Below, in pieces: positions 1 through 64,000 of a stretch of 64,000 bases of DNA; the first letter of the stretch is position 1; each line of letters opens with the position of its first letter. The notes under the pieces were generated by a model. That model ran no database searches, was not told where the DNA came from, and was given only the letters and a program-made list of their open reading frames with translations. The stretch spans positions 92,548-156,547 of the forward strand of contig CAWGQB010000027.1 in assembly GCA_963824565.1 (NCBI GenBank). The letters are read 5' to 3'. The position numbers were made by a program, and so were the translations under genes. The DNA is from an uncultured Pseudomonadota bacterium (GTDB taxonomy: Bacteria; Desulfobacterota; Binatia; Binatales; Binataceae).

Positions 1-399
1 GACGGCGTTATCGGGCTCCGAACCCGACCCGCCGCAGATCAGCCTTTCTTTAGCGATGTTTCGTAGCTTGTCTTCGACGTTGCGCGGTTTGAACTTGCGG
101 TACAGATCGATCAGCAGGCCCATGGTGTTGAAGTGCATGTTGATCGCCAAGGCGGTGGCGCCGCATCCTTGGGCCAGACGTTCCTGGGCCTTGATGCGCT
201 CGAGCAGGCTCGCGCCCAGGCCGCCCAATTCCTCGGGGATAGTCAGGACGCTGTAGCCGCTCTCTTTGAGCTTGGCGTAGTTTTCGTACGGGAACGAAGC
301 TTCCTCGTCGTGCTGGGCCGCGCGTGCCGCAAAGTCGTCAGCCAGTTCCGCCGCCAGATCAATAAAGCGTTGCTCACGCTCGGTATGAGTCTGTTCCAT
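1..399 (-). CDS. acyl-CoA dehydrogenase family protein, N-terminal part (gene runs off the left edge)
   Basis: Own minus-strand translation from ATG 399..397, with a GGAGGAGGG Shine-Dalgarno (SD) sequence just upstream: MEQTHTEREQRFIDLAAELADDFAARAAQHDEEASFPYENYAKLKESGYSVLTIPEELGGLGASLLERIKAQERLAQGCGATALAINMHFN... This is typical of the ACAD N-terminal domain. It is not in the ORF track because there is no stop codon in the window. Confidence 0.7.
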   Translation of the reverse strand, partial: MEQTHTEREQRFIDLAAELADDFAARAAQHDEEASFPYENYAKLKESGYSVLTIPEELGGLGASLLERIKAQERLAQGCGATALAINMHFNTMGLLIDLYRKFKPRNVEDKLRNIAKERLICGGSGSEPDNAV

Positions 400-686
400 T
401 GCCCTCCTCCTGCGGCGCCTGCTTCACGCAACCCCGGGAGCGCGCTCGTGATGAGATACGTCTCCCCGCCAGACCTAGCGCAACTGCGGGCGAGATAGAA
501 GGATTGGCGATGGTACGGTCTAGGCGTCCGCCAGTGGGCAGCGCCCCATGCAGTCCGCACGTCCCGAGGACGTGGAAAGGGGTAGCGGATGATCCGCTAC
601 CCCTGATCTATCGCCTACGCAAAAGGATGGATGCTGGCTTCGGCACTAACTTGGACCGAAAGTGCGGCCGAATCGGTCCGCCGGGC

Positions 687-2015
687 CTATTGCATTACCT
701 GCTGCATGCCGGCCGGCGTGCCCCAGCGGGTGAAGTCGTCAAAGCTCTTGGGCGCGTCCGAATTGATCAGCCCTCCGTCCTGTATATCGAGCGTCAGATG
801 GTTGTTCTGCACATCCCAAAAGGTGTAGATGCCGTCGCCGGGACCACCCGCGCCGGTCGAAACGTCGCCGTTGGTACCCGGAAGGGGCATTGGCCGGTAG
901 ACCGAAGGCCCGATCTTCCACAATTTCAGCCCGACGTCATAAAGATCCATCCAGATCGGCTGCCAGGTCTCTTTATCGATGAACGCCATGCGGCTGCCAT
1001 AGCAGTAACCGGCCTCCTTCGACGGCAACCGCCGCAGGTCGAGCAGGGCGACCGTCCTGACCTGCCACTTGACCGCATCCGGAGTGGGAAAGTACAGCGG
1101 CTTGTAATAGTTGGCGGTCTTGACATAACCGGCCTCGGGATAACCGACGAGGATCTTCTTGTATCCCAGAAACTTGGACTGAAAGATTGGCGGCTGAAGA
1201 TTCATCGAACGCTCGTCATCCTGAGTATAGTCACTACCGACCAACGGCGAGCATCGCGCCGCAGTGGTCAGACGGATCGAGCGGCGCAGCGACGGCACGA
1301 AAACGTAAGATTCCGGAAGGTCGCCTGGGTTGTCGTGGAAGATCTGCAGCGCGTTGACGTATTTGGACTGCTCGGGTTCCCAGATAACGTTGTTCTGAGT
1401 CAGGAATAGGTCCCCGGTATCCGGAATGTTCGTGGGTTTGCCCAGGTCGCTCAGGTGCTTGAGCTTGAAATTCACCTCGCGGACCTCAGTCTGGTACTTG
1501 TTGGCATACCGGTCCATCGAAAATCCCAGATGGCTATAAGTCGTAATAAGATACGGGATATACGCGTAATACTCGTTGTAGAGAACCTCAACTCCGGCGG
1601 CGGCTCCGCTCGGTTTCGGAAATGGTACACCGGCAACGTAGCCTTTGATGGAATAACCGCCATCCGAGTTTTGCACCAGCGACACCTGGCTGGCTAACTT
1701 CTCCGTATCCTCCTGATACTTCCTGGGCAGCGGAGTCGGAGCGGTCGGTTCCACTTCAACTACCGTTTCCGGCGGTAAACTCCAGGACAGCTTGCCGGCG
1801 AATAGTTGTTGCAATCCAGCCGGCATAAAGTTCTTGTACTGTTGCCAATTTTGGGGGGTGATCTTGGTACCCGGGGGAATGGTCGCCGAGGAATCGCCGG
1901 ACACCAGGGCGTCGTAACTCTCCTCACTCCAAGGGACCTGCGCTGCGGCGATGCTTGCGCAACACGACCAAATCAGTGCTGCTGCAATCAGAAAAATGGT
2001 GCTCCTTCCTTTCAT
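687..2015 (-). CDS. DUF1329 family secreted protein (LolA-like lipoprotein-sorting fold family)
   Basis: ORF track 687..2150, trimmed to M46 (ATG at 2015, SD GAGAGG). This gives the signal peptide MKGRSTIFLIAAALIWSCCASIAAAQ. The ~440-aa length and overall sequence character match my recollection of DUF1329. The gene ends in TAG. Confidence 0.7.
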   Translation of the reverse strand: MKGRSTIFLIAAALIWSCCASIAAAQVPWSEESYDALVSGDSSATIPPGTKITPQNWQQYKNFMPAGLQQLFAGKLSWSLPPETVVEVEPTAPTPLPRKYQEDTEKLASQVSLVQNSDGGYSIKGYVAGVPFPKPSGAAAGVEVLYNEYYAYIPYLITTYSHLGFSMDRYANKYQTEVREVNFKLKHLSDLGKPTNIPDTGDLFLTQNNVIWEPEQSKYVNALQIFHDNPGDLPESYVFVPSLRRSIRLTTAARCSPLVGSDYTQDDERSMNLQPPIFQSKFLGYKKILVGYPEAGYVKTANYYKPLYFPTPDAVKWQVRTVALLDLRRLPSKEAGYCYGSRMAFIDKETWQPIWMDLYDVGLKLWKIGPSVYRPMPLPGTNGDVSTGAGGPGDGIYTFWDVQNNHLTLDIQDGGLINSDAPKSFDDFTRWGTPAGMQQVMQ

Positions 2016-2266
2016 TCTAACCTCTCTAAAAATTGTATCTTGGTGGAACTTCTGACAGCCTTTGGCACGGAGTCGCACCAACCGCTCAGAGCGCGTGCAA
2101 TATTCCTGGCTTCCTGCTGTCATTCGGAGAGCGCGACTCGGCATAACCAAACATCAAGCAGCTTCAGCATCTCAAGCGTCCACGATCATAAGTTAGCCTT
2201 GTATCACGAAAGAGGCTAGTGCCAGTGGGCATTTTGCTGATCGTTACTGAACAAATGTTTCGAACT

Positions 2267-2281
2267 TTCGTTCCGAACGAA
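2267..2281. promoter_or_regulatory. candidate operator: perfect inverted repeat TTCGTTC-C-GAACGAA in the divergent DUF1329/amidohydrolase intergenic region
   Basis: Read directly from the sequence. It is flanked by a further TTCGAAC half-site at 2259-2265. No regulator gene is visible nearby. Confidence 0.3.
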
Positions 2282-2562
2282 CGTTTTAATTCGATCGGCA
2301 GGCGTCATCAAAATGGCGACACCGCTGCGTCCTCAAAGCCGGGAAAGAACACAGATCAAACCGGACCATGATCAGAGGGGATCAGAGCGCAGCCTCCATG
2401 GTTGGCCGTCTGGAAGGAGAATGCCTGCTCCGAATCTGCCGCGGACGGTGAGAGTCAGAAAATCAAAACCAAATTGCATCTGGTCTTCAGAAAAGTCTAT
2501 AAGGAGACGTTGATTCAACGCATCTGCCGCAGCGCCAGTTCTGCAAGGATGTAAGATGTGCC

Positions 2563-3696
2563 ATGGCTGATATTCCGAACCTTTACATCTCCGCCGACAG
2601 CCACGTGGTCGAGCCGAAGGAATTATGGCTTACGCGGATGGACCAGCGCTTCCGCGACCGCGCACCGCATATCGAAAGCCGTCCCGACGGCGACTACTTT
2701 GCTATCGAAGGAATCGAGCCTTTTTCCATCAGCCCCCTCGGCGCGATGATCCAGGACAAGATCGCCGGCAAGGAGATCAGCACGCGCGCGGGCAAGCGGG
2801 CCGAAGACGTCCGCGCCGGGGCCTGGCAGGCTGATGCCCGCCTGGCCGACCAGGAACTGGATCACATCCGCGCCGAAGTCCTGTACCCGGGCTACGGGCT
2901 CGTAATCTTCGGGGCACCAGACCCCGAATACCAACTCGCCTGTTTCCAATGCTACAATGATTGGCTTAGCGATTTCTGCGTCGAGCTGGACGGACGCGCG
3001 GCGGGCGCGGCGGTTCTTCCGGGCAACTGTCCGATCGAGGTGATGATCAAAGAGGCTCGGCGTATCGCCAAAAAACCCGGCCTGACATCCGTCATGCTGG
3101 TAAATAACCCCGTCGGACGTACCTATACATCACCCGAGTACGAGCCCTTCTGGACCGCGATTACGGACTTGAATCTGCCGATCGCCATCCACATGGGCAC
3201 CAGCACCCGCGAACAACTCAAGGATCGGATTGAACGGTTCGGCGGCGTTTACGGCGTGCACCTGGTGGACAACCGGATGGGCAACGCGATGCGCCTGCTC
3301 GCTCAGCTCACCTTCGGCGCCGTTACTCAGCGTTTTCCGAGGCTGCGCTTCGTGATGGTCGAGAGTGGCATCGGCTGGATTGCCGGGGTGCTGCACTTTT
3401 TGGATCACTGGTGGACCGACAACCGCCACTGGATGGAACCGCGCACCGACGAGAAGCCAAGCTTCTTCTTCAAGCGCAACTTCTGGGTTACCTTCGAAGA
3501 CGACCGCGCCGGAATCCTCACCCGCCATCTGCTCAACCTCGATCATCTGATGTGGGGGTCGGACTATCCGCACACGGAGGGCACCTTTCCGCACTCGCGC
3601 GAGCAGATCGCGCGCGATTTCGCCGATGTGCCACCCGATGAGGTGCGCAAACTGGTCTCCGGCAATGCCGCTGTCCTTTATGGTTTTGGTCAATGA
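2563..3696 (+). CDS. amidohydrolase-2 (ACMSD-like metal-dependent hydrolase) family protein
   Basis: 377-aa ORF. The N-terminal ISADSHVVEP motif (metal-binding His), internal HMGT and the C-terminal WGSDYPH motif are typical of PF04909-type amidohydrolases. Confidence 0.8.
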   Translation: MADIPNLYISADSHVVEPKELWLTRMDQRFRDRAPHIESRPDGDYFAIEGIEPFSISPLGAMIQDKIAGKEISTRAGKRAEDVRAGAWQADARLADQELDHIRAEVLYPGYGLVIFGAPDPEYQLACFQCYNDWLSDFCVELDGRAAGAAVLPGNCPIEVMIKEARRIAKKPGLTSVMLVNNPVGRTYTSPEYEPFWTAITDLNLPIAIHMGTSTREQLKDRIERFGGVYGVHLVDNRMGNAMRLLAQLTFGAVTQRFPRLRFVMVESGIGWIAGVLHFLDHWWTDNRHWMEPRTDEKPSFFFKRNFWVTFEDDRAGILTRHLLNLDHLMWGSDYPHTEGTFPHSREQIARDFADVPPDEVRKLVSGNAAVLYGFGQ

Positions 3697-3814
3697 TGGC
3701 AGCACTTCAAATCGCCGCGCGTGCGTTCTTCAAAGGCCAACAGTTCATCTCTCTAAAGGAGGGTGAGCCGCTTTAAGTTTGCTCTGGAGATCGATGAAGC
3801 GCACTGATCGGGCG

Positions 3815-4113
3815 TCAATGCACTAGTAACCACATCGCCACGGCGCCGACCGCTATCGCCGCCACAACCCATCCAACCGTGGCGTGGTTAACGCCGGCCT
3901 CGCGGTGCGCGGAATGGACTCCGGTGTGATACCCGGTCGACGATGTATAGTAAATTCCCGTGCCAGGGATACCGACGTGCGGCGGATACCGCGCCGGCCA
4001 ATAGTTACATGCGCGCCCCGCACACCGACGCTCAAGCTGGGTCCGGACTTCGAGACGTTAACCGTCAGGCCCGGGGAGATGTGAACGCGGCGATAAAAGC
4101 GGAAGCTACCCAT
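3815..4113 (-). pseudogene. DUF4236 domain protein with a 1-nt frame break near 3974-3980
   Basis: The N-terminus MGSFRFYRRVHISPGLTVNVSKSGPSLSVGVRGAHVTIGRRGIRRT is the DUF4236 signature. The expected continuation VGIPGTGIYYTSSTGYHTG...AAIAVGAVAMWLLVH* lies in another frame and ends at TGA 3817..3815. Confidence 0.55.
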
Positions 4114-4141
4114 CGCTGTTAGAAACCTTTTTTTAGAATTC

Positions 4142-4348
4142 TCAGCCCTCGCAGTTTTCCTTGGTCCAGCTGGCCGCCCACGGCGACAGGTGGCTCACGC
4201 AGTCTCTCACCGCGGCCTCATAGCTAACGCATGCAGCCTGGCTACCGCTTTGGCATTGGACGCGCAGTTCGGCATTATGGCTAGCCAAAACCGGCGTGCA
4301 GCCACTCAACATGACAGCGCCCACAAGGATCAGGTTGCGGCGTAACAT
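4142..4348 (-). CDS. small Cys-containing lipoprotein (hypothetical)
   Basis: ORF track 4142..4432, trimmed to ATG 4348 (SD GGGAGA). The lipobox is MLRRNLILVGAVMLSGC, and the mature part has four further Cys. No family recognised. Confidence 0.45.
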   Translation of the reverse strand: MLRRNLILVGAVMLSGCTPVLASHNAELRVQCQSGSQAACVSYEAAVRDCVSHLSPWAASWTKENCEG

Positions 4349-4764
4349 CTCAGGTCTCCCATTATTGTGGCCGTTTTCTCCCTTCGGCAACGACTGCGGC
4401 TGTTCAGTCTGGGCCGTTGGATTTCTGTACACGATCGGCCCGATGGGCCTGAGTCCGTCGATTGGAAACCATGCGGAGTCGCACGATCATACTGGAGGCC
4501 AACAACTATAGCCACATCGCGTGTGAGCTCCGCCGCCGAGGCCGTCACTTCGGGCGCTCCAGCCCTTCCTGACCTTTTGGTCCTTAAGGCGTACACCTTT
4601 ACCCGGCGATTCGGCCCGCCAATCCCGCTTGACCACCACGACGCTATGCTGCGGTGATCTGGTCTGATGGCCGCACCATGAAGCGCGCTCCGGCCAGATG
4701 TTTGAACTCCGCACAAACAAAGAGTCTTCCGGCGGGCCATAATCGACGATGATGAGCACTATGT

Positions 4765-5201
4765 TTACGCCATAGCCCTACCTTGAAGTGGAAGTTCAGT
4801 CGGGGCAATCAGAGACAGCTTGGGAAAATAAGTACGGTAGCGCGCCGCATCCCGTGTCATCAGCGGATATCCGGCAACGGCCGCATGGGCGCCAATGAAA
4901 AAATCCGGAAGCGGGGAGGCTTTGTTCCGCCTCGCCGCCGATAGGTAAAGAATGACTTTCCTGCGAGAAAGGCGGCTTCGTACGGGATTGCCTCACGGTC
5001 GAACATGGATTTCGGAAGCGCGGCGTCGAGCTCCTCGATCCGCGAATACCGAATCGAGACCTCGGCATAAATGACCGGATTGATGACAAGGCGATAGCGG
5101 TCGGCGGCATGCTCGAGGGCTTCCGCGGACCACGCGAGCCAACGCGCGTCTTCCGTCATGACGTCGAGAAGAACGTTGGCGTCAACCAGTATCGCCGTCA
5201 T
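4765..5201 (-). pseudogene. vapC: PIN-domain toxin VapC, frame break near 4913-4923
   Basis: The N-terminus MTAILVDANVLLDV... carries the PIN acidic residue. After ...YRRRGGTK the expected C-terminus [39 protein letters not shown] continues in another frame to TAA 4767..4765. The break sits at a GGGG run. Confidence 0.7.
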
Positions 5202-5435
5202 TCAGTCATCGCGGGTCAGCGCCATGATTGCGTCCGTGCTCATCGCAACATCGCCGCGGCCCCGCAAATGGGCGACAAGACGGGCGCCGCGACCATCGCT
5301 CTTACGGGCTTTGGCGCGAACGATGCGCACGACCTTGCCATCGAACTCGAATTCCACTTCTGTCTGTGGCAGCAGACCCGCCCGCTCGCGGATTTCAGCC
5401 GGAATGGTCACCTGACCTTTGGATGTGATGCGCAC
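5202..5435 (-). CDS. vapB: AbrB/SpoVT-fold antitoxin VapB
   Basis: MRITSKGQVTIPAEIRERAGL is the SpoVT/AbrB looped-hinge helix signature. GTG start at 5435 with SD AAGGAGG. The stop abuts the vapC ATG (TGAATG). Confidence 0.8.
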   Translation of the reverse strand: MRITSKGQVTIPAEIRERAGLLPQTEVEFEFDGKVVRIVRAKARKSDGRGARLVAHLRGRGDVAMSTDAIMALTRDD

Positions 5436-5440
5436 GGAGC

Positions 5441-5470
5441 CTCCTTACTCTTACATGTAAGAGTAAGGAG
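5441..5470. promoter_or_regulatory. 30-bp perfect palindrome overlapping the vapB SD (candidate VapB operator / RBS-sequestering hairpin)
   Basis: CTCCTTACTCTTACATGTAAGAGTAAGGAG equals its own reverse complement, checked base by base. It ends 5 nt upstream of the vapB GTG. Confidence 0.5.
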
Positions 5471-5601
5471 GTCGGCATCGATTTGCAAGGCTTGGCCACT
5501 CGGCGCCTGCGAACCAAGCGAGCATGGCTCCTCGAGCACAGCAGCAGGGCTGATCGCAAAGCCGGCCGCCGCGGAAGGCCACGGGGTGCTGTAGCGTAGG
5601 A

Positions 5602-5690
5602 TGGCGGAGGGGGTGGGATTCGAACCCACGGTGATCTCACGCCACGCCGGTTTTCAAGACCGGTGCCTTCAACCGCTCGGCCACCCCTCC
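5602..5690 (-). tRNA. tRNA-Ser (anticodon UGA), CCA encoded
   Basis: Reverse complement: GGAGGGGTGGCCGAGCGGTTGAAGGCACCGGTCTTGAAAACCGGCGTGGCGTGAGATCACCGTGGGTTCGAATCCCACCCCCTCCGCCA. It has a 7-bp acceptor stem GGAGGGG/CCCCTCC, anticodon loop CT-TGA-AA, a long variable arm and a GTTCGAATC T-loop. Confidence 0.9.
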
Positions 5691-6359
5691 AAGTCTTGTG
5701 CTCAAGCAATTATCGCATTCCCGAGCCTGGCGCTACGCTTTGAGTGCCCACTTAATGCCCACTTTTTCTCGGTTTCCGCCGCTGTGCCCACATTGCCCAG
5801 AATCATCTGGCTGAGCCGGCCAACCGCCCCGCTGTCCACCGTCTTGAACCAGTGGCGGTAGATGCGCAGCGCGTCCCACTGTCGCCAGGCTTCGACATAA
5901 ACGTTGTCCTGCATACCGAACGCCCCATCTGCGGATCACACAAGGCGCGTATGAGATTGCGTCTCGCTCGGCTTTTTTGGTTTTGACAAGTTTCCTGCCA
6001 TGGTACGTAACACAAGGCCGTCCTTTGCCATTGCGTCGAAGAGGGCGACTCCCCGGCGCGATAGCGAGTGTCAGTTGAAAACGGTAGGCGAGCCGATCAG
6101 CCTTTTTACTGGCTTGCCTGATTCCTGCGTTAAGAGGGCGCGAGCGGGCAAGGTAAATTCGGTGGCGACTACGGTTAGGCACGCCTCAACCAAAGCTCCA
6201 CGCCGCTATCGCGGGTTTAGTTCATGAAGCCGCGTGTGTTCTGAGGTATCTCTACGATAGCATCGAAAAACTTTGGGGGAGCTCGACGATTTTGAGTTTG
6301 GCCAGATAGATTATCGGGAGCCCCTGGAACCGCTGTGATTGGCCGCCGGTAACCGCCGC

Positions 6360-9300
6360 TCAGCGGTGGGCGCCGCTGGCTGCAGCCCGGGTTTCATCGC
6401 TTACCACACTGACCGGGCGAGCCGGCCGCTCGGCCGGAACTTCATGGGAGCCGGTAAACCAGCGAATCACGTTGTAGAACACGGGAGTCATGAAGACTCC
6501 GAAGAACGTCACGCCAATCATGCCGAAGAAAACCACGGTGCCCAGTGCCTGACGCATCTCGGCGCCGGCGCCGCCCGCGGTAATTAGCGGAATAACGCCG
6601 AAGATAAAGGCCAGGCTGGTCATGACGATTGGCCGCAAGCGGAGGTTGGCCGCTTCGACCACCGCGTCGACCGGTTTTATCCCGTGGTGCTGCTCCTCCT
6701 GCTGTTTGGCGAATTCGACGATCAGCACCGCGTTCTTGACGCTCATCCCGGCCAGCACGACAAACCCGATCTGCGTGAAGATGTTGTTATCCATTTGGTA
6801 GGCCCAGACCCCGGCGATCCCGCACAGCAGACACATCGGGACGATCAGAATGATTGCGGTGGAGAGCGCGAAGCTTTCGTATTCCGCGGAGTGGGTCAGC
6901 CAGACAAACAGAATACAGAGCGGAAAGACCAGAACCGCCAGGCCGCTGGCAGCCTTTTCCTGGTAGGCCAGATCGGTCCAGTCAAAGCCGAACTGCCGCG
7001 GCAATTGGGTCCGGGCCAGGTCCTCCATCGCCGCCAGGCTCTGGCCGCTGCTGTAGCCGGGCGCGGTGGTGCCATCGAGGTCGGCCGCTGTGTACAGATC
7101 GTAGCGTTGGATGCGGTCGGGACCGACGATATCCTTGATTTCGGATACCGCGCTCAGTGGAATCATCTGGCCGGTGGTGCTGCGGGTCTCCAGTCGGCCA
7201 ATCTGGGCGACGGTCGCGCGGAAGGGGGCGTCGGCCTGGGCGACCACATGCCAGGTGCGGCCGAGATAGTTGAAGTTGTTGATGTAGTAGCTGCCCAGAT
7301 AGACCTGTAGCGCCTGGAAGATATCGGTGACCGGCACGTTCTCGTCCTTGGCCTTGACCCGATCGACGTTGATGTAAAGCTGGGGAACATTGGCGCGGAA
7401 GGTGGTGAACGCCCGGCCAATCTCCGGTCGCTTGCGCGCCGCCGCGATCAGGTGTTCGGTCACCGCCTCCAGCTGCTGCGGGGTGGCGGCGCCGGAGCGA
7501 TCCTCTACCTCCATGGTGAAGCCGCCGGCATTGCCCAGTCCTCTGACCGGCGGGGGCATCAATACCAGCCCGAAGCCGCCCTGGATGCGGGCATACTTGC
7601 GATTGATCTGCGCCACGAGTGCGGCGGCGTCCATCCCGGGCTTGCCGGCGCGTTCGCTGAAGGGCAACAGGCGCAGGAACAGGAACCCTGCGGCGGAGGA
7701 GTTGGAGCGCGACAGAACCGAAAAGCCCGCCACCGCGAAGGTCCCATCGACCCCCTTGGTCTGCAACGCGGCCTGGGCCATTTGCGATACCACCGCGCTG
7801 GTGCGCGAGATCGACGATGCGTCGGGCATCTGCACATTGACCACCAGAAAGCCCTGGTCCTGGGTTGGAATATAACCGGTGGGCACAATCTTGAAGAGGT
7901 GGTAAGCGAGATAACCCAACCCGACGTAAACCAGCAGCACCAGGCCCGTGTAGCGCACGACGCGGCGCAAGGCCCGCAGGTAGCCGCGGTTAGTGGCCTC
8001 GAAACCCCAGTTGAACAGCCGGAAGAACCATCCAAACAAGAGGTCAAGAATGCGGCCCAACCAGTCCTGCTTGGCCCCGGGCGGCTTGAGCAGCAGGGCC
8101 GACAGCGAGGGGCTGAGGGTGAGCGAATTGAACGCCGACAGCAGGGTCGAAAACGCGATGGTCAAGGCGAACTGCTGGTAGAAGCGACCGGTGATGCCGG
8201 GAATGAAGGCGACGGGAATGAATACCGCCGACAGGCCGAAGGCGATGGCAATGACGGCCGGGGTAACCTCATCCATCGCGCGCCGGGCGGCCTCGCGCGG
8301 AGTCAGTCCCTGTTCCAGCCAGCGCTGGACGTTTTCGACCACCACGATCGCGTCATCCACCACGATGCCGATCGCCAGCACCAGGCCGAACAGCGACAGC
8401 ATATTGAGGGAGAAATGCATCAGCCACATCACCGCGAAGGTCCCGATCAGGGACACCGGAATGGCCAGGATCGGCACCAGCGCGGCGCGCCAGTTTTGCA
8501 GGAAGACCAGCACCACCAGCGCCACCAGCCCGACCGCGATCAGCAGGGTGCGGATGAGGTCGCGGATGCTCTCGCGCACGAACGGGGTGGTATCGTGAGC
8601 GATGGCATAGTCCAACCCGGGCGGAAATCGGCGCTTGAGTTCCCGCAACTTGGCGTAGATTGCATTGGCGGTATTGATGGCGTTGGTGCCCGGCAGCTGG
8701 AACACCGCCAGGCCCACCGCCGGATGGCCGTTGTAGCTCAGAGTAGTACTGTAGTCGGCCGCCCCCAGTTCGACCCGGGCGACGTCCTTGAGCCGGGTGA
8801 TGCGCCCACCGCTACCGACCTTGACCACGATATCTTCGAACTGCGCGGGATCGGTAAGCTGGCCCTGGGCATTCAGGGTGTACTGAAAGGCGGAACTTCT
8901 GAGCGGGGAGCGGCGGGCCGCCGACGATCCCGGCGGCAACCTGGACGTTCTGTTCCTGGATCGCGTTGATCACATCGCCCACGGTCATATTGCGGACCGA
9001 CAACTGGTCGGGGTTGAGCCACAACCGCATCGAGTAGTCGCGGACGCCGAAGATGTTGATGTCGCCCACTCCCGGCAGACGCGCGATCTGGTCTTTGATC
9101 TGGAGCGTAACGTAGTTGCTGACGAACAGGGCGTCGTGCGAGCTGTCGGGCGAGTAGAACGCGATCGCCAAGGTTATGTCGGGCGAAGCCTTCTTGACGA
9201 TTACTCCCTGCTGCTGCACCTCGATCGGGGAGCTGCGGAAGGGCAATCGCCACCCGGTTCTGAACCTGTACCTGGGCGACGTCAAGATTGGTGCCGACCT

Positions 9301-9589
9301 TGAAGGTAACGGTCAGAGTGAGATTGCCGGTGTTGGTCGACTGGCTCGACATGTAGAGCATGTTTTCCACGCCGTTGACCTGTTCTTCGATCGGCGTAGC
9401 GACCGTCTTGGCCACGGTTTCGGCATTGGCCCCGGGATAGGTCGCACTGACGGTCACGGTGGGCGGCACGATTTCCGGGTACTGCGACACCGGCAGCGTC
9501 ATGGCGGCGATCGAGCCCGCGATAATCGTGACGATCGAAATGACCATCGCGAAGACCGGACGATCGATAAAGAAATGCGCAATCTTCAC
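6360..9589 (-). pseudogene. RND (HAE1, AcrB/MexB-like) inner-membrane permease, two frame breaks (about 8905-8908 and 9227-9230)
   Basis: Three ORF-track pieces join into one RND protein. The pieces are (V)[18 protein letters not shown]...[11 protein letters not shown], then [19 protein letters not shown]...[11 protein letters not shown], then [14 protein letters not shown]...VVDDAIVVVENV... The GTG start at 9589 overlaps the adaptor stop (GTGA). Both breaks are at GGGG runs. Confidence 0.85.
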
Positions 9590-10853
9590 GGCCGGGCCTC
9601 CGTGGTCGGATGGGTTGCCGGGTTGGCCACCGGTTCTATCTGCGGCAGTTGCGCGGCCATTATCTGATGTTCGCCCATGCCGTCCAGGACCAGTTGAGAG
9701 GGGCCGGAAATTGGCACCTCCTGGGGCCTGACCCGGCTGCCGGGGAAGGCCATCTGCAGGCCGCTGACGATCACTTTTTCCCCGGTTTGAGCCCCTGGTC
9801 GATTGCCCGCAAGTCGCCAAACAGCACCCCGCGTGTGACCGGCCGCCGCTCGACGATGTCGTTGGGCCCGACTATCAGCAGGTAGCGTTCGTTCTGATCG
9901 GCGCTGAGCGCCGAATCCGGCACCAGCAGGGCACGGTAGCGTCCGCTGGCCGGAATGCGGGTGACGGCGAACAGCCCAGGGATCAAAAGCGCGGTGGGAT
10001 TGGGCACCACGCAGCGCATTTGCACAGTCCCGGTGTTGACGTCGACTTGATTGTCGATGAAATCAATCACGCCCTGGTGATCGTATTGGGTCTCGTCTTC
10101 CAGTTTGAGGAAACACGGGACTTTGGCTCCGGCAACAGTGCCCTCCTTGTTGCCCAGCGCCAGCTGCTGGTAACGCAGGGCGATGTCCTGAGGCACATTG
10201 ATGTAGGTGTAGAGCGGATCGATCGATACGATCGTGGTGAGGATGGTGGTGCCTTGCCCCGAGCCCCCGTTGACCAGGTTGCCAACCGTCACATCGATCC
10301 GGCTGATACGGCCGCTGATGGGTGCCCGCACGTCGGTCCATTCCAGGTTCAGGCGGGAAGTTTCCAGCGCGGCCTCGGCCGCGTTCAGCGAGGCGACCGC
10401 CTCCTCGTAAGCCGCCTTGGCGTTGTCGTGTTCTTCGGTCGATATCACGTGCAACCGGCTGAGCGTGATGTAGCGCTGGTAGTGCACCCGGGTTTGATCG
10501 ACCGTGGCTTTGGCTTGCGCCACCGCGGCCTTTTTGTTGTCGAGATCGGCCTGGAAGGGACGCGGGTCAATCTTGAACAACAGGTCGCCCTTGTGGATCA
10601 GCGCGCCTTCGCGGAAGGGGGCCTCTTCGATCAAGCCGCTGACCCGTGCTTTGACATTGACGGTTTCGGGCGAGGCAAGGTAGGAGCTGTAGTCGTTCCA
10701 ACGAATGACTTCGCGCTCGAGCGGCTGGCTGACAGTGACCGCCGGCGGCGGGGGCGGTGGGGGGGCAGTGGCGCGCTGGCAGCCCGCCGCCACCATCACG
10801 GCCACCACCAGCAGCAGCGCAGCAGAACCAAGGCTTTTTGAAATAGGCTTCAT
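9586..10853 (-). pseudogene. RND periplasmic adaptor (MFP) lipoprotein, frame break at the run tttttcccc (9775-9783)
   Basis: Lipobox MKPISKSLGSAALLLVVAVMVAAGC, followed by typical coiled-coil and beta-barrel MFP sequence. The C-terminus ...GLKPG then continues as (E)[21 protein letters not shown]... in the frame of ORF 9586..9774. Confidence 0.75.
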
Positions 10854-10962
10854 TCGGGGCTTGGGTTTAAGACGTTAGATAGATTGTTAAAATCGCGCGC
10901 GCGTGTTACGGGGTGAGGATAGTCGGGAAAGCCGAGGAAATACCAGCCGAATTTTTGGCCCC

Positions 10963-11093
10963 CGGTGTCTGATCGAGCGAAGCATCGGTGTCTGATGGTC
11001 CGATACTTTGGTGTCCGATAGACCGCTAATCGATGTTTGATGGACCAAAGTTAGGTAGTCCGATGGACCGATATAGTGGGTGATGGACCGAAG
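10963..11093. repeat. six imperfect direct repeats (consensus about GGTGTCYGATGGACCG) at 20-23-bp spacing; iteron-like
   Basis: The GAT core starts at 10971, 10994, 11017, 11039, 11062 and 11082. The units are cGGTGTCTGATCGAGCG, cGGTGTCTGATGGTCCG, tGGTGTCCGATAGACCG, cGATGTTTGATGGACCA, gGTAGTCCGATGGACCG and GGGTGATGGACCG. They lie next to or overlapping the 3' end of the Rep fragment. Confidence 0.6.
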
Positions 11094-11341
11094 CTTTCCA
11101 CGAGCCTTTTCCGGTCCTTGGTGTAGAATAACACCTGGTCGGCCTCGGGCTGGTAGCGCAGCCTGTAATCCGGCAGCACGTCGCTTTCCACGATCATCTT
11201 GACCTTGCGGCGAAACTCCTTGAGGGAGGCCGTTGAGCCGCTTTTCTTGTGCAGCAGCTCCATGCTGATGGTCCATCCCTCCTGATTACCACAATGCTTC
11301 CGGTCAAGCTCATAAAGGCGCCGCTCCAACCCCCCGGTCAA
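11051..11341 (-). pseudogene. replication initiator protein A (RPA/RepA-type, plasmid/ICE-like), C-terminal fragment only
   Basis: LERRLYELDRKHCGNQEGWTISMELLHKKSGSTASLKEFRRKVKMIVESDVLPDYRL matches the conserved C-terminal block I recall for the RPA family (..RRLYEL.RKHCG....W.I.LE.LHKKSGS.S.L..FR......LPDY..). The N-terminal two-thirds is absent, because the neighbouring sequence is an ALDH fragment. Confidence 0.6.
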
Positions 11342-11344
11342 GGC

Positions 11345-12017
11345 GGAAGTAATCCCGATTCAGGGTGAGGAGTTCGCGCGCCATCGTGATCGCGCGGCTG
11401 ATGTCCCGCGCCCAGATTCCCGCCGCGAGTCCGTAAACGGTGCCATTGCCCTGCAGAAGGCGATAAAGCCGACGTGGATGAGGCTGTTAAAGCGGCGCGC
11501 AAAGCTTTTGAGGACAGCAAAGTGGCCCAAAATCAGCCCCCATCAGCGTGCGCGCTACCTTCTGGCCATTGCCGATCTAATTGAGAAGCATGCGGACGAG
11601 TTGGCGATTCTCGAAACACTCAACAACGGTATGGCGATCTCGACGGCCCGTGGTCTGCTTCCGAGCGCTATCGATACGTTTAGATATTATGCGGGATGGG
11701 CTACCAAGATCTGCGGTGAAACCAATCCCTCTGAGCCCTCCATGTTCAACTATACGCTATGCGAGCCGGTCGGAGTCTGCGGCCAGATCCTGGAACGGGC
11801 CAAGCATGATGCTGGCATGGAAAATCGCGCCGGCCCTGGGTTGCGGAAACGTATCGATTCTGAAGCCCGCGGAATAAACTCCACTTACCGCACTCAGAAT
11901 TGGCGAGCTGACATTGGAGGCGGGTATCCGGACGGCGTCGTTAACATTATCACCGGATACGGAGAAACCGCCGACGCGGCGATCGCCTCACATCCAGATA
12001 TCGACAAAGTAGCATTT
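11345..12017 (+). pseudogene. aldehyde dehydrogenase fragment, truncated at both ends with at least 2 frame breaks
   Basis: The pieces are ...DVDEAVKAARKAFEDSK, then [39 protein letters not shown]...EPVGVCGQI, then [28 protein letters not shown], then [47 protein letters not shown]. These are classic ALDH motifs. The catalytic Cys/Glu region is missing. Confidence 0.75.
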
Positions 12018-12039
12018 CCCCTTGTTTGCCTGATTTGTC

Positions 12040-12700
12040 TTAAAAATTGATTCCTGAAACAGATCTTAAGAAGCAAGGTCTGGAAATAATGGCGGGGCAA
12101 GGCTGTGCGATCCGCAGGACAATCTTGCCGCGAACGTGGCCGGTCTGGCTTAGCTCGTGCGCCCGCCGAGCCTCGGCCAAGGGGACAATCGTATTGACGA
12201 TGCTCCTCAGTTTTCCCGGAATCAACCAGTCGCGCCGTTTCAGATAGCTGTTGCGGGTTTGCCTGGACTCCGACGCGTACCGCGCGCACCCCATGCGCGG
12301 TGGCCTCCTGCGCCGATGGCACATTGACGATCGAGATCAGGATTCCGCCCTTCTTGAGGGTCCGCCACGAGCGCTTCTGAGTATCTTCGCCGATCGCGTC
12401 CAATACGACGTCGGCGTCCCTGATCACATCTTCGAAACGCGTCTTTTCATAGTCGATAGGGTCATCGATGCCCAGTTCGCGCAGAAAGCCTTGGTTACGG
12501 CCCGAGGCCGTGCCGATGATGTGAGCACCCTTCCATTTCGCGAATTGAATCGCGAAAGTTCCGACACCGCCCGCGGCGGCGTGGATCAACACTGTCTGAC
12601 CCGCGCTGAGACCGCCAGCGTCGAAAAGCGCTTGCCAAGCGGTCAAAGCGGCGAGCGGGATGCCGGCGGCATGAAGGTGGTCGATGGACCTGGGCTTGAG
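12040..12700 (-). pseudogene. zinc-type alcohol dehydrogenase / NADPH:quinone oxidoreductase, C-terminal half only, frame break near 12211-12214
   Basis: ...IPLAALTAWQALFDAGGLSAGQTVLIHAAAGGVGTFAIQFAKWKGAHIIGTAS... is a Rossmann AxxGxxG motif. The C-terminus LRSIVNTIVPLAEARRAHELSQTGHVRGKIVLRIA is in another frame (T-run). The N-terminal catalytic domain is replaced by IS sequence. Confidence 0.7.
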
Positions 12701-13150
12701 CTGAGTCTGATCGCCTATAACCTCGGGAACCTGTGGCGGCGGCTGGCGCTGCCCGCGCCGATCGGGAAGTGGTCGCTAACCAGCTTGCAGCAGCGGCTGG
12801 TGAAACCGGCGGGCGCCTTAATAAAGCATGCACGTTACTACTGGCTGTTGCTGGCGGAGAGCCATCTGACGCGGCGGCTTTTCGGGAGCATGCTGCGGAG
12901 AATTGCGATGCTGCCGTCGCCAGCAGGATAGGCGGTTTGCAGAGCACAGCAAAATTTCGGTGACGGATAGGGAGCAAAGGGATAAGTATCTGATAACTCG
13001 GTCGGAAAAACGCCGGTTCAGGTGCTTTAGGCCAATGCGAGGCAGAGCTGCTCCGTTGAGGCGTAATGGAAGGGACCTTCGGGCACAAACTCGGGCTCGA
13101 ACTTCGCGTTTGCAAACCACTGGTGTCGGTGCGATGGTGAATCAGAATCG
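12700..13150 (+). mobile_element. IS1380-family remnant 1 (last ~75 codons of the transposase plus about 200 bp of the 3' end); right boundary approximate
   Basis: LSLIAYNLGNLWRRLALPAPIGKWSLTSLQQRLVKPAGALIKHARYYWLLLAESHLTRRLFGSMLRRIAMLPSPAG* is a paralog of the C-terminus at 25703..25930 (about 80% nt identity by eye). Post-stop DNA is also alignable between the two copies. Confidence 0.6.
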
Positions 13151-13286
13151 AAATTGGAAATACCTGTTTACTATTATACAATGGGCCCGAAAATCGAGGG
13201 GAGGGCGGCGCCAAAGTCTGCGTCGAGCCCAACGGCCAACACCCTCATAGCCCAAACCTTGCGGGATAACTGATTTCGTCCTAAGG

Positions 13287-14129
13287 GTGAGCTCGTCCAA
13301 ACGCGTTATGGAAAGCCCGGATAAAGTCATGCCTAACGAATCTGTGACGGCAACCGCCGCCGACCGCGCATGGCACAAGCTCCTGGTTGAAGGGCACAAG
13401 CCGATCCTCCTCGCGCATCGGTTCTTCCGCTATATGCCTGGTCCGCCGCGCTGCAAGCTTTGTCATAACCCCTTTGGAGGAATTGGGGGGAAGCTCGTGG
13501 GATTGTTCGGTTTCAGCCCGTCGCGCAAGAATCCCAATCTTTGCGCCCGCTGTTGTGACGCCCTTCCCCCAGGTGGCGCGGAGGTCGATATCGCTGTGCT
13601 TTTCGCGGACATACGGGGTTCGACGGAGTTGGGCGAGAGGCTGGGGCCTCGGGCGTTTGCCGCGACGCTCAACCGGTTCTACCACGCGGCGACCGAAACG
13701 CTCATCCAGCATGACGCAATCGTGGACAAGCTGATCGGCGATGAGGTGATGGCACTCTTTATTCCGGGAATCTGCGGCCCCGAATATTACCGCCATGCCG
13801 CCGAGGCCGCCGTCGCGCTTCTGCGAGCGGTAGGATATGAAGATCCAGAGGGGCCTTGGATCCCCATTGGGGCGGCGGTGAATTCTGGCCGCACTTACGT
13901 CGGCAATGTAGGCGGTCATGGAGTAGTCGACTTCACTGCGCTAGGCGACACGGTCAACACGGCTGCGCGCCTCGCCTCGAGCGCAGGAGCTGGCGAGGCT
14001 TTGCTCAGTGAATCGGTTTACGGCGCCGTGGCCGTGCGATTTCCCAACCTGAAGCAACGCACCCTTGCATTGCGCGGCAAGGAGGCGCCATTCACCGTGC
14101 GCGTATGTCTCCCCACGCGCCGCGGCTAA
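13287..14129 (+). CDS. class III adenylate/guanylate cyclase with N-terminal Cys4 zinc-ribbon
   Basis: CKLC...CARCC, then VLFADIRGSTELGE (metal Asp), VDKLIGDEVMALF (Lys + metal Asp) and ALGDTVNTAARLAS (Asn/Arg). The catalytic set is canonical. GTG at 13287 or ATG at 13308. Confidence 0.85.
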   Translation: MSSSKRVMESPDKVMPNESVTATAADRAWHKLLVEGHKPILLAHRFFRYMPGPPRCKLCHNPFGGIGGKLVGLFGFSPSRKNPNLCARCCDALPPGGAEVDIAVLFADIRGSTELGERLGPRAFAATLNRFYHAATETLIQHDAIVDKLIGDEVMALFIPGICGPEYYRHAAEAAVALLRAVGYEDPEGPWIPIGAAVNSGRTYVGNVGGHGVVDFTALGDTVNTAARLASSAGAGEALLSESVYGAVAVRFPNLKQRTLALRGKEAPFTVRVCLPTRRG

Positions 14130-14216
14130 TTTTCCGAGGTGCTTGCGTACGAGTCATCTCCCTGACAGTTATTCGACGCCATAGTACGCCTCGTACCCTC
14201 CTCTTTCGTGCTTTAT

Positions 14217-14231
14217 AGCACATAATGTGCT
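14217..14231. promoter_or_regulatory. 15-bp perfect palindrome AGCACAT-A-ATGTGCT (candidate operator) in the cyclase/methyltransferase intergenic region
   Basis: Read directly from the sequence. Function unknown. Confidence 0.25.
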
Positions 14232-14357
14232 TTACCTGCGGAGGTGGTCGAGAGGTGGAGGAGGGCAGGGAGCACGCAGAAAGTTCTAGACACCCTCCTT
14301 GTTGACGAGCTCTACGACAATTCGCGGTTTTTCGGGTTTAAACGGTCGCGCGATCGA

Positions 14358-14414
14358 CGCCGCAGATTTCAGGGGCGATAGAAGAGCCCGTCGCCAGCTA
14401 TCGTGACGCGATGA
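14358..14414. repeat. 57-bp relic of a TauD-type gene 3' end; direct repeat of 17499..17555
   Basis: cgccgcagatttcaggggcgatagaagagcccgtcgccagctatcgtgacgcgatga aligns with 17499-17555 at about 50/57 identity. On the minus strand it encodes HRVTIAGDGLFYRP*, compared with HRVTIAGDRPFYRP* in the intact TauD. Confidence 0.75.
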
Positions 14415-14466
14415 TGTCAACCTGGAAGCAGAAACCCCCGTCTTTATAGTCGAGAGGAGTGATTTG

Positions 14467-15273
14467 GTGGCGAACGTAAGTTTGGCTTTAGATACCCCAG
14501 CTCTTGCTGAAACCTATGAGCGCGTGAGCGCCGAGCGCCAGTTCAGGGCCGGGTAGCGATTGATTGAAGAACTCAATGTTACCTCCGGGGAAGCGGTCCT
14601 GGATATCGGCAGCGGAACCGGCCTGGTGGCGGAATATGTGGCCGATCTCGTGGGGCCGAACGGTTCCGTAGTCGGAATCGATCCCCTGCCTTTGAGAATC
14701 GCACTCGCGGAGCGCAAATCCCGGCCTAACCTTAGATTTAAGCTTGGCAACGCATATGACTTGAGCGGATTCTCCGCGGAGAGTTTTGACGTTGTATATC
14801 TGAACGCGGTGTTCCATTGGCTGCCTGAGAAGCTCGAACCTCTGCGCCAGATTCGCCGCGTGCTCAAAAGCGGAGGCCGGCTTGGAATCTCCACCGGGTC
14901 CAAGAATCATCCACATCAGCTTCAGGCGATTAAGCAGAAGATTCTCGCGCGCGAACTGTATCGCCGCTACCGTGAGGATTCAGTCGAGGTGGCGCGGCGG
15001 GTCAGCGTCGATGAACTCGAGCATCTATTCAGCCAAACCGGTTTCGGGGTAAAGAAAATCGAGTTGCGGCCGTTTGTGCGCACCGATCAAACGCCGGATG
15101 CCGCAATCATGTTCTCCGAGGCAAGTTCGTTCGGTAATTTCCTGGGCCATCTACCCCACGATTTGCGGATGGCCGCGCGTGAAGAGATCAGGCGTGAGCT
15201 CGAATGTCGCCTGACTCCGGAAGGCATAATCCGCACTGGGGCTCGCATCATCGCAGTCGCCGTCCGGCTCTGA
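14467..15273 (+). pseudogene. class I SAM-dependent methyltransferase with an in-frame TAG at 14554..14556 (or a shortened protein from TTG 14560)
   Basis: GTG at 14467 preceded by SD AGAGGAG. The translation VANVSLALDTPALAETYERVSAERQFRAG*RLIEELNVTSGEAVLDIGSGTG... shows homology running through the TAG. Motif I is VLDIGSGTG. Confidence 0.7.
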
Positions 15274-15414
15274 CTTGGGCGGGGATTTGCTTGAAGCCAG
15301 GGGATTTGCTTGAAACCAAAAGATCCCCCAGCCGAGCTTTGTTTTGAGGCCGACACCCCAACGAGGGCTTCCTTGCCTGAAGTGTATGGCGGTTGCGCGT
15401 GAGGCCGCGTGCGG

Positions 15415-16644
15415 TCAATCCAGCCGCAACGGCAGCTCGGCCAAGCCCCTACCGAAAGCTCCGCCCGAGTAGCGCGGCATCCAACCATCAAGCAAACGCA
15501 GGTGGGGAAACCGTTCGAGCAGCGTTTGGACTGCGACCTTGGCCTGGACGCGCGCCGGCGCGGCACCAACGCAAAAGTGAATACCTTCTCCCAGACCCAG
15601 GTGTTCGTTTAACTCGCGCATGATATCGAAGCGATCCGGATCCTTGAATGCAGCCGGATCGCGATTGGCCGCGCCCAGCACCACGTGAACCGGGGTACGC
15701 GCCTTGATCAGGGTGCCAGCCACATCAACATCCTCGGTCGTGACGCGAAGGACACAGTGAACTGGCCCATCGTAGCGCAGCGTTTCCTCAAGGGCCGCGG
15801 GAACCAGCGCCGGAGCCTGACGCACGCGGCCGAGCAATTCCGGCCGGCTGATCAATTGATAGACGCAGCCGCTGATCAAATCCGCAGTGGTGCCGATTCC
15901 GGCTACCACCAGCATCGACACCGTGCCGAATAATTCGAGCGCGTCGATTTTATCGCCGGCTTCATGGGCCGCGAGTGCCATGCTGATCAGATCCTCACCT
16001 CCGCTCTGGCGCCGGCGGCGCTCGATAAGTTCGCGGATGTACGCGTCGCGCGACCCGGCAAACCGTTCGGAGACAAAATCACCGGTTTCCGTGCCCGCGG
16101 CCAGGCTGCGAATCACGCCGTAGTCGGATTGCGGAATGTCGAGCAAATATCCGAGGACTCGGACCGGAAACTCGGTGGCCAAATGCAGCTTGACATCCAC
16201 CTCGCGCGATTCCTCCCATGTGCGCAAGATCGTGTCGCAGATCTTTCTGAATTGTGGTTCCAGCTCATTCATGCGGCGGACGGCGAGGGTGGGAGCAACG
16301 ACCCGGCGCAGGCGCGAGTGCAAGGGCGGATCGGAAAACGCCATCGCCGGGATTCCGTTGAACACATCGAAATCTTCGGTGCCGGGAAGCTGCGGATTCA
16401 TACTGGAAAAACGCCGGTGATCGCGCAACACTTCGACCGCGTCGCGATAGCGGGAGATCACCGCCCATGGGACACCACGCCGCTCGACTATCAGGGGTGG
16501 CGCTGCCAGTAATGCCCTGTAGTAGGGAAAAGGATCATCGCGCATCGCCGGATCAGAGGGGTCGTACTTAAGGCGCAGATCGGAGTTGAAATCGGCTGCT
16601 GAGGTGGAATTGGTTTGAGGCGCACGAGAGCTATCCGGCTCCAT
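15415..16644 (-). CDS. cytochrome P450
   Basis: 409 aa. Heme-binding loop HLGLGEGIHFCVGAAPAR (FxxGxHxCxG), an EETLR (ExxR) K-helix motif and the I-helix AGIGTT. Confidence 0.9.
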   Translation of the reverse strand: MEPDSSRAPQTNSTSAADFNSDLRLKYDPSDPAMRDDPFPYYRALLAAPPLIVERRGVPWAVISRYRDAVEVLRDHRRFSSMNPQLPGTEDFDVFNGIPAMAFSDPPLHSRLRRVVAPTLAVRRMNELEPQFRKICDTILRTWEESREVDVKLHLATEFPVRVLGYLLDIPQSDYGVIRSLAAGTETGDFVSERFAGSRDAYIRELIERRRRQSGGEDLISMALAAHEAGDKIDALELFGTVSMLVVAGIGTTADLISGCVYQLISRPELLGRVRQAPALVPAALEETLRYDGPVHCVLRVTTEDVDVAGTLIKARTPVHVVLGAANRDPAAFKDPDRFDIMRELNEHLGLGEGIHFCVGAAPARVQAKVAVQTLLERFPHLRLLDGWMPRYSGGAFGRGLAELPLRLD

Positions 16645-16808
16645 CGTTGTACCCTTTACTTGCAGTTTGGCGTTACTTATACGACAAGGGCGTAGAGGTC
16701 AGCCAGCGATTGCGCCTGGAGGAAGCATGGATCTCGCGGCCTCCGCCCGAGTCGCGGCGATCATATTTCCGGCAAGGCTTGGATGAACGGTCTCAAGGGA
16801 GGTCAGGG

Positions 16809-17450
16809 ATGCTTCGCTGTCATTATTTTCTTGGCCGCAAACGGTCACTCTCGCTCGACGAATTCTTCCGCTACTGGCGCGAGCGCCACGCGTATGCCGG
16901 CGAACGGAACCCGTTGACCAGGCGCTACGTTCAAAGCCATCGAATATCGGAAGTCCAGGGCGACGATTTTTTTGACGGTGTCGCCGAAGTCTGGTGGGAG
17001 AACGAGGCGGCGGCCCAGGACAGCTTGCGTATGAGCGGAAATAAGTTCATCGCCGATGAAGCCAATTTCGTCGATCCTGGCCGGCGTGAGTTTCTGGCCA
17101 CCGCCGAACACGAGATCCTCAAGCCCCAGGGGAAAGATCTGATCAAGGGCGTGTTCCTGATTCGGCGCCATCCGGGCCTGACCATTGCCGAATTTCACAA
17201 ATATTGGTTCGAGGTCCACTCGCCGCAGGTGTTGAAGGTCCCCGGCATGCGCGGTTATGTCGTGTGTCCCACGGTTGACTCGGCTTACACCTGGGCCGAA
17301 CCGCGATGGGATGGTGTATCGCACGTATACTGGGACAACCTGGAATCCATGGCCAAGGCCTTTGCTTCGCCGGAGGCGAAACCGGTGGGCGAAAAGGCCA
17401 TCTCGGCGGGCAGCAAATTTTTCTTCACTCGCGAGCATTTGATCTATTAG
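16809..17450 (+). CDS. tandem EthD-domain protein
   Basis: ORF track 16647..17450, trimmed to ATG 16809 (SD AAGGGAGG). It has two ~100-aa repeats of the EthD type (...LSLDEFFRYWRERHA... and ...LTIAEFHKYWFEVHS...). The gene ends in TAG. Confidence 0.65.
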   Translation: MLRCHYFLGRKRSLSLDEFFRYWRERHAYAGERNPLTRRYVQSHRISEVQGDDFFDGVAEVWWENEAAAQDSLRMSGNKFIADEANFVDPGRREFLATAEHEILKPQGKDLIKGVFLIRRHPGLTIAEFHKYWFEVHSPQVLKVPGMRGYVVCPTVDSAYTWAEPRWDGVSHVYWDNLESMAKAFASPEAKPVGEKAISAGSKFFFTREHLIY

Positions 17451-17509
17451 CCCAAGCAGACAGATCGCGCGGTTGGCGATTTCCCAAGCGGCTCGCACCG
17501 CCGCAGATT

Positions 17510-18340
17510 TCAGGGGCGATAGAAAGGCCTGTCACCAGCTATCGTAACGCGATGACCATAACGCCGATGAGGGTGGTAGTCCCACAACGCGAGGTGCTGA
17601 GTGCAGCGGTTGTCCCAGAAGGCCACCGAGTTCGGCTGCCAACGGAATCGACATTGAAATTCGGGACGCTCAATGTGGCCGAAGAGCATTTGAAGCATGG
17701 CATCGCTCTCGCCCTCGTTGAACTGGACAATTCGCGTCGTGAACATACGATTGACGAACAAGGTTCTGCGCCCAGTCTCCGGATGGGTTCGCACCACCGG
17801 ATGCTCCGCCCGGGGAAATACGTCGGCGCGCTCTTTGGCTGCGGTTCGTCCGGAGTAATTGCGTGTGCCGTCATGTATCGCGCTTAACGTACATAGAAAA
17901 TGCCGCATCCGCTCCGAAAGCGCATCGTATGCTGCGTACATGTTGGCGAAGAGCGTATCGCCTCCCAGCGGCGGCACTTCGCTTAGATGGAGCACTGAAC
18001 CCATCGGCGTCTGCTCATCGCACGACACATCGGAGTGCCATTGTTCACCGGCAATACGAGTGGAGTCGCGGTCCGTCTTGACGATGATGATCTCAGGGTC
18101 GCCGTCGAGAATACCCAGTGGTGCGGGATGAATGTGGAGCTCGCCGAAGCGAAGGCCGAAGGCCTTGTGCTGAGCCGGAGTCAGATGCTGATCCCGGAAG
18201 AAGATTACGAGATTTTCCAACAGCGCGTCGTGGATGTAGCGAAGCTGATCATCATCCAAGGGACGCGAAAGATCAAAGCCGTCGAGTTCGGCTCCGATCA
18301 ACGGCGTCAATTTACGCACCGAGAAGGTCTTTTCTTTCAT
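17510..18340 (-). CDS. TauD/TfdA-family Fe(II)/2-oxoglutarate dioxygenase
   Basis: WHSDVS (HxD iron ligands), GGDTLFANMYAAYDALS and the distal His region RVTIAGDRP. The 276-aa length is typical. Confidence 0.9.
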   Translation of the reverse strand: MKEKTFSVRKLTPLIGAELDGFDLSRPLDDDQLRYIHDALLENLVIFFRDQHLTPAQHKAFGLRFGELHIHPAPLGILDGDPEIIIVKTDRDSTRIAGEQWHSDVSCDEQTPMGSVLHLSEVPPLGGDTLFANMYAAYDALSERMRHFLCTLSAIHDGTRNYSGRTAAKERADVFPRAEHPVVRTHPETGRRTLFVNRMFTTRIVQFNEGESDAMLQMLFGHIERPEFQCRFRWQPNSVAFWDNRCTQHLALWDYHPHRRYGHRVTIAGDRPFYRP

Positions 18341-18357
18341 TGCCTACCGTGTGCGAC

Positions 18358-19248
18358 TTAGCGGACACCATCCGGCTCAGCCGCGTTGGCGCGACCGGCG
18401 CTTGGCCGCGGTCCGAAGAACACTAGCGCTCGGAGTTCGATGCTTTCACGCGGCGGCGCGCTCGGCGGACTGGTTGGATCGTCGAATGCCGTATGAGCGG
18501 TAAAGCGCGCCCGTCCGTCTTTTTCCGAATCGAAGCACTTGATCAACAACGCCTCCTCGCTCTGCATCTGCGGGAAGTAGTACCAACGGTGTCCAGGAGC
18601 ATAGGTAAGGGCGTAGGTCTCGCCGATTCTGTGAACGTATCTTAGTTCCGATACGACGAGGTCCGATTCAGCAATGCTGCCCGCGTCGCAGACCGAAAGC
18701 GGCGCCTCCCGGACTGGACCACTAATCGGCTTCCACAAGTTGATAATGGCAACGCGGTTCTTGAGCAACTCATCGGCTTCTTCAGGAAAGAGATCGCGCA
18801 CACGCTTGAAGCCGGAGTATTCCGTGTAGTCGTTGTGCACGCTTTTCGCGGGTTGCTTTGCACCGTCCTCGTTTCGATGTGCCTTCGGGGCGTATCTCAC
18901 AATGTGATCAAAGACAAACACGCGCGGCGCGCCGGTGACTTTACGCAGGAGCCGCTCGACCTCGGGATAAACAATCGTCTGAACTTCTTTCTCATCGTAG
19001 AAATTGGCTGGTTGAGATGTGAAACGGATAAGTTTGAATCCCTCTTTGTCCAGCGACAATCGATCCGCAATCGGGCGAGCGCTACGGATTGCCACAGTAT
19101 GCGACGAGTAGGTGCCGGTCCGCCATGGAACTCCCGGCGGAGGTTCATACCGATAGGACACCGGTTTCTCCGAGTTCCCGGACAGATAATTGAGTTTGGC
19201 TTCTACAAAATCAACTGCCGCTGATGGGTTTGATTCGGTGGTGCTCAT
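18358..19248 (-). CDS. CmcJ/NvfI-like (AsaB-type) hydroxylase family protein
   Basis: ORF track 18358..19344, trimmed to ATG 19248 (SD GAGGAG). Blocks such as FVFDHIVR, SVHNDYT, INLWKPI and FPQMQSEEALLIKCFDS resemble the 7-alpha-cephem methoxylase CmcJ-related family as I recall it. Confidence 0.55.
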   Translation of the reverse strand: MSTTESNPSAAVDFVEAKLNYLSGNSEKPVSYRYEPPPGVPWRTGTYSSHTVAIRSARPIADRLSLDKEGFKLIRFTSQPANFYDEKEVQTIVYPEVERLLRKVTGAPRVFVFDHIVRYAPKAHRNEDGAKQPAKSVHNDYTEYSGFKRVRDLFPEEADELLKNRVAIINLWKPISGPVREAPLSVCDAGSIAESDLVVSELRYVHRIGETYALTYAPGHRWYYFPQMQSEEALLIKCFDSEKDGRARFTAHTAFDDPTSPPSAPPRESIELRALVFFGPRPSAGRANAAEPDGVR

Positions 19249-19686
19249 CGTGGTGAATCTCCTCTGGTTAGCCATAGTGGCTAGGGTCGCAAGCTCAAAA
19301 GCGTCCGGGCAATCGCTTGTGCGCCATTTTGCCAAGTAAATCAATCATTTAAATAGACTATTTTCATCAACCAGTGGAGGCAACGATAATGTACGAAAGA
19401 CCAACTTCACTGCGAGCTTGCTTGAGGCGGTTGAAGACTGCAAGGCCCAACGCGAAGTGCTCGAGCGCGGCGATGGAATTGGTCGCGTTGGAGCGATTGA
19501 TGGCCAATTTGTGCCGTTTGTGGTAACCAAACCCGCGCACGACATGATTGAGTTATCGTCGGCAGGTCTTTAACCGGAAATGACCGATTGATGAACGCGA
19601 TCCCGTCCTTGGCGTGCGAGGGGTGGGACCGGAAATAACCACCGGATCGGCTTCGACCTGAACCGGGAAAGATACGGAGGCTCACG

Positions 19687-20400
19687 ATGTCCAAATCACT
19701 GGCTGGTATCCTTTTTGCGCTGCTGACGTTGGGGTTGATACTCAACCAGCCCTCGTTTGCACAGCAAGCTTCGAGTTCAGCGCAACCCGCACCCTCTCCA
19801 GCGGCGGCGGCGCCCGCGCCGGCCGCGGCGCAGCCGGCGCCTTCAGCGGCTGCCGCACAACCTCCCGCCGGGGCATCATCACCGCCGCCGGAGGCAGCCG
19901 CGTCACCAGTCCCGCATGGCCACGGAATCGGTGCAGCCTCGATTCTAACCGTCCACGGCAAGATCGAGTCGGTGAACCGGGCCAAACGACTGGTGACCCT
20001 GGTGGGACCGGAGGGCAACAAGGTTACTTTTAAGGTCGCAAAATCCGTCAGCCTCACGTCAGTGAAGGCGGGAGATCCATTCGTCGCCCACTTTTTTGAA
20101 AGCGTGCACATCCGGCGCAAGCGGCCCGGTGAAGTGCTGCCCGCGGTATCTATCAAGGAAGGAATCAGTGCCGCGCAACCGGGCCAAACCCCGGGCGGTG
20201 TCGTCCACACCAAGAGCAAGGTCGTGCTGAGCGTCACTGCGGTTGATTCCAAGGACCGGACGGTAACGGTTAAAGCTCCCGATGGCACTGAGGAAACCGT
20301 AAAGGTCGGGAATTCCAGGTACCTCAGGCATGTCAAGGTCGGCGATGATTTGGTGGTCACGGTGCGGCAGGCGGTCGCGATCTCGCTCGATAAAGAGTAA
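19687..20400 (+). CDS. secreted hypothetical protein (signal peptide, Ala/Pro-rich linker, two beta-rich repeats)
   Basis: MSKSLAGILFALLTLGLILNQPSFAQQ, then an AP-rich low-complexity stretch, then two similar modules (...VHGKIESVNRAKRLVTLVGPEGNKVTFKV... and ...VVLSVTAVDSKDRTVTVKAPDGTEETVKV...). SD GGAGG at -8. Confidence 0.6.
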   Translation: MSKSLAGILFALLTLGLILNQPSFAQQASSSAQPAPSPAAAAPAPAAAQPAPSAAAAQPPAGASSPPPEAAASPVPHGHGIGAASILTVHGKIESVNRAKRLVTLVGPEGNKVTFKVAKSVSLTSVKAGDPFVAHFFESVHIRRKRPGEVLPAVSIKEGISAAQPGQTPGGVVHTKSKVVLSVTAVDSKDRTVTVKAPDGTEETVKVGNSRYLRHVKVGDDLVVTVRQAVAISLDKE

Positions 20401-20521
20401 TCGCCACTCAGCGCTTCGATTCAGGGCGCATGGCGAAAATAATTCGCGGCAGTTTTTTCGCGAAACTGCACTCGATGCGGGCGAATGGCGCTGATGCCGT
20501 CGCCACGCCGCGCGATGGTTT

Positions 20522-20568
20522 CGATCGGGTCGGGTGACGGGGCGCAATCCCCGTTACCGACCCGATCG
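20522..20568 (+). terminator. long near-perfect hairpin (21-bp arms, 6-nt loop) downstream of the secreted-protein gene
   Basis: cgatcgggtcgggtgacgggg-cgcaat-ccccgttaccgacccgatcg. There is no U-tract, so this may be a stability or attenuation element rather than a canonical intrinsic terminator. Confidence 0.4.
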
Positions 20569-20653
20569 GAAGAGCCGAAGCCAGCCCTGAAATAAACCAA
20601 GCGATTCCCTTGGCGCTTATTTTCAGGCTGGTCATATTCACGAGCACCGCTTT

Positions 20654-21596
20654 ATGGATCGCATGGTCACACTCGACGGAGTGCGGAAAGTCTACCACGC
20701 AAAAGCGCGCGTCGTCGCGCTGGATTCGATCAGCCTGGGCGTCAGGCGCGGCGAGTTGTTTGGACTCTTGGGACCCAATGGAGCGGGCAAGAGTACCACC
20801 ATTGGAATTTGCACGACGCGTACTCTACCGACCGCGGGCGAGGTGTTGATCGCCGATATCGACGTCCTCAAAGAGCCCGCCCGGGCGCGGCGTTGCATGG
20901 GCGTGGTTCCGCAGTACCGGACCCTCGATCGCGCCTGTACGGTTTGGGAGAACCTCTATTTTCATTGCCGCTATTACGGCTTCAAACATTCCGCCGCACG
21001 GCAACGCACCCAGGAGCTGTTGGAGCGGTTCCGCCTTGGCCGAAAGAATCAAGGCTTTCCCGGGCGAACTCTCCGGCGGCCTGGCGCAACGGCTGGAAAT
21101 TGCGCGGGCGATCTCACATCGGCCCGAGGTGCTGTTTTTGGACGAGCCGACGGCCAGCCTGGATCCTCAAACCCGGTTGGCAATATGGGACATCATTCGC
21201 GAACTGCGCGCGAGCGGACTTACCGTGGTGCTCACCACCCACAACATGGAAGAAGCCGATGCGCTATGCGAGCGCGTGGCGATCATCGATCACGGCAAAA
21301 TCCTGGTGTGCGACACTCCGGAGAATTTGAAGAACAGACTCGGCGCGCAGACGATTTTTGACCTCGACCTCAACGGCGCGCCGCCCGAAATCGCGCAACT
21401 CCTGCGCGAGTTGCCGGAGGTGAGCGCGGTCGAGCCGACCGCTACTGGATTTCGGGTCAGCGCCGAAGCTCGTGACGGTCTGCTGCCACGAATCGTCCAG
21501 CTCACCAGCGGACACCATTTGCGCGACATCTCGGTGATCGAGCCGAGCCTCGAAACCGTGTTCATCGCGCTCACTGGAAGAGAGTTGCGTGAGTAG
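20654..21596 (+). pseudogene. ABC-2-type exporter ATP-binding protein, frame break near 21035-21040
   Basis: Walker A GPNGAGKST is in frame 1 (ORF 20654..). The signature LSGGLAQRL, Walker B VLFLDEPT and the H-loop are in ORF 21036..21596. The join is ...ELLERFRL / AERIKAFPGELSGG. Confidence 0.8.
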
Positions 21597-22404
21597 CGAT
21601 ACCCCGGCCGCTTCCTTGATTTATTTGCGCTCCTTCACGGGCCTGATGCTGCGCGATTTTCGCGTCCTGCGGCGCGAGTTCATCGCCTTCCTAATCCGAA
21701 CCGTGATGAACCCGCTGTTGTTCGTGTTTGTGTTCACTTATCTGTTTCCGAAAATCGGTCAAGGAGTGAAAGGCGTCCAGGGTGTCAGCTTCGGCACTAT
21801 TCTGCTTCCCGGTTTGATCGCGGTCGGCATCTTCTTCCAGGGCATTATGGCGGTTGCGCTCCCGCTATCGCAGGAACTTGGGGCGACCCGTGAAATCCAT
21901 GACCGCGTGATGGCGCCCTTGCCGGTCGTCCTGGTGGCGGTTGAGAAGATTGTGTTCAGTGCGCTGCAAAGCGTGCTCGCGGCGATTGTCATATTCCCGC
22001 TGGTCGATCTAATCCCGCTTAATCCCGTACAGGTACACATTTATAGCTGGCCGCTGCTGGTAATTATGGTGCTGCTGGCGGGTCTGGTGTCGGGTGCGGT
22101 CGGACTTACCATCGGAACGATCGTAAAGCCGCAACAGATCGGATTGATCTTTGGCGTGGTGGTGGTGCCGGTGACCTTTCTCGGATGCGTCTATTATCCA
22201 TGGGCGGTGCTGTCGCACGTGCCTTGGCTGCAGATCCTGGTTCTGGTCAACCCGATCGTTTATATGAGCGAAGGATTGCGCGCCGCGCTCACCGCTCAGG
22301 TCCAGCACATGCCTGTGGCGGCGATCCTGACCGCCCTGTCGGCCGCGTTGGCGCTGATCGGCTTTATCGGGATCCGCGGCTTCATGCGCCGGGTCGTGGA
22401 TTAG
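21589..22404 (+). CDS. ABC-2 family transporter permease
   Basis: 271 aa with 6 predicted TM segments. The GTG start overlaps the ATPase stop. Sequence is ABC-2 like (..LRDFRVLRREFIAFLIRT..). Confidence 0.8.
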   Translation: MSSDTPAASLIYLRSFTGLMLRDFRVLRREFIAFLIRTVMNPLLFVFVFTYLFPKIGQGVKGVQGVSFGTILLPGLIAVGIFFQGIMAVALPLSQELGATREIHDRVMAPLPVVLVAVEKIVFSALQSVLAAIVIFPLVDLIPLNPVQVHIYSWPLLVIMVLLAGLVSGAVGLTIGTIVKPQQIGLIFGVVVVPVTFLGCVYYPWAVLSHVPWLQILVLVNPIVYMSEGLRAALTAQVQHMPVAAILTALSAALALIGFIGIRGFMRRVVD

Positions 22405-22466
22405 ACCAGGAAAGCAACAAGTGGCCTGGAGTGGGGCCGGTTTTACCTTCGTCCGACGGATAGTCA

Positions 22467-22916
22467 TCAGATGCGCGGTATCCGAGAGCCGACCTCGCTC
22501 GCGATATTCGACGCGAGCCAAAATACTCCAGTGGCGTAGCCGGCCCATTTGTGGGCAGCTCGCAGAACGGCTGACCTTCGCCATCCAAGCCTCATTGCCA
22601 CCATCAACGATCCACCCAGAACCGGCATCACCGCCATCAAGCCGAAGTAGATGAGTCCCACGTTTTGGTGAAACTCCATAAAGCGAATATGCCAGGGATT
22701 CGTAATCGGCGCTCGCGGTTGGTTGAGAACCGTTACGGTGTTCATATAGACCACGAACACGCTGAGAAAGAACGCCGCAGCCCAGCGCATGACGTGCCCC
22801 AAGGTGCCCTTGACGCCGAGGTATTGCCACAAGAGCAGGACCCCGGTGAGGAGAGTGAGCGAGAACGAAATCGGGTAATTCCAGAATCGAAGCAAAAGCG
22901 TCGAAATGAATTCCAT
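22467..22916 (-). CDS. hypothetical 4-TM membrane protein
   Basis: ORF track 22467..23042, trimmed to ATG 22916 (MEFISTLLLRFWNYPISFSLTLLTGVLLLW...). No family recognised. Confidence 0.4.
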   Translation of the reverse strand: MEFISTLLLRFWNYPISFSLTLLTGVLLLWQYLGVKGTLGHVMRWAAAFFLSVFVVYMNTVTVLNQPRAPITNPWHIRFMEFHQNVGLIYFGLMAVMPVLGGSLMVAMRLGWRRSAVLRAAHKWAGYATGVFWLASNIASEVGSRIPRI

Positions 22917-22941
22917 GGTGTTGGCCGTGAGCGAATTTCGA

Positions 22942-23399
22942 TTAATGGACCCAGGTGGCGATCGCTTCGGCTGCCACCAGAAACATGACCGCAGTGGAAA
23001 TCCATCCGACCACCTTTTGCCGCAATGGGAGCCTGAGCACACCCGTCACTTTCGGATTGGCGGTCATCAGCATCATTACGACCATGATCGGACACCGCGG
23101 CGATGCCATTGATCACCGCGCTCCAAAACAGTGCCTTGATCGGATCGATGGAAGTGAAGTTCAATGCCACACCCATACCCAGCAGCGTGGCGACGCCTAA
23201 AGTTCCATGGAAGCCCCTTGCTTTAGCGTGCCTCCGCTCGAGCCCTGTAGGCCACTTGAGGGCCTCGGTGTTGGAGCGCGAAATCGACCAGAACATCGCG
23301 CCGCGGAGGTCGAGCATCTCAATCAGCTCCGCGCCGCTTACCAGCAGGCCATCGATGGCAAGTGGCCGGAAGGCCTGATGTGGGAGCGGTCCATCGCTA
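22942..23399 (-). pseudogene. Nramp-family divalent-metal transporter, C-terminal fragment (frame break near 23090; TAG at 23399..23397 at its upstream limit)
   Basis: ...EALKWPTGLERRHAKARGFHGTLGVATLLGMGVALNFTSIDPIKALFWSAVINGIAAV, then PIMVVMMLMTANPKVTGVLRLPLRQKVVGWISTAVMFLVAAEAIATWVH*. This matches the conserved C-terminus I recall for this Nramp subfamily (..DPIKAL.WSAVINGV.A.P.M..MM.....). Confidence 0.55.
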
Positions 23400-23458
23400 T
23401 CGCGTTGCGATCATCGCCAGCCGTGAGAAGGCTGCCCGGCTGCGGTAATCCCTCTCTG

Positions 23459-25396
23459 TCAGGGAAGTGGCTTGCGAGCGTTCAAATGGCACTCCTCTTC
23501 CGCCGCCGTCCCCCACGAGCCGTACTCGGCAACGTATCCGGATCGGCGGTCGAGGACCCACGTCTCGTTCATGATGTGCATGTTGCTGTCGACGGTGCCG
23601 AACGCGAACTGGAGCTTCGCCCCGTCCGGGATCGCGTCCGCAGGCATGATGTCGTACAAGTTCCCCCTGAACATGTTCCGAGCCTTGGGCTCCACCAACT
23701 TACCCTCGTACAGGATGCATGCGATGGCGCTGAACGCCCCCTCCTGATTCAGCCTGAAATAGGCGATCGTGTTGTCTTCTGCCATGTAACTCGGATTGCG
23801 CGGATCGTCTGCGAACCAAAACCGCTTGAATGTCCCGGCCGGGAAGTACGTGTCGCTCGTATCATTGCGCGCCTTGAGGTTTCGCCCTATCCAGTCAACG
23901 ACGAGTTCGGTTCCGGTGAATTGGTCGTAGTTTCGTGTGGGTACTTTGAAATTGTCGTACGAGGACGCCCAGTCCGTCACCCCGGTCACGCCGGGCGAGA
24001 TCCAAGCGTCCGTCAAATCTCTCACGATCGCCAGGGACTTCCCGGATTTGTACATCTTGCGCATCCCGTTCATGCGACGCAGAATGCACCAGTTTGTCTG
24101 CCCACCGACGTAGATTATGTTCGGTCTGTTGCTAGTGAGGGCAAGCACTTCCTCGTAAGAGTTACCATTGTTGTCGCCTGCAACACCATCAGCGGAAACT
24201 GCATCAGTTGAATAGATTATGATTTGTGCGTTCTGTCGGGAAGGAGTGCCTCCGCTGACAATCCCACGCATTCGTCCAGCGGGTGAATCGATGCCGTTAT
24301 TGGGGTCAATGTTATTGACAATAAAATCGAAATCCTCTTCGATTAATCTACCGACTGGGTCTGAGCGGTCGCCAATGAGCCCAATGTAGTAATACCCGTT
24401 GCGGACCCAAATCTCTACCGGTGCACCCGAAGGAAATCGCGCGTTGATCGCATTTTGTCGCGCTTGCCGCTCCTCGGGGGTCGATCCGTTCGTGGTTGTG
24501 GTGGGATCATATCGGCCCTTGATTGTCCCCCGCATGTCAGAGGGTGAGCCCGTACTTGGCGAATGTATGATGAGTGCACCCGCATTGCGTGCGGCTGTTA
24601 CGAACTTGTTGATTTGCGGTGCCACTTCGCCGACGCGCGAGGCTGTACCTTGGCTCGGGTGGGTATTCCACATATCCATGATCAGCACCGCAGTCTCCGC
24701 CCAATCCTTCGGGGTCAAGACACCATTTGGAAACGGACGATTGACAAGTTTGCAAACATGGCGGAACGGGTCGCCTTCATCGTGGTAATTGTTGATGGAT
24801 TTTCCAGGCTGGAATTCAATCGTCTGAGTCTTCTCTTTGACAAATACATTGACGCCGTCGATCCGCCCATCTACATGCGTGTTATTGTCGAGGCGGCCTG
24901 AAAACGGCGGCTTGGAATTCCATGCGACCACCTCTTCGGTGCTTTTGACCCAAACACAATTCGTGCCGTCGGCATGGCATGAGTCACCAACGGGGCTTGC
25001 AGCCCAGTTGTGCCAGCACACTCTGGTCATGTCGCCAAAAATAATTGGCGCGCCTGTGGGGACGGCGGTAGCGGGCCGGGGTACTGCAGTTCCTGCTTTT
25101 GGGACTATCTTGACGTTGGAGCCGTCGACCGAAGTACAGTTGCAATTCGGATTGCTGGGGCGACCAAAATCGGTGAAATTCTGGTGATGACACACGACCC
25201 TCTCAGAGTTATTCAGTATTATGCAATGTGACCCGTCGATTCGACATTTGTTCGGCTGGTCGCATGGCTGTCGGAAGCCCGTATGCCAGCACACGACACT
25301 CTGGAAGTCTTCGACCATCGCGCAATTGCTGCCATCCGGACTACAGGTGTCGCCTGCCGGGCTAGCTGCCCAATTGTGCCAACATACTTTTCTCAT
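23459..25396 (-). CDS. orphan 645-aa protein: N-terminal Cys/Trp/His-rich repeats + isochorismatase-like (cysteine-hydrolase-fold) core with a large insert + beta-rich C-terminal domain
   Basis: Intact ORF with ATG 25396 (SD AAGGA) and no signal peptide. There are four or five ~30-aa repeats (RKVCWHNWAASPAGDTCSPDGSNC, VVCWHTGFRQPCDQPNKCRIDGSHC, VVCHHQNFTDFGRPSNPNCNCTSVDGSN, TRVCWHNWAASPVGDSCHADGTNC). The blocks AVLIMDMWNTHPSQGTASRVGEVAPQINKFVTAARNAGALIIHSPS and IIYVGGQTNWCILRRMNGMRKMYKSGKSLAIVRDLTDAW resemble an isochorismatase-like family. G+C is visibly low. Confidence 0.7.
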   Translation of the reverse strand: MRKVCWHNWAASPAGDTCSPDGSNCAMVEDFQSVVCWHTGFRQPCDQPNKCRIDGSHCIILNNSERVVCHHQNFTDFGRPSNPNCNCTSVDGSNVKIVPKAGTAVPRPATAVPTGAPIIFGDMTRVCWHNWAASPVGDSCHADGTNCVWVKSTEEVVAWNSKPPFSGRLDNNTHVDGRIDGVNVFVKEKTQTIEFQPGKSINNYHDEGDPFRHVCKLVNRPFPNGVLTPKDWAETAVLIMDMWNTHPSQGTASRVGEVAPQINKFVTAARNAGALIIHSPSTGSPSDMRGTIKGRYDPTTTTNGSTPEERQARQNAINARFPSGAPVEIWVRNGYYYIGLIGDRSDPVGRLIEEDFDFIVNNIDPNNGIDSPAGRMRGIVSGGTPSRQNAQIIIYSTDAVSADGVAGDNNGNSYEEVLALTSNRPNIIYVGGQTNWCILRRMNGMRKMYKSGKSLAIVRDLTDAWISPGVTGVTDWASSYDNFKVPTRNYDQFTGTELVVDWIGRNLKARNDTSDTYFPAGTFKRFWFADDPRNPSYMAEDNTIAYFRLNQEGAFSAIACILYEGKLVEPKARNMFRGNLYDIMPADAIPDGAKLQFAFGTVDSNMHIMNETWVLDRRSGYVAEYGSWGTAAEEECHLNARKPLP

Positions 25397-25479
25397 GAAA
25401 TGTTTCCTTCAATTCGGAGAGAATAGTCTGGAAGAAACGTCTGCGGTACGAACTTAAACCGGAATTTCCGTTTTGCCTC

Positions 25480-26425
25480 TCCGATTTCAACTCCGCATAT
25501 AGACCAACCGGCTTCCCTCGGCAAGGTTTTGGCCCATTTGGCCCAGTTTTGGTCCACGGTGCCGCCAGCCGCGCCCGGATGGGTCGGTTTAGCGTCTCGC
25601 GGCCACGCAACCCCCAGAAATGCCGTTCGTCCAATCGATTCCGGCAACCACTTCTCCCTCCCCCCATCTCGTCATCAAAATCTGCTGCGCTCCGCGGGCC
25701 GCCTATCCGGCTGGCACCGGCAGCGTCACAATACTCTGCAGCATGCCGCCAAACAGCCGCCGCGTCAGGTGGCTCTCCGCCAGCAGCAACCAGTAGTAGC
25801 GGGCGTGTTTAATCAGACGGCCCCCGGTTTTCACCAGCCGCTGCTGCAAGCTGGTGAGCGACCAGTTGGCGACCGCTGCCCGCAGCGCCAGCCGCCGCCA
25901 CAGATTGCCCAGATTGTAGGCAATAACACTGAGCCACAGCCGCACTTCATTGGCCCGAAAGCGGTGGCCGCTAAGCCGCGTCATCGCGACCGCCTGCTTG
26001 CCTTCCTTTATCCATTGTTCCGCCGTGCCGCGCTTGTTGTAGAACGTCACCACCGCTCGGCTTGAAACGGTAAGGTTGGTCACGATGAACCCGACCCGCG
26101 GGAACAACTCCCCGAAGTGGAACTCCACCTTCGCCACCACCCGCCGCGCCCTGGTCCAGCTCGCTGCCTGATAGTGAAAGCTCTTGTAGCGCACCACCGG
26201 CTTGTAGCTGGGCCTTCCCACCGGGCGGGTCAACAATTGAGCAACCTTGCGCTCCAGGTTGTCGTTGGCCGGAAGGCGGATCGCGTACTTTGCCTCCCGC
26301 TCCTCGACCGCTCGCAGACCTCCGGCTTGGCGAAGGCGGCGTCACCGCGGAAGGCCACCTCCTAGCCCTGCGCCTGCTGCCGGTCGATCTCGGGCAACAG
26401 CAGTTCCTCCCAGCCCTCACTCGGC
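25480..26425 (-). mobile_element. IS1380-family remnant 2 (C-terminal ~2/3 of the transposase with one frame break and one in-frame TAG, plus the 3' end); boundaries approximate
   Basis: ...GWEELLLPEIDRQQAQG*EVAFRGDAAFAKPE, then LRAVEEREAKYAIRLPANDNLERKVAQLLTRPVGRPSYKPVVRYKSFHYQAASW...YNKRGTAEQWIKEGK...WSLTSLQQRLVKTGGRLIKHARYYWLLLAE...PVPAG*. The TAG is at 26364..26362 and the frame break is near 26330. The N-terminal third is absent. Confidence 0.7.
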
Positions 26426-26611
26426 GATCCACGCGCCGATCTCCTGAATTCCCGCCATGAGCGGATAGGAAAAAAGCATCGTCCAGAGCATCGCAAAGCC
26501 GAATTGAGCACCGACTTGGGAGTATGTCGCGATACCACTCGGGTCGTCGTCGGCGGCCCCGGTGACAATGCCGGGACCCAGCTTTCCCATGCCGCGCAAG
26601 GCCTTCGACAC
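26426..26611 (-). pseudogene. Nramp-family transporter, N-terminal ~60 codons (interrupted by IS remnant 2)
   Basis: (V)SKALRGMGKLGPGIVTGAADDDPSGIATYSQVGAQFGFAMLWTMLFSYPLMAGIQEIGA contains the hallmark GPG..TGA.DDDPSGIATYSQ.GAQFG motif. Homology stops abruptly where transposase-like sequence begins. Confidence 0.65.
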
Positions 26612-27060
26612 TATTGAGGAGGAAGACCCCGATTTCGATGCCGGAGACTCGGTGCGAACTGCGCGGTCACGGCCAGGCCTTCACGCCATCTGGTCATCCA
26701 CCTTTATCCATCGCGTCGTCACTATCGTATGCAGTTATCGATAAGTCTCCGATTCCGGTTTCGTTTCCGTCTTTTGAGCAGACGGTCCCCTCGGACGGTC
26801 GGAACTGGCGTTGGCCATAGTGCGGTTCTATCATGAAACGGTAGGCGCTGACCGGCCAGGAACGTTGTGGTCTTTGCACCGAGGCGCTCCAAAACACTCG
26901 ACAGACGGCAGTTACAGCCTGGCGCGTGCCGCACCGTGGAGACCGAGCTTTTTTCCTTATTACATTTCCGAAGCGCCGGTGACTGGTATTGTCTCAGATG
27001 CCAATACAGAGGCCAACAGCTTCTTATGCTAACCTTGAACATAGATCATAATGTGCGCGA

Positions 27061-27754
27061 TTGGGCCCCCCTGGAGCGGCATACATTCACGCCGGCCGTA
27101 GGCTCCCATACGAAGACGACGGCATCCAAGCGACGCTTATTCAAGATGCCGGCAAGTCAGCCCGGCTGGACAGCAGTGCTTGCGAGAGGATCCGGATTGC
27201 CGAACATTCAAAGCTTCGCGCCGCCTCCAACCTGGGATTCGTGGTCTGGGTTGTCTACGGGATCTTATAGGGGCTCGGTGATTTGACTGCCGCCGCAGTG
27301 GCCGGGCTTGTGATCATGCTCGCGGTAGTTGCAAGTGAGAAACGCACTGACAATTTGAAGATAATCGACTTAACATCGCTCGGTTTCTTTGTTCTTGTCC
27401 TGATTATGTCGGCGATCAAGTTTTCTACCGCTACCACATCATTCTCGTATGGAGCGGGTTCGCGGTGGTCGCCTGGGCAACGATACTTTTCGGCTTTCCG
27501 TTCACCCTCCAGTACGCGCGCAAAGGGGTGCCGGACGAGGTCCGCAACAACCAGCTGTTTTATCGGGTAAATCTCCGGATTACCACAGTTTGGCCCTCAT
27601 CTTTACGCTCGACACGGTCCTGGCGATCGTCGCCCTCGGAGCAACCTATGTCAGGACATTGTCGTTAATTATCCCGGGCGCGAGCATGATTGTCGGCTAC
27701 GCATTCAACCGACTTTACCTCGCGCCTAACCGAAGTAAATTCGGTCTTATATGA
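27061..27754 (+). pseudogene. multi-pass membrane protein of unknown family, disrupted (in-frame TAG 27268..27270 plus two frame breaks); start uncertain
   Basis: ...NLGFVVWVVYGIL*GLGDLTAAAVAGLVIMLAVVASEKR...LGFFVLVLIMSAIKF, then VVAWATILFGFPFTLQYARKGVPDEVRNNQLFYRVNLRITTVW, then LIFTLDTVLAIVALGATYVRTLSLIIPGASMIVGYAFNRLY...*. Assembled from three ORF-track pieces. Confidence 0.4.
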
Positions 27755-28060
27755 AACCCTTTTTTGGCAGTCCCAAAGCGACAATAAATAGCGCACGGAG
27801 GGTGGAAAACCCTCACCCTACCCTGTCCCTTGAGTAAATGTAGAAGGCATCAAACACACCTCACCAGCACATTCTGTGCCCTTTCCCTTATGTGACGAAA
27901 CGCTAAAGCATGTCGGTGTCGATGTCGTCATAGTCGTGGCGGAAAACCCTGCCAAGTTGACCGATTTTTGCGAATGCCACTTCCAAGTGCTTGTCGTTAA
28001 GGGTGTCGCCGTGCTTTCGTGACCGATAACACCGCCCCGAGAGTGAGGACGAATCAAACA

Positions 28061-28438
28061 ATGACGGAAAGCCGCAGCTCAGCTCCCAGTGACTACCTGG
28101 CCGCGGAACGAACCTTCCTCGCCTGGATCCGCACCGGACTCGCCTTGATGGGATTCGGCTTCGTCGTCGCGCGCTTCGGCCTGTTTTTGCGTGAGATCGC
28201 GGTTACCACTCACACCCGCTCATTTGAATCCACCGGCGTCTCACTCTGGATTGGAACCGTGCTCCTGCTGATGGGCGTATTCGTGAACGTTGCCGCATCG
28301 ATCCATCACATAGGCCTAATCGGTAAGCTCAACCGTGGCGAAGCGATCGGGCAGCCGTCCGCCGTCGCGATTGCTGTGGCGCTGACGCTGGCGACCCTCG
28401 GTTTGGCGCTAGCCGTGTACTTCGTGCTGATGAGATGA
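28061..28438 (+). CDS. DUF202 (YidH-like) membrane protein
   Basis: SDYLAAERTFLAWIRTGLALMGFGFVVARF is the DUF202 signature. There are three TM segments. I prefer ATG 28061 over GTG 28019. Confidence 0.75.
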   Translation: MTESRSSAPSDYLAAERTFLAWIRTGLALMGFGFVVARFGLFLREIAVTTHTRSFESTGVSLWIGTVLLLMGVFVNVAASIHHIGLIGKLNRGEAIGQPSAVAIAVALTLATLGLALAVYFVLMR

Positions 28439-28534
28439 TGAACCCGATGATCTAATTGCCTTGACATCGATCCATCGACGACTGGTCAAGCACGATCGCC
28501 TGGATCGCAAACAGCTCCGGTAAACGACTTACTA

Positions 28535-28975
28535 CTAAAAGACGACTGGGAAAGTGAGGACGTCAAAAAACTTAAAGGCCTCCAGGCCAAGCCCATCCGA
28601 TTCCTTGCGGAGCATCCCCGTATATTGAGTGTCCGCGGGAAAATAGGTAACTACCCATCCGCGACGAATACGATTGCTACGATTCGGAAGGCTACCATGC
28701 ACCAAGAGACCGTCATGCACGATTGCTTCGCCCACGCGCAACGACATGCACGCTACATCTCCCACGATTTCCCAGTCGTAATCGCGGAGCATATGCTCCA
28801 GATCGCCCTGGGTGGGCTTCGGCGTTTGCGGTCCGCGCCAGCGCGAAACGTCGTAGTAGGCACCCCTTCCCAGCCGTCAGGAGAAGTCTGGCGGAAGTTT
28901 TGGCCGCCGAAACCATCAGCGCTGACGATGAGATGACAATGCGGCTCCTTCAGCAGTGTAAGGTTGAAGGACACC
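28535..28975 (-). pseudogene. phytanoyl-CoA dioxygenase (PhyH)-like fragment, N-terminally truncated, frame break at the CCCC run 28863-28866
   Basis: ...LLKEPHCHLIVSADGFGGQNFRQTSPDGWEG, then AYYDVSRWRGPQ...MLRDYDWEIVGDVACMSLRVGEAIVHDGLLVHGSLPNRSNRIRRGWVVTYF (the distal His of the 2OG-oxygenase fold). It overlaps the 3' tail of the multicopper oxidase ORF. Confidence 0.45.
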
Positions 28976-30813
28976 CTCGTTGCTCGCGAGGATGTTTAAC
29001 CGCCGCGCGAAACCGGCGGCACGGGCCGAGACAGTCCTGCCTCTGACGCACCAACTCGGCACGCTTCGCACAGAAGCCCGTCCCCCGATAGCCCATTCAA
29101 GGGACGCAAAGTAAAGCTGAAGCCGTTCGATCGTGGCTGCGACAGGCGACGATGGCAAAACTCGAATAATCGCCATCATGCCGCCGTCTTCGTGTTCGGC
29201 GATATGGCAATGATAGACAAAGTCACCAATATCAGCCCCTCGAAAGTCTGTGCGAACGGTAACACTGGGGTAAGGGTGGCTTGGGTCTCCGTCCCAAAAG
29301 GGGACCTGAATCGTGTCGATGACCTGTCCCTGGATACTGGGATCGGCTTGGCTGCCATTGATTTCGAAGTTGTTCTGCGAGAGCACCAGAAAGTGGATCT
29401 GATGCAAGTGAAACTCATGATTTTCCAGCGTCCGGTTCTGGATTGTCCAGTCCTCTACCGAACCTTGCGTGGTGGTGATGGCCGGCGGATCATTGGGGTC
29501 GAACAGCGTGGGGGTCGCATCGCCCGCCGTGATAAAGAACTCCGATAGTGGGTTCTTCTCGGAGAAATAGAGTGCACGGACCGCTGTCGGCGTAGCGCTT
29601 GCCAGGTTCGCAAAGCGCTGTTTCCACCTGGAACCAACAGTAGCTGCTACGGCGCTCTCAGCATGGGTTGCGGTCTCGGTAGTGCCCGAAACTGTCTGGA
29701 TCGTAGCCAATGTCCGTTGCGGGTCATTGTCTCCGTCAGGCCCGGTATTGATACCCAACGTCACCAAGCTAGCGCTCTTTACGCTTGACGGTGGCGCGGT
29801 GACGATGAATTCGACGCGGCCGGCGGTGGGAAGCAAAATGTCGCTTGCGTTAACGATTGCCCCTTGTCCGCTGCCGTCCTGAGACCCGGTGGGAACGCCA
29901 TCCAACCCTACTATCTGCAAATTCTGGGGCACGCCATCGAATTGCACCTGAAGATCCAGGATGCTATCGGAACTCGAGTTTGAAACCCTCCACAGCTGAC
30001 TGTCGCCGGGTCCCATCTGTATGATCGCGGGAATCTCTTCCGGATAAGCGATGGGAATGTTATTTACCGTCAGATCCCAGGAAGGAATATTACCGCCGGG
30101 CGTAGGGTTCCCTGCCACGTTCTGGTCGCGAATGATCAGGATCTGCTGGTTAAGACCCGCAACCGCCGGCTGAAGGTTCTGGATTCCTTCCACGACGATT
30201 GCTCCTGATGCACCACCCTGTAAAGCTGCCTCGGTCAGCATGTGAGCGTGCGGATGCCACCAGTACAGACCGGGCGGTTCGTCGGTCGGAAACACTACAT
30301 CGTAGACAAAGGTCTTGCCGGAATTGATCAGCGTATGGACCACCTGATCCTGTTGGCAGGTCGGCGAAGTGTTGGTGCCGTGAAAGTGAATATTGAGCGA
30401 CGACCCAGTCAATTCGGATTGCGCGCAGTTGGGCGGGTTGATTCGCATTACTACGGGCTTGGCCGGCGTGTTGTTCGTCACCTTGATAACCAGATGGTCG
30501 CCCGGATTCACATTCAAAGTTGGGTTCTCAAGCCCGTCGGGGGTCATAAAGCAGAACAAAGTCCTGCCCTCGGCGTCAGTAGTGGTCTGGTACGACAACT
30601 TGACGTTTAGAACTCCACCCTCGCTGAACAGAGCGGGAGGATTGCTCACAATGCTGCCTGCGGCCGGACGAGTACAGGCTTCGCAACGGGTGCAACGGGC
30701 ACCAGTGCAGGGCTTGGGCCGGAGGAGCTGCCACAACCTGCCAACGTCTGAACGCCGACGACAATAAGGACAAACAGAAGCGTGCGACCGCGCGTGGACT
30801 TGTAGGACCTCAT
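28916..30813 (-). pseudogene. multicopper oxidase (three-domain laccase/CueO-like); the lipoprotein signal peptide is in a different frame from the mature enzyme (break near 30655-30670)
   Basis: Copper sites are HFHG, WWHPHAH and HCHIAEHEDGGMM. ATG 30813 (SD AAGGAAGAG) encodes MRSYKSTRGRTLLFVLIVVGVQTLAGCGSSSGPSPALVPVAPVAKPVLVRP.., which must shift frame to reach AAGSIVSNPPALFSEGG... The last ~70 codons before 28916 are of doubtful authenticity. Confidence 0.8.
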
Positions 30814-31112
30814 AACTCTTCCTTTCAGGGTGTTCTTGCAAATAAGGGACTTGTGCGGCGGGTTTGCAGCTTGCGCAGACCCGCGCCCATCGCTCGCAAG
30901 TGCGCTCCAGGCGACAAATCACTGCGAAACGTCAAGCCTCGATCATCGGACAACAATCCACCACGCTTGCGCCGCGATATTGAAGCTCTCGCGTGCGCGA
31001 TCATTCGCCGCTCAGATTTGCCACCCACGACCGCTGACTCGGGGGCAATTGTACTTAATATTTATCTACGAACCTGAGGCGGCGATCCTCCTCGACCTGG
31101 GTACCGCGGCCT

Positions 31113-33594
31113 TTAGTTCAAGGCAGGGAGCGGAATTGTCAAAGTGTCGTAGACGGTAATTCTCGGACCATAAGCGGCTTGAAAGATCCCGATACCCTCG
31201 GCAGGCCTGATCAGGTTGGTTCGATCGAAGATGTTCAGCAGCGTAATCCGGTCTGTCACTTTGCCGATGTGCGGCACATCGAAACTTCTCTGTCCGCTCA
31301 GATCGACCTGGAGCCACGTGCGGTAGCGATTCCACAAATCGGCAAAGCCTCCCCGCAACCCGCTGCTGTAAAGCGCATCGCATGCTGAAAGCGTATGGTT
31401 TCCAGTGTATAGGTAATGCCGCCTGAGGCGCCATAAAGCGGCTGATGATCGAGCACGATATAGTGCCGGTTGATGTAGCCTAGCTCGATCAGGATCGAAG
31501 TTGAACTGCCCGGTCGCCACACCTTTTTGCATGTTCCTGCCGATGGTGGTGCTGGCATGAATCGAGAGATTGTCGGCATTGTAGGTAACCGCGGTTTCCG
31601 TGCCCCAGATGTAACCGTGCTTGTAATTGAAAGGCGCGAAAATCGGCACCACCCCAAACTGTCCGGTATCGAGGTAGTGTTTCGTTGTATTCATAAAAGG
31701 CATCTTCCGAGACGGTGATGCGTTTCATCAGTTGATGAACTACACCGACATCCCACTCGTAGTCGTCTTCGGTTTCAGGCGTGACCGTCCCGGTTCCCGC
31801 CAAGCCGGTGGTGCCGGCAAACGCCGCCGGAGCGCCGGGCGAGATTCCCTGAAAGCTCGGCACCTGCATATAGCGGGCGAACCCGCGCATGGAGGGTAGT
31901 GTCGGGCCGCGGCAGATAGACCAAATTGATCGTCGGATCGATCTGGTTGTTGTAGGTAAAGCCGCTCAAACGATCCCAGCGCACGCCCACATTGACGCGC
32001 AATTTCTCGGTAATTTGCCAGGTGTCATTTAGATAGATCCCGGACAGCAGATTGATCTTGTTGGCATTGTTTATTACGCGGACGGGAAAGAAGGGAGGCT
32101 CCTGATCGCCCATCGAATCCACTTTGAACACCAGCGAGTTATCGTCCGCTTCCACCCCATATTCACCAAGGTAGAAACCCGCAGCTTAGCTGTGGTGGCC
32201 AAGCTGATAGGTCAGGTCGCCTTCCAGGGTATTGTCGAGATCGCTGTGAAACGCGGTGGACGCCACCCCTTGATACAGGAGCTCGCCAACACGGATCGGG
32301 CTCGAAGCTTTGCGAGATGTAGTGGGCCGAATATGCGAGCTGATAAGTGAGTCCGGGCGCAGGCGCTCCATTCAGAGCCAGGATTCCGAGATAGTCCCGA
32401 AAGTTGAGATAGGAATTGATATCGGCCGATGGACGGTACAAAAATCACCGCCGCCCGTAAGTTGGAACTGGGGCGTCAGATCATTCTGGTTGGGCAGTTG
32501 GTTGTCGCTCGCGGCCACCGAGGTGATGAGGCTCAGCCGCGTGGTGGGATTTAAATTGTACGCGAAGAAACCAAATCCCTGACCCTGATTGGTATGATCA
32601 TGGATCGCATCCGGCGCCGGCGTGGCGGAGCTGAACGCGGTGTTGCTTTGGCTGTATAGTGCCGCTGACGTAGTAGCTGAAGTGCCCGTCGCAACCGCCG
32701 TACTGAAAGCTCGGCTGAACCGTATTGCGCTGCCCGCCGTACATGCTGACACTGCCGCCGGGTTGTTCGCATCCGTCTTTGGTCTGGATGTTCAGCACGC
32801 CGCCGGTGGCATAGCTGTAGCGCGACGGCAAAATGCCATCCAGCAGACTCATCTGCTTGATGAACATCGGATTTATCATCGAGATGAAGGGCGGATTGGT
32901 ATTGATGTCGAGCGGCACCATCACCCCGTTGATCTGATACTGAAATTGCGGGCCTTCGGTGTTGCGGATGTGGATCTGCTGATTTTGATCGATCGCGACG
33001 CCCGGCATCTGCGCCAGTACGTCGGTGATAGTGGTGTTTTCGCCGCGCGGCAGGTTGGAAATGTCCTGTGCGGTCATGGTGTATTTGTTCGCGCCGGTAG
33101 TGGAGACGCCATTCTGTGCGCGAATCAGACTGGCCTGAACCGGGAGCGACAGCGCGGTCTTTGCTTCAAGCGTCATCGAGATCGTCTCCCCGGCGCTGCG
33201 CGGAAAGCGGACAATTTTGTTTGCGGGGTTGAATCCGGGCTTCACCGCCACGAGCGAATAAACGCCAGGCTTTGCGGGAGCGATTTTGAACCGTCCGGCG
33301 CGGTCGGTGGTCGCGTGGGCGATCGTCGCGCCATTTCGGTCGCGCAATTCCAGCTTTACCTGGGTCAGCGGCCGGCCGAGTCGCATCGGTGACGGTCCCG
33401 GATATGGGTTGAGCGCCGGCGACACAGGGAGACACCAAGCCAAGGGCGAGTAAGAATGCGATCGCGGCCACGCACCATATCGTCGCGGGGCGGCCCACTC
33501 GTAGAAGCGCCGGGAGGTTATCGCGGCGCGAGCGTGTGGCCGATGCATCGCCGCCGTCAGGGCGCTTATTTGACCAGAAATGTGAAACCTTCAT
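31113..33594 (-). pseudogene. TonB-dependent receptor (CarboxypepD_reg + plug + barrel), at least 5 frame breaks
   Basis: The signal peptide piece ...IWCVAAIAFLLALGLVSPCVAGAQPISGTVTDA is from ORF 33166..33594. The next piece carries GRPLTQVKLELRDRNGATIAHATTDRAGRFKI, then the plug (NTTITDVLAQMPGVAIDQNQQIHIRNTEG...) and YATGGVLNIQTK. Barrel segments are scattered over ORFs ending at 32752, 32441, 32155, 31890 and 31703, in different frames. Confidence 0.85.
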
Positions 33595-33695
33595 CGCGTG
33601 TCTCGAGAATCCTCAACCGGCTTAGTTAGCCCGCCTGGCCGCGATCTGCGCCCTGGTGGACGATTTGCATGATAGTCGCCGCGCAACATGAAAAT

Positions 33696-33714
33696 AAGAA
33701 TGATTCTCAATATC
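33696..33714. promoter_or_regulatory. Fur-box-like sequence upstream of the TonB receptor
   Basis: AAGAATGATTCTCAATATC matches GATAATGATAATCATTATC at 13 of 19 positions (hand alignment). It lies about 100 nt upstream of the receptor ATG (33594). Confidence 0.3.
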
Positions 33715-34009
33715 GCTCAGGACGGAGCTTGTCAACCGGTCGAAGTGTCAAACGCACGGCTGACTTGATGAAGCCATCCAAGATTGAATAACGACGCCAA
33801 CAGAGCCGGCCCCGTTGCCGGCGGCCCGCAACGCGCTCGCCACCCACCCGTGGCTTGAATCCTGGAAGGCGAAGTTCCAGTGAGCCGCCCGATTGGCGCA
33901 AGCTCCCGATGAAGTCGTGATGTGGAAACTGGCGAGGCCGCAACCCTAAACGGGTGCGAAGGTCACCTGCTCTTGACCCTGATTGATTCTGAAACTAAGT
34001 TTCAACACG

Positions 34010-35765
34010 ATGGCGGTGTGGCGATGGCTTGATCGGCGTGAATTTATTCGACAGGCACTTTTGGCGGGCGTGTCAGTACCTTTCGGAATCCGCGAGTACT
34101 GCCGGAGCGGTCAGTTAGTGGAGATAGCGTTCGAGGCCCCGCGAACTCGTCATCTTATACCACACGTCTACAGCCGTCCGGTCCTGGACCCGAATCGGCT
34201 TGCACCATTTGTCGACCCATTGCTAATGATGCCGCGGGCGCGGCCTTCTGGTTCACAGCGCGACCCGGAGGGGTCTATTGCGCAACTTTACCAGATGCGG
34301 ATGAGCGAGTTTTACCATCAGGTGCATCGTGACCTGCCACCGACCCGCGTCTGGGGGTTCAACGGGTCGGTGCCTGGACCCACGTTTGAAGTGCGCAGCG
34401 GCTCGCCGGTGCTGGTGGATTGGATCAACGCGCTACCGGCAAAGCATTTTTTGCCAATCGATCACACTATTCATGGTGCGCGAACGGATACTCCCGAGGT
34501 GCGCACGGTGATCCATCTGCACGGCGCCAAAGCGCCGGCCGAGAGTGACGGCTATCCGGAAGCATGGTACACGCCCGGTAACTCGGCGCTCTATTTTTAT
34601 CCCAACCGGCAACGCGCGGCGATGTTGTGGTATCACGATCACGCTTTGGGAATCGTGCGGCTGAACAATCTCGCGGGATTATCCGGCGTTTATATCATCC
34701 GCGATGCAATCGAGCGGCGGCTCAGACTGCCCCGTGGGAAATACGAAATTCCACTGGTGATTCAAGACCGGACGTTCGATACCGATGGTCAGTTCAATTA
34801 TCCCACTTCAGGCAGACCCAATCGGATCTGGATACCGGATTTCTTTGGCAACACCGTGTTGGTAAACGGTATTGCATATCCGTACCTGACGGTCGAGCCG
34901 CGCAAGTATAGATTTCGGATCCTCAATGCGTCGAACGCGCGCTTTTACGCGCTCACGCTTTCTTCCGGACAGCAATTGTACCAGATTGGTTCGGACCAGG
35001 GCTTGCTGCCGGCTCCGGTGACTATCAGTAAGCTGCTGATCGCGCCGGCCGAACGAGCCGACATCATTGTCGATTTCGCCCCGTACGCCGGCAAGCAAAT
35101 CGTGCTGAACAACGATGCCGCGGCGCCGTATCCGGGCGGCGGGATGGTGGTTCCCTCGCAGTTGATGCAATTTCGCGTCGGCACGCGGGTTACGGATAAA
35201 GATACCAGCATCATTCCCTCGAAGCTGGCGACGGTTGAAAGGATTGATCCTGCTTTAGGCGGTGAAGACTCGGAATCTCAAGCTAGTGGAATTGGCAGAT
35301 TCCTATGGCCGTACGCTCATCAATCTGCTCAATTACTTGCATTGGAGCCAAGGTATTACTGAGAAACCCGTAATCGATACGGTCGAAATCTGGAACCTGA
35401 TTAACAATACCATGGATACACATCCGATCCACATCCATCTGATCTCGTTTCAGATTATTGGACGCCGTCCGTTCGATCCGGTGAAACTCGATCGGGGCCT
35501 GATGGTTTATACGGGACCGCTGGAGCCACCACCGCCCAATGAGGCTGGATGGAAAGACACCGTGCGCGCCGATCCCGGTTACGAAACAAGCATTATCGCG
35601 AGATTCGAGGGCTATACCGGGCGTTACGTGTGGCACTGCCATATTCTAGAGCACGAGGACAACGAAATGATGCGTCCGCTCGAAGTGGTGGCGGCATCGC
35701 CCACAAGCGGCGGTACTACACTTAATCCCGGCGTGAGACCGCGTCCGAAAGCTGTCGGCGGCTAG
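34010..35765 (+). pseudogene. Tat-exported multicopper oxidase (CotA/bilirubin-oxidase-like), frame break near 35258-35261
   Basis: MAVWRWLDRREFIRQALLAG is a twin-arginine signal. Copper motifs are HLHG, WYHDHA, HPIHIHL and HCHILEHEDNEMM. The join is ...ERIDPAL / VKTRNLKLVELADSYG... The gene ends in TAG. Confidence 0.8.
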
Positions 35766-35885
35766 CGGGTAGGTTATCCGCCAAGTTATTCAAGAGTTAT
35801 TCAAGCTCGTTGGACCCGGCCAGTTTCAGATCACCGAGAGCAATGGCGCAGAGAATTTCCCGGAAGTGCGCAATACCAGACTGAC

Positions 35886-37388
35886 ATGAGACCGGCAGTG
35901 ACTGCACCGCGCGATGTGCAACACCTGCAAACGCGGTATTTTGTGGCGCATGGTGCGGGTCGCCGTTACCTTGCGGTTGCCGCAGCCGCACTTGCCGTCG
36001 CGCTGTTAACCGGGTGCAAGAGACCAATCGGAGGCAGTCCAGTTGCGGCGAGGCCGACCGAGACCGCCACTGCGGCGGCCACGCTGCCAGTTGCGATCCG
36101 CACACCAATAAATCCACCGACACTTTTTCCGCAAGCCTGTTCTCCACGAACGCTGATTGGAATCGATCCCTACAATAACGTCGGCTATGTCCCGGTATAT
36201 TCCCTGGACCATCAAGGCAACGCGCAGGTGGCAGTGGTAGACCTGACGGTTGGCGTCCCGAATCCGGTACGTAAGCTTATTTCCCTGACGGGTTCCGTCC
36301 AGCCTATGGCCCTCGCCTACAATCCGTCGAATCGGACGATGCTGGCTGACGCTCGCGCGGCAAATAACCACGTTCTCATCTACGAGATAGATACCGCAAC
36401 GGCATCGGTGGCCAACGTAGTGGAGGCGACGGGCCTGGTGCAAAAAATTGAGGGGCCCGCCAAAAACATTTGGGGCCCGGTTCGCATCCAGCCCACGGCC
36501 GGGGGTATCGTCGAAAACTTGCTGACCAATCAGGCGATTGTTGCCGGTACCACCACCATCGGACTGCTGGATGCGGCCCACAGTCCACCGGTGTGGGATT
36601 CCAAGTCAGTCATAACTTTGGACCTCAATGCGGAGTCGTTTGCGCTTAATTCCAACACCGGGCTGTTGTTCATTTCCAATCTTGGCACCGACGCCCTGAT
36701 TGACACGAACCGCCGACCGCTAAAAGAGATCCCATTCGGGCGCGTACCCGACCAGGGTGTCACCGATGCGGTCGCGTTCGATATTTCCACCAATATCGTT
36801 GTGCATACGGAGTTTGACGGTTCCGACCAGAGCTACGCGCTTAACTTTGCCACCCTGAATCTCGGTCAAAGGCCGGCCACCGCTGACGCGGTCGCGGTGC
36901 CAGGGCTGGGATTCATCCAGACGGTCGGCCCGGTTCCCGGCGGGCAGACCGCGATCAACTGCGCCACTCATCAAGCTGTGGTTGCCGATGGATTCGGACC
37001 CAATTTCCGAATCATCCAGCTACCCACCGAGCCGGTCGCGGGACCGCTTAATAACCGCGGTCAACCCGGATCGGGAACTATGCCCGACGCGGCTTCAGTC
37101 TATACTATCGCGGCGGCAGCGATTCCGCCAGGCAAATTTGGCGCTCCCCATGCGCTATTGGGAATCGTTGGCGATCCGAGTTCGTTGACTGTCGATCCAC
37201 TTCACAATTTAGCCTACATGCTGGCGGATGATGGCATCTTCTATCATCGATGGATTCCGGGGACCACACGGCCCTTGTTACTGGTGCGGATAGACCTCGC
37301 CAAGCCGGTCTTTGGCGCTGGTCCCCTGAGTAGTGCGGACCACAAGACGTTCTGGTATCCGTCCATAGAAACAATTCGGATGCCGTAG
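35886..37388 (+). CDS. lipoprotein, probable beta-propeller (YVTN/LVIVD-like repeats), hypothetical
   Basis: Lipobox AVALLTGC followed by repetitive beta-strand-rich sequence (..VAVVDL.., ..VLIYEID.., ..LLFISNLG..). No confident family call. Confidence 0.5.
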   Translation: MRPAVTAPRDVQHLQTRYFVAHGAGRRYLAVAAAALAVALLTGCKRPIGGSPVAARPTETATAAATLPVAIRTPINPPTLFPQACSPRTLIGIDPYNNVGYVPVYSLDHQGNAQVAVVDLTVGVPNPVRKLISLTGSVQPMALAYNPSNRTMLADARAANNHVLIYEIDTATASVANVVEATGLVQKIEGPAKNIWGPVRIQPTAGGIVENLLTNQAIVAGTTTIGLLDAAHSPPVWDSKSVITLDLNAESFALNSNTGLLFISNLGTDALIDTNRRPLKEIPFGRVPDQGVTDAVAFDISTNIVVHTEFDGSDQSYALNFATLNLGQRPATADAVAVPGLGFIQTVGPVPGGQTAINCATHQAVVADGFGPNFRIIQLPTEPVAGPLNNRGQPGSGTMPDAASVYTIAAAAIPPGKFGAPHALLGIVGDPSSLTVDPLHNLAYMLADDGIFYHRWIPGTTRPLLLVRIDLAKPVFGAGPLSSADHKTFWYPSIETIRMP

Positions 37389-37454
37389 CGCTTGACCCTT
37401 CGCTCACTGCGCCTTGGGGCTGATTTGCGTGCGCGTTGCCGCACCCTTGTGGCA

Positions 37455-38693
37455 CTAGTCAGCCGGGTATGCGGCGATTTCAAACCGTCCTCGACCGGAG
37501 CCTGTCTCAGGAAGGAAATACATCGCGGCGATTGGTAGAAACTCGAAAACGATGAACCCCAGCATCACCGCGCGCAATCCGATTATTGAAGCGAGAACGC
37601 CGCCAACGAATGGCGCCAGAAACGCTGCCGCGTACGCCGAGGACCATACCAGGGCGAAGCAACCGGCGATTTTTGCCGGCGTCATCCAGGGCAGTTCCAT
37701 GAACAGGGTTACGACCGCAGGCAACGGAGCGGCCATACCAATCCCTATGAGCGCCAGCGAAACCCGCAGGACGGTCGGGTCGGTGCTCAGGATCGCGCCG
37801 GCGCATCCGAGGAGCGGACAACATGCCATCGGCCAGGTAAACGGTTTGCGCAACCGCGCTACGGCGGTGCCGATTCCTCCGCCGATGGAAGCGAAGATTC
37901 CGGTGAGCGGCAAGACTGCGGTTAGCGTTGATGCCTCGGTCAGACTCATCCCGCGAACCTGGTGAAAGTATTGCGGCAGGAATGCGGTGTAGAGCTGGAA
38001 AACCCACATCGCGCCGAACACCGTTGCCGCGGTCAGCCGCACCTCACGCCGGCCAATCAGTTCGCTGATCACCGAGCCCGGGCGGAGCGCCCCCGGGAGC
38101 TCGCGAACAGGACGGCGTTCCCGGCCGAAAATCGACATGGCCAGAGCCACACCCCCAGTACCAATTCCGTACCAAAAGAACACCCTCTGCCACGACGCTC
38201 CGAGCGCCAGGAAAATCGGCGCTGTTATCGCGAATGCCACCAAAAAGCCGATATACGAGCACAGCGAGTTGATCATGTTGATGTAGGGCAGCTCGTGCTC
38301 GCCAAACCATTCCATTACCATGCTGGCGGGTGGCGCGATCATCACGCCGGAGCCCACGCCCTCGGCCAGGCGGCAGGCGAGCAGCGCGCCAAAGGTCGTC
38401 GTGTAGCCGCTCAGAATCTGTCCGATTGCCATCAGCCACATTCCGCACAACAGGGCGCGCAGTGAGCCCACGCGCTGGGCGATGACCGCTCCCAGCAGGG
38501 AGAACACGGAGATACACAGCGCGATAATCGATATAATCAGACCGGCTGGACCGAGCCCGATGCCGAGCGATTTGATCATCGGCGCGAGGATCGGCGCTGG
38601 CGCGAGCCAGGTCAGAGCCTGACTGAAAAGCGCCAGGAACAGCAACAGCTCGATCACCCACCGATACGCTGAAAGCTTCGCTACGTTTTCCAT
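37455..38693 (-). CDS. MFS transporter
   Basis: ORF track 37455..38741, trimmed to ATG 38693 (SD AGGAG). About 12 TM segments and a motif-A-like GAVIAQRVGSLRAL sequence. Confidence 0.75.
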   Translation of the reverse strand: MENVAKLSAYRWVIELLLFLALFSQALTWLAPAPILAPMIKSLGIGLGPAGLIISIIALCISVFSLLGAVIAQRVGSLRALLCGMWLMAIGQILSGYTTTFGALLACRLAEGVGSGVMIAPPASMVMEWFGEHELPYINMINSLCSYIGFLVAFAITAPIFLALGASWQRVFFWYGIGTGGVALAMSIFGRERRPVRELPGALRPGSVISELIGRREVRLTAATVFGAMWVFQLYTAFLPQYFHQVRGMSLTEASTLTAVLPLTGIFASIGGGIGTAVARLRKPFTWPMACCPLLGCAGAILSTDPTVLRVSLALIGIGMAAPLPAVVTLFMELPWMTPAKIAGCFALVWSSAYAAAFLAPFVGGVLASIIGLRAVMLGFIVFEFLPIAAMYFLPETGSGRGRFEIAAYPAD

Positions 38694-38870
38694 CGGACCG
38701 ACTCCTGGTATACGGATAGCTCCTTTCTGAAGGCTCCACAAATTCTAAATGCCCGCGGAGCGCGGCCTGATGCGCGGCATGGCCGCGCCGGAACGGCAGC
38801 CCGCTCCAAGCTGTACATACCGGGTTTTTCTCCGCTGTTGGATAACATTACACGAAGAATCGCTGTTTAA

Positions 38871-39040
38871 AAACAAGTTGACATACACTATGCACGGCTG
38901 TAGGGTCTAAGCCACAAAAACGATGTAAGCGTGAGGACTGGATATGGCAGCGTAAAACAATCAGATTCCGATTAGATCGGAATGAGACCCGGCGACTAAG
39001 GGCAATAGAAATGCCGCCGCCCTCCGAAGTGGCGGCATTT
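38871..39040 (+). promoter_or_regulatory. conserved promoter (TTGACA-17-TAGGGT) plus conserved leader ending in a 10-bp hairpin; paralog of 56803..56979
   Basis: AAACAAGTTGACATACACT...GCTGTAGGGT has its -35 at 38878-83 and -10 at 38901-06. Shared blocks with copy B are ATATGGCAGC (38942-51), ATTCCG/CCGATT, and AGAAATGCCGCCGCCCTCCGAAGTGGCGG. The hairpin is AAATGCCGCC (39009-18) paired with GGCGGCATTT (39031-40). Confidence 0.5.
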
Positions 39041-39399
39041 CGCCGCAGGCGTTAGCATGCATTTGCAACCGCGCGGTTGAAGTTTGCGTAGCGAAATGGC
39101 GATGCAGCCAGGATGTGTAATTCTTCTCGGTCTTGTTAATTCTGGCGGACCTCTGCAAGATGTAGGCGATAATGCCGGTCCGAAGCGCAGCCGCCCACGT
39201 CACAGACTGATAGCCGCTGCGCCAGTCATTTACCTCGCGCTCGCGGTACCCTCGAAATCAAAGGCATCGCGGCCACAAAAGCCGCCGGTGCCGGCACGGG
39301 AACTTAGAGCAATCCATGCGGCAAACCGGGCAATCAGCGACTGAAAATAGCCCCTGCGATCGTCCCGGTCGCAGCCTCGTGACCGGGAGGTGTACGCGC

Positions 39400-40527
39400 G
39401 TGCAACTTCGTATCTCATTATTGTTGCTTAGTTTCGGCACGATTATCGGCGCATTGGGATGCGGTCCTGCTCCCGATCCCAGGCCACCTCGTATCGCGGT
39501 GACGGTGCTCACGGTCAGTGAGGCACAGCAATCCCAATCCGGCGCCTACACCGCGAGTTTTCAGCCATATCAGCAGGTTTCAGTCGCTGCCCAGGTTGGC
39601 GGCTATGTCGAATCGATCAAACAGATGCGCGGTGCCGACGGTCACCTGCGCGACATCCAGGGCGGTGACCCGGTCAGGGCGCAGGAACTGCTCGCCACCG
39701 TCAAGTCCGATACCTATCAGGCTCAAGTCAATCAGTTCGAGTCCGCACTCGCCGGAGCGCGAGCCGCTTACACCAAAGCCCAGCGCGACTTCGATCGCGA
39801 CTCGCAACTAGCAAAAGAGCAAGTCATCGCCAAGTCTGAGTACGACCAGACCCGTCAGGAATATGAGTCGGCCCAATCCCAGGTCGAACAAGCCGAAGCA
39901 ACCCTGAATGAGGCGCAAATCAACCTCGGTCATTGTAAGCTCACCTCCCCAATGAACGGCGTGATGCTCGACCGGCGCGCCGAAGTCGGCTCGCTCGTCG
40001 AGCCGGGCACGGTCGCCTTTAAGGTCGCCGATACGAGCGAAATGAAGGCGATCTTCGGCGTCTCGGATATCCAGGTGGAGCAACTCAAGCAGGGCGAGCC
40101 CCAAACCCTTGCGTCCGAAGCCATTCCAGGGGTTCAGCTCACCGGCACAATCACCAAGATCGCACCCAACGCGGACCCGACGACGCGGATTTTTGACGTC
40201 GAAGTCACGGTGCCGAACAAGGACGGCAGGCTGCGCGCAGGCATGATTGCCTCGCTGCAACTGGATCAGGCCGACGCGCCGCGGGTCGCCGAAGCCACGC
40301 TGCCGCTGAACGCAATCGTGCGGCCGCCACATGATCAGAAAGACTTCGCCGTCTATCTGGTCGAAGAACGTGGGGACAGAAGCTTCGCCCGGCTGCACGA
40401 GGTGCGCCTGGGTGGAATCGTGGGCAATGACATCATGGTCTCCTCAGGGGTGAACATCGGCGACCGCGTGATCGTACGCGGGGCGACGATGGTATCCGAA
40501 GGAGCGGAAGTCAGGATCATCCCCTGA
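39400..40527 (+). CDS. RND periplasmic adaptor (MFP) lipoprotein
   Basis: ORF track 39316.., trimmed to GTG 39400 (SD GGGAGG). The lipobox is LLLLSFGTIIGALGC, followed by a typical MFP coiled-coil and barrel-sandwich region. Confidence 0.85.
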   Translation: MQLRISLLLLSFGTIIGALGCGPAPDPRPPRIAVTVLTVSEAQQSQSGAYTASFQPYQQVSVAAQVGGYVESIKQMRGADGHLRDIQGGDPVRAQELLATVKSDTYQAQVNQFESALAGARAAYTKAQRDFDRDSQLAKEQVIAKSEYDQTRQEYESAQSQVEQAEATLNEAQINLGHCKLTSPMNGVMLDRRAEVGSLVEPGTVAFKVADTSEMKAIFGVSDIQVEQLKQGEPQTLASEAIPGVQLTGTITKIAPNADPTTRIFDVEVTVPNKDGRLRAGMIASLQLDQADAPRVAEATLPLNAIVRPPHDQKDFAVYLVEERGDRSFARLHEVRLGGIVGNDIMVSSGVNIGDRVIVRGATMVSEGAEVRIIP

Positions 40528-40528
40528 G

Positions 40529-43500
40529 ATGGCACATCGCACCGACTCCGAAATAATCCACTCGACCCACAATACGGCACGCTTTTGCGTCGAGAACCGC
40601 GCGGTCTCATGGATGCTGCTGGTGGGCGTTTTGTTCTGGGGTATTTTGGGCTACTGGCAAATGCCCAAGCGCAAAGACCCGGACATCCCGGTTCGCGAGG
40701 CTGTCGCGGTCTGTCCCTGGCCCGGCGTGAGCGCCGATAAAATCGAGCAGATGGTAACGCGGAAAATCGAGGCTAAGATCGCCCAGAATTCCTTCATCCA
40801 TCCGGCTGGGGCGAGCACGAACTATGGCATCCGCTCGGTCACGCTCGACGGTGTAGCGATCATCTACGTTCAGTTAAGCGAAAAGACTGCCGACGACGTA
40901 AAGCAATTCAACGACATCAATCTCAAGCTCAACAGCATTGACGATCTTCCGAGCGGAGCGGGCCCGATCGAATTTGAAAGCGACTTCAGCGACACGGCCG
41001 CGCTGATGCTTACGGTCGCCAGTCCCAAAGAAGGCGAAGTGGCGCTCGCTTTACGCGCGCGGGACATTCGTTCGGCGATCGAGCGCGCGCGCGAAGCCTC
41101 CGGCGCCAACGCTGGAATGAGACGCGTCTCGCTGGTGATTTTGTTTCCGCAGTCCATCGGCACAGACAACGTACTGCGCGCGCGCAATGGGCTGATGTTG
41201 TTTCTGAGCGCCCGTAATCTCGCCCACGATATACGTCCGCTCGACGGCAGCGGGTTCGCGGGACTCGACGCCGCGATTGTCCCGGGTGTCGACCTCCAGG
41301 ATGTCACTAAAAAGTTCATCACCGACCACGTCGGAACTTCGGTGTTCCCGGCGGTGCATCCTGATGCATGGCCGCCGGTGCTGATCGGTGACCCGGCGAG
41401 TACCGAAGCGGTATTGATGGCATCGGCGGAAGCCAAGTACACGTATCGGCAACTGGACCGCTACACCGACCTCGTGCAACGCACCTTGGAAACCCTTCCG
41501 AACGTGGAAAAAGTTTCGCGCTCCGGGGTCCTGCCCGAGTGGATCCAGCTTGCATACTCGCAAAGGCGGCTCGCCTCTTATGGGGTCTCGCCGTCGAGAC
41601 TCGCGCAGATAATTTCGGAACGTAATACGATCCGAACCGGTGGAGTGATCGACGCGGGCGGCACCGATGTTACGGTGCATCCAGACGGAGAGTTTACCGA
41701 CCCCTCGCAAATCGGCGATGTGATCATCCAGCAGACGGCGCATTCAGGAACGCCGCTTTACCTGCGCGACCTGGCTGATATCCTGCCCGGCTATCAAAAT
41801 CCACCGCACCTGCTGAATTTCTACACCTGGCGCGGCGCGGACGGCCGCTGGAATCGCAGCCGTGCGATTACGCTGGGCGTCTTCATGCGCCCTGGCGAAC
41901 AGATTGATAAGTTCGGCCGCGATGTCGACGCGGCGCTGGAAGCAATCGAAAGCCAGTTGCCCGAGGATCTCGTCATCGCCCGCACCTCCGACCAGCCGCG
42001 CCAGGTTCATGAGAATCTCGATCTCCTGATGCGCGCCCTTTACGAGGCGATAGTGCTGGTCGTACTGGTCGCCTGGTTGGGCTTCTGGGACTGGCGTTCC
42101 GCGCTGCTGATAGCGCTGTCGATTCCGATCACCTTGGCGATGACCTTTGGCATGATGTACGTGCTGGGAATCGACCTTCAGCAAGTGTCTATTGCGGCGC
42201 TCATCATCGCACTTGGTCTGCTGGTCGACGACCCGGTGGTCGCGGGCGACGCGATCAAGCATGAACTGGCGATCGGACAACCCCAGGCGATTGCCGCCTG
42301 GCTTGGGCCGACCAAACTTGGGCGTGCAATTCTGTTCGCGACAATCACCAATGTAGTGGCTTATCTGCCCTTTCTGATGATAAGCGGCGACACCGGAAAA
42401 TTCCTCTACAGCCTGCCGGTGGTGATGACGTGCGCCCTGGTCGCGTCGCGTATCGTTTCGATGACCTTCGTACCCCAACTCGGCTATTACTTGATGCGCC
42501 CGGGCAAACCGCTTCCGCCCATCGAGTATCGGCGGACGCACGGGATTACAGGCATATACTACAAGTTAGGTCATTACGCTCTGGTGCATCGCAAGATCCT
42601 GGTTTTAGGCTCGTTCCTTTTTCTCGCGGCCGGATTTTTAATCGGCAAACAGCTCCGCAGTGCCTTCTTTCCCGAGGATGTTCAGTACCTGGCCTACGTC
42701 GACGTATGGCTGCGCAATGGCGCATCGATTTCCGAAACCAATAGCGTCGCCCATGAGGCTGAAAAATCGATCCGCCTGGCCGCCGAGCAGTACGGCCGCG
42801 AACACCCGGCGCCCGACGGCAAACCGAGGCAAATCCTGAAGTCGGTCACCACCTTTGTGGGCGGCGGCGGTCCGCGTTTCTGGTTCTCCGCGCCCTCGGA
42901 GGTGGAACAGCGCAATTACGCGCAGATCATCCTCGAGATCTACGACAAGGAGGACATGCCGAAGTTTGTCGGTCCGTTGCAGAACGCACTCTCGGATTCG
43001 GTGCCGGGCGCCTACTTCGATGTGCGCCAGTTACTAACCAATCCGGTGCAAAGCCCGATCGAGATTCATGTGTTCGGCCAGGCCGACGTCGATCCTTCCA
43101 GGGAGGCTGACGATATTGAAACGCTGCGCGACATCAGCGGACGCATTGAGGAGATCCTTCGTTCAACGCCGGGGGCTTTGCGTATTCGCACCGACTGGAT
43201 GGAGCAAAGCGCCGAGCGTGCAGCTCCCGATCAACGCCGACCGCGCAAATTTCGCCGGCGTTAGCAATGCGGACATCGCAAGGTCCGCCGCCGGCGGCCT
43301 CACTGGCTGGGAGGTTGGAACTCTGCTTGACGGCGATTCACACATACCGATCATAGCGCGCCTGAGACAGGAAGAGCGCGCGCGGCTCGCCGACGTTGCC
43401 AACCTATACGTCTATTCTCTCAATGGAACCAGCCGGGTACCGATCGAGTCGCTGGTGCCCCTGGTTTTCCAGATGAAGCAGGAGCGAATCGTACGCCGCG

Positions 43501-44180
43501 ACCATTTTCGCACCATGACGGTCATTGCCTTTCCCGCCCCAGGCGTGTTGCCCTCTGAAGTTATGAAATCGGCGCGCCCAAAGATCGAGGCGTTGCGCAG
43601 CGAACTTCCTCCGAGCTACCGCATCGTGTTCGGCGGCGAGCAGGCGAAGCAGGATGAAGGCTTTGGGGAACTGGCGATCGTGCTTGCCATCTCGGCCGCG
43701 GCGATCTTTCTCGCACTCGTCATACAGTTCAACAATCTCATCAAACCGTGGCTGGTATTCTCCGCCGTGCCCTATGGGGCGGTCGGAGCGCTGGCCGCTC
43801 TGTGGCTGACCGGCACGCCCTTCGGTTTCATGGCGTTTCTCGGGATTGCCAGCCTCATTGGGGTAATCGTAAGTCACGTCATCGTGCTGTTCGAGTTTAT
43901 CGAAGAACGCCAGCAACTCGGCGGCGAACTTATCGACGGCTTGCTCGACGCGGGGATCGAACGGCTTCGTCCGGTGATGGTGACGGTTGGCGCAACACTT
44001 CTCGCGCTGTTTCCGCTCGCGCTGCATGGCGGGCCGTTATGGCGGCCGCTGTGCTTCGCACAAATCGGCGGACTCAGCCTCGCAACTATCATCGAGTTGG
44101 TGTTGGTGAAGTCATTCTATGCCATCTTTGTGGCGGACCTGGGTATCCTGAAATGGGGACCCACGGAAAACCCGCGATGA
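40529..44180 (+). pseudogene. RND permease (about 1216 codons, longer than typical AcrB), one frame break near 43205-43210
   Basis: ORFs 40529..43264 and 43068..44180 join as ...LRIRTDWMEQ(S/K) / APSVQLPINADRANFAGVSNADIA... The LLVDDPVVAGDAI motif is present. No outer-membrane factor gene is adjacent. Confidence 0.85.
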
Positions 44181-44201
44181 GTATCGTCGAGGTTGGAAAG
44201 A

Positions 44202-46043
44202 ATGCTCCGTCAAATAAATGATCTAAGAGTAAAGCTGCGCGGGGGGAAGAATGCTCCCGTCCACCCAGCCGTCGCCCTGGTGGCCAAGCTCGCACATCTT
44301 CCATTGCTGGAAAGCCTTGGCCCGCGGCTGTTGGAAGCAATCGCAACGGAATTCGACTGGTTTAGCCTGCCGGGAGGTCAGATTCTTTTTAACCATGGCG
44401 ACCGCGACAACTCTCTTTATGTAGTACTATCAGGACGGTTGGGGGCCTTTCTTCCCAATGACGAGGGTACGGAGATACTGATTCGGCAGATGGGTTCGGG
44501 CGAGACGGTGGGCGAGATGGCGTTGCTGTCGGGCGAACGGCGTTCCGCGACCGTACTTGCACTGCGCGACACGGAGCTTGCGCGCCTGTCAAAAAGCTCT
44601 TTTGAGAAGCTGATAGACCATCATCCCAAAGCGCTTCGCTTCATCACCGACCTGCTCGTTCAGCGCTTGCGAGAGCCCCCGCGGCTTGACGGTCCCAAGC
44701 TGGCTCCCCGGACCATCGCCATCTTTCCACTCGATCCCGAGCTGGCTTCCCCTGATTTCGCACGCTCTCTCGGCAAAGCGTTTGAAGAAATGGGGCTTAG
44801 GGCAGCCATTCTCGACCACAGTCGCGTGCAGCAGCCGATCGAGTGGTTCAACCAACTTGAAGAAGCCCATGACATAGTTTTGTATCAGGCCGATTTTGAA
44901 TCGTCGCCGTGGACCAGACTTTGCCTGCGCCAAGCTGATCGCCTGCTACTTTTGGCAGACGCCGCGCGGCCCCCATCGACCGCTTCATCCGCGATCGACA
45001 AAGTGATCAACAATCCGCGCAGGACTCCCGTGGAGCTGGTCATCCTCGAAAATGACCAATCCGCGCGTCCGCCTCAGACCACGTCTTTACTCACGGCGTT
45101 CACTGCAGTGATGCACCATCATGTCCGCCGGGGTGTGCCGCGCGACCTGCGACGCGTTGGCCGTCTGATCACCGGACGAGCCATCGGAATAGTGCTGTCG
45201 GGCGGTGGCGCGCGCGGCTTCGCACATATTGGCGTAATTCGCGCGCTCCGCGAAGCCGGGATCGAGTTGGATCTCTTCGGCGGATCCAGCATGGGCGCGA
45301 TCGTCGCCGCCGGCGCCGCGATGGATTGGGACGATCAGAGTCTGAGCGCGCACATGCGCGCCGCATTCTCCGACGCCAATCCCGTCAGTGACTATACCAT
45401 TCCAGTGATCGCGTTGGTGAGGGGACGCAAGGCCTCGCGCGCCTTCCGCGAACACTTTGGCGACCAACAAATAGAAGATACTCCCTATCCGTTCTTTTGT
45501 TTGTCGGTCAATCTTACAACTTCGCGCATCAAGGTGCATCGCACTGGTCCCTTATGGCTCGCCCTACGCGCGAGTACATCCATTCCTGGCGTGCTTCCCC
45601 CGGTGGTCGACGGAACGCAAATACTCATCGACGGGGGCATCATGAACAACCTGCCGATCGATGTAATGAGCGAAATGAAACGCGGGCCGATCATAGCCGT
45701 GGATGTTACACATGAATACGGCCTTGAGGCCACGATCGACAATATTGACCAACGCTCGATCTGGCAGCTTTTCGGCCACGCGCGCCACGGCACTCCCAAC
45801 ATACTTACGGTTTTGATGGCCGCCGGAACCGTGAGTAGCTCCGCTCAGGTTCGGACGCTACGCAACCGGGTCGACTTGCTAATCGAGCCGCAACTCGATG
45901 GGATCAGCATGCTTGATTGGAAGGCTTTCGATCGCACCATCGAAGCCGGGTACCGGCACACCATCGAAGCATTGGAAAAGCATGCGGGAACGCTGTTTCA
46001 GAAGCCGGGGCTGTCGCGGCCTACGGCGACTTTGAAGCGATAG
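44202..46043 (+). CDS. cyclic-nucleotide-binding domain + patatin-like phospholipase
   Basis: The CNB domain carries the phosphate-binding cassette GETVGEMALLSGERRSATVLA. The patatin part has GIVLSGGGARGFAHIGV (oxyanion hole), GGSSMGA (GxSxG) and DGGIMNNLP (catalytic Asp). ATG 44202 lies 22 nt after the RND stop. Confidence 0.9.
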   Translation: MLRQINDLRVKLRGGKNAPVHPAVALVAKLAHLPLLESLGPRLLEAIATEFDWFSLPGGQILFNHGDRDNSLYVVLSGRLGAFLPNDEGTEILIRQMGSGETVGEMALLSGERRSATVLALRDTELARLSKSSFEKLIDHHPKALRFITDLLVQRLREPPRLDGPKLAPRTIAIFPLDPELASPDFARSLGKAFEEMGLRAAILDHSRVQQPIEWFNQLEEAHDIVLYQADFESSPWTRLCLRQADRLLLLADAARPPSTASSAIDKVINNPRRTPVELVILENDQSARPPQTTSLLTAFTAVMHHHVRRGVPRDLRRVGRLITGRAIGIVLSGGGARGFAHIGVIRALREAGIELDLFGGSSMGAIVAAGAAMDWDDQSLSAHMRAAFSDANPVSDYTIPVIALVRGRKASRAFREHFGDQQIEDTPYPFFCLSVNLTTSRIKVHRTGPLWLALRASTSIPGVLPPVVDGTQILIDGGIMNNLPIDVMSEMKRGPIIAVDVTHEYGLEATIDNIDQRSIWQLFGHARHGTPNILTVLMAAGTVSSSAQVRTLRNRVDLLIEPQLDGISMLDWKAFDRTIEAGYRHTIEALEKHAGTLFQKPGLSRPTATLKR

Positions 46044-46114
46044 GATTGCGCCGAACGCCGTCGAGTCACACTATAAACAAAGGCGGCAATCCCCTCGCAA
46101 GATATAATAGGCAA

Positions 46115-47113
46115 ATGCAGAGTTCAGCTTCGGATAGTCATGATCTAAGCATCATGACCCATAATGTATATTTCGGCGCCGATCTTGAGCCAGTGTACGC
46201 TGCCAGGTCTCCGTCTGAATTGATCGAAGCGAGCCAGCATGTATGGACAGAGGTTCAGGCGAGCAATATCCCTGACCGGGCGGCACGGCTCGCGCACGAG
46301 ATCGCCATGGCCAAGCCCGATCTGGTCGGCCTACAGGAAATAGCTCAATGGTCTACGGGAAGGTTCGGTGCAATGTCCGTCAGATATGATTTCCTGGAAT
46401 CTATTCTTCGATCGCTGCGGGACGAGGGGTCCTTTTATGTGCCGATCGCGATCAAAGCGGACTCGACTCATGCCGAGCCAATGGATTCAGCCGGAAATCT
46501 GCTTCAGTTCACTGATCGCCACGCAGTTCTGCTGAGAATCGACCCCGATTTGGCGCGCGTCCAACCCTACAACGCCCAGGCTGAAACATTTTCGAGGCTC
46601 ATTCAAGTCTCGACCCCCGTGGCCGGATCGATAAGTGTCATGCGCAGTTGGATTGCGGTGGATGCGATTATCGGCGACAGCAAATTTCGCTTGATCGAAA
46701 CCCACGTCGAGTCGCTGGATGAAACGGTGCAGCTAGCGCAGGCACGGGAATTGGCTGCCGGACCCGCCAATACTACCCTGCCGGTGATCATGGTGGGAGA
46801 TTTCAACTCGAACGCGAACCGACAGCCTAGCGTTCGGGACTACACATCGGCCTACCCCGAACTGATTGCCGCAGGTTTCCACGACGTTTGGGCAATCGCG
46901 AATCCAGATCATCCCGGCAACACCTGCTGCCATGCGCGCGACCTGCTGAATTCCACCTCGGAACTGAACCGTAGGATAGATTTGTTGCTTATACGTGGCT
47001 CAATCATGCCAATCTCAGCGGCGTTGGTGGGAGACAATCCTGCCTTTCGTCTGAGCTCGGGGCGGTGGGCATCAGACCATGTCGGGGTGGTCGCGAAGCT
47101 GTGGATCCAGTGA
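46115..47113 (+). CDS. endonuclease/exonuclease/phosphatase (EEP) family protein
   Basis: ORF track 45917.., trimmed to ATG 46115. Motifs are MTHNVYFG, GLQEIA (catalytic Glu), VGDFNS and a C-terminal SDHVGV. TATAAT at 46103-08 lies 6 nt upstream of the ATG, so the mRNA may be leaderless. Confidence 0.8.
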   Translation: MQSSASDSHDLSIMTHNVYFGADLEPVYAARSPSELIEASQHVWTEVQASNIPDRAARLAHEIAMAKPDLVGLQEIAQWSTGRFGAMSVRYDFLESILRSLRDEGSFYVPIAIKADSTHAEPMDSAGNLLQFTDRHAVLLRIDPDLARVQPYNAQAETFSRLIQVSTPVAGSISVMRSWIAVDAIIGDSKFRLIETHVESLDETVQLAQARELAAGPANTTLPVIMVGDFNSNANRQPSVRDYTSAYPELIAAGFHDVWAIANPDHPGNTCCHARDLLNSTSELNRRIDLLLIRGSIMPISAALVGDNPAFRLSSGRWASDHVGVVAKLWIQ

Positions 47114-47342
47114 TTGAGCGGCATACCGTGGGCTTCCGTATCACGTTTGCCGAGCGTTTTTTTGTCGGACCGCAAATCGATTTTCGGCACCTGGAGGGGC
47201 AGTTCGAAGTCTGGACGCTCGGGGAAAACCTGTTGGCATTCGGTGACTTCGATGCGCCGCCGCCTTGGGCGCCGAGGTGAAAGTCATCCTTTCGTCACCC
47301 AGCTTGGATCTCTCTGTCATGCAAGTCGTGATAATAGCGTTT

Positions 47343-50300
47343 TTAGAGTCCGATCTGTTGTCCAACCAGGTGCGAATATAAACCGCCCATCTTAAGCAGA
47401 GACGCGTGAGTCCCCGCCTCCACCAGTGCGCCGCGGTCGATGACGAAAATTCGGTCCGCATTTTGCACCGTTGATAAGCGATGAGCAATGATAATGGTGC
47501 TGCGGCCGCGGCATGCTCCCTCCAGGTTCGCTTGGATCGCGCGTTCGGATTCAGTGTCAAGTGCGCTCGTCGCTTCGTCCAGAATCAGCAGGCTCGGATC
47601 GCGAAACAGCGCACGGGCGAGAGCAACTCGCTGACGCTGCCCGCCCGACAGGCTCATTCCACGCTCTCCCACCTTGGTGTCGTAACCCAGCGCCATGTCG
47701 TTCACAAAATCACTAACACCCGCGACTTGGGCCGCCGCGACTATCCGCTCGAACGGAGTGTCAGGATCGCCAAAGGCGATGTTCTCGCGGATTGTTCCGC
47801 TGAACAAAAAGACATCTTGCGGTACAACGCCGATCCTTCGGCGCAGATCGCGCCGTGAGAGCGTCCGGATGTCGTGCCCGTCAATAAATACTCTACCTTC
47901 CGATGGCAGGTACAGACCTACGATCAGTTTAGCCAACGTCGACTTTCCGGACCCGGACCGGCCCACGACGGCAATCTTTTCACCCGGGTTGATCTCGAAG
48001 GATACGTCGGCGAGCGTTGGCCGGTCCTGCCCCGGGGTATAACGAAACGAAACGCTTTCGAACCTGATGCTCCCTTCAACCCGAGGCAATGAGACAAGTG
48101 AACGGGATGGGCTTTCTTCCGGCGTCGCGTCAAAAATGTCGTTGAGCCGTTGAACCGCGTTTCTTACATCCTGCAGACTAGCCCATGAGTCGCTGAGCCG
48201 CAGCACCGGCTGAATCAGGTTCCCGGCAAGCGCGGTGAAAGCGATTAGCTCACCGACGGACATTTGGTTTTCCAGAACCTGGCGGGCTCCGTACCAAAGC
48301 ATCAGGACGGACGCCAAGGTTGAGAGGAAGCTCGCGCTGATCGAATACGCGGTCTCCAGGTGAGCTTCACGACGGCCAAGGATCGCGGAATCCACGAAAA
48401 GGTTCTCCCATTTCCACCGGACCGAGGTCTCGACAGCCATGGTTTTGATGGTCGCGATTCCGGTGATTGACTCGATTAGGTAGGACCATTGCTCCGCATT
48501 CTTTGCAAACCACTCCTTGCGGTTTTTCCGCACCGCCGGGGTAAAACCCAGCGTCAAGGAAACGAAAAACGGGATGAAAATCACAATTAGCAGTGTTAAT
48601 CGCAAATTGTAGTAGGCAAGGAAGCTCAGATAGCCCAGCGCCAGAAAGATGTCCAACACCAGTCCCGGAAGCGTTCCGACCATCGCCTCGCGAATCTTCT
48701 CATTCTCACCAACCCGGGAGACCACGTCGCCAACCCGGCGAAGGTCAAAAAAACGCATGGGCAGGCTCATCACATGGCGAAAGAAATCGGCTAGCAACCC
48801 AACATCGGCATGCGTAGCGATGTGGATCAAAAGCAAACGGCGAACGGCGGCGGTGGCGGTCTGCAGCACCACTACCAGGAGCATCCCGGCCAGCAAGGTA
48901 TCGAGCAGGTCCGCGGCATGCAGACCAACCACGCGATCAATTATTACCTGGGTGAACAGCGGCAACGCCAGGCCGAAAAGGTTAAGCAGAAGAGAAGCCA
49001 CCATCACTTCGGCCAGTATTGTCCGGAAGGGGATTAGCACCGCGCTGAATCGCGCATAGGAACCGCGAATTGGCCGATTGCTCCTGAGACGAATGGTGGG
49101 AATTAATTCGAGCGCGCGGCCGCTCCAACCTTTACGAAATTCGTCGGCTGGGAGCTTGCGGATGCCAATGCCCGGGTCACCGACAACTACATACTTTTTC
49201 TCGGCCTCGTAGAGAACGATATAATGGAAGCCTTCCCAGTGCACGATGGCGGGCGTGTTGATGTGCATGAGGGCGTCATAGGAGAGACGAAGACCTCGCG
49301 AGCGCAAACCGATCGCTTCCGCGGCCTGAGCCACGGACCACATGGATGCGCCGTCCTGGTCCGTGTTTGCCAGATCGCGCAATCGCGCGACACCTGCAGG
49401 TACACCGTAGTACGCCGTGATCATTGCCAGACACGCCGCGCCGCAATCGGTCTCGTCGTGTTGTGCCACGAACGGATAGGCCCTGAAGAATCGCCGCCAG
49501 TAAGGATTCGGGGAGGATAGGCGAACCTCGGCTTCATCCCCGGATGGGCGATCGTCCGAAGGAAACTGGATAGTATTCGGAGGAGACGGTTCCGGACGTG
49601 CGCCATGGAGGGTATAAGATGCCGCCACTTGTTCCAGACGGCGGCGGAACTCGGCAGATGCGTCGACAATTTTAGAGAAAGCCTCACGGGACAGGGAGTA
49701 CAGCTCAACGCCTGTCCGGGCGACAACGGTGGCAGTGCGTCGCCCATCGTTCAAGAGCGCCAGTTCGCCAAAGAATTCGCCGGGTCCGATAGAGTTCAGC
49801 AATCGCTCCGTGCCATCCTCGAGCTTGAAAACATCGAGCGTTCCCTGGCGCACAACATAGAATCGGTCTCCAGGATCGCCTTCGTGGAAAATGATCGTTC
49901 CGGCGGTGACCGATTGTTCTGCCAACTGCTCTAGTATTTCTCGCAGCAGCGGCGCCGGAACCGCGCCAAGCGCCGTGAAGCGCTTTAGAAAGTCGCGAAT
50001 CGTAAATTCCTTGAGATACCGTTCCAAAGCGATTCGCGCCTCGGGGTGATCAGCGACGAAGTCGTTGAAGTCCTTACGATCAAGCCGCAGCAGCACGAGA
50101 TCTTCCGCGGCTCGAACGGTCGAGCTGCGCGGCACGTCCAGGATCAGCGCAACTTCCCCGAAGTGATCGCCACGCTTTAATACGGCCAGCGAAACTTCCC
50201 GATTCGCGGAGTCCTTTCCAACTACGCGCGCCCGCCCCGAAGCCACCACAAAGAACGCATCTCCATCTTCTCCTTGTTCGAATACGGTATCGCCGGTCCG

Positions 50301-50408
50301 GAAAAAACACTCGATCATCCGGGCGGCCAGCCGCTCGTGCTCGCTTCGACCGAGCAGCGCAAACAGCCCTGCGGACTCCAGGATCAAGCACCGCTGATCA
50401 GTGTCCAT
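47343..50408 (-). CDS. ABC exporter with two N-terminal cNMP-binding domains + C39 peptidase + TMD + NBD
   Basis: CNB1 is FGEVALILDVPRSSTVRA and CNB2 is FGELALLNDGRRTATVVA. The C39 domain has the catalytic Cys in HDETDCGAACLAMI and His in VHWEGFHYIVLYE. NBD motifs are GRSGSGKSTL, LSGGQRQRVALARAL and LILDEATSALD. SD GGAGGA precedes ATG 50408. Confidence 0.9.
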   Translation of the reverse strand: MDTDQRCLILESAGLFALLGRSEHERLAARMIECFFRTGDTVFEQGEDGDAFFVVASGRARVVGKDSANREVSLAVLKRGDHFGEVALILDVPRSSTVRAAEDLVLLRLDRKDFNDFVADHPEARIALERYLKEFTIRDFLKRFTALGAVPAPLLREILEQLAEQSVTAGTIIFHEGDPGDRFYVVRQGTLDVFKLEDGTERLLNSIGPGEFFGELALLNDGRRTATVVARTGVELYSLSREAFSKIVDASAEFRRRLEQVAASYTLHGARPEPSPPNTIQFPSDDRPSGDEAEVRLSSPNPYWRRFFRAYPFVAQHDETDCGAACLAMITAYYGVPAGVARLRDLANTDQDGASMWSVAQAAEAIGLRSRGLRLSYDALMHINTPAIVHWEGFHYIVLYEAEKKYVVVGDPGIGIRKLPADEFRKGWSGRALELIPTIRLRSNRPIRGSYARFSAVLIPFRTILAEVMVASLLLNLFGLALPLFTQVIIDRVVGLHAADLLDTLLAGMLLVVVLQTATAAVRRLLLIHIATHADVGLLADFFRHVMSLPMRFFDLRRVGDVVSRVGENEKIREAMVGTLPGLVLDIFLALGYLSFLAYYNLRLTLLIVIFIPFFVSLTLGFTPAVRKNRKEWFAKNAEQWSYLIESITGIATIKTMAVETSVRWKWENLFVDSAILGRREAHLETAYSISASFLSTLASVLMLWYGARQVLENQMSVGELIAFTALAGNLIQPVLRLSDSWASLQDVRNAVQRLNDIFDATPEESPSRSLVSLPRVEGSIRFESVSFRYTPGQDRPTLADVSFEINPGEKIAVVGRSGSGKSTLAKLIVGLYLPSEGRVFIDGHDIRTLSRRDLRRRIGVVPQDVFLFSGTIRENIAFGDPDTPFERIVAAAQVAGVSDFVNDMALGYDTKVGERGMSLSGGQRQRVALARALFRDPSLLILDEATSALDTESERAIQANLEGACRGRSTIIIAHRLSTVQNADRIFVIDRGALVEAGTHASLLKMGGLYSHLVGQQIGL

Positions 50409-50529
50409 CGCACCATTCCTCCATGCCTTGTACGCTCATGTTCGTTAGATTACTTTTAGTCGGGTATTCTTTTCTAATGAAATCGTCCCTTGGAAAAGCT
50501 CGCGGCGAAGCGAGTACGGAAATATCCGA

Positions 50530-51264
50530 TTGAGCAGCGAAACAGACAGTTCGGCGCGGGTGGAATGGTTAAAGGCGGGGGGCACTGTGGTCACCGGCGC
50601 GGCAGTCCTGGTTGAGCTGAAGCTCGGGGCGAGCGCCCAACTGTTGGAGGATCTGACGCTTCGACGAGTTGCCAAAGCGATGGCCGAGCGGCGCAGCATT
50701 GTGCACTCCGAAGAGGAGTTAGACCAGGCGCTGGCCGCCTTTTACATGGAGCGTAATCTGCTTGACCACCAGCAAATTTCCGATTGGCGTCGATCGCTGC
50801 GCCTGGAGGAAGCAACGCTGCGCGAATACGTGGGTGAGACGGTACTGTTCAGGCGCTTGCGAGAGAGTCTGATCTCCGATCAGTCGGTGGAGAACCGTTT
50901 CAGGATGAACCCGCACGAGTATGCACGGGCAGAGGTTGCTATCTTCACTTTTTCGAGCGAAGGGGCAGGCAAGGAATTCGTTTTGGCGGTCCGTGAGAAG
51001 GAGATCGAGCCGATCCATGGCGCTCGGCAGTGGATGATTCGGCGGGAGACGCCGGACGAGGCGGCGGCGCTGATCTTCTCTGCGCAACCGGGAGACATCG
51101 TGGGACCCGCCGAGACGAATTACCAATGTTACGAGGTGTACCGGCTACTGCGCCGTGAAAGCGGAGTCCTGGATGCACGATTGAAGAAGCAGCTTCGCAA
51201 CGAACTGTTCGATGAACTCCTCAAGGCGGAACTCTCGCGCGACCCGATCAAGTTCCTCTTATAG
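50530..51264 (+). CDS. SurA-N/PpiC (parvulin)-like accessory protein; start uncertain
   Basis: 244-aa ORF. The layout resembles the PPIase-like proteins I recall next to HlyD/C39-ABC peptide exporters (helical N-terminal part ...EELDQALAAFYMERNL...SDWRRSLRLEEATLREYV..., then a degenerate parvulin-like part ...QPGDIVGPAETNYQCYEVYRL..). Confidence 0.45.
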   Translation: MSSETDSSARVEWLKAGGTVVTGAAVLVELKLGASAQLLEDLTLRRVAKAMAERRSIVHSEEELDQALAAFYMERNLLDHQQISDWRRSLRLEEATLREYVGETVLFRRLRESLISDQSVENRFRMNPHEYARAEVAIFTFSSEGAGKEFVLAVREKEIEPIHGARQWMIRRETPDEAAALIFSAQPGDIVGPAETNYQCYEVYRLLRRESGVLDARLKKQLRNELFDELLKAELSRDPIKFLL

Positions 51265-51318
51265 CTCGATGCGGCGGTCCGATGGAGTTCGGTAACATCG
51301 GCAGCGCGAAACGCCGCC

Positions 51319-52485
51319 TCATTCCGAGAATCGGAAATTGCGCCGCAGGCGCAGGAAAGGGTCGAGCATCACACTGATAACAGTGCGCCGATCAACCTCT
51401 ATTTCAGCCGTTAGGGCAAGACCCGTGCGCACGGCTTCGGTACCGTGAGAGTCGTCCAGCGTCAGGCGGTCGGGCATGATCCACGCGCGATACGCGCCGG
51501 ATTGATCAGCGTCCGGGTCTATTGAAACCAATGTGCCGGGCAGTAGACCGAACCGCTGATACGGATACGCGTCCAACTTCATCCGCGTTCGCAGCCGGGG
51601 CTTCACCCGCCGCATGGATTCGTTGGGGATCCAGACTTCCGCCAGTAACGGCTCGTCGCTGGGATCGATTGTCGCCGCCACATCGTTTGCGGCGAGATAC
51701 CGTCCGGGGCGCAGCGAGCTGACGTAACTTACCGTTCCAGCGATAGGAGCTACCAAGACTGTCCTTTGCTGAACTTGAATATCCCGGCCAAGCTCGATTT
51801 CCAACGCCTCGATCTTTTGGGATGTTCCAATCGCTAGCCCTCGATCCTTTCGGCCTTCGGCGTCTGAATGGTTCAGATCCGATTGAAGCTGAGCGACGTG
51901 CGTTTGAGCCTCCGCAACGGCCGCTTCTCTCTCCTGTAAGTCGAAAAGCGATACTGCTTCAGCCTGGTAGGCTTCGTGCATCGCACGAGCTTGTTGAGCC
52001 GTTAGTTCGAGCAGCTTCTGAGCGCCCACGAGCTCTTGCTTGATATGACCCGAAGCGCTCGCCAGAATATCCGCGCTATCCTTATAAGCGTCGCCCTCGG
52101 CCTTCGTCTCCGCCAGTTCGTGACGAACGCGCGCAACCTCGGCTTCCTCACGAAAGGAATCGATCTCGAGGATCGGCTCGCCTGCGCGCACCTTTGCGCC
52201 TACCTGGACCAGCACCGCGGAAACAACTCCCCCAGCTGGAATAGAAAGACGCTCGGGTTCGGCGCGAGGCACCAACCGACCCTTGGCAGTTACTACGACA
52301 TTTACTCTGGCAATCGACGCCCAGGTGAGACCGGCAAACACGGTAAGGCTAATGAGATAAATCATTCCGCGGGAGAGCAGGATGCTCAATTGCGGTAGGA
52401 CCCGATCTGTTGGCGCGATCTCCACGGTGTCATTCAAACTGTAGTTCGTTGTGGCAGCTGCAATCTCGAAGGCGGCATAGCAAAC
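51319..52485 (-). CDS. HlyD-family (type I secretion / bacteriocin export) membrane fusion protein
   Basis: An N-terminal TM segment (MIYLISLTVFAGLTWASIA), a long coiled coil, and C-terminal lipoyl/beta-barrel blocks. The start is ATG 52485 or 52533. Confidence 0.85.
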   Translation of the reverse strand, partial: VCYAAFEIAAATTNYSLNDTVEIAPTDRVLPQLSILLSRGMIYLISLTVFAGLTWASIARVNVVVTAKGRLVPRAEPERLSIPAGGVVSAVLVQVGAKVRAGEPILEIDSFREEAEVARVRHELAETKAEGDAYKDSADILASASGHIKQELVGAQKLLELTAQQARAMHEAYQAEAVSLFDLQEREAAVAEAQTHVAQLQSDLNHSDAEGRKDRGLAIGTSQKIEALEIELGRDIQVQQRTVLVAPIAGTVSYVSSLRPGRYLAANDVAATIDPSDEPLLAEVWIPNESMRRVKPRLRTRMKLDAYPYQRFGLLPGTLVSIDPDADQSGAYRAWIMPDRLTLDDSHGTEAVRTGLALTAEIEVDRRTVISVMLDPFLRLRRNFRFSE

Positions 52486-52608
52486 CATAGGCTCCCGGAC
52501 GCTGCAGATGCAAACAGCAGACAGCTCACACAAACAGCGAGCTAGATTATCTTCTCATAAAGAAAAGTTTTACAAGCACAATCTTTTTACGACGATAAGT
52601 TTTATTTG

Positions 52609-52638
52609 GTTGCACGATTCTGTCGCGTATGCATAAAT
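52609..52638 (+). promoter_or_regulatory. candidate promoter of the peptide gene (TTGCAC ... extended -10 TGCATAAAT)
   Basis: TTGCAC at 52609-14 and TGCATAAAT at 52630-38. The surrounding stretch is AT-rich. A paralogous version lies at 53105-53133. Confidence 0.4.
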
Positions 52639-52678
52639 TAAGAGAGTCTCGGTCAGTAGAACTAAAAAGGAGGCAGCA

Positions 52679-52840
52679 ATGGACAAGCGTAATGAATCGG
52701 AGAGCGAAGAGCTCAGCAAGAAGGAGATGAAGAACACCAAGGGTGGAGCAGCAATCGCCGTAGCCAAGGAGCCGAAGCTCAAGATAGACGCACCTGCCGA
52801 ATCCTTGGTTGAAGCACCCAAACGGGTGCTCGATCGCTAA
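52679..52840 (+). CDS. 53-aa double-glycine (GG) leader peptide precursor, not in the ORF track (<60 aa)
   Basis: Own translation: MDKRNESESEELSKKEMKNTKGG|AAIAVAKEPKLKIDAPAESLVEAPKRVLDR*. A strong SD (AAAAAGGAGG) lies 6 nt upstream. The leader fits the C39 consensus (L-12, E-8, M-7, T-4, G-2, G-1). It sits next to the HlyD/C39-ABC genes. Confidence 0.75.
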   Translation: MDKRNESESEELSKKEMKNTKGGAAIAVAKEPKLKIDAPAESLVEAPKRVLDR

Positions 52841-52901
52841 AGCCTAACCAGCTCTGCGCCCGTGGCGCGCGCCACCGGCAACTTAAGCGATCAACACTTG
52901 T

Positions 52902-52932
52902 GCAGCTCTGGGTCACTCGGGCTCAGAGCTGC
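52902..52932 (+). terminator. stem-loop after the peptide gene (9-bp perfect stem GCAGCTCTG / CAGAGCTGC)
   Basis: Read directly from the sequence. It is preceded by the GC palindrome GTGGCGCGCGCCAC (52862-75). The U-tract is weak (ctttc). Confidence 0.4.
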
Positions 52933-53087
52933 GCAAGGCTTTCGCGTCATCTTTAGGCACCGGGCCCTGTGACTGTGCCCAGCGGGAAGTGTGCGAGGAA
53001 CGCCCCCAAATAAAGCGCAATTAACTGAGCGTGGTCTCGGGTTTTGTGGCCGCGGCTAGCTGGTCTAGAAACATAATCTGTTTCCAA

Positions 53088-53227
53088 CGCTAAGTTTGAT
53101 TTTATTGCAGAGTGTTATCTGGTATGCGATAAGGAAACGAATTTCGATCGACGCAACTGCCAAAGAGAAAGCCATGGGCAAGCGCAATGAACCGGAGCAC
53201 TCCAGGCGTTACCCGAAGGTCGACTGA
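53088..53227 (+). pseudogene. decayed paralog of the GG-peptide gene (promoter + first 8 codons conserved, then a 17-aa ORF)
   Basis: cgctaagtttgattttattgcagagtgttatctggtatgcgataag aligns with 52594-52640. ATG 53174 encodes MGKRNEPEHSRRYPKVD*, versus MDKRNESESEELSKK... in the intact copy. No GG motif remains in any frame. Confidence 0.45.
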
Positions 53228-53407
53228 ATCCGGTTCTGAGCGATGAATGTCTGCGTAAGGGCAGCGAACTCGGAGATTGATCCTGCGATATCTATGTCAG
53301 CGTCATGAGGTGCAAAATTCCGGCCGCTCTCTGGAAAAAACGGCCCGTAACTTTCTGCATTCAGGAGGTCCCTTGCAAATGTCCCGCAGGCGCGCAGTAG
53401 GCCGGCC

Positions 53408-56400
53408 ATGGCACAATCAGGGACTGTAACACTGCTATTTACCGACCTGGTCAATTCGACCGATCAGTTGCAACAGGCGGGCGACGAAGCCGAGCGGTGG
53501 TTTCGAGTTCATCACAAGCTGATGACCGATGCGGTCACGGCCGGCGGCGGAGAGGAGCTGCAATGGCTGGGCGACGGGATGCTGGCGGCGTTCTCGTCGA
53601 TCGCCGACGCGGTGCGTTGCGCCATCAATGTGCAGCAGACCGCGCGCCGCCCGATGGCCGGCGCGCGTTTCGAGATTCGCATCGGCATTCATTTGGGCGA
53701 GGTCCTGCGCCGCGACGGCGGCTACTTCGGTATGCCGGTGGTCACCGCGCGCCGGCTGTGCGACCGTGCCGAGGCCGGGCAAATCCTGTGCAGCAAACTG
53801 ATCGCGGAGTTGCTGGCGGCGCGCCAGACTTTCAGCTTCCGCGATCTGGGCGAATTTAGCTTGAAAGGCCTCGCGGCGCCGGTGGGGATTTGCGAGGTAG
53901 TTTATCCGGCTAACGACCCCGCCGCGATGCTTAACCGGACCCCGTTCGTGGGCCGTGGCGGGCAACTGCAGCGGCTGTCAGCCAAGCTCGAAGAGGCCTG
54001 CAACGGCCGCGGCTCGATTGCGATGGTGCGCGGTGAACCGGGGATCGGCAAGACCCGGACGCTCGAAGAGTTCGCCGACCAGACCCGCCAACGCGGCGCG
54101 GTGGCGATTCGCGGCGCTTGTTACGACGGCGAATGGCAGGCGCCCTACGGCCCGTTCGCGGAAGCAATCATGGAGTATGCTCGCGATGCCAACCGCGCCG
54201 AGCTTGGCACCCTGCTGGGCAAGCGGGCGCCGATTCTCGCGCGCATCGCGCCGGCGCTGCACGAGTTGCTCGGCGACATCCCCGAACCGGTGCCGCTGGA
54301 CAAGGAAGAAGAACGCTTCCGCCTGTTCGACGCGGTCGCGCAGTTTTTGATCAGCGCCGCGCAGTATGCGCCGCTAGTGCTGATCCTCGACGACCTGCAC
54401 TGGGCGGACCGCGGCACGGTAGCGATGTTAAGCCATGTGGCGCATTTCGTTTCCGCCAATCCGATCGTGCTCATTGGCGCCTATCGCGACGCTGAAGTCG
54501 ACCGCAAGCATCATCTGGCGGGGGCTCTGGCCGGCATCAGCCGGCTGCACAATTTCGACAGCCTGGCGCTCAAAGGGCTCGAAGGTGAGGAGGTCGCGGA
54601 CTTGCTCGGGTTAATCGGCGACGGGCAGCCACCTGACGCCCTGGTCAAGGCGCTGGGGGGCGCCACCGAAGGCAACCCGCTGTTTCTGCGCGAGGTGTTG
54701 CTGCACTTGGTAGAAGAGGGAAAAATCCTGCGCGAAGGCCACGGCTGGATTTCCAAGTTCAGCGTCGACGAACTCGGTATCCCCGAAGGCGTGCGCCAGG
54801 TAGTCAGCCGGCGACTGCTGAGGCTGTCCGATGACGCCAACCGTCTGCTCGGGGTCGCTTCGGCGTTCAACGGCGCATTCTCGTTTGAGGTGGCAGCCTC
54901 GGCGGCGGGACTCCACGAGAACACCGCGCTCAGCGCGATTGACGAAGCCCTGGAGGCTCAGCTTTTACAGCCGGGGCCAAGCCCGGAGAGTTTCGACTTC
55001 ACCCACGCGATGATCCGGCACACACTCTATAATGATCTCCATCCGGCCCGCCGGGTGCGGCTGCATCGCAAGATCGCCGAAGAAATGGAGCGCGCCTGGG
55101 GCGAGCGCGCGGCGCATCACGCCGCGGAAGTGGCGTTTCAGTTCTGGCGCGGCGCCGCGGCGTCCTCGGGCACCGAGCGCGGCGTCGATTACGCACTGGC
55201 CGCGGCCGATAATTCCGAAGCCGCCTACGCGCATGACGAAGTGGCGGCGTTCCTGCGCATCGCCTTGGAGTTGCTCCCGGCCAACGACTCCAGACGCCCG
55301 CGTCTGCTCGCGCGTTTGGGCACCGCACTGATCTGGACGCTTGATGCCGACGACGGGGTCAAGGTCGCGCTCGAAGCGGGATCCATGATTGCCGCCACCG
55401 AGGGAGCCGATCCTGCGGCCGACTTCTTTGAAGCCACCGCGCGCGGAATGCTGCGCGCTGGCCTGATGCGTCACGCATGGGATTTGGCCCGGGAAGGCCT
55501 GCGCAACATCGGCAAGCGCCGTGACATTGTGTGGGCGAGCCTCGACGAGATCGATACGTATCGCGCTGATGCTGAAGATCCCGACAGCCCGGCCATAACT
55601 GTCGATTCCCAACGACTGCGCCAACGGCGCGCGGTACTCAAGCAAATGTCATCCGAGCGGGCCAAAGCCCGGAGAATTGACGAATATCCCTACGACTCAA
55701 GAGAGGAAATCATTCGCGACCCCAACTGCGACAATCTGGCGATGGTTTTTCTCGCCGGCGATTGCCGGCGCAGTCTGCCGTTGTGGCAGCAGCGCTCCGC
55801 CGACGCTGAGCGCTGCGGCCGGATTGCGTTGGCGATGGAGTCCTGGGCATACGTCGCCCGATGTCACAATGCGCTCGGCGATTTCATTGCCGCGCGGGCC
55901 GCGTATGATCGGTCGATCGCATTTGCCGCGCGCTTCAATCGCCCTTCGTTTCAACTCCTTAATCTCATGTCCGTTAGATATGATTTCCTCATAGCCCTTG
56001 ACCACGGCTGGGATGAAACCATCAGCGTTCCCGGAGCAGCGGAGCTGTTCAAAAATCCGCTCCCGGAATTGAAATGGGCCTATGCCGCCGCTTGCGCGAC
56101 CACGGCTCACACTCTGGCGTTACAGAACCGCGCCGATCAGGCGTTACAGGTGCTTAGCATCGTACCCGATGCGCTGCGTCGTGGAGCGCCCTTTGGACTG
56201 GTGTACAGCTTGACCGCCTGTGATGCCGCGTCGGTGCTGTGGCTACTCAATCGCACTGATCATATGGAGGTTATCGAGAGTAGCATCCGGGAGAAGGTTC
56301 TGGCCCCCGATTTCCGTTTTCCGATGCGCGACGGCCGGTTATCGATGGCGCGTCTGTCCGCGCTTGCGGGCCGCTACGATGAGGCGGCGGACTGGTTCGC

Positions 56401-56614
56401 CAAGGCGCGCGAGATCCTCGATGAGCAGGGTTGGCGGCCGCTGCGTGCAATCTGTGACTACGATGAAGCGGTAATGTATATACGGTGCGGCGCGGCAACG
56501 GGCATCTCAAACGCGCAGCCTCTGCTCGACGCGGCTGCGCGCCAATTCCAGTCCCTCGGCATGCCCGGCTGGATCAAGCGCGCCGAGCAAACCTCTGCCG
56601 CCATCCGCAATTAG
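53408..56614 (+). CDS. class III cyclase domain + AAA/STAND P-loop ATPase + TPR-like C-terminal region (1068 aa), paralog 1
   Basis: Cyclase blocks are VTLLFTDLVNST, ELQWLGDGMLAAF, FEIRIGIHLGEV and GGYFGMPVVTARRL. Walker A is GEPGIGKTR and Walker B is LVLILDDLHWAD. The long helical-repeat C-terminus has no LuxR-type HTH recognisable. Confidence 0.9.
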   Translation: MAQSGTVTLLFTDLVNSTDQLQQAGDEAERWFRVHHKLMTDAVTAGGGEELQWLGDGMLAAFSSIADAVRCAINVQQTARRPMAGARFEIRIGIHLGEVLRRDGGYFGMPVVTARRLCDRAEAGQILCSKLIAELLAARQTFSFRDLGEFSLKGLAAPVGICEVVYPANDPAAMLNRTPFVGRGGQLQRLSAKLEEACNGRGSIAMVRGEPGIGKTRTLEEFADQTRQRGAVAIRGACYDGEWQAPYGPFAEAIMEYARDANRAELGTLLGKRAPILARIAPALHELLGDIPEPVPLDKEEERFRLFDAVAQFLISAAQYAPLVLILDDLHWADRGTVAMLSHVAHFVSANPIVLIGAYRDAEVDRKHHLAGALAGISRLHNFDSLALKGLEGEEVADLLGLIGDGQPPDALVKALGGATEGNPLFLREVLLHLVEEGKILREGHGWISKFSVDELGIPEGVRQVVSRRLLRLSDDANRLLGVASAFNGAFSFEVAASAAGLHENTALSAIDEALEAQLLQPGPSPESFDFTHAMIRHTLYNDLHPARRVRLHRKIAEEMERAWGERAAHHAAEVAFQFWRGAAASSGTERGVDYALAAADNSEAAYAHDEVAAFLRIALELLPANDSRRPRLLARLGTALIWTLDADDGVKVALEAGSMIAATEGADPAADFFEATARGMLRAGLMRHAWDLAREGLRNIGKRRDIVWASLDEIDTYRADAEDPDSPAITVDSQRLRQRRAVLKQMSSERAKARRIDEYPYDSREEIIRDPNCDNLAMVFLAGDCRRSLPLWQQRSADAERCGRIALAMESWAYVARCHNALGDFIAARAAYDRSIAFAARFNRPSFQLLNLMSVRYDFLIALDHGWDETISVPGAAELFKNPLPELKWAYAAACATTAHTLALQNRADQALQVLSIVPDALRRGAPFGLVYSLTACDAASVLWLLNRTDHMEVIESSIREKVLAPDFRFPMRDGRLSMARLSALAGRYDEAADWFAKAREILDEQGWRPLRAICDYDEAVMYIRCGAATGISNAQPLLDAAARQFQSLGMPGWIKRAEQTSAAIRN

Positions 56615-56802
56615 CCAAGTCGGACTGCTCCCTTATGCGCGGTATGGCCTTTAGCGAACTGCATGAACGGGGGTACACGCCGCACCCTCGAGTTTTCTAA
56701 GAGACCCTAATGCCCTTTGCGCCGGCCAAACTGAGCTATCCAGAAACATTCAGCGTTCCCTCGGGATGCAAACGAGACCTACACAAACGATCTCTAGTTA
56801 GA

Positions 56803-56979
56803 AACAAGTTGACATAGACTTTTAACGCTTGTAGGTTCAAAATCATGCAGCGGCAGCACTTCGAGACCCCATATGGCAGCTTAAGAACCACACCGGCGTC
56901 TCCGCATTCCGTTCCGATTGGGATGGATCTCGGCGAGTAGCAGTTCGACAGAAATACCACCGTCTCCGAAGCGGAGGTA
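56803..56979 (+). promoter_or_regulatory. conserved promoter (TTGACA-17-TAGGTT) plus conserved leader hairpin; paralog of 38871..39040
   Basis: AAACAAGTTGACATAGACT...GCTTGTAGGTT has its -35 at 56809-14 and -10 at 56832-37. It carries ATATGGCAGC (56871-80) and AGAAATACCACCGTCTCCGAAGCGGAGG. The hairpin is TACCACCG (56955-62) paired with CGGAGGTA (56972-79), with one mismatch. Confidence 0.5.
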
Positions 56980-57137
56980 GAGCTATCTTTTGAAGGTTTC
57001 GATGCGACAATTGCGCAGCCTTGGACACCCCGGGTTGCGGGACCGGCGGGCAAAATCGCCGGCCGGCGCGCAAACGCGCGGCGTCGGAGGCTCGGAGGGC
57101 GCCGTCCTGATCGAGGTGGCGCGGCGGTAGGTCTGCG

Positions 57138-60100
57138 ATGGCGGAATCCGGAACCGTTACGCTGCTGCTCACCGATCTGGTCAATTCGAGCCTACTGTTG
57201 GAGCGCGCCGGCGACGAAGCCGGCCAGCGGTTGTTCCGTGCCCACCACAAGCTGATGACCGATGCGATCACCAGCAACGGCGGAGAGGAATTGCAATGGC
57301 TGGGAGACGGCGTGCTGGCGGCGTTTTCATCAACCGCCGACGCGGTGCGTTGCGCGATCATTATCCAGCAAACCGCACGGCGGCCCGTGGAGGGAGCGCG
57401 GTTCGAGATCCGCATCGGGGTCCATATCGGCGAGGCGTTGCGGCGCGAGGACGGCTACTTCGGCACACCTTTGGTGATGGTGCGCCGGCTGTGCGAGCGC
57501 GCCGCGGCCGGACAGATCCTTTGCAGCAGGCTGATCGCGCAGATATTGGCCTCGCGCCAGTCGTTCACGTTCCGCGCGCTTGATAACGTCGAACTCAAAG
57601 GTTTCGCGGCGCCAATCGCCATCAGCGAAGTCGTCTACCAGCGCAACGATCCGGCAGCACTGCTCAATCGCACTCCGTTCGTGGGCCGCTCAGAGCAACT
57701 CAAACGTCTGTCGGTTAAGCTTGAAGAGGCCTGCAACGGCCACGGGGCGGTTGCGATGCTTCAGGGCGAGCCCGGCATCGGCAAGACCCGCACCCTGGCC
57801 GAGTTTGCCGACATGGCCCGCCAACGCGGAGCGCTGGTGCTGCGCGGCGCTTGCTACGACGGTGAATGGCAACGGCCCTATGGTCCGTTCGCGGAAGCGA
57901 TCGTCGAATACACGCGGCATGCCCAACCCGCGCAACTCGCCGCTGCATTGGGCAAGAGCGCGTCAATTATCGCACGCATCGCGCCGGCGCTCCGCGAACG
58001 GCTGGGCGACATTCCGGAACCCACAGCGTTGGACAAGGACGAGGAGCGCTTCCGGCTGTTGGACGCGGTTTCACAGTTTCTCATCGCCATCGCCCAGCAC
58101 ACGCCCCTGGTATTGGTGCTCGACGATCTGCATTGGGCGGACCGCGGGACGACGGGACTGCTCGGCCACGTGGCGCATAGTGTTCCCGCGAATCCGATGC
58201 TGTTAATCGGCGCCTACCGCGACGCCGAGGTTGACCGGATGCACCCGCTCTCCAGAGCCGTCGTCACGATTCGAAGGCTGCCGAACTTTGAAATCATTTC
58301 GTTGAAGGGTCTCGGAGGCGAAGAGGTAGCTGAGTTGCTCGAGATCGTCGCCGACCACGACGCGCCCCAGGCTCTGGTCCAGACGCTCAGCGCGGAGACC
58401 GAAGGCAACCCGCTATTTATCCGCGAGGTGCTCTTGCACCTGCTGGAAGAGGGAAAGATTCTGCGTGACGGCCAGGGCTGGATATCGAAATTCGACGTAT
58501 CGGAGCTCGGTATCCCAGAGGGAGTACGCAGTGTAATCGGCAGGCGCCTGGAGAAGCTGTCCGCTGAAGCCAATCGCCTGTTGACGGTCGGGGCGTGCTT
58601 TAAAGGTTCGTTCTCTTTCGAAGTGGCTGCCGCTGTTGCCGAACTGGACGAAGACGTTGCACTCAACGCGGTCGACGAGGCACTCGATGTGCAACTGCTG
58701 CGTCCTGGCGCCAATGCTGAGAGCTTCGATTTCAACCATGCGCTCATCCGCCACACGCTTTACTCAGAGCTCAACCCCGCTCGCCGGGTACGGCTGCATC
58801 GCCGCATCGCGGAAGCGATGGAACGTACGTGGGGCGAGAAGGCGTCGGAACACGCTGCCGAAGTGGCCTACCAGTTCTGGCGCGGCGCCACCGCTTCCGG
58901 CACCGAACGCGGTGCGGACTACGCGATCGCGGCCGCGGACTATGCCGAAGCTGCCTATGCGCACGACGAGGTAGTCGCCTTTTTACGCATCGCCTTGGAA
59001 CTCCTGGCGCGAAACGACTCGCGCCGAACCCGGCTGCTCGCCCGCCTGGGGCTGGCCCTCACGTGGACACTTAACGAGGAAGAGGCGGTAAGGGTCGCCC
59101 ACGAAGCGGGTGACTTGATCGCACCTGCCGAGAGCCCTGCCGCAGCGGCAGACTACCTCAGGATCGCGGCGCGCGCGATGTATTCCGCGGGACTGTTGCG
59201 TGGCGCCTGGGAACTGGCCAAGGATGGGCTCCGTCATGCGGGTGACCGCCACGACGTCACCTGGGCCAGCCTTAACGAGATTGATTTGATGCGCCAGGGC
59301 GCCGAGGATCCCGCAAATCCGGGTATCCGTTCCGACACCCCGAACGAACGCGAACATCGTGCCATATTGAGGCAGCTGCCGCCCGAACAATTGCGCGCCG
59401 CCGGTCTGGATCGGCCATTTGATTCCAGGAATGAGATCCTGCAATCCAATGACCCCTCGCCAATTGCATTGTTGTTCCTTGCGGGCGAATACCGGCGCAG
59501 TCTGCCCATTTGGCAACGAGAGGCGGCCGAAGCAGAGCGCGCAGGCCGAATCATGTGGGCGATGCACGCGTGGGCCAGCGTGGCACGCTGCCATATCGCG
59601 CTTGGTGACCTGACTGTCGCGCAGGCAGCATGCGACCGTGCCGCGGTGTTGTCCGGACGTTCGGTCGGGTCATCGCCCTGGCTGCTGAACCTGCTCTCGG
59701 CGAGACACGACCGGCGCGTCATGCTCGATGAGGGATGGGAAGAAGTATTCAGCGATCCCTTAGTCCAAACCCTGATGCAGGAGCAGCGCGCGGAGAACAA
59801 ATGGGCAGCGGCGCCAGTCCATGCTGCATCGGCTTACCTGTTTAGCCGAATCAACCAGCCGGAGATGGCTGTGCAGCGGCTCGAATCGCTGACCGCCGCG
59901 CTCGAATACGGAGCCGGATGGGCCAATGTTTACAGCGGCATGGCCTGTGACGCAGCTGCGACGCTATGGTTTCTCAATCGTACGGACTCGATCGGCGTCA
60001 TTGAACGAAACCTCCGTGAAAAAGTCATTGCTCCCGACTTCCGCTATCCGATGCGCGACGGACGTCTCTCTCTCGCGCGTCTGTGCGCTCTCCAGGGGCG

Positions 60101-60338
60101 TTACGATGAAGCCTCGCAATGGTTCGCCGACGCGCGCGAAGTCCTCCACGAACAGGGGGCTCGCCCATTGCGCGCTATCACTGATTTCGATCAGGCCATC
60201 ATGTATCACCGTCGCGCCGGCCAGGGAGATATCGAACGTGCGGCTCCATTTTTGGAAGCCGCTTGCGAACAGTTCCGTCAGCTCGGCATGACGGGCTGGA
60301 TACGCCGCGCTGAGGCGGCTGCCAAAGCCGGTACGTGA
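57138..60338 (+). CDS. class III cyclase domain + AAA/STAND ATPase + TPR-like region (1066 aa), paralog 2
   Basis: Collinear with paralog 1 (roughly two-thirds identical by eye): VTLLLTDLVNSS, ELQWLGDGVLAAF, GYFGTPLVMVRRL, GEPGIGKTR and LVLVLDDLHWAD. Confidence 0.9.
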   Translation: MAESGTVTLLLTDLVNSSLLLERAGDEAGQRLFRAHHKLMTDAITSNGGEELQWLGDGVLAAFSSTADAVRCAIIIQQTARRPVEGARFEIRIGVHIGEALRREDGYFGTPLVMVRRLCERAAAGQILCSRLIAQILASRQSFTFRALDNVELKGFAAPIAISEVVYQRNDPAALLNRTPFVGRSEQLKRLSVKLEEACNGHGAVAMLQGEPGIGKTRTLAEFADMARQRGALVLRGACYDGEWQRPYGPFAEAIVEYTRHAQPAQLAAALGKSASIIARIAPALRERLGDIPEPTALDKDEERFRLLDAVSQFLIAIAQHTPLVLVLDDLHWADRGTTGLLGHVAHSVPANPMLLIGAYRDAEVDRMHPLSRAVVTIRRLPNFEIISLKGLGGEEVAELLEIVADHDAPQALVQTLSAETEGNPLFIREVLLHLLEEGKILRDGQGWISKFDVSELGIPEGVRSVIGRRLEKLSAEANRLLTVGACFKGSFSFEVAAAVAELDEDVALNAVDEALDVQLLRPGANAESFDFNHALIRHTLYSELNPARRVRLHRRIAEAMERTWGEKASEHAAEVAYQFWRGATASGTERGADYAIAAADYAEAAYAHDEVVAFLRIALELLARNDSRRTRLLARLGLALTWTLNEEEAVRVAHEAGDLIAPAESPAAAADYLRIAARAMYSAGLLRGAWELAKDGLRHAGDRHDVTWASLNEIDLMRQGAEDPANPGIRSDTPNEREHRAILRQLPPEQLRAAGLDRPFDSRNEILQSNDPSPIALLFLAGEYRRSLPIWQREAAEAERAGRIMWAMHAWASVARCHIALGDLTVAQAACDRAAVLSGRSVGSSPWLLNLLSARHDRRVMLDEGWEEVFSDPLVQTLMQEQRAENKWAAAPVHAASAYLFSRINQPEMAVQRLESLTAALEYGAGWANVYSGMACDAAATLWFLNRTDSIGVIERNLREKVIAPDFRYPMRDGRLSLARLCALQGRYDEASQWFADAREVLHEQGARPLRAITDFDQAIMYHRRAGQGDIERAAPFLEAACEQFRQLGMTGWIRRAEAAAKAGT

Positions 60339-60381
60339 AGTAAGTGCGCGGCTTCCCCTTGTACTGACCGGGTTTGCTCAA

Positions 60382-60402
60382 GGCCGATCGCGAAAATCGG
60401 CC
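60382..60402. terminator. small hairpin between convergent genes (GGCCGAT-cgcgaaa-ATCGGCC)
   Basis: Read directly from the sequence. It lies between the stop of cyclase 2 (60338) and the stop of DUF1330 (60414). Confidence 0.3.
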
Positions 60403-60413
60403 CTCGCGTGCCC

Positions 60414-60707
60414 TTATTCCTGGAAGACCGTGATCTCCAGATCCTGGTAACCCTGAGTCCGCAATGGAATCAGCTTCTGATACTCCGGGTCGTTGTGCCA
60501 GGCATGCACCGCGGCCAAGTCTGGGAAACGGAGCACCGCGCCGATGGTCCATTTGTGATGACCGGCTAGGGCCTCTAGGCCGCTGCCGCGCGCGACCAAT
60601 TGACCGCCGTGGCGCGCCACGATCGGCCCTGCGCCCGTCTGATACTGCTTCATCTGCTCGGCGCGCTCAGGATTGGGAGTCCCTTGAACGATTACCAGTA
60701 CGCTCAT
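60414..60707 (-). CDS. DUF1330 domain protein
   Basis: 97 aa, MSVLVIVQGTPNPERAEQMKQYQ...VLRFPDLAAVHAWHNDPEYQKL. This is the typical DUF1330 size and motif. Confidence 0.8.
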   Translation of the reverse strand: MSVLVIVQGTPNPERAEQMKQYQTGAGPIVARHGGQLVARGSGLEALAGHHKWTIGAVLRFPDLAAVHAWHNDPEYQKLIPLRTQGYQDLEITVFQE

Positions 60708-60921
60708 TGTTCTTCCTCGCTCTGACCGTTGTTTTGTTTCGGCACGTCAAACCTTAACTGAAGTCTCCGCCGAGGTCATCAGTGAGGAGAGGGCCCCAAT
60801 CTGAGAGTTCGCAAAAACTGTCAAACTGATTTCGGCTGCTTCTGGTTTAAATAATCTTGTCCAAAACCGGTGTAAATATTGCCCAAAGGTGGCCATCTGA
60901 TGTATTTGACTACATCGGGAG

Positions 60922-61200
60922 GTGAATAAGAAAATTCCGATTAATTTGCCAACGCATACCCCAAGTTTTCCTGTATGGGCAGCGGCGCGGTGGATTGAGT
61001 CAGTGGAACGACGGCGGTCACGATTAGCGATAAGTCTCGGTTTTGCAGCTTTGCTGCTTGGTCTGCCGCTCTTGGCGTTCGGCGACTTCACCACATTGAC
61101 CATCTCCAACGCTAACGTCACGTGACCAGTTCATCGCGACCACGATGAACTTCACGGTTAACCGTACCGGCGACACCAGTTACGACACATTCACTCAGCC
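60922..61200 (+). pseudogene. N-terminal remnant of a secreted repeat (Calx-beta/adhesin-like) protein, frame-broken and truncated
   Basis: The signal anchor is RRRSRLAISLGFAALLLGLPLLAFG, followed by DFTTLTISNANVT* and, in another frame, ...TTMNFTVNRTGDTSYDTFTQPG*. This resembles the first Calx-beta-type repeat (..ISIxDAxVTEG...FTVTLSG). It is cut off by the ACAD gene end. Confidence 0.3.
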
Positions 61201-61257
61201 AGGTTGACGCGCCTGCAAACGCGATGCTGTGTAAAAAAATCTGGTCGCGAATTACTA

Positions 61258-62376
61258 TTACAACCCGATAGCCTTGGCCACCCTTCATGATGCATCGCGG
61301 TGCTGCCCAGGCTGAGCTCAAAGGCTTTGGCGCGGCGGGTGAACAGTTGCAGGTCGTACTCGGCGGAGAACCCGATCGCGCCATGCACTTGATGGGCGTT
61401 GACGAACACGCGCCGGACCGCATCGTTGATGTAGGCCTTGGCTGACGCAACATCGAGGTCCGCGTCACCGCCCTGGTCGAGTCGCCAGGCCGCCTGCAGC
61501 GCCAGAAACCGGCAGGCGTCGATTTCGATGCGCATGTCGGAGCATCGATGGGCCACGGCCTGGAACGATCCGATTGGCCGCCCGAACTGCTCGCGGGTGC
61601 TGACGTGGGCCACCGCCAGCGCGAGGGCGCGCTCGCTTAGGCCGACCGCGTATGCGGCGTGCAAGACCGCAGCATGATCCAAAGACCGATTGAGTATCGC
61701 GCGCGCGTTGCCGGCGGTGTCGAGCACCTGCGCCGGAGTAACGGTCACGTTTTCGAAGGTGACGGTGTACAGCGGATCGCCGCCGATCGCGCGATGACGT
61801 TCGCATTTGACGCCCGCCGCGTCCCGCTCCAAGGCGATCAATGACAAGCCCCGCCCCTCGAGCACGGCGGCCACCAATAGCAGATGGGCAGTGGCCGCGT
61901 ACGGCACCAGAATCTTGACCCCCGAAATCCGCCAGTCGGCGCCCTGCTTGCGGCCGGCCAGGCGCACTTCGCTCCACTCATCGCCGCCGCCCTGCTCCAC
62001 CAACGCCATCGTGCCGATCACGTCGCCCTTGGCCAACTCCGGTAGCCATCGCCGGCGCTGATCCTCGGTGCCGGCCCACACTAGCGGTAACGCCCCGAGA
62101 GCGACCGACGTCAGCAGCGGTGAGGGAAACGCCACGCGGCCCAGTTCTTCGGCCAGGATCGAGAGATCCAGCATCTTGCCGCCGCTCCCGCCGTAACCCT
62201 CGGGCAGGGCAATGCCGGGGTAGCCGAGCTCGCAGAGCTTGGCCCACAAATCAGCCGAAAACCCGCTTTCGCTCGCCTCGACCTCACGCACCAACGTTGT
62301 GGAGCACACCTGTTCGCGCGAAATGGCGCGCGGCCTCGCTAAGTAAACGCTGCTCATCGGTGAAAGTCAGATCCAT
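61258..62376 (-). pseudogene. acyl-CoA dehydrogenase, frame breaks near both ends (about 62313-62325 and 61276-61283)
   Basis: ATG 62376 (SD GAGGTG) encodes MDLTFTDEQRLLSEAARHF.., which must shift frame to reach REQVCSTTLVREVEASESGF...(ORF 61191..62357). The C-terminus ...STAMHHEG must then shift at a G-run to give (V)AKAIGL* ending at TAA 61260..61258. Confidence 0.8.
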
Positions 62377-62505
62377 AGTCACCTCACGAGCCGACGCATA
62401 ACATTCCGCCCAACGCCGAACAAGGACGTAACATTAGTGCGGTGATGCCGGCACCCGCACCGCCACGCGACTGGCCGGCGCAAGTCGCGCACCGGCCTCT
62501 TCCGG

Positions 62506-63285
62506 CTATTCCTCCCATTCAAAGCTTCTCGAAAACGCCACCAGGCCATATTCATTGTCGCTGCCGTATCCGCCCTGTATGTCCATCCTCAGCTTCCAGG
62601 CCCGGAAGTAAAATCCCACATCGGGTCCGCCCTGGACTTGCAGACCTGCGTTGCCTCCCTCGCCCCAGATGGTTGCCCCCGCGCCCGCCATGACCATCAA
62701 CTGCGCGGTGGACAGCGCAATGACCCTCACGTCGATCAAAGCGTTGGTAAGGTCATTCTCAAAGTAGTGGCTGGAGTTGATCGACAGGTTTATGGGGTGC
62801 GCGTTATGGATATTCATCCAGCTCGAGAAGCTTCCCTCGATTACCTGGGAGTGGCTGTCGCCGATGTCGTTTCCGCCGACAACTGTCAGATGGGTGCCGT
62901 CGATCGGGGTCAGATCGATGCCGCCCTCGAACCGCCCGTAGAAAAATGGCCCATTGGTTGCCGGCGATATCGGGCTGTCGTAGCCGGTGCCTTTATACAG
63001 TTGATACGCGCTAAAACGCGCTACCAAGCCTAATCCGCGCGTAACGCTCTGCTCCAATTCGAATCCACCATGGGTGGTGCCATAAGATTCGCTGCCGTAA
63101 CCCGTGCCGAACAAGGTGAGGCTCAGATTGCCGGGCTGCTCCGCCGAGAGCATATTGGCCAACACATCGGCGCCCGCACGGCTCGCGAAGCCCAGAACCA
63201 GGGTTAAGGCCAAAATCACCGTCCGCGCAACGGGCGGCGGTAACAACCGCGTCTCTTCGTCCCTAAAGCTTCGACCGCGGCTCAT
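62506..63285 (-). CDS. putative outer-membrane beta-barrel protein (hypothetical)
   Basis: Signal peptide ...VILALTLVLGFASRAGA, followed by an alternating Gly/aromatic beta-strand pattern. No family recognised. Confidence 0.45.
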   Translation of the reverse strand: MSRGRSFRDEETRLLPPPVARTVILALTLVLGFASRAGADVLANMLSAEQPGNLSLTLFGTGYGSESYGTTHGGFELEQSVTRGLGLVARFSAYQLYKGTGYDSPISPATNGPFFYGRFEGGIDLTPIDGTHLTVVGGNDIGDSHSQVIEGSFSSWMNIHNAHPINLSINSSHYFENDLTNALIDVRVIALSTAQLMVMAGAGATIWGEGGNAGLQVQGGPDVGFYFRAWKLRMDIQGGYGSDNEYGLVAFSRSFEWEE

Positions 63286-63293
63286 TGTGCCTG

Positions 63294-63989
63294 CTACCTG
63301 TAGGCCGGAGAGAGCATCTCATTCATTCCCAGCGGAGACGGGGTGGCAGGCGGTTCCTCACAAGGCACCGTGGTTTCATAACCTGCCGTGGCGAGCACCG
63401 GTGCAGCTTTGGGATTGAGCGGATTGCTTACTTCCACGCGGCCCTTGTAAACCCCCACATCGGTATAGCGTAGACAATCGGGAAAGCCTGGACAGGGTGT
63501 GCCGGCGATATAGGCAACCTCGAACTCGGTACCGCGCACACCCATGAGTGCGTTCGGGGTACGGACCTCGAAACCATGACCGGCACTGCGCAAACCCAAG
63601 GTAACGATCGAGCGTAATCGCCCACCCAGGAGCCCTACCCTGCTGATACTGGAGCTTGTGCCGCTCACTCCATCGTTGATGACTACGGTCGTCGATGGTC
63701 CCACCACAAGGCGGCTATTGTCGCCGAAGGTCACTGTCAAACGCCCTTCGCGCTCGGTCACCAGTTTGTCGTTGGTCTCGACCGCCATCGCCATCGTCAC
63801 CTTCGAAGTATGACCATTGCGTAACAGCTCGGCGTCGCCGTCAATCGCGGTCACCAATCCCACCGAATTCTGCGCCCCTGCGGCGGACCATGCCTGGGAG
63901 AGGACAAGCAGCACTGTGATTATCGCCGTCAGGCGACGGTTTTGCGTTTGTTCTACCAACGGCACTGAGTTTCTCGTTTGCAGCACCAC
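63294..63989 (-). CDS. FecR-domain secreted protein
   Basis: Signal peptide LTAIITVLLVLSQAWSAAGA. FecR-like blocks are GRLTVTFGDNSRLVVGPSTTVVI and FEVRTPNALMGVRGTEFEV. Confidence 0.65.
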   Translation of the reverse strand: MVLQTRNSVPLVEQTQNRRLTAIITVLLVLSQAWSAAGAQNSVGLVTAIDGDAELLRNGHTSKVTMAMAVETNDKLVTEREGRLTVTFGDNSRLVVGPSTTVVINDGVSGTSSSISRVGLLGGRLRSIVTLGLRSAGHGFEVRTPNALMGVRGTEFEVAYIAGTPCPGFPDCLRYTDVGVYKGRVEVSNPLNPKAAPVLATAGYETTVPCEEPPATPSPLGMNEMLSPAYR

Positions 63990-64000
63990 TGGATTAGGCG

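Follow-up and report, generated by a model that had tools for sequence, protein, structure and literature searches.

The 64,000-nucleotide stretch of DNA analysed here (the window), from an uncultured soil bacterium of the Binataceae, contains two cyclase-STAND paralogs, P0001 and P0002. We infer, with a probability of about one half, that they are ligand-gated class III cyclases which make cGMP, or a mixture of purine cyclic nucleotides (cNMP), for receptors encoded beside them; activity, product, gating and link to the receptors all belong to this reading. What is truly new about them, judged from sequence, is that the base pocket has switched in a coupled way from Lys/Asp (K/D) to Gln or Glu with Gly (Q/G or E/G), a change which defines a clade. 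The paralogs and the domains of the first one are distributed as follows:

53408..56614, forward strand: cyclase-STAND paralog 1 (P0001, 1068 aa), with class III cyclase, AAA_16 NTPase and TPR sensor (ORF, translation, Pfam)
53414..53902, forward strand: cyclase catalytic domain of paralog 1 (HMMER alignment to Ma1120, AF2 model, Foldseek)
53942..54475, forward strand: AAA_16 (STAND) NTPase module of paralog 1 (Pfam; motifs from the translation)
55328..56611, forward strand: C-terminal all-helical TPR or MalT-domain-III-like sensor region of paralog 1, without HTH (AF2, Foldseek)
57138..60338, forward strand: cyclase-STAND paralog 2 (P0002, 1066 aa), with the same architecture as P0001 (ORF, Pfam)

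P0001 and P0002 show 64% identity over their full length; the figure rises to 73% for the cyclase domain and falls to 51% for the sensor, which is the most diverged region. Both have a Guanylate_cyc match (PF00211) at residues 3-154, of 38.7 bits in P0001 and 29.1 bits in P0002 (cut-off 21.9), and an AAA_16 match at residues 179-356 (E 2.3e-28 in P0001). Two families were considered and rejected: the TIGR03903 TOMM kinase/cyclase fusion (171.5 bits against a cut-off of 705.75, with the kinase domain absent) and the TIGR04510 peptide-modification cyclase (33.5 bits against 400).

Active-site residues were assigned from a HMMER alignment of P0001 with Ma1120 (PDB 4wp9/5d0g; E 5e-23), gap-free around the motifs, using K101, D157, A164 and R168 as the key residues of Ma1120 (PMC4215837). 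An independent profile alignment to the stand-alone cyclase of the window (13287-14129) gave identical columns. P0001 shows D13 and D56 as metal ligands, Q52 at the Lys position, G105 at the Asp position, V112 at the Asn position and the Arg R116; in P0002 the corresponding residues are D13 and D57, Q53, G106, V113 and R117. Their codons are:

53444-53446 (D13), 53561-53563 (Q52) and 53573-53575 (D56), forward strand: P0001
53720-53722 (G105), 53741-53743 (V112) and 53753-53755 (R116), forward strand: P0001
57174-57176 (D13), 57294-57296 (Q53) and 57306-57308 (D57), forward strand: P0002
57453-57455 (G106), 57474-57476 (V113) and 57486-57488 (R117), forward strand: P0002

The preliminary description had reported both metal Asp residues, Gln in place of Lys, a replaced Asn beside a conserved Arg, and neither Asp nor Thr at the second specificity position, and all of these assignments hold in the alignment to Ma1120: the canonical adenine pair Lys/Asp(Thr) is replaced by Q52/G105 and Q53/G106, and from the transition-state pair the Arg is present and the Asn is Val. 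It was also correct that the stand-alone cyclase carries the canonical K, T, N and R, as the profile alignment shows. The residue assignments are likewise confirmed by the modelled fold. An acidic residue lies one or two positions upstream of the pocket Gly (D103 in P0001; E104/D105 in P0002). D103 was considered as a displaced specificity Asp and ruled out, because position 103 is also acidic in K/D relatives. The model of the P0001 cyclase domain (pLDDT 87.7) matches 5d0h with TM 0.86/0.93 in Foldseek; Ma1120 is matched with TM 0.86-0.94 and rmsd 1.6-1.8 A, Rv1900c falls within the same TM range, and the top match is the K/D/A-to-E/G/Y mutant of Ma1120.

Among 122 close relatives, the two metal Asp residues are kept in 109 and 116, the Arg in 111, and both Gly at the Asp position and Val at the Asn position in 114; the Lys position contains Q in 67, E in 42 and K in 10. 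A wider set of 299 non-identical domains shows the pairs K/D (115), Q/G (83), E/G (63), K/G (six) and Q/D (three). The clade with Q/G or E/G is nearly monophyletic and comprises 146 of these 299 domains, a proportion which is biased because the homologs were collected by similarity to P0001. On a tree computed without the trait columns, K/D versus Q/G or E/G requires two changes, and Q versus E at least 21, with Gly constant. Additional columns covary in the 299 domains: 51, 59, 102 (D/E to R), 58, 40 and 60. The altered pocket pattern recurs in more than 140 relatives and is not due to chance. Hydrophobic residues at the Asn position are the rule in the subfamily, whose commonest signature, DKDDVR, accounts for 84 of 175 domain rows.

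The preliminary description had suggested either a non-cAMP product or a regulatory pseudo-cyclase. The second proposal, in which catalysis has been lost and the domain only dimerises or binds nucleotide for the STAND protein, is very improbable. Two of the six canonical residues and the Asn are non-canonical in the paralogs, and some family members are missing the Arg or one of the metal Asp residues (for example the signatures SEDGVR, DQNASQ and DKDGVQ), but both window copies and about 90% of the 122 relatives keep both metal Asp and the Arg, conservation within the protein is highest in the cyclase domain, which is under purifying selection (dN/dS 0.09-0.21), and the cyclase genes are linked to cNMP receptor genes. 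The Asn is also absent from the active cyclases Ma1120 and XC_0250; Ma1120 natively has Ala164 and loses activity with A164N (PMC4215837), so Val at this position is compatible with activity.

A non-cAMP product, by contrast, stands as a prediction from the coupled switch and from two precedents: the specificity pair of the guanylyl cyclase Cya2 is E/G, and Ma1120 K101E/D157G had the highest guanylyl cyclase activity among double mutants (PMC4215837). On sequence grounds, the conserved altered site is most likely active and GTP-accepting. The paralogs could instead be ordinary adenylyl cyclases whose Q/G pocket selects ATP, with the neighbouring CNB proteins as cAMP receptors, a reading we consider rather unlikely. 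That Ma1120 double mutant nevertheless kept a preference for ATP (kcat/Km 1.92 vs 0.29 x10^6) and needed a third change, A167Y, for even-handed use of ATP and GTP (PMC4215837); the window paralogs show Arg where this change puts Tyr (Arg115 in P0001). The nearest solved relatives of the paralogs are all adenylyl cyclases, and the CNB domains of the neighbouring exporter are similar to those of both PKA and PKG. Rv0386, which bears Gln, is reportedly an adenylyl cyclase with guanylyl cyclase side activity, as a secondary source supports in part. Where proven guanylyl cyclases have Glu, the window copies have Gln, which counts against the predicted GTP use. However, the 115 domains of the sister clade retain the ATP-specifying K/D, which is replaced here as a pair together with further pocket columns, a change hard to explain at constant substrate, and the guanylyl-cyclase Glu occurs in 63 of the 146 clade domains (about 43%).

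Downstream of the cyclase domain, the paralogs show the features of a STAND NTPase: an AAA_16 profile match, Walker A (GxxxxGK[ST]) and Walker B (hhhhDD) motifs, and a C-terminal repeat sensor. In the P0001 translation, Walker A (GEPGIGKT, 209-216) and Walker B (LVLILDD, 323-329) are both intact. Pfam gives weak TPR matches at the C-termini of the paralogs; in the AF2 model the last 428 residues of P0001 form a TPR solenoid with helices only (pLDDT 91.9), whose Foldseek matches are TPR proteins and MalT domain III (1hz4, TMq 0.48, the best TM-score). The Pfam search found no GerE or other HTH in P0001 or P0002, and TPR reaches the C-terminal end in the model, as the preliminary description had noted for the HTH. 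Of the oddities listed there, the missing Asn and the missing HTH are ordinary for the family: HTH is absent in 36 of 42 long relatives and GerE is found in only one.

For the paralogs as ligand-gated purine cyclases, a mechanism can be proposed by analogy with the known working of STAND proteins and class III cyclases. A ligand would bind the diverged C-terminal TPR sensor, the AAA_16 NTPase would then probably oligomerise in an NLR-like STAND gating, and the N-terminal cyclase domains would be brought into a head-to-tail dimer, forming the active sites. The catalytic core keeps its two metal Asp and the triphosphate-contacting Arg intact, and the purine pocket is rebuilt: Lys to Gln (Glu in many orthologs), Asp to Gly, and position 102 from acidic to Arg. 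From this rebuilt pocket GTP use is predicted, giving cGMP or cGMP and cAMP rather than cAMP alone.

The genes upstream of the paralogs are:

44193..46043, forward strand: cNMP-binding, NTE-like, patatin phospholipase (Pfam; cassette GEMALL..RRSATV)
45917..47113, forward strand: endonuclease/exonuclease/phosphatase-family protein (Pfam Exo_endo_phos)
47343..50408, reverse strand: HetC-like peptidase ABC exporter with two N-terminal CNB domains, C39, TMD and NBD (Pfam; NCBIfam NHLM_micro_ABC1-like)
50530..51264, forward strand: PpiC-like protein (weak TIGR04500 'peptide maturation system' match, below cut-off; syntenic in five loci)
51319..52533, reverse strand: HlyD-type membrane-fusion protein of the exporter (Pfam HlyD_3, NCBIfam type_I_hlyD; syntenic in five loci)
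52679..52840, forward strand: 53-aa peptide gene with a double-glycine (GG) leader (...EMKNTKGG, then AA...) (ORF)

This island of GG-leader peptide, cNMP-domain C39/ABC exporter, cNMP-patatin and cyclases is conserved. P0001 orthologs (68-73% identity) adjoin the same exporter cassette in other loci, and P0002 has its own orthologs elsewhere (73-76%). In loci L022, L032 and L044 the peptide gene likewise lies between those for HlyD and the cyclase, with a conserved leader and a variable core; the peptide is likely the cargo of the exporter. The Exo_endo_phos gene accompanies cyclase and patatin genes and adjoins cyclase-STAND genes in L016, L018, L024 and L025. A CNB gene is present in 13 of 33 Binataceae loci, the exporter cassette in five and CNB-patatin in eight (seven distinct genes); in several other genomes no more than 300 bp separate the patatin gene from a cyclase-STAND gene, which it directly precedes except in L029, where the two are divergent. 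The genome to which the window belongs (7.0 Mb) shows 19 CNB-domain matches, and three of the four best-scoring are less than 10 kb upstream of the paralogs. Among 61 family genomes, cyclases occur in nine, the exporter in six and a close patatin (at least 58% identity) in seven, and all six exporter genomes and all seven patatin genomes fall among the nine cyclase genomes, counts that are descriptive only because related genomes are not independent.

The Gly-Glu ... Arg cassette for holding the cyclic phosphate is kept in the three CNB domains of the exporter and the patatin, and both exporter cassettes are intact (FGEVAL..PRSSTV and FGELAL..RRTATV); the residues RTA, RSA and RSS do not discriminate between cAMP and cGMP. 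The cyclase product would most likely be read by these adjacent domains, that is, by the HetC-like C39/ABC exporter, which would process the neighbouring GG-leader peptide and export it, and by the cNMP-patatin phospholipase.

Pycsar cyclases have pyrimidine specificity, and the island could also be read as a Pycsar-like abortive-infection system in which the paralogs supply the cNMP-patatin with a cyclic pyrimidine nucleotide or with another unusual one. The short distance between patatin and cyclase genes would fit this, as would weak PycC matches of P0002, the fast divergence of the sensor domains, the likeness of the island CNB domains to those of Pycsar effectors, and the patchy distribution of the cyclases, which are found in 9/61 family genomes and in none of three same-genus genomes, with one to 11 copies where present. 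Nevertheless it is improbable: with the PADLOC PycC models P0001 gives no match and P0002 only weak, partial-domain ones (residues 7-82, E 9e-7), neither phage nor mobile-element genes were seen in the window, purine-cyclase precedents exist for the Q/G or E/G pair, and the peptide-exporter linkage suggests signalling or secretion.

Beyond the two paralogs, it is possible, although we propose it only tentatively, that the cyclase-STAND proteins with Q/G or E/G form a so far unrecognised clade of guanylyl (or dual purine) cyclases with NLR-like ligand gating, within a three-part cGMP module with a cNMP-gated exporter and a cNMP-activated patatin. If so, a sensed cue would lead to release of the GG-leader peptide and to membrane lipolysis, and the physiological ligand class still missing for HetC-type exporters would be cGMP.

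Among known systems, the closest solved relative is Ma1120, a Mycobacterium avium class III adenylyl cyclase (PDB 4wp9, 5d0g/5d0h; 33-35% identity), of the same subfamily without the transition-state Asn (Ala164 versus Val112) and with the Arg and both metal Asp kept. It differs in the ATP pair K101/D157 and in being a stand-alone catalytic domain protein, whereas the window proteins combine a Q/G cyclase domain with a STAND NTPase and a TPR sensor in one chain. Cya2 of Synechocystis (PDB 2w01) has the same fold (Foldseek rank 45, TMq 0.82) and Gly at the second specificity position, and orthologs of the window genes carry its full E-G pair. The window copies do not show the Cya2-type guanylyl cyclase signature of Glu/Gly plus Tyr beside the Arg, with Gln for Glu and Arg for the GTP-boosting Tyr, and Cya2 has no STAND module. 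The M. tuberculosis proteins Rv0386, Rv1358 and Rv2488c (cyclase-ATPase-LuxR) likewise begin with a class III cyclase and continue with an AAA_16-type ATPase; by their description, they differ in their GerE/LuxR HTH, and Rv0386 also in having Asn, not Gly, as second specificity residue. Rv0386 is the one characterised Gln enzyme we know of, and is said to have been described by Castro and colleagues in 2005 with Gln at the Lys position. Pycsar likewise pairs a class III-like cyclase with a CNB-domain effector, and the island CNB domains match Pycsar effector models, but here a convincing PycC match is lacking, the cyclase forms one protein with a STAND sensor and the effector is a large NTE-like patatin.

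XC_0250 of Xanthomonas campestris is a cyclase-TPR protein with cGMP-only activity, whose specificity site holds Ala and whose Asn site holds Leu, linked to the cGMP-binding CNB protein XC_0249 (PMC3770947). As described there, it resembles the paralogs in its N-terminal class III cyclase and TPR, its small or hydrophobic site residues and its linkage to a CNB receptor; it differs in its size (886 aa), in also missing the Arg (A161) and in that no ATPase domain is described for it, and XC_0249 is a CNB-GGDEF receptor, compared with an exporter and a patatin in the window. HetC of Nostoc PCC 7120 is to our knowledge the only studied CNB-exporter. The window exporter shows its same CNB, C39, TMD and NBD architecture; according to the accessible portion of the HetC source, the CNB region is essential, GDP, GTP and ppGpp are ligands in vitro, cAMP and cCMP are not bound, and cGMP is not named among those tried (PMC10986499). 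Exporters of this kind therefore need not bind a cNMP through their CNB domains at all. That portion describes no linked cyclase for HetC, whereas in Binataceae the exporter gene lies beside cyclases and its product contains two CNB domains whose cNMP cassettes are intact.

The two cyclase-STAND genes are open reading frames (ORFs) on the same strand, with a spacer of 523 bp between them:

53408-56614, same strand as P0002: cyclase-STAND gene P0001 (paralog 1), 1068 aa
57138-60338, same strand as P0001: cyclase-STAND gene P0002 (paralog 2), 1066 aa

The encoded proteins are 64% identical over the entire length and show the same Pfam domains: a Guanylate_cyc domain at about residues 3-154, scoring over the gathering cut-off, an AAA_16 domain at about 179-356 (E 1e-28), and weak TPR signals at the C-terminus. 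The translation of P0001 keeps an intact Walker A motif, GEPGIGKT at 209-216, and an intact Walker B motif, LVLILDD at 323-329. Membership of the TOMM kinase/cyclase, LipJ and mod_pep_cyc families is ruled out, since both proteins score far under the NCBIfam cut-offs. A promoter and terminator scan of 52400-57300 gave counts not above those of shuffled sequence. The best solved relative of the cyclase domain is Ma1120, an adenylyl cyclase of class III from Mycobacterium avium (E 5e-23), which aligns without gaps near the motifs. In Ma1120, K101 and D157 bind the substrate, R168 is the conserved transition-state Arg, and A164 takes the place of the usual Asn (PMC4215837). The PDB chains 4wp9 and 5d0g differ at three positions, where K was engineered to E, D to G and A to Y, and this fixes the motif columns:

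Catalytic positions of P0001 and P0002 in the alignment to Ma1120
Metal Asp 1: D13 in P0001, D13 in P0002
Lys position: K101 in Ma1120, Q52 in P0001, Q53 in P0002
Metal Asp 2: D56 in P0001, D57 in P0002
Asp position: D157 in Ma1120, G105 in P0001, G106 in P0002
Asn position: A164 in Ma1120, V112 in P0001, V113 in P0002
Arg: R168 in Ma1120, R116 in P0001, R117 in P0002

The same columns are recovered by profile alignment with the stand-alone cyclase of the window (13287-14129), which has K, T, N and R, and the AlphaFold model of residues 1-175 of P0001 (pLDDT 87.7) superposes best on Ma1120: its K/D/A-to-E/G/Y mutant comes first among the structural matches (TM 0.86/0.93, with an rmsd of 1.6-1.8 A), followed by Rv1900c, and Cya2 is at rank 45. 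The cyclase-STAND observation made in the preliminary description is confirmed: both paralogs keep the two metal Asp residues and the Arg, carry Gln for Lys, have no Asp or Thr at the second specificity position and show the Asn replaced, and the stand-alone cyclase has the canonical set. The idea that D103 (or E104/D105) is a specificity Asp that has shifted was dismissed, since the K/D relatives too have an acidic residue at position 103.

The close relatives (n = 122: the two window proteins and the best 120 matches, with at least 51% identity) show Asp at D13 in 109 and at D56 in 116 proteins, Val at the Asn position in 114, Gly at the Asp position in 114, and the Arg in 111, with Gln in its place in nine; the Lys position is Gln in 67, Glu in 42 and Lys in 10. 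Written as six letters (metal Asp 1, Lys position, metal Asp 2, Asp position, Asn position and Arg), the signature is DQDGVR in 57 of the 122 and DEDGVR in 36. Among the 50 cyclase-bearing ORFs of 33 Binataceae loci, taken with flanks of 10 kb, 17 show DQDGVR, 16 DEDGVR and 17 other signatures. A wider library search, with E values of at most 1e-10, gave 18,051 cluster representatives; the 150 best of them yield 175 domain rows, among which DKDDVR is the most frequent signature (84), with nine DQDGVR and eight DEDGVR. The whole subfamily normally carries a hydrophobic residue at the Asn position, and such a residue is compatible with activity because Ma1120 is active with Ala164 and is damaged by A164N, which lowered its adenylyl cyclase activity and abolished its guanylyl cyclase activity (PMC4215837). 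The distinguishing trait of the window genes is the residue pair at the two base-specifying positions. The pooled 299 non-identical domains contain 115 with K/D, 83 with Q/G and 63 with E/G, and mixed pairs are rare (six K/G, three Q/D); 146 domains with Gln or Glu at the Lys position and Gly at the Asp position are here called the [Q or E]/G clade. Further pocket-region columns switch along with the pair: V to L at column 51, M to L at 59 and D/E to R at 102, with 58, 40 and 60 switching as well. A FastTree tree of the pooled domains, from which the two trait columns had been left out, needs only two changes between K/D and [Q or E]/G and at least 21 between Q and E. The pooled sample was collected by similarity to P0001, so its proportions are biased, while the coupling of K/D versus [Q or E]/G is independent of that bias. 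The clade offers a natural test of the co-evolution of two specificity residues, including free Gln/Glu exchange.

The preliminary description had proposed that these enzymes either make a product other than cAMP or are regulatory pseudo-cyclases, and this interpretation is partly supported. The pseudo-cyclase reading is unlikely for P0001 and P0002, because the cyclase domain is the most conserved part of the protein (the paralogs share 73% identity there, against 51% in the C-terminal region, and identity to orthologs is 74-79%), because it has a dN/dS of 0.09-0.21, values that are rough with dS close to saturation, and because the catalytic residues are intact. Furthermore, each paralog has its own orthologs in other genomes (72-76% identity), so the duplication is old and both copies have been retained. 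In some relatives, often in tandem arrays, a metal Asp or the Arg is gone; copies of this kind (signatures SEDGVR, DQNASQ, DENGVR and DKDGVQ) lie beside intact ones in the arrays of other Binataceae loci (L018, L027, L029 and L016/L017), and such pairs could possibly form asymmetric heterodimers with one active site. Unlike these relatives, the window copies keep the metal Asp pair and the Arg.

With regard to the product, the pair E/G is carried by the guanylyl cyclase Cya2 (PMC4215837, introduction). In Ma1120, K101E/D157G is the double mutant most efficient in cGMP synthesis, with a kcat/Km for GTP of 0.29 versus 0.11 in the wild type; it still favoured ATP (kcat/Km 1.92), and the addition of A167Y made it even-handed (PMC4215837). 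At this third position P0001 shows Arg115, and Arg is likewise found in 138 of the 146 clade members. XC_0250 of Xanthomonas campestris, a cyclase-TPR protein whose specificity site is Ala and in which Leu replaces the Asn and Ala the Arg, produced cGMP and no cAMP, and is linked to a cGMP-binding CNB (cNMP-binding domain) protein (PMC3770947). Among the identically syntenic orthologs, those of L022, L026, L032 and L044 have Glu at the Lys position, and those of L037 and the window have Gln; the free exchange between the two residues suggests that both do the same job. Castro et al. reportedly described in 2005 that Rv0386, with the pair Gln/Asn, is an adenylyl cyclase with guanylyl side activity, and a preprint makes its guanylyl cyclase activity dependent on that pair. 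From these parallels and from the Gln/Glu exchange, all of them indirect evidence, P0001 and P0002 are predicted to accept GTP and to make cGMP or a mixed purine product. An altered product is plausible, and plain cAMP synthesis is still a serious alternative, as the K101E/D157G mutant kept its preference for ATP (PMC4215837). A Pycsar assignment was dropped, since the PycC matches in a PADLOC scan are partial only. Proven bacterial guanylyl cyclases are few; if GTP acceptance is true, a sizeable, expanded, STAND-gated clade with a Cya2-like pocket would make bacterial cGMP signalling considerably wider.

The absence of a C-terminal HTH also stands: no GerE or other HTH is found in P0001 or P0002 by Pfam scan, and a model of the final 428 residues of P0001 (pLDDT 91.9) consists of helices from end to end and matches TPR proteins, with the best TM-score to domain III of MalT (1hz4, TMq 0.48). 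MalT is a classic STAND protein, and domain III is its sensor. This absence is ordinary, since a domain scan of 42 long relatives shows the plain layout of cyclase, AAA_16 and (TPR) in 36; the others have a C-terminal GerE (one), an N-terminal BTAD (four) or a receiver domain (one). The cyclase itself is the output domain of P0001 and P0002; the paralogs have this output in common, differ most in the sensor, and probably respond to different cues. Relatives of about 1250 aa exist among P0084, P0085, P0099, P0101, P0102, P0117 and P0122, with GGDEF listed in P0099, and the E/G-type cyclase of relative P0160 is annotated as a fusion with an S1-C serine protease.

The region next to the cyclase-STAND genes contains the following genes:

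44193-46043, upstream of the cyclase-STAND genes: cNMP-binding, NTE-like patatin
45917-47113, upstream of the cyclase-STAND genes: EEP-family gene
47343-50408, minus strand: ABC exporter containing a peptidase, with two cNMP-binding domains at its N-terminus
50530-51264, upstream of the cyclase-STAND genes: PpiC-like gene
51319-52533, minus strand: HlyD
52679-52840, between HlyD and the cyclase genes: 53-codon ORF with a double-glycine (GG) leader

The Gly-Glu ... Arg phosphate-binding cassette is intact in all three CNB domains (two in the exporter, one in the patatin). Against PDB sequences, PKG and PKA domains score equally with the exporter CNB region, so its ligand preference is not readable, and the EEP-family and PpiC-like genes give marginal matches only (TDP2, SurA), so they are assigned no function. 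In the CNB-B domain of the exporter, the cassette Arg is followed by Thr beside Gln cyclases (window, L037) and by Ser beside Glu cyclases (L022, L026, L032), a correspondence across five exporter-linked loci (n = 5) that may reflect shared ancestry only. Counterparts of the GG peptide lie between HlyD and the cyclase genes in L022 (9507-9749), L032 (9467-9694) and L044 (9453-9632); in these and the window the leader is conserved (..ESE.E.LS..EMK.TKGG) and the core variable, as expected of a putative cargo for the adjoining C39 exporter. At window positions 53055-53227, 495 bp downstream of the intact peptide gene, its upstream region and first codons recur in degenerate form (MGKRNEPE..., ended by a stop after 17 codons); about 145 nt of 5' flank are alike in the two copies, with divergence beyond. 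Elsewhere in the window (6360-9817 and 43068-44180), genes for RND transporters of the AcrB type seem to be split or truncated: one pair of overlapping ORFs spans profile positions 1-120 and 221-1020, and a further ORF spans 690-1020 only. Frameshifts or assembly errors account for this.

Of the 33 Binataceae loci, 13 contain a CNB gene, about a dozen contain two or three cyclase-STAND copies, and five show the exporter, PpiC-like and HlyD cassette beside a cyclase-STAND ortholog (68-73% identity). CNB-patatin is found in eight loci, which represent seven distinct genes (L016 and L039 overlap), and lies less than 300 bp from the cyclase-STAND gene in four: directly upstream on the same strand in L016, L028 and L036, and divergent in L029. 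In a survey of 61 family genomes, close cyclase-STAND copies occur in nine (1-11 per genome) and in none of three other same-genus genomes; P0001 and P0002 are the only ones in the own-genome assembly (7.0 Mb, 84% complete). The G+C of both genes (window 54001-60000) is 62-64% versus 56-59% in the exporter, patatin and other neighbours, which together with the patchy occurrence hints at an accessory origin. The exporter occurs in six genomes and patatin orthologs (at least 58% identity) in seven, in both cases all inside the nine cyclase-STAND genomes, and in four of the five other exporter genomes the exporter is within about 6 kb of the cyclase. A more distant patatin group (48-52% identity) is found in six genomes without cyclases, a count that rests partly on three unpublished genomes (G017, G042 and G044). 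These co-occurrence counts are descriptive, since genomes that are related do not count as independent. The own genome gives 19 CNB matches, and three of the four best-scoring sit in this island; a second cyclase/CNB pairing (G000:C5:34622-36616) shows a 763-aa cyclase-domain ORF about 1.3 kb from a 481-aa cNMP-binding-domain ORF.

From known STAND behaviour, the TPR sensor would bind a ligand and license NTP-dependent oligomerisation, which, as in STAND proteins and dimeric class III cyclases, would pair the cyclase domains and turn synthesis on; the product would bind the exporter CNB domains, so that the exporter would cleave and export the GG peptide, and would also bind the patatin CNB domain. 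The observed basis is a catalytic core and NTPase motifs that are intact, a remodelled base pocket, a fast-diverging TPR sensor and conserved linkage with two CNB proteins. Proteins of the cyclase-STAND-TPR type are already known, as are deviations at the six catalytic positions. No description was found of the coherent [Q or E]/G clade, one member of which clusters with a Myxococcota protein, of its Binataceae expansion, or of its tie to CNB-exporter and CNB-patatin genes, in a search of largely open-access literature. Among exporters of the CNB-containing type, HetC of Nostoc alone has been studied, and it needs its CNB region; in vitro it bound GDP, GTP and ppGpp and neither cAMP nor cCMP, with cGMP absent from the tested ligands listed (PMC10986499). 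The conserved linkage to a HetC-like exporter offers a concrete ligand hypothesis for this essential, unexplained domain. The cNMP-patatin linkage resembles second-messenger defence logic, except that here the cyclase itself includes a sensor of the NLR type.
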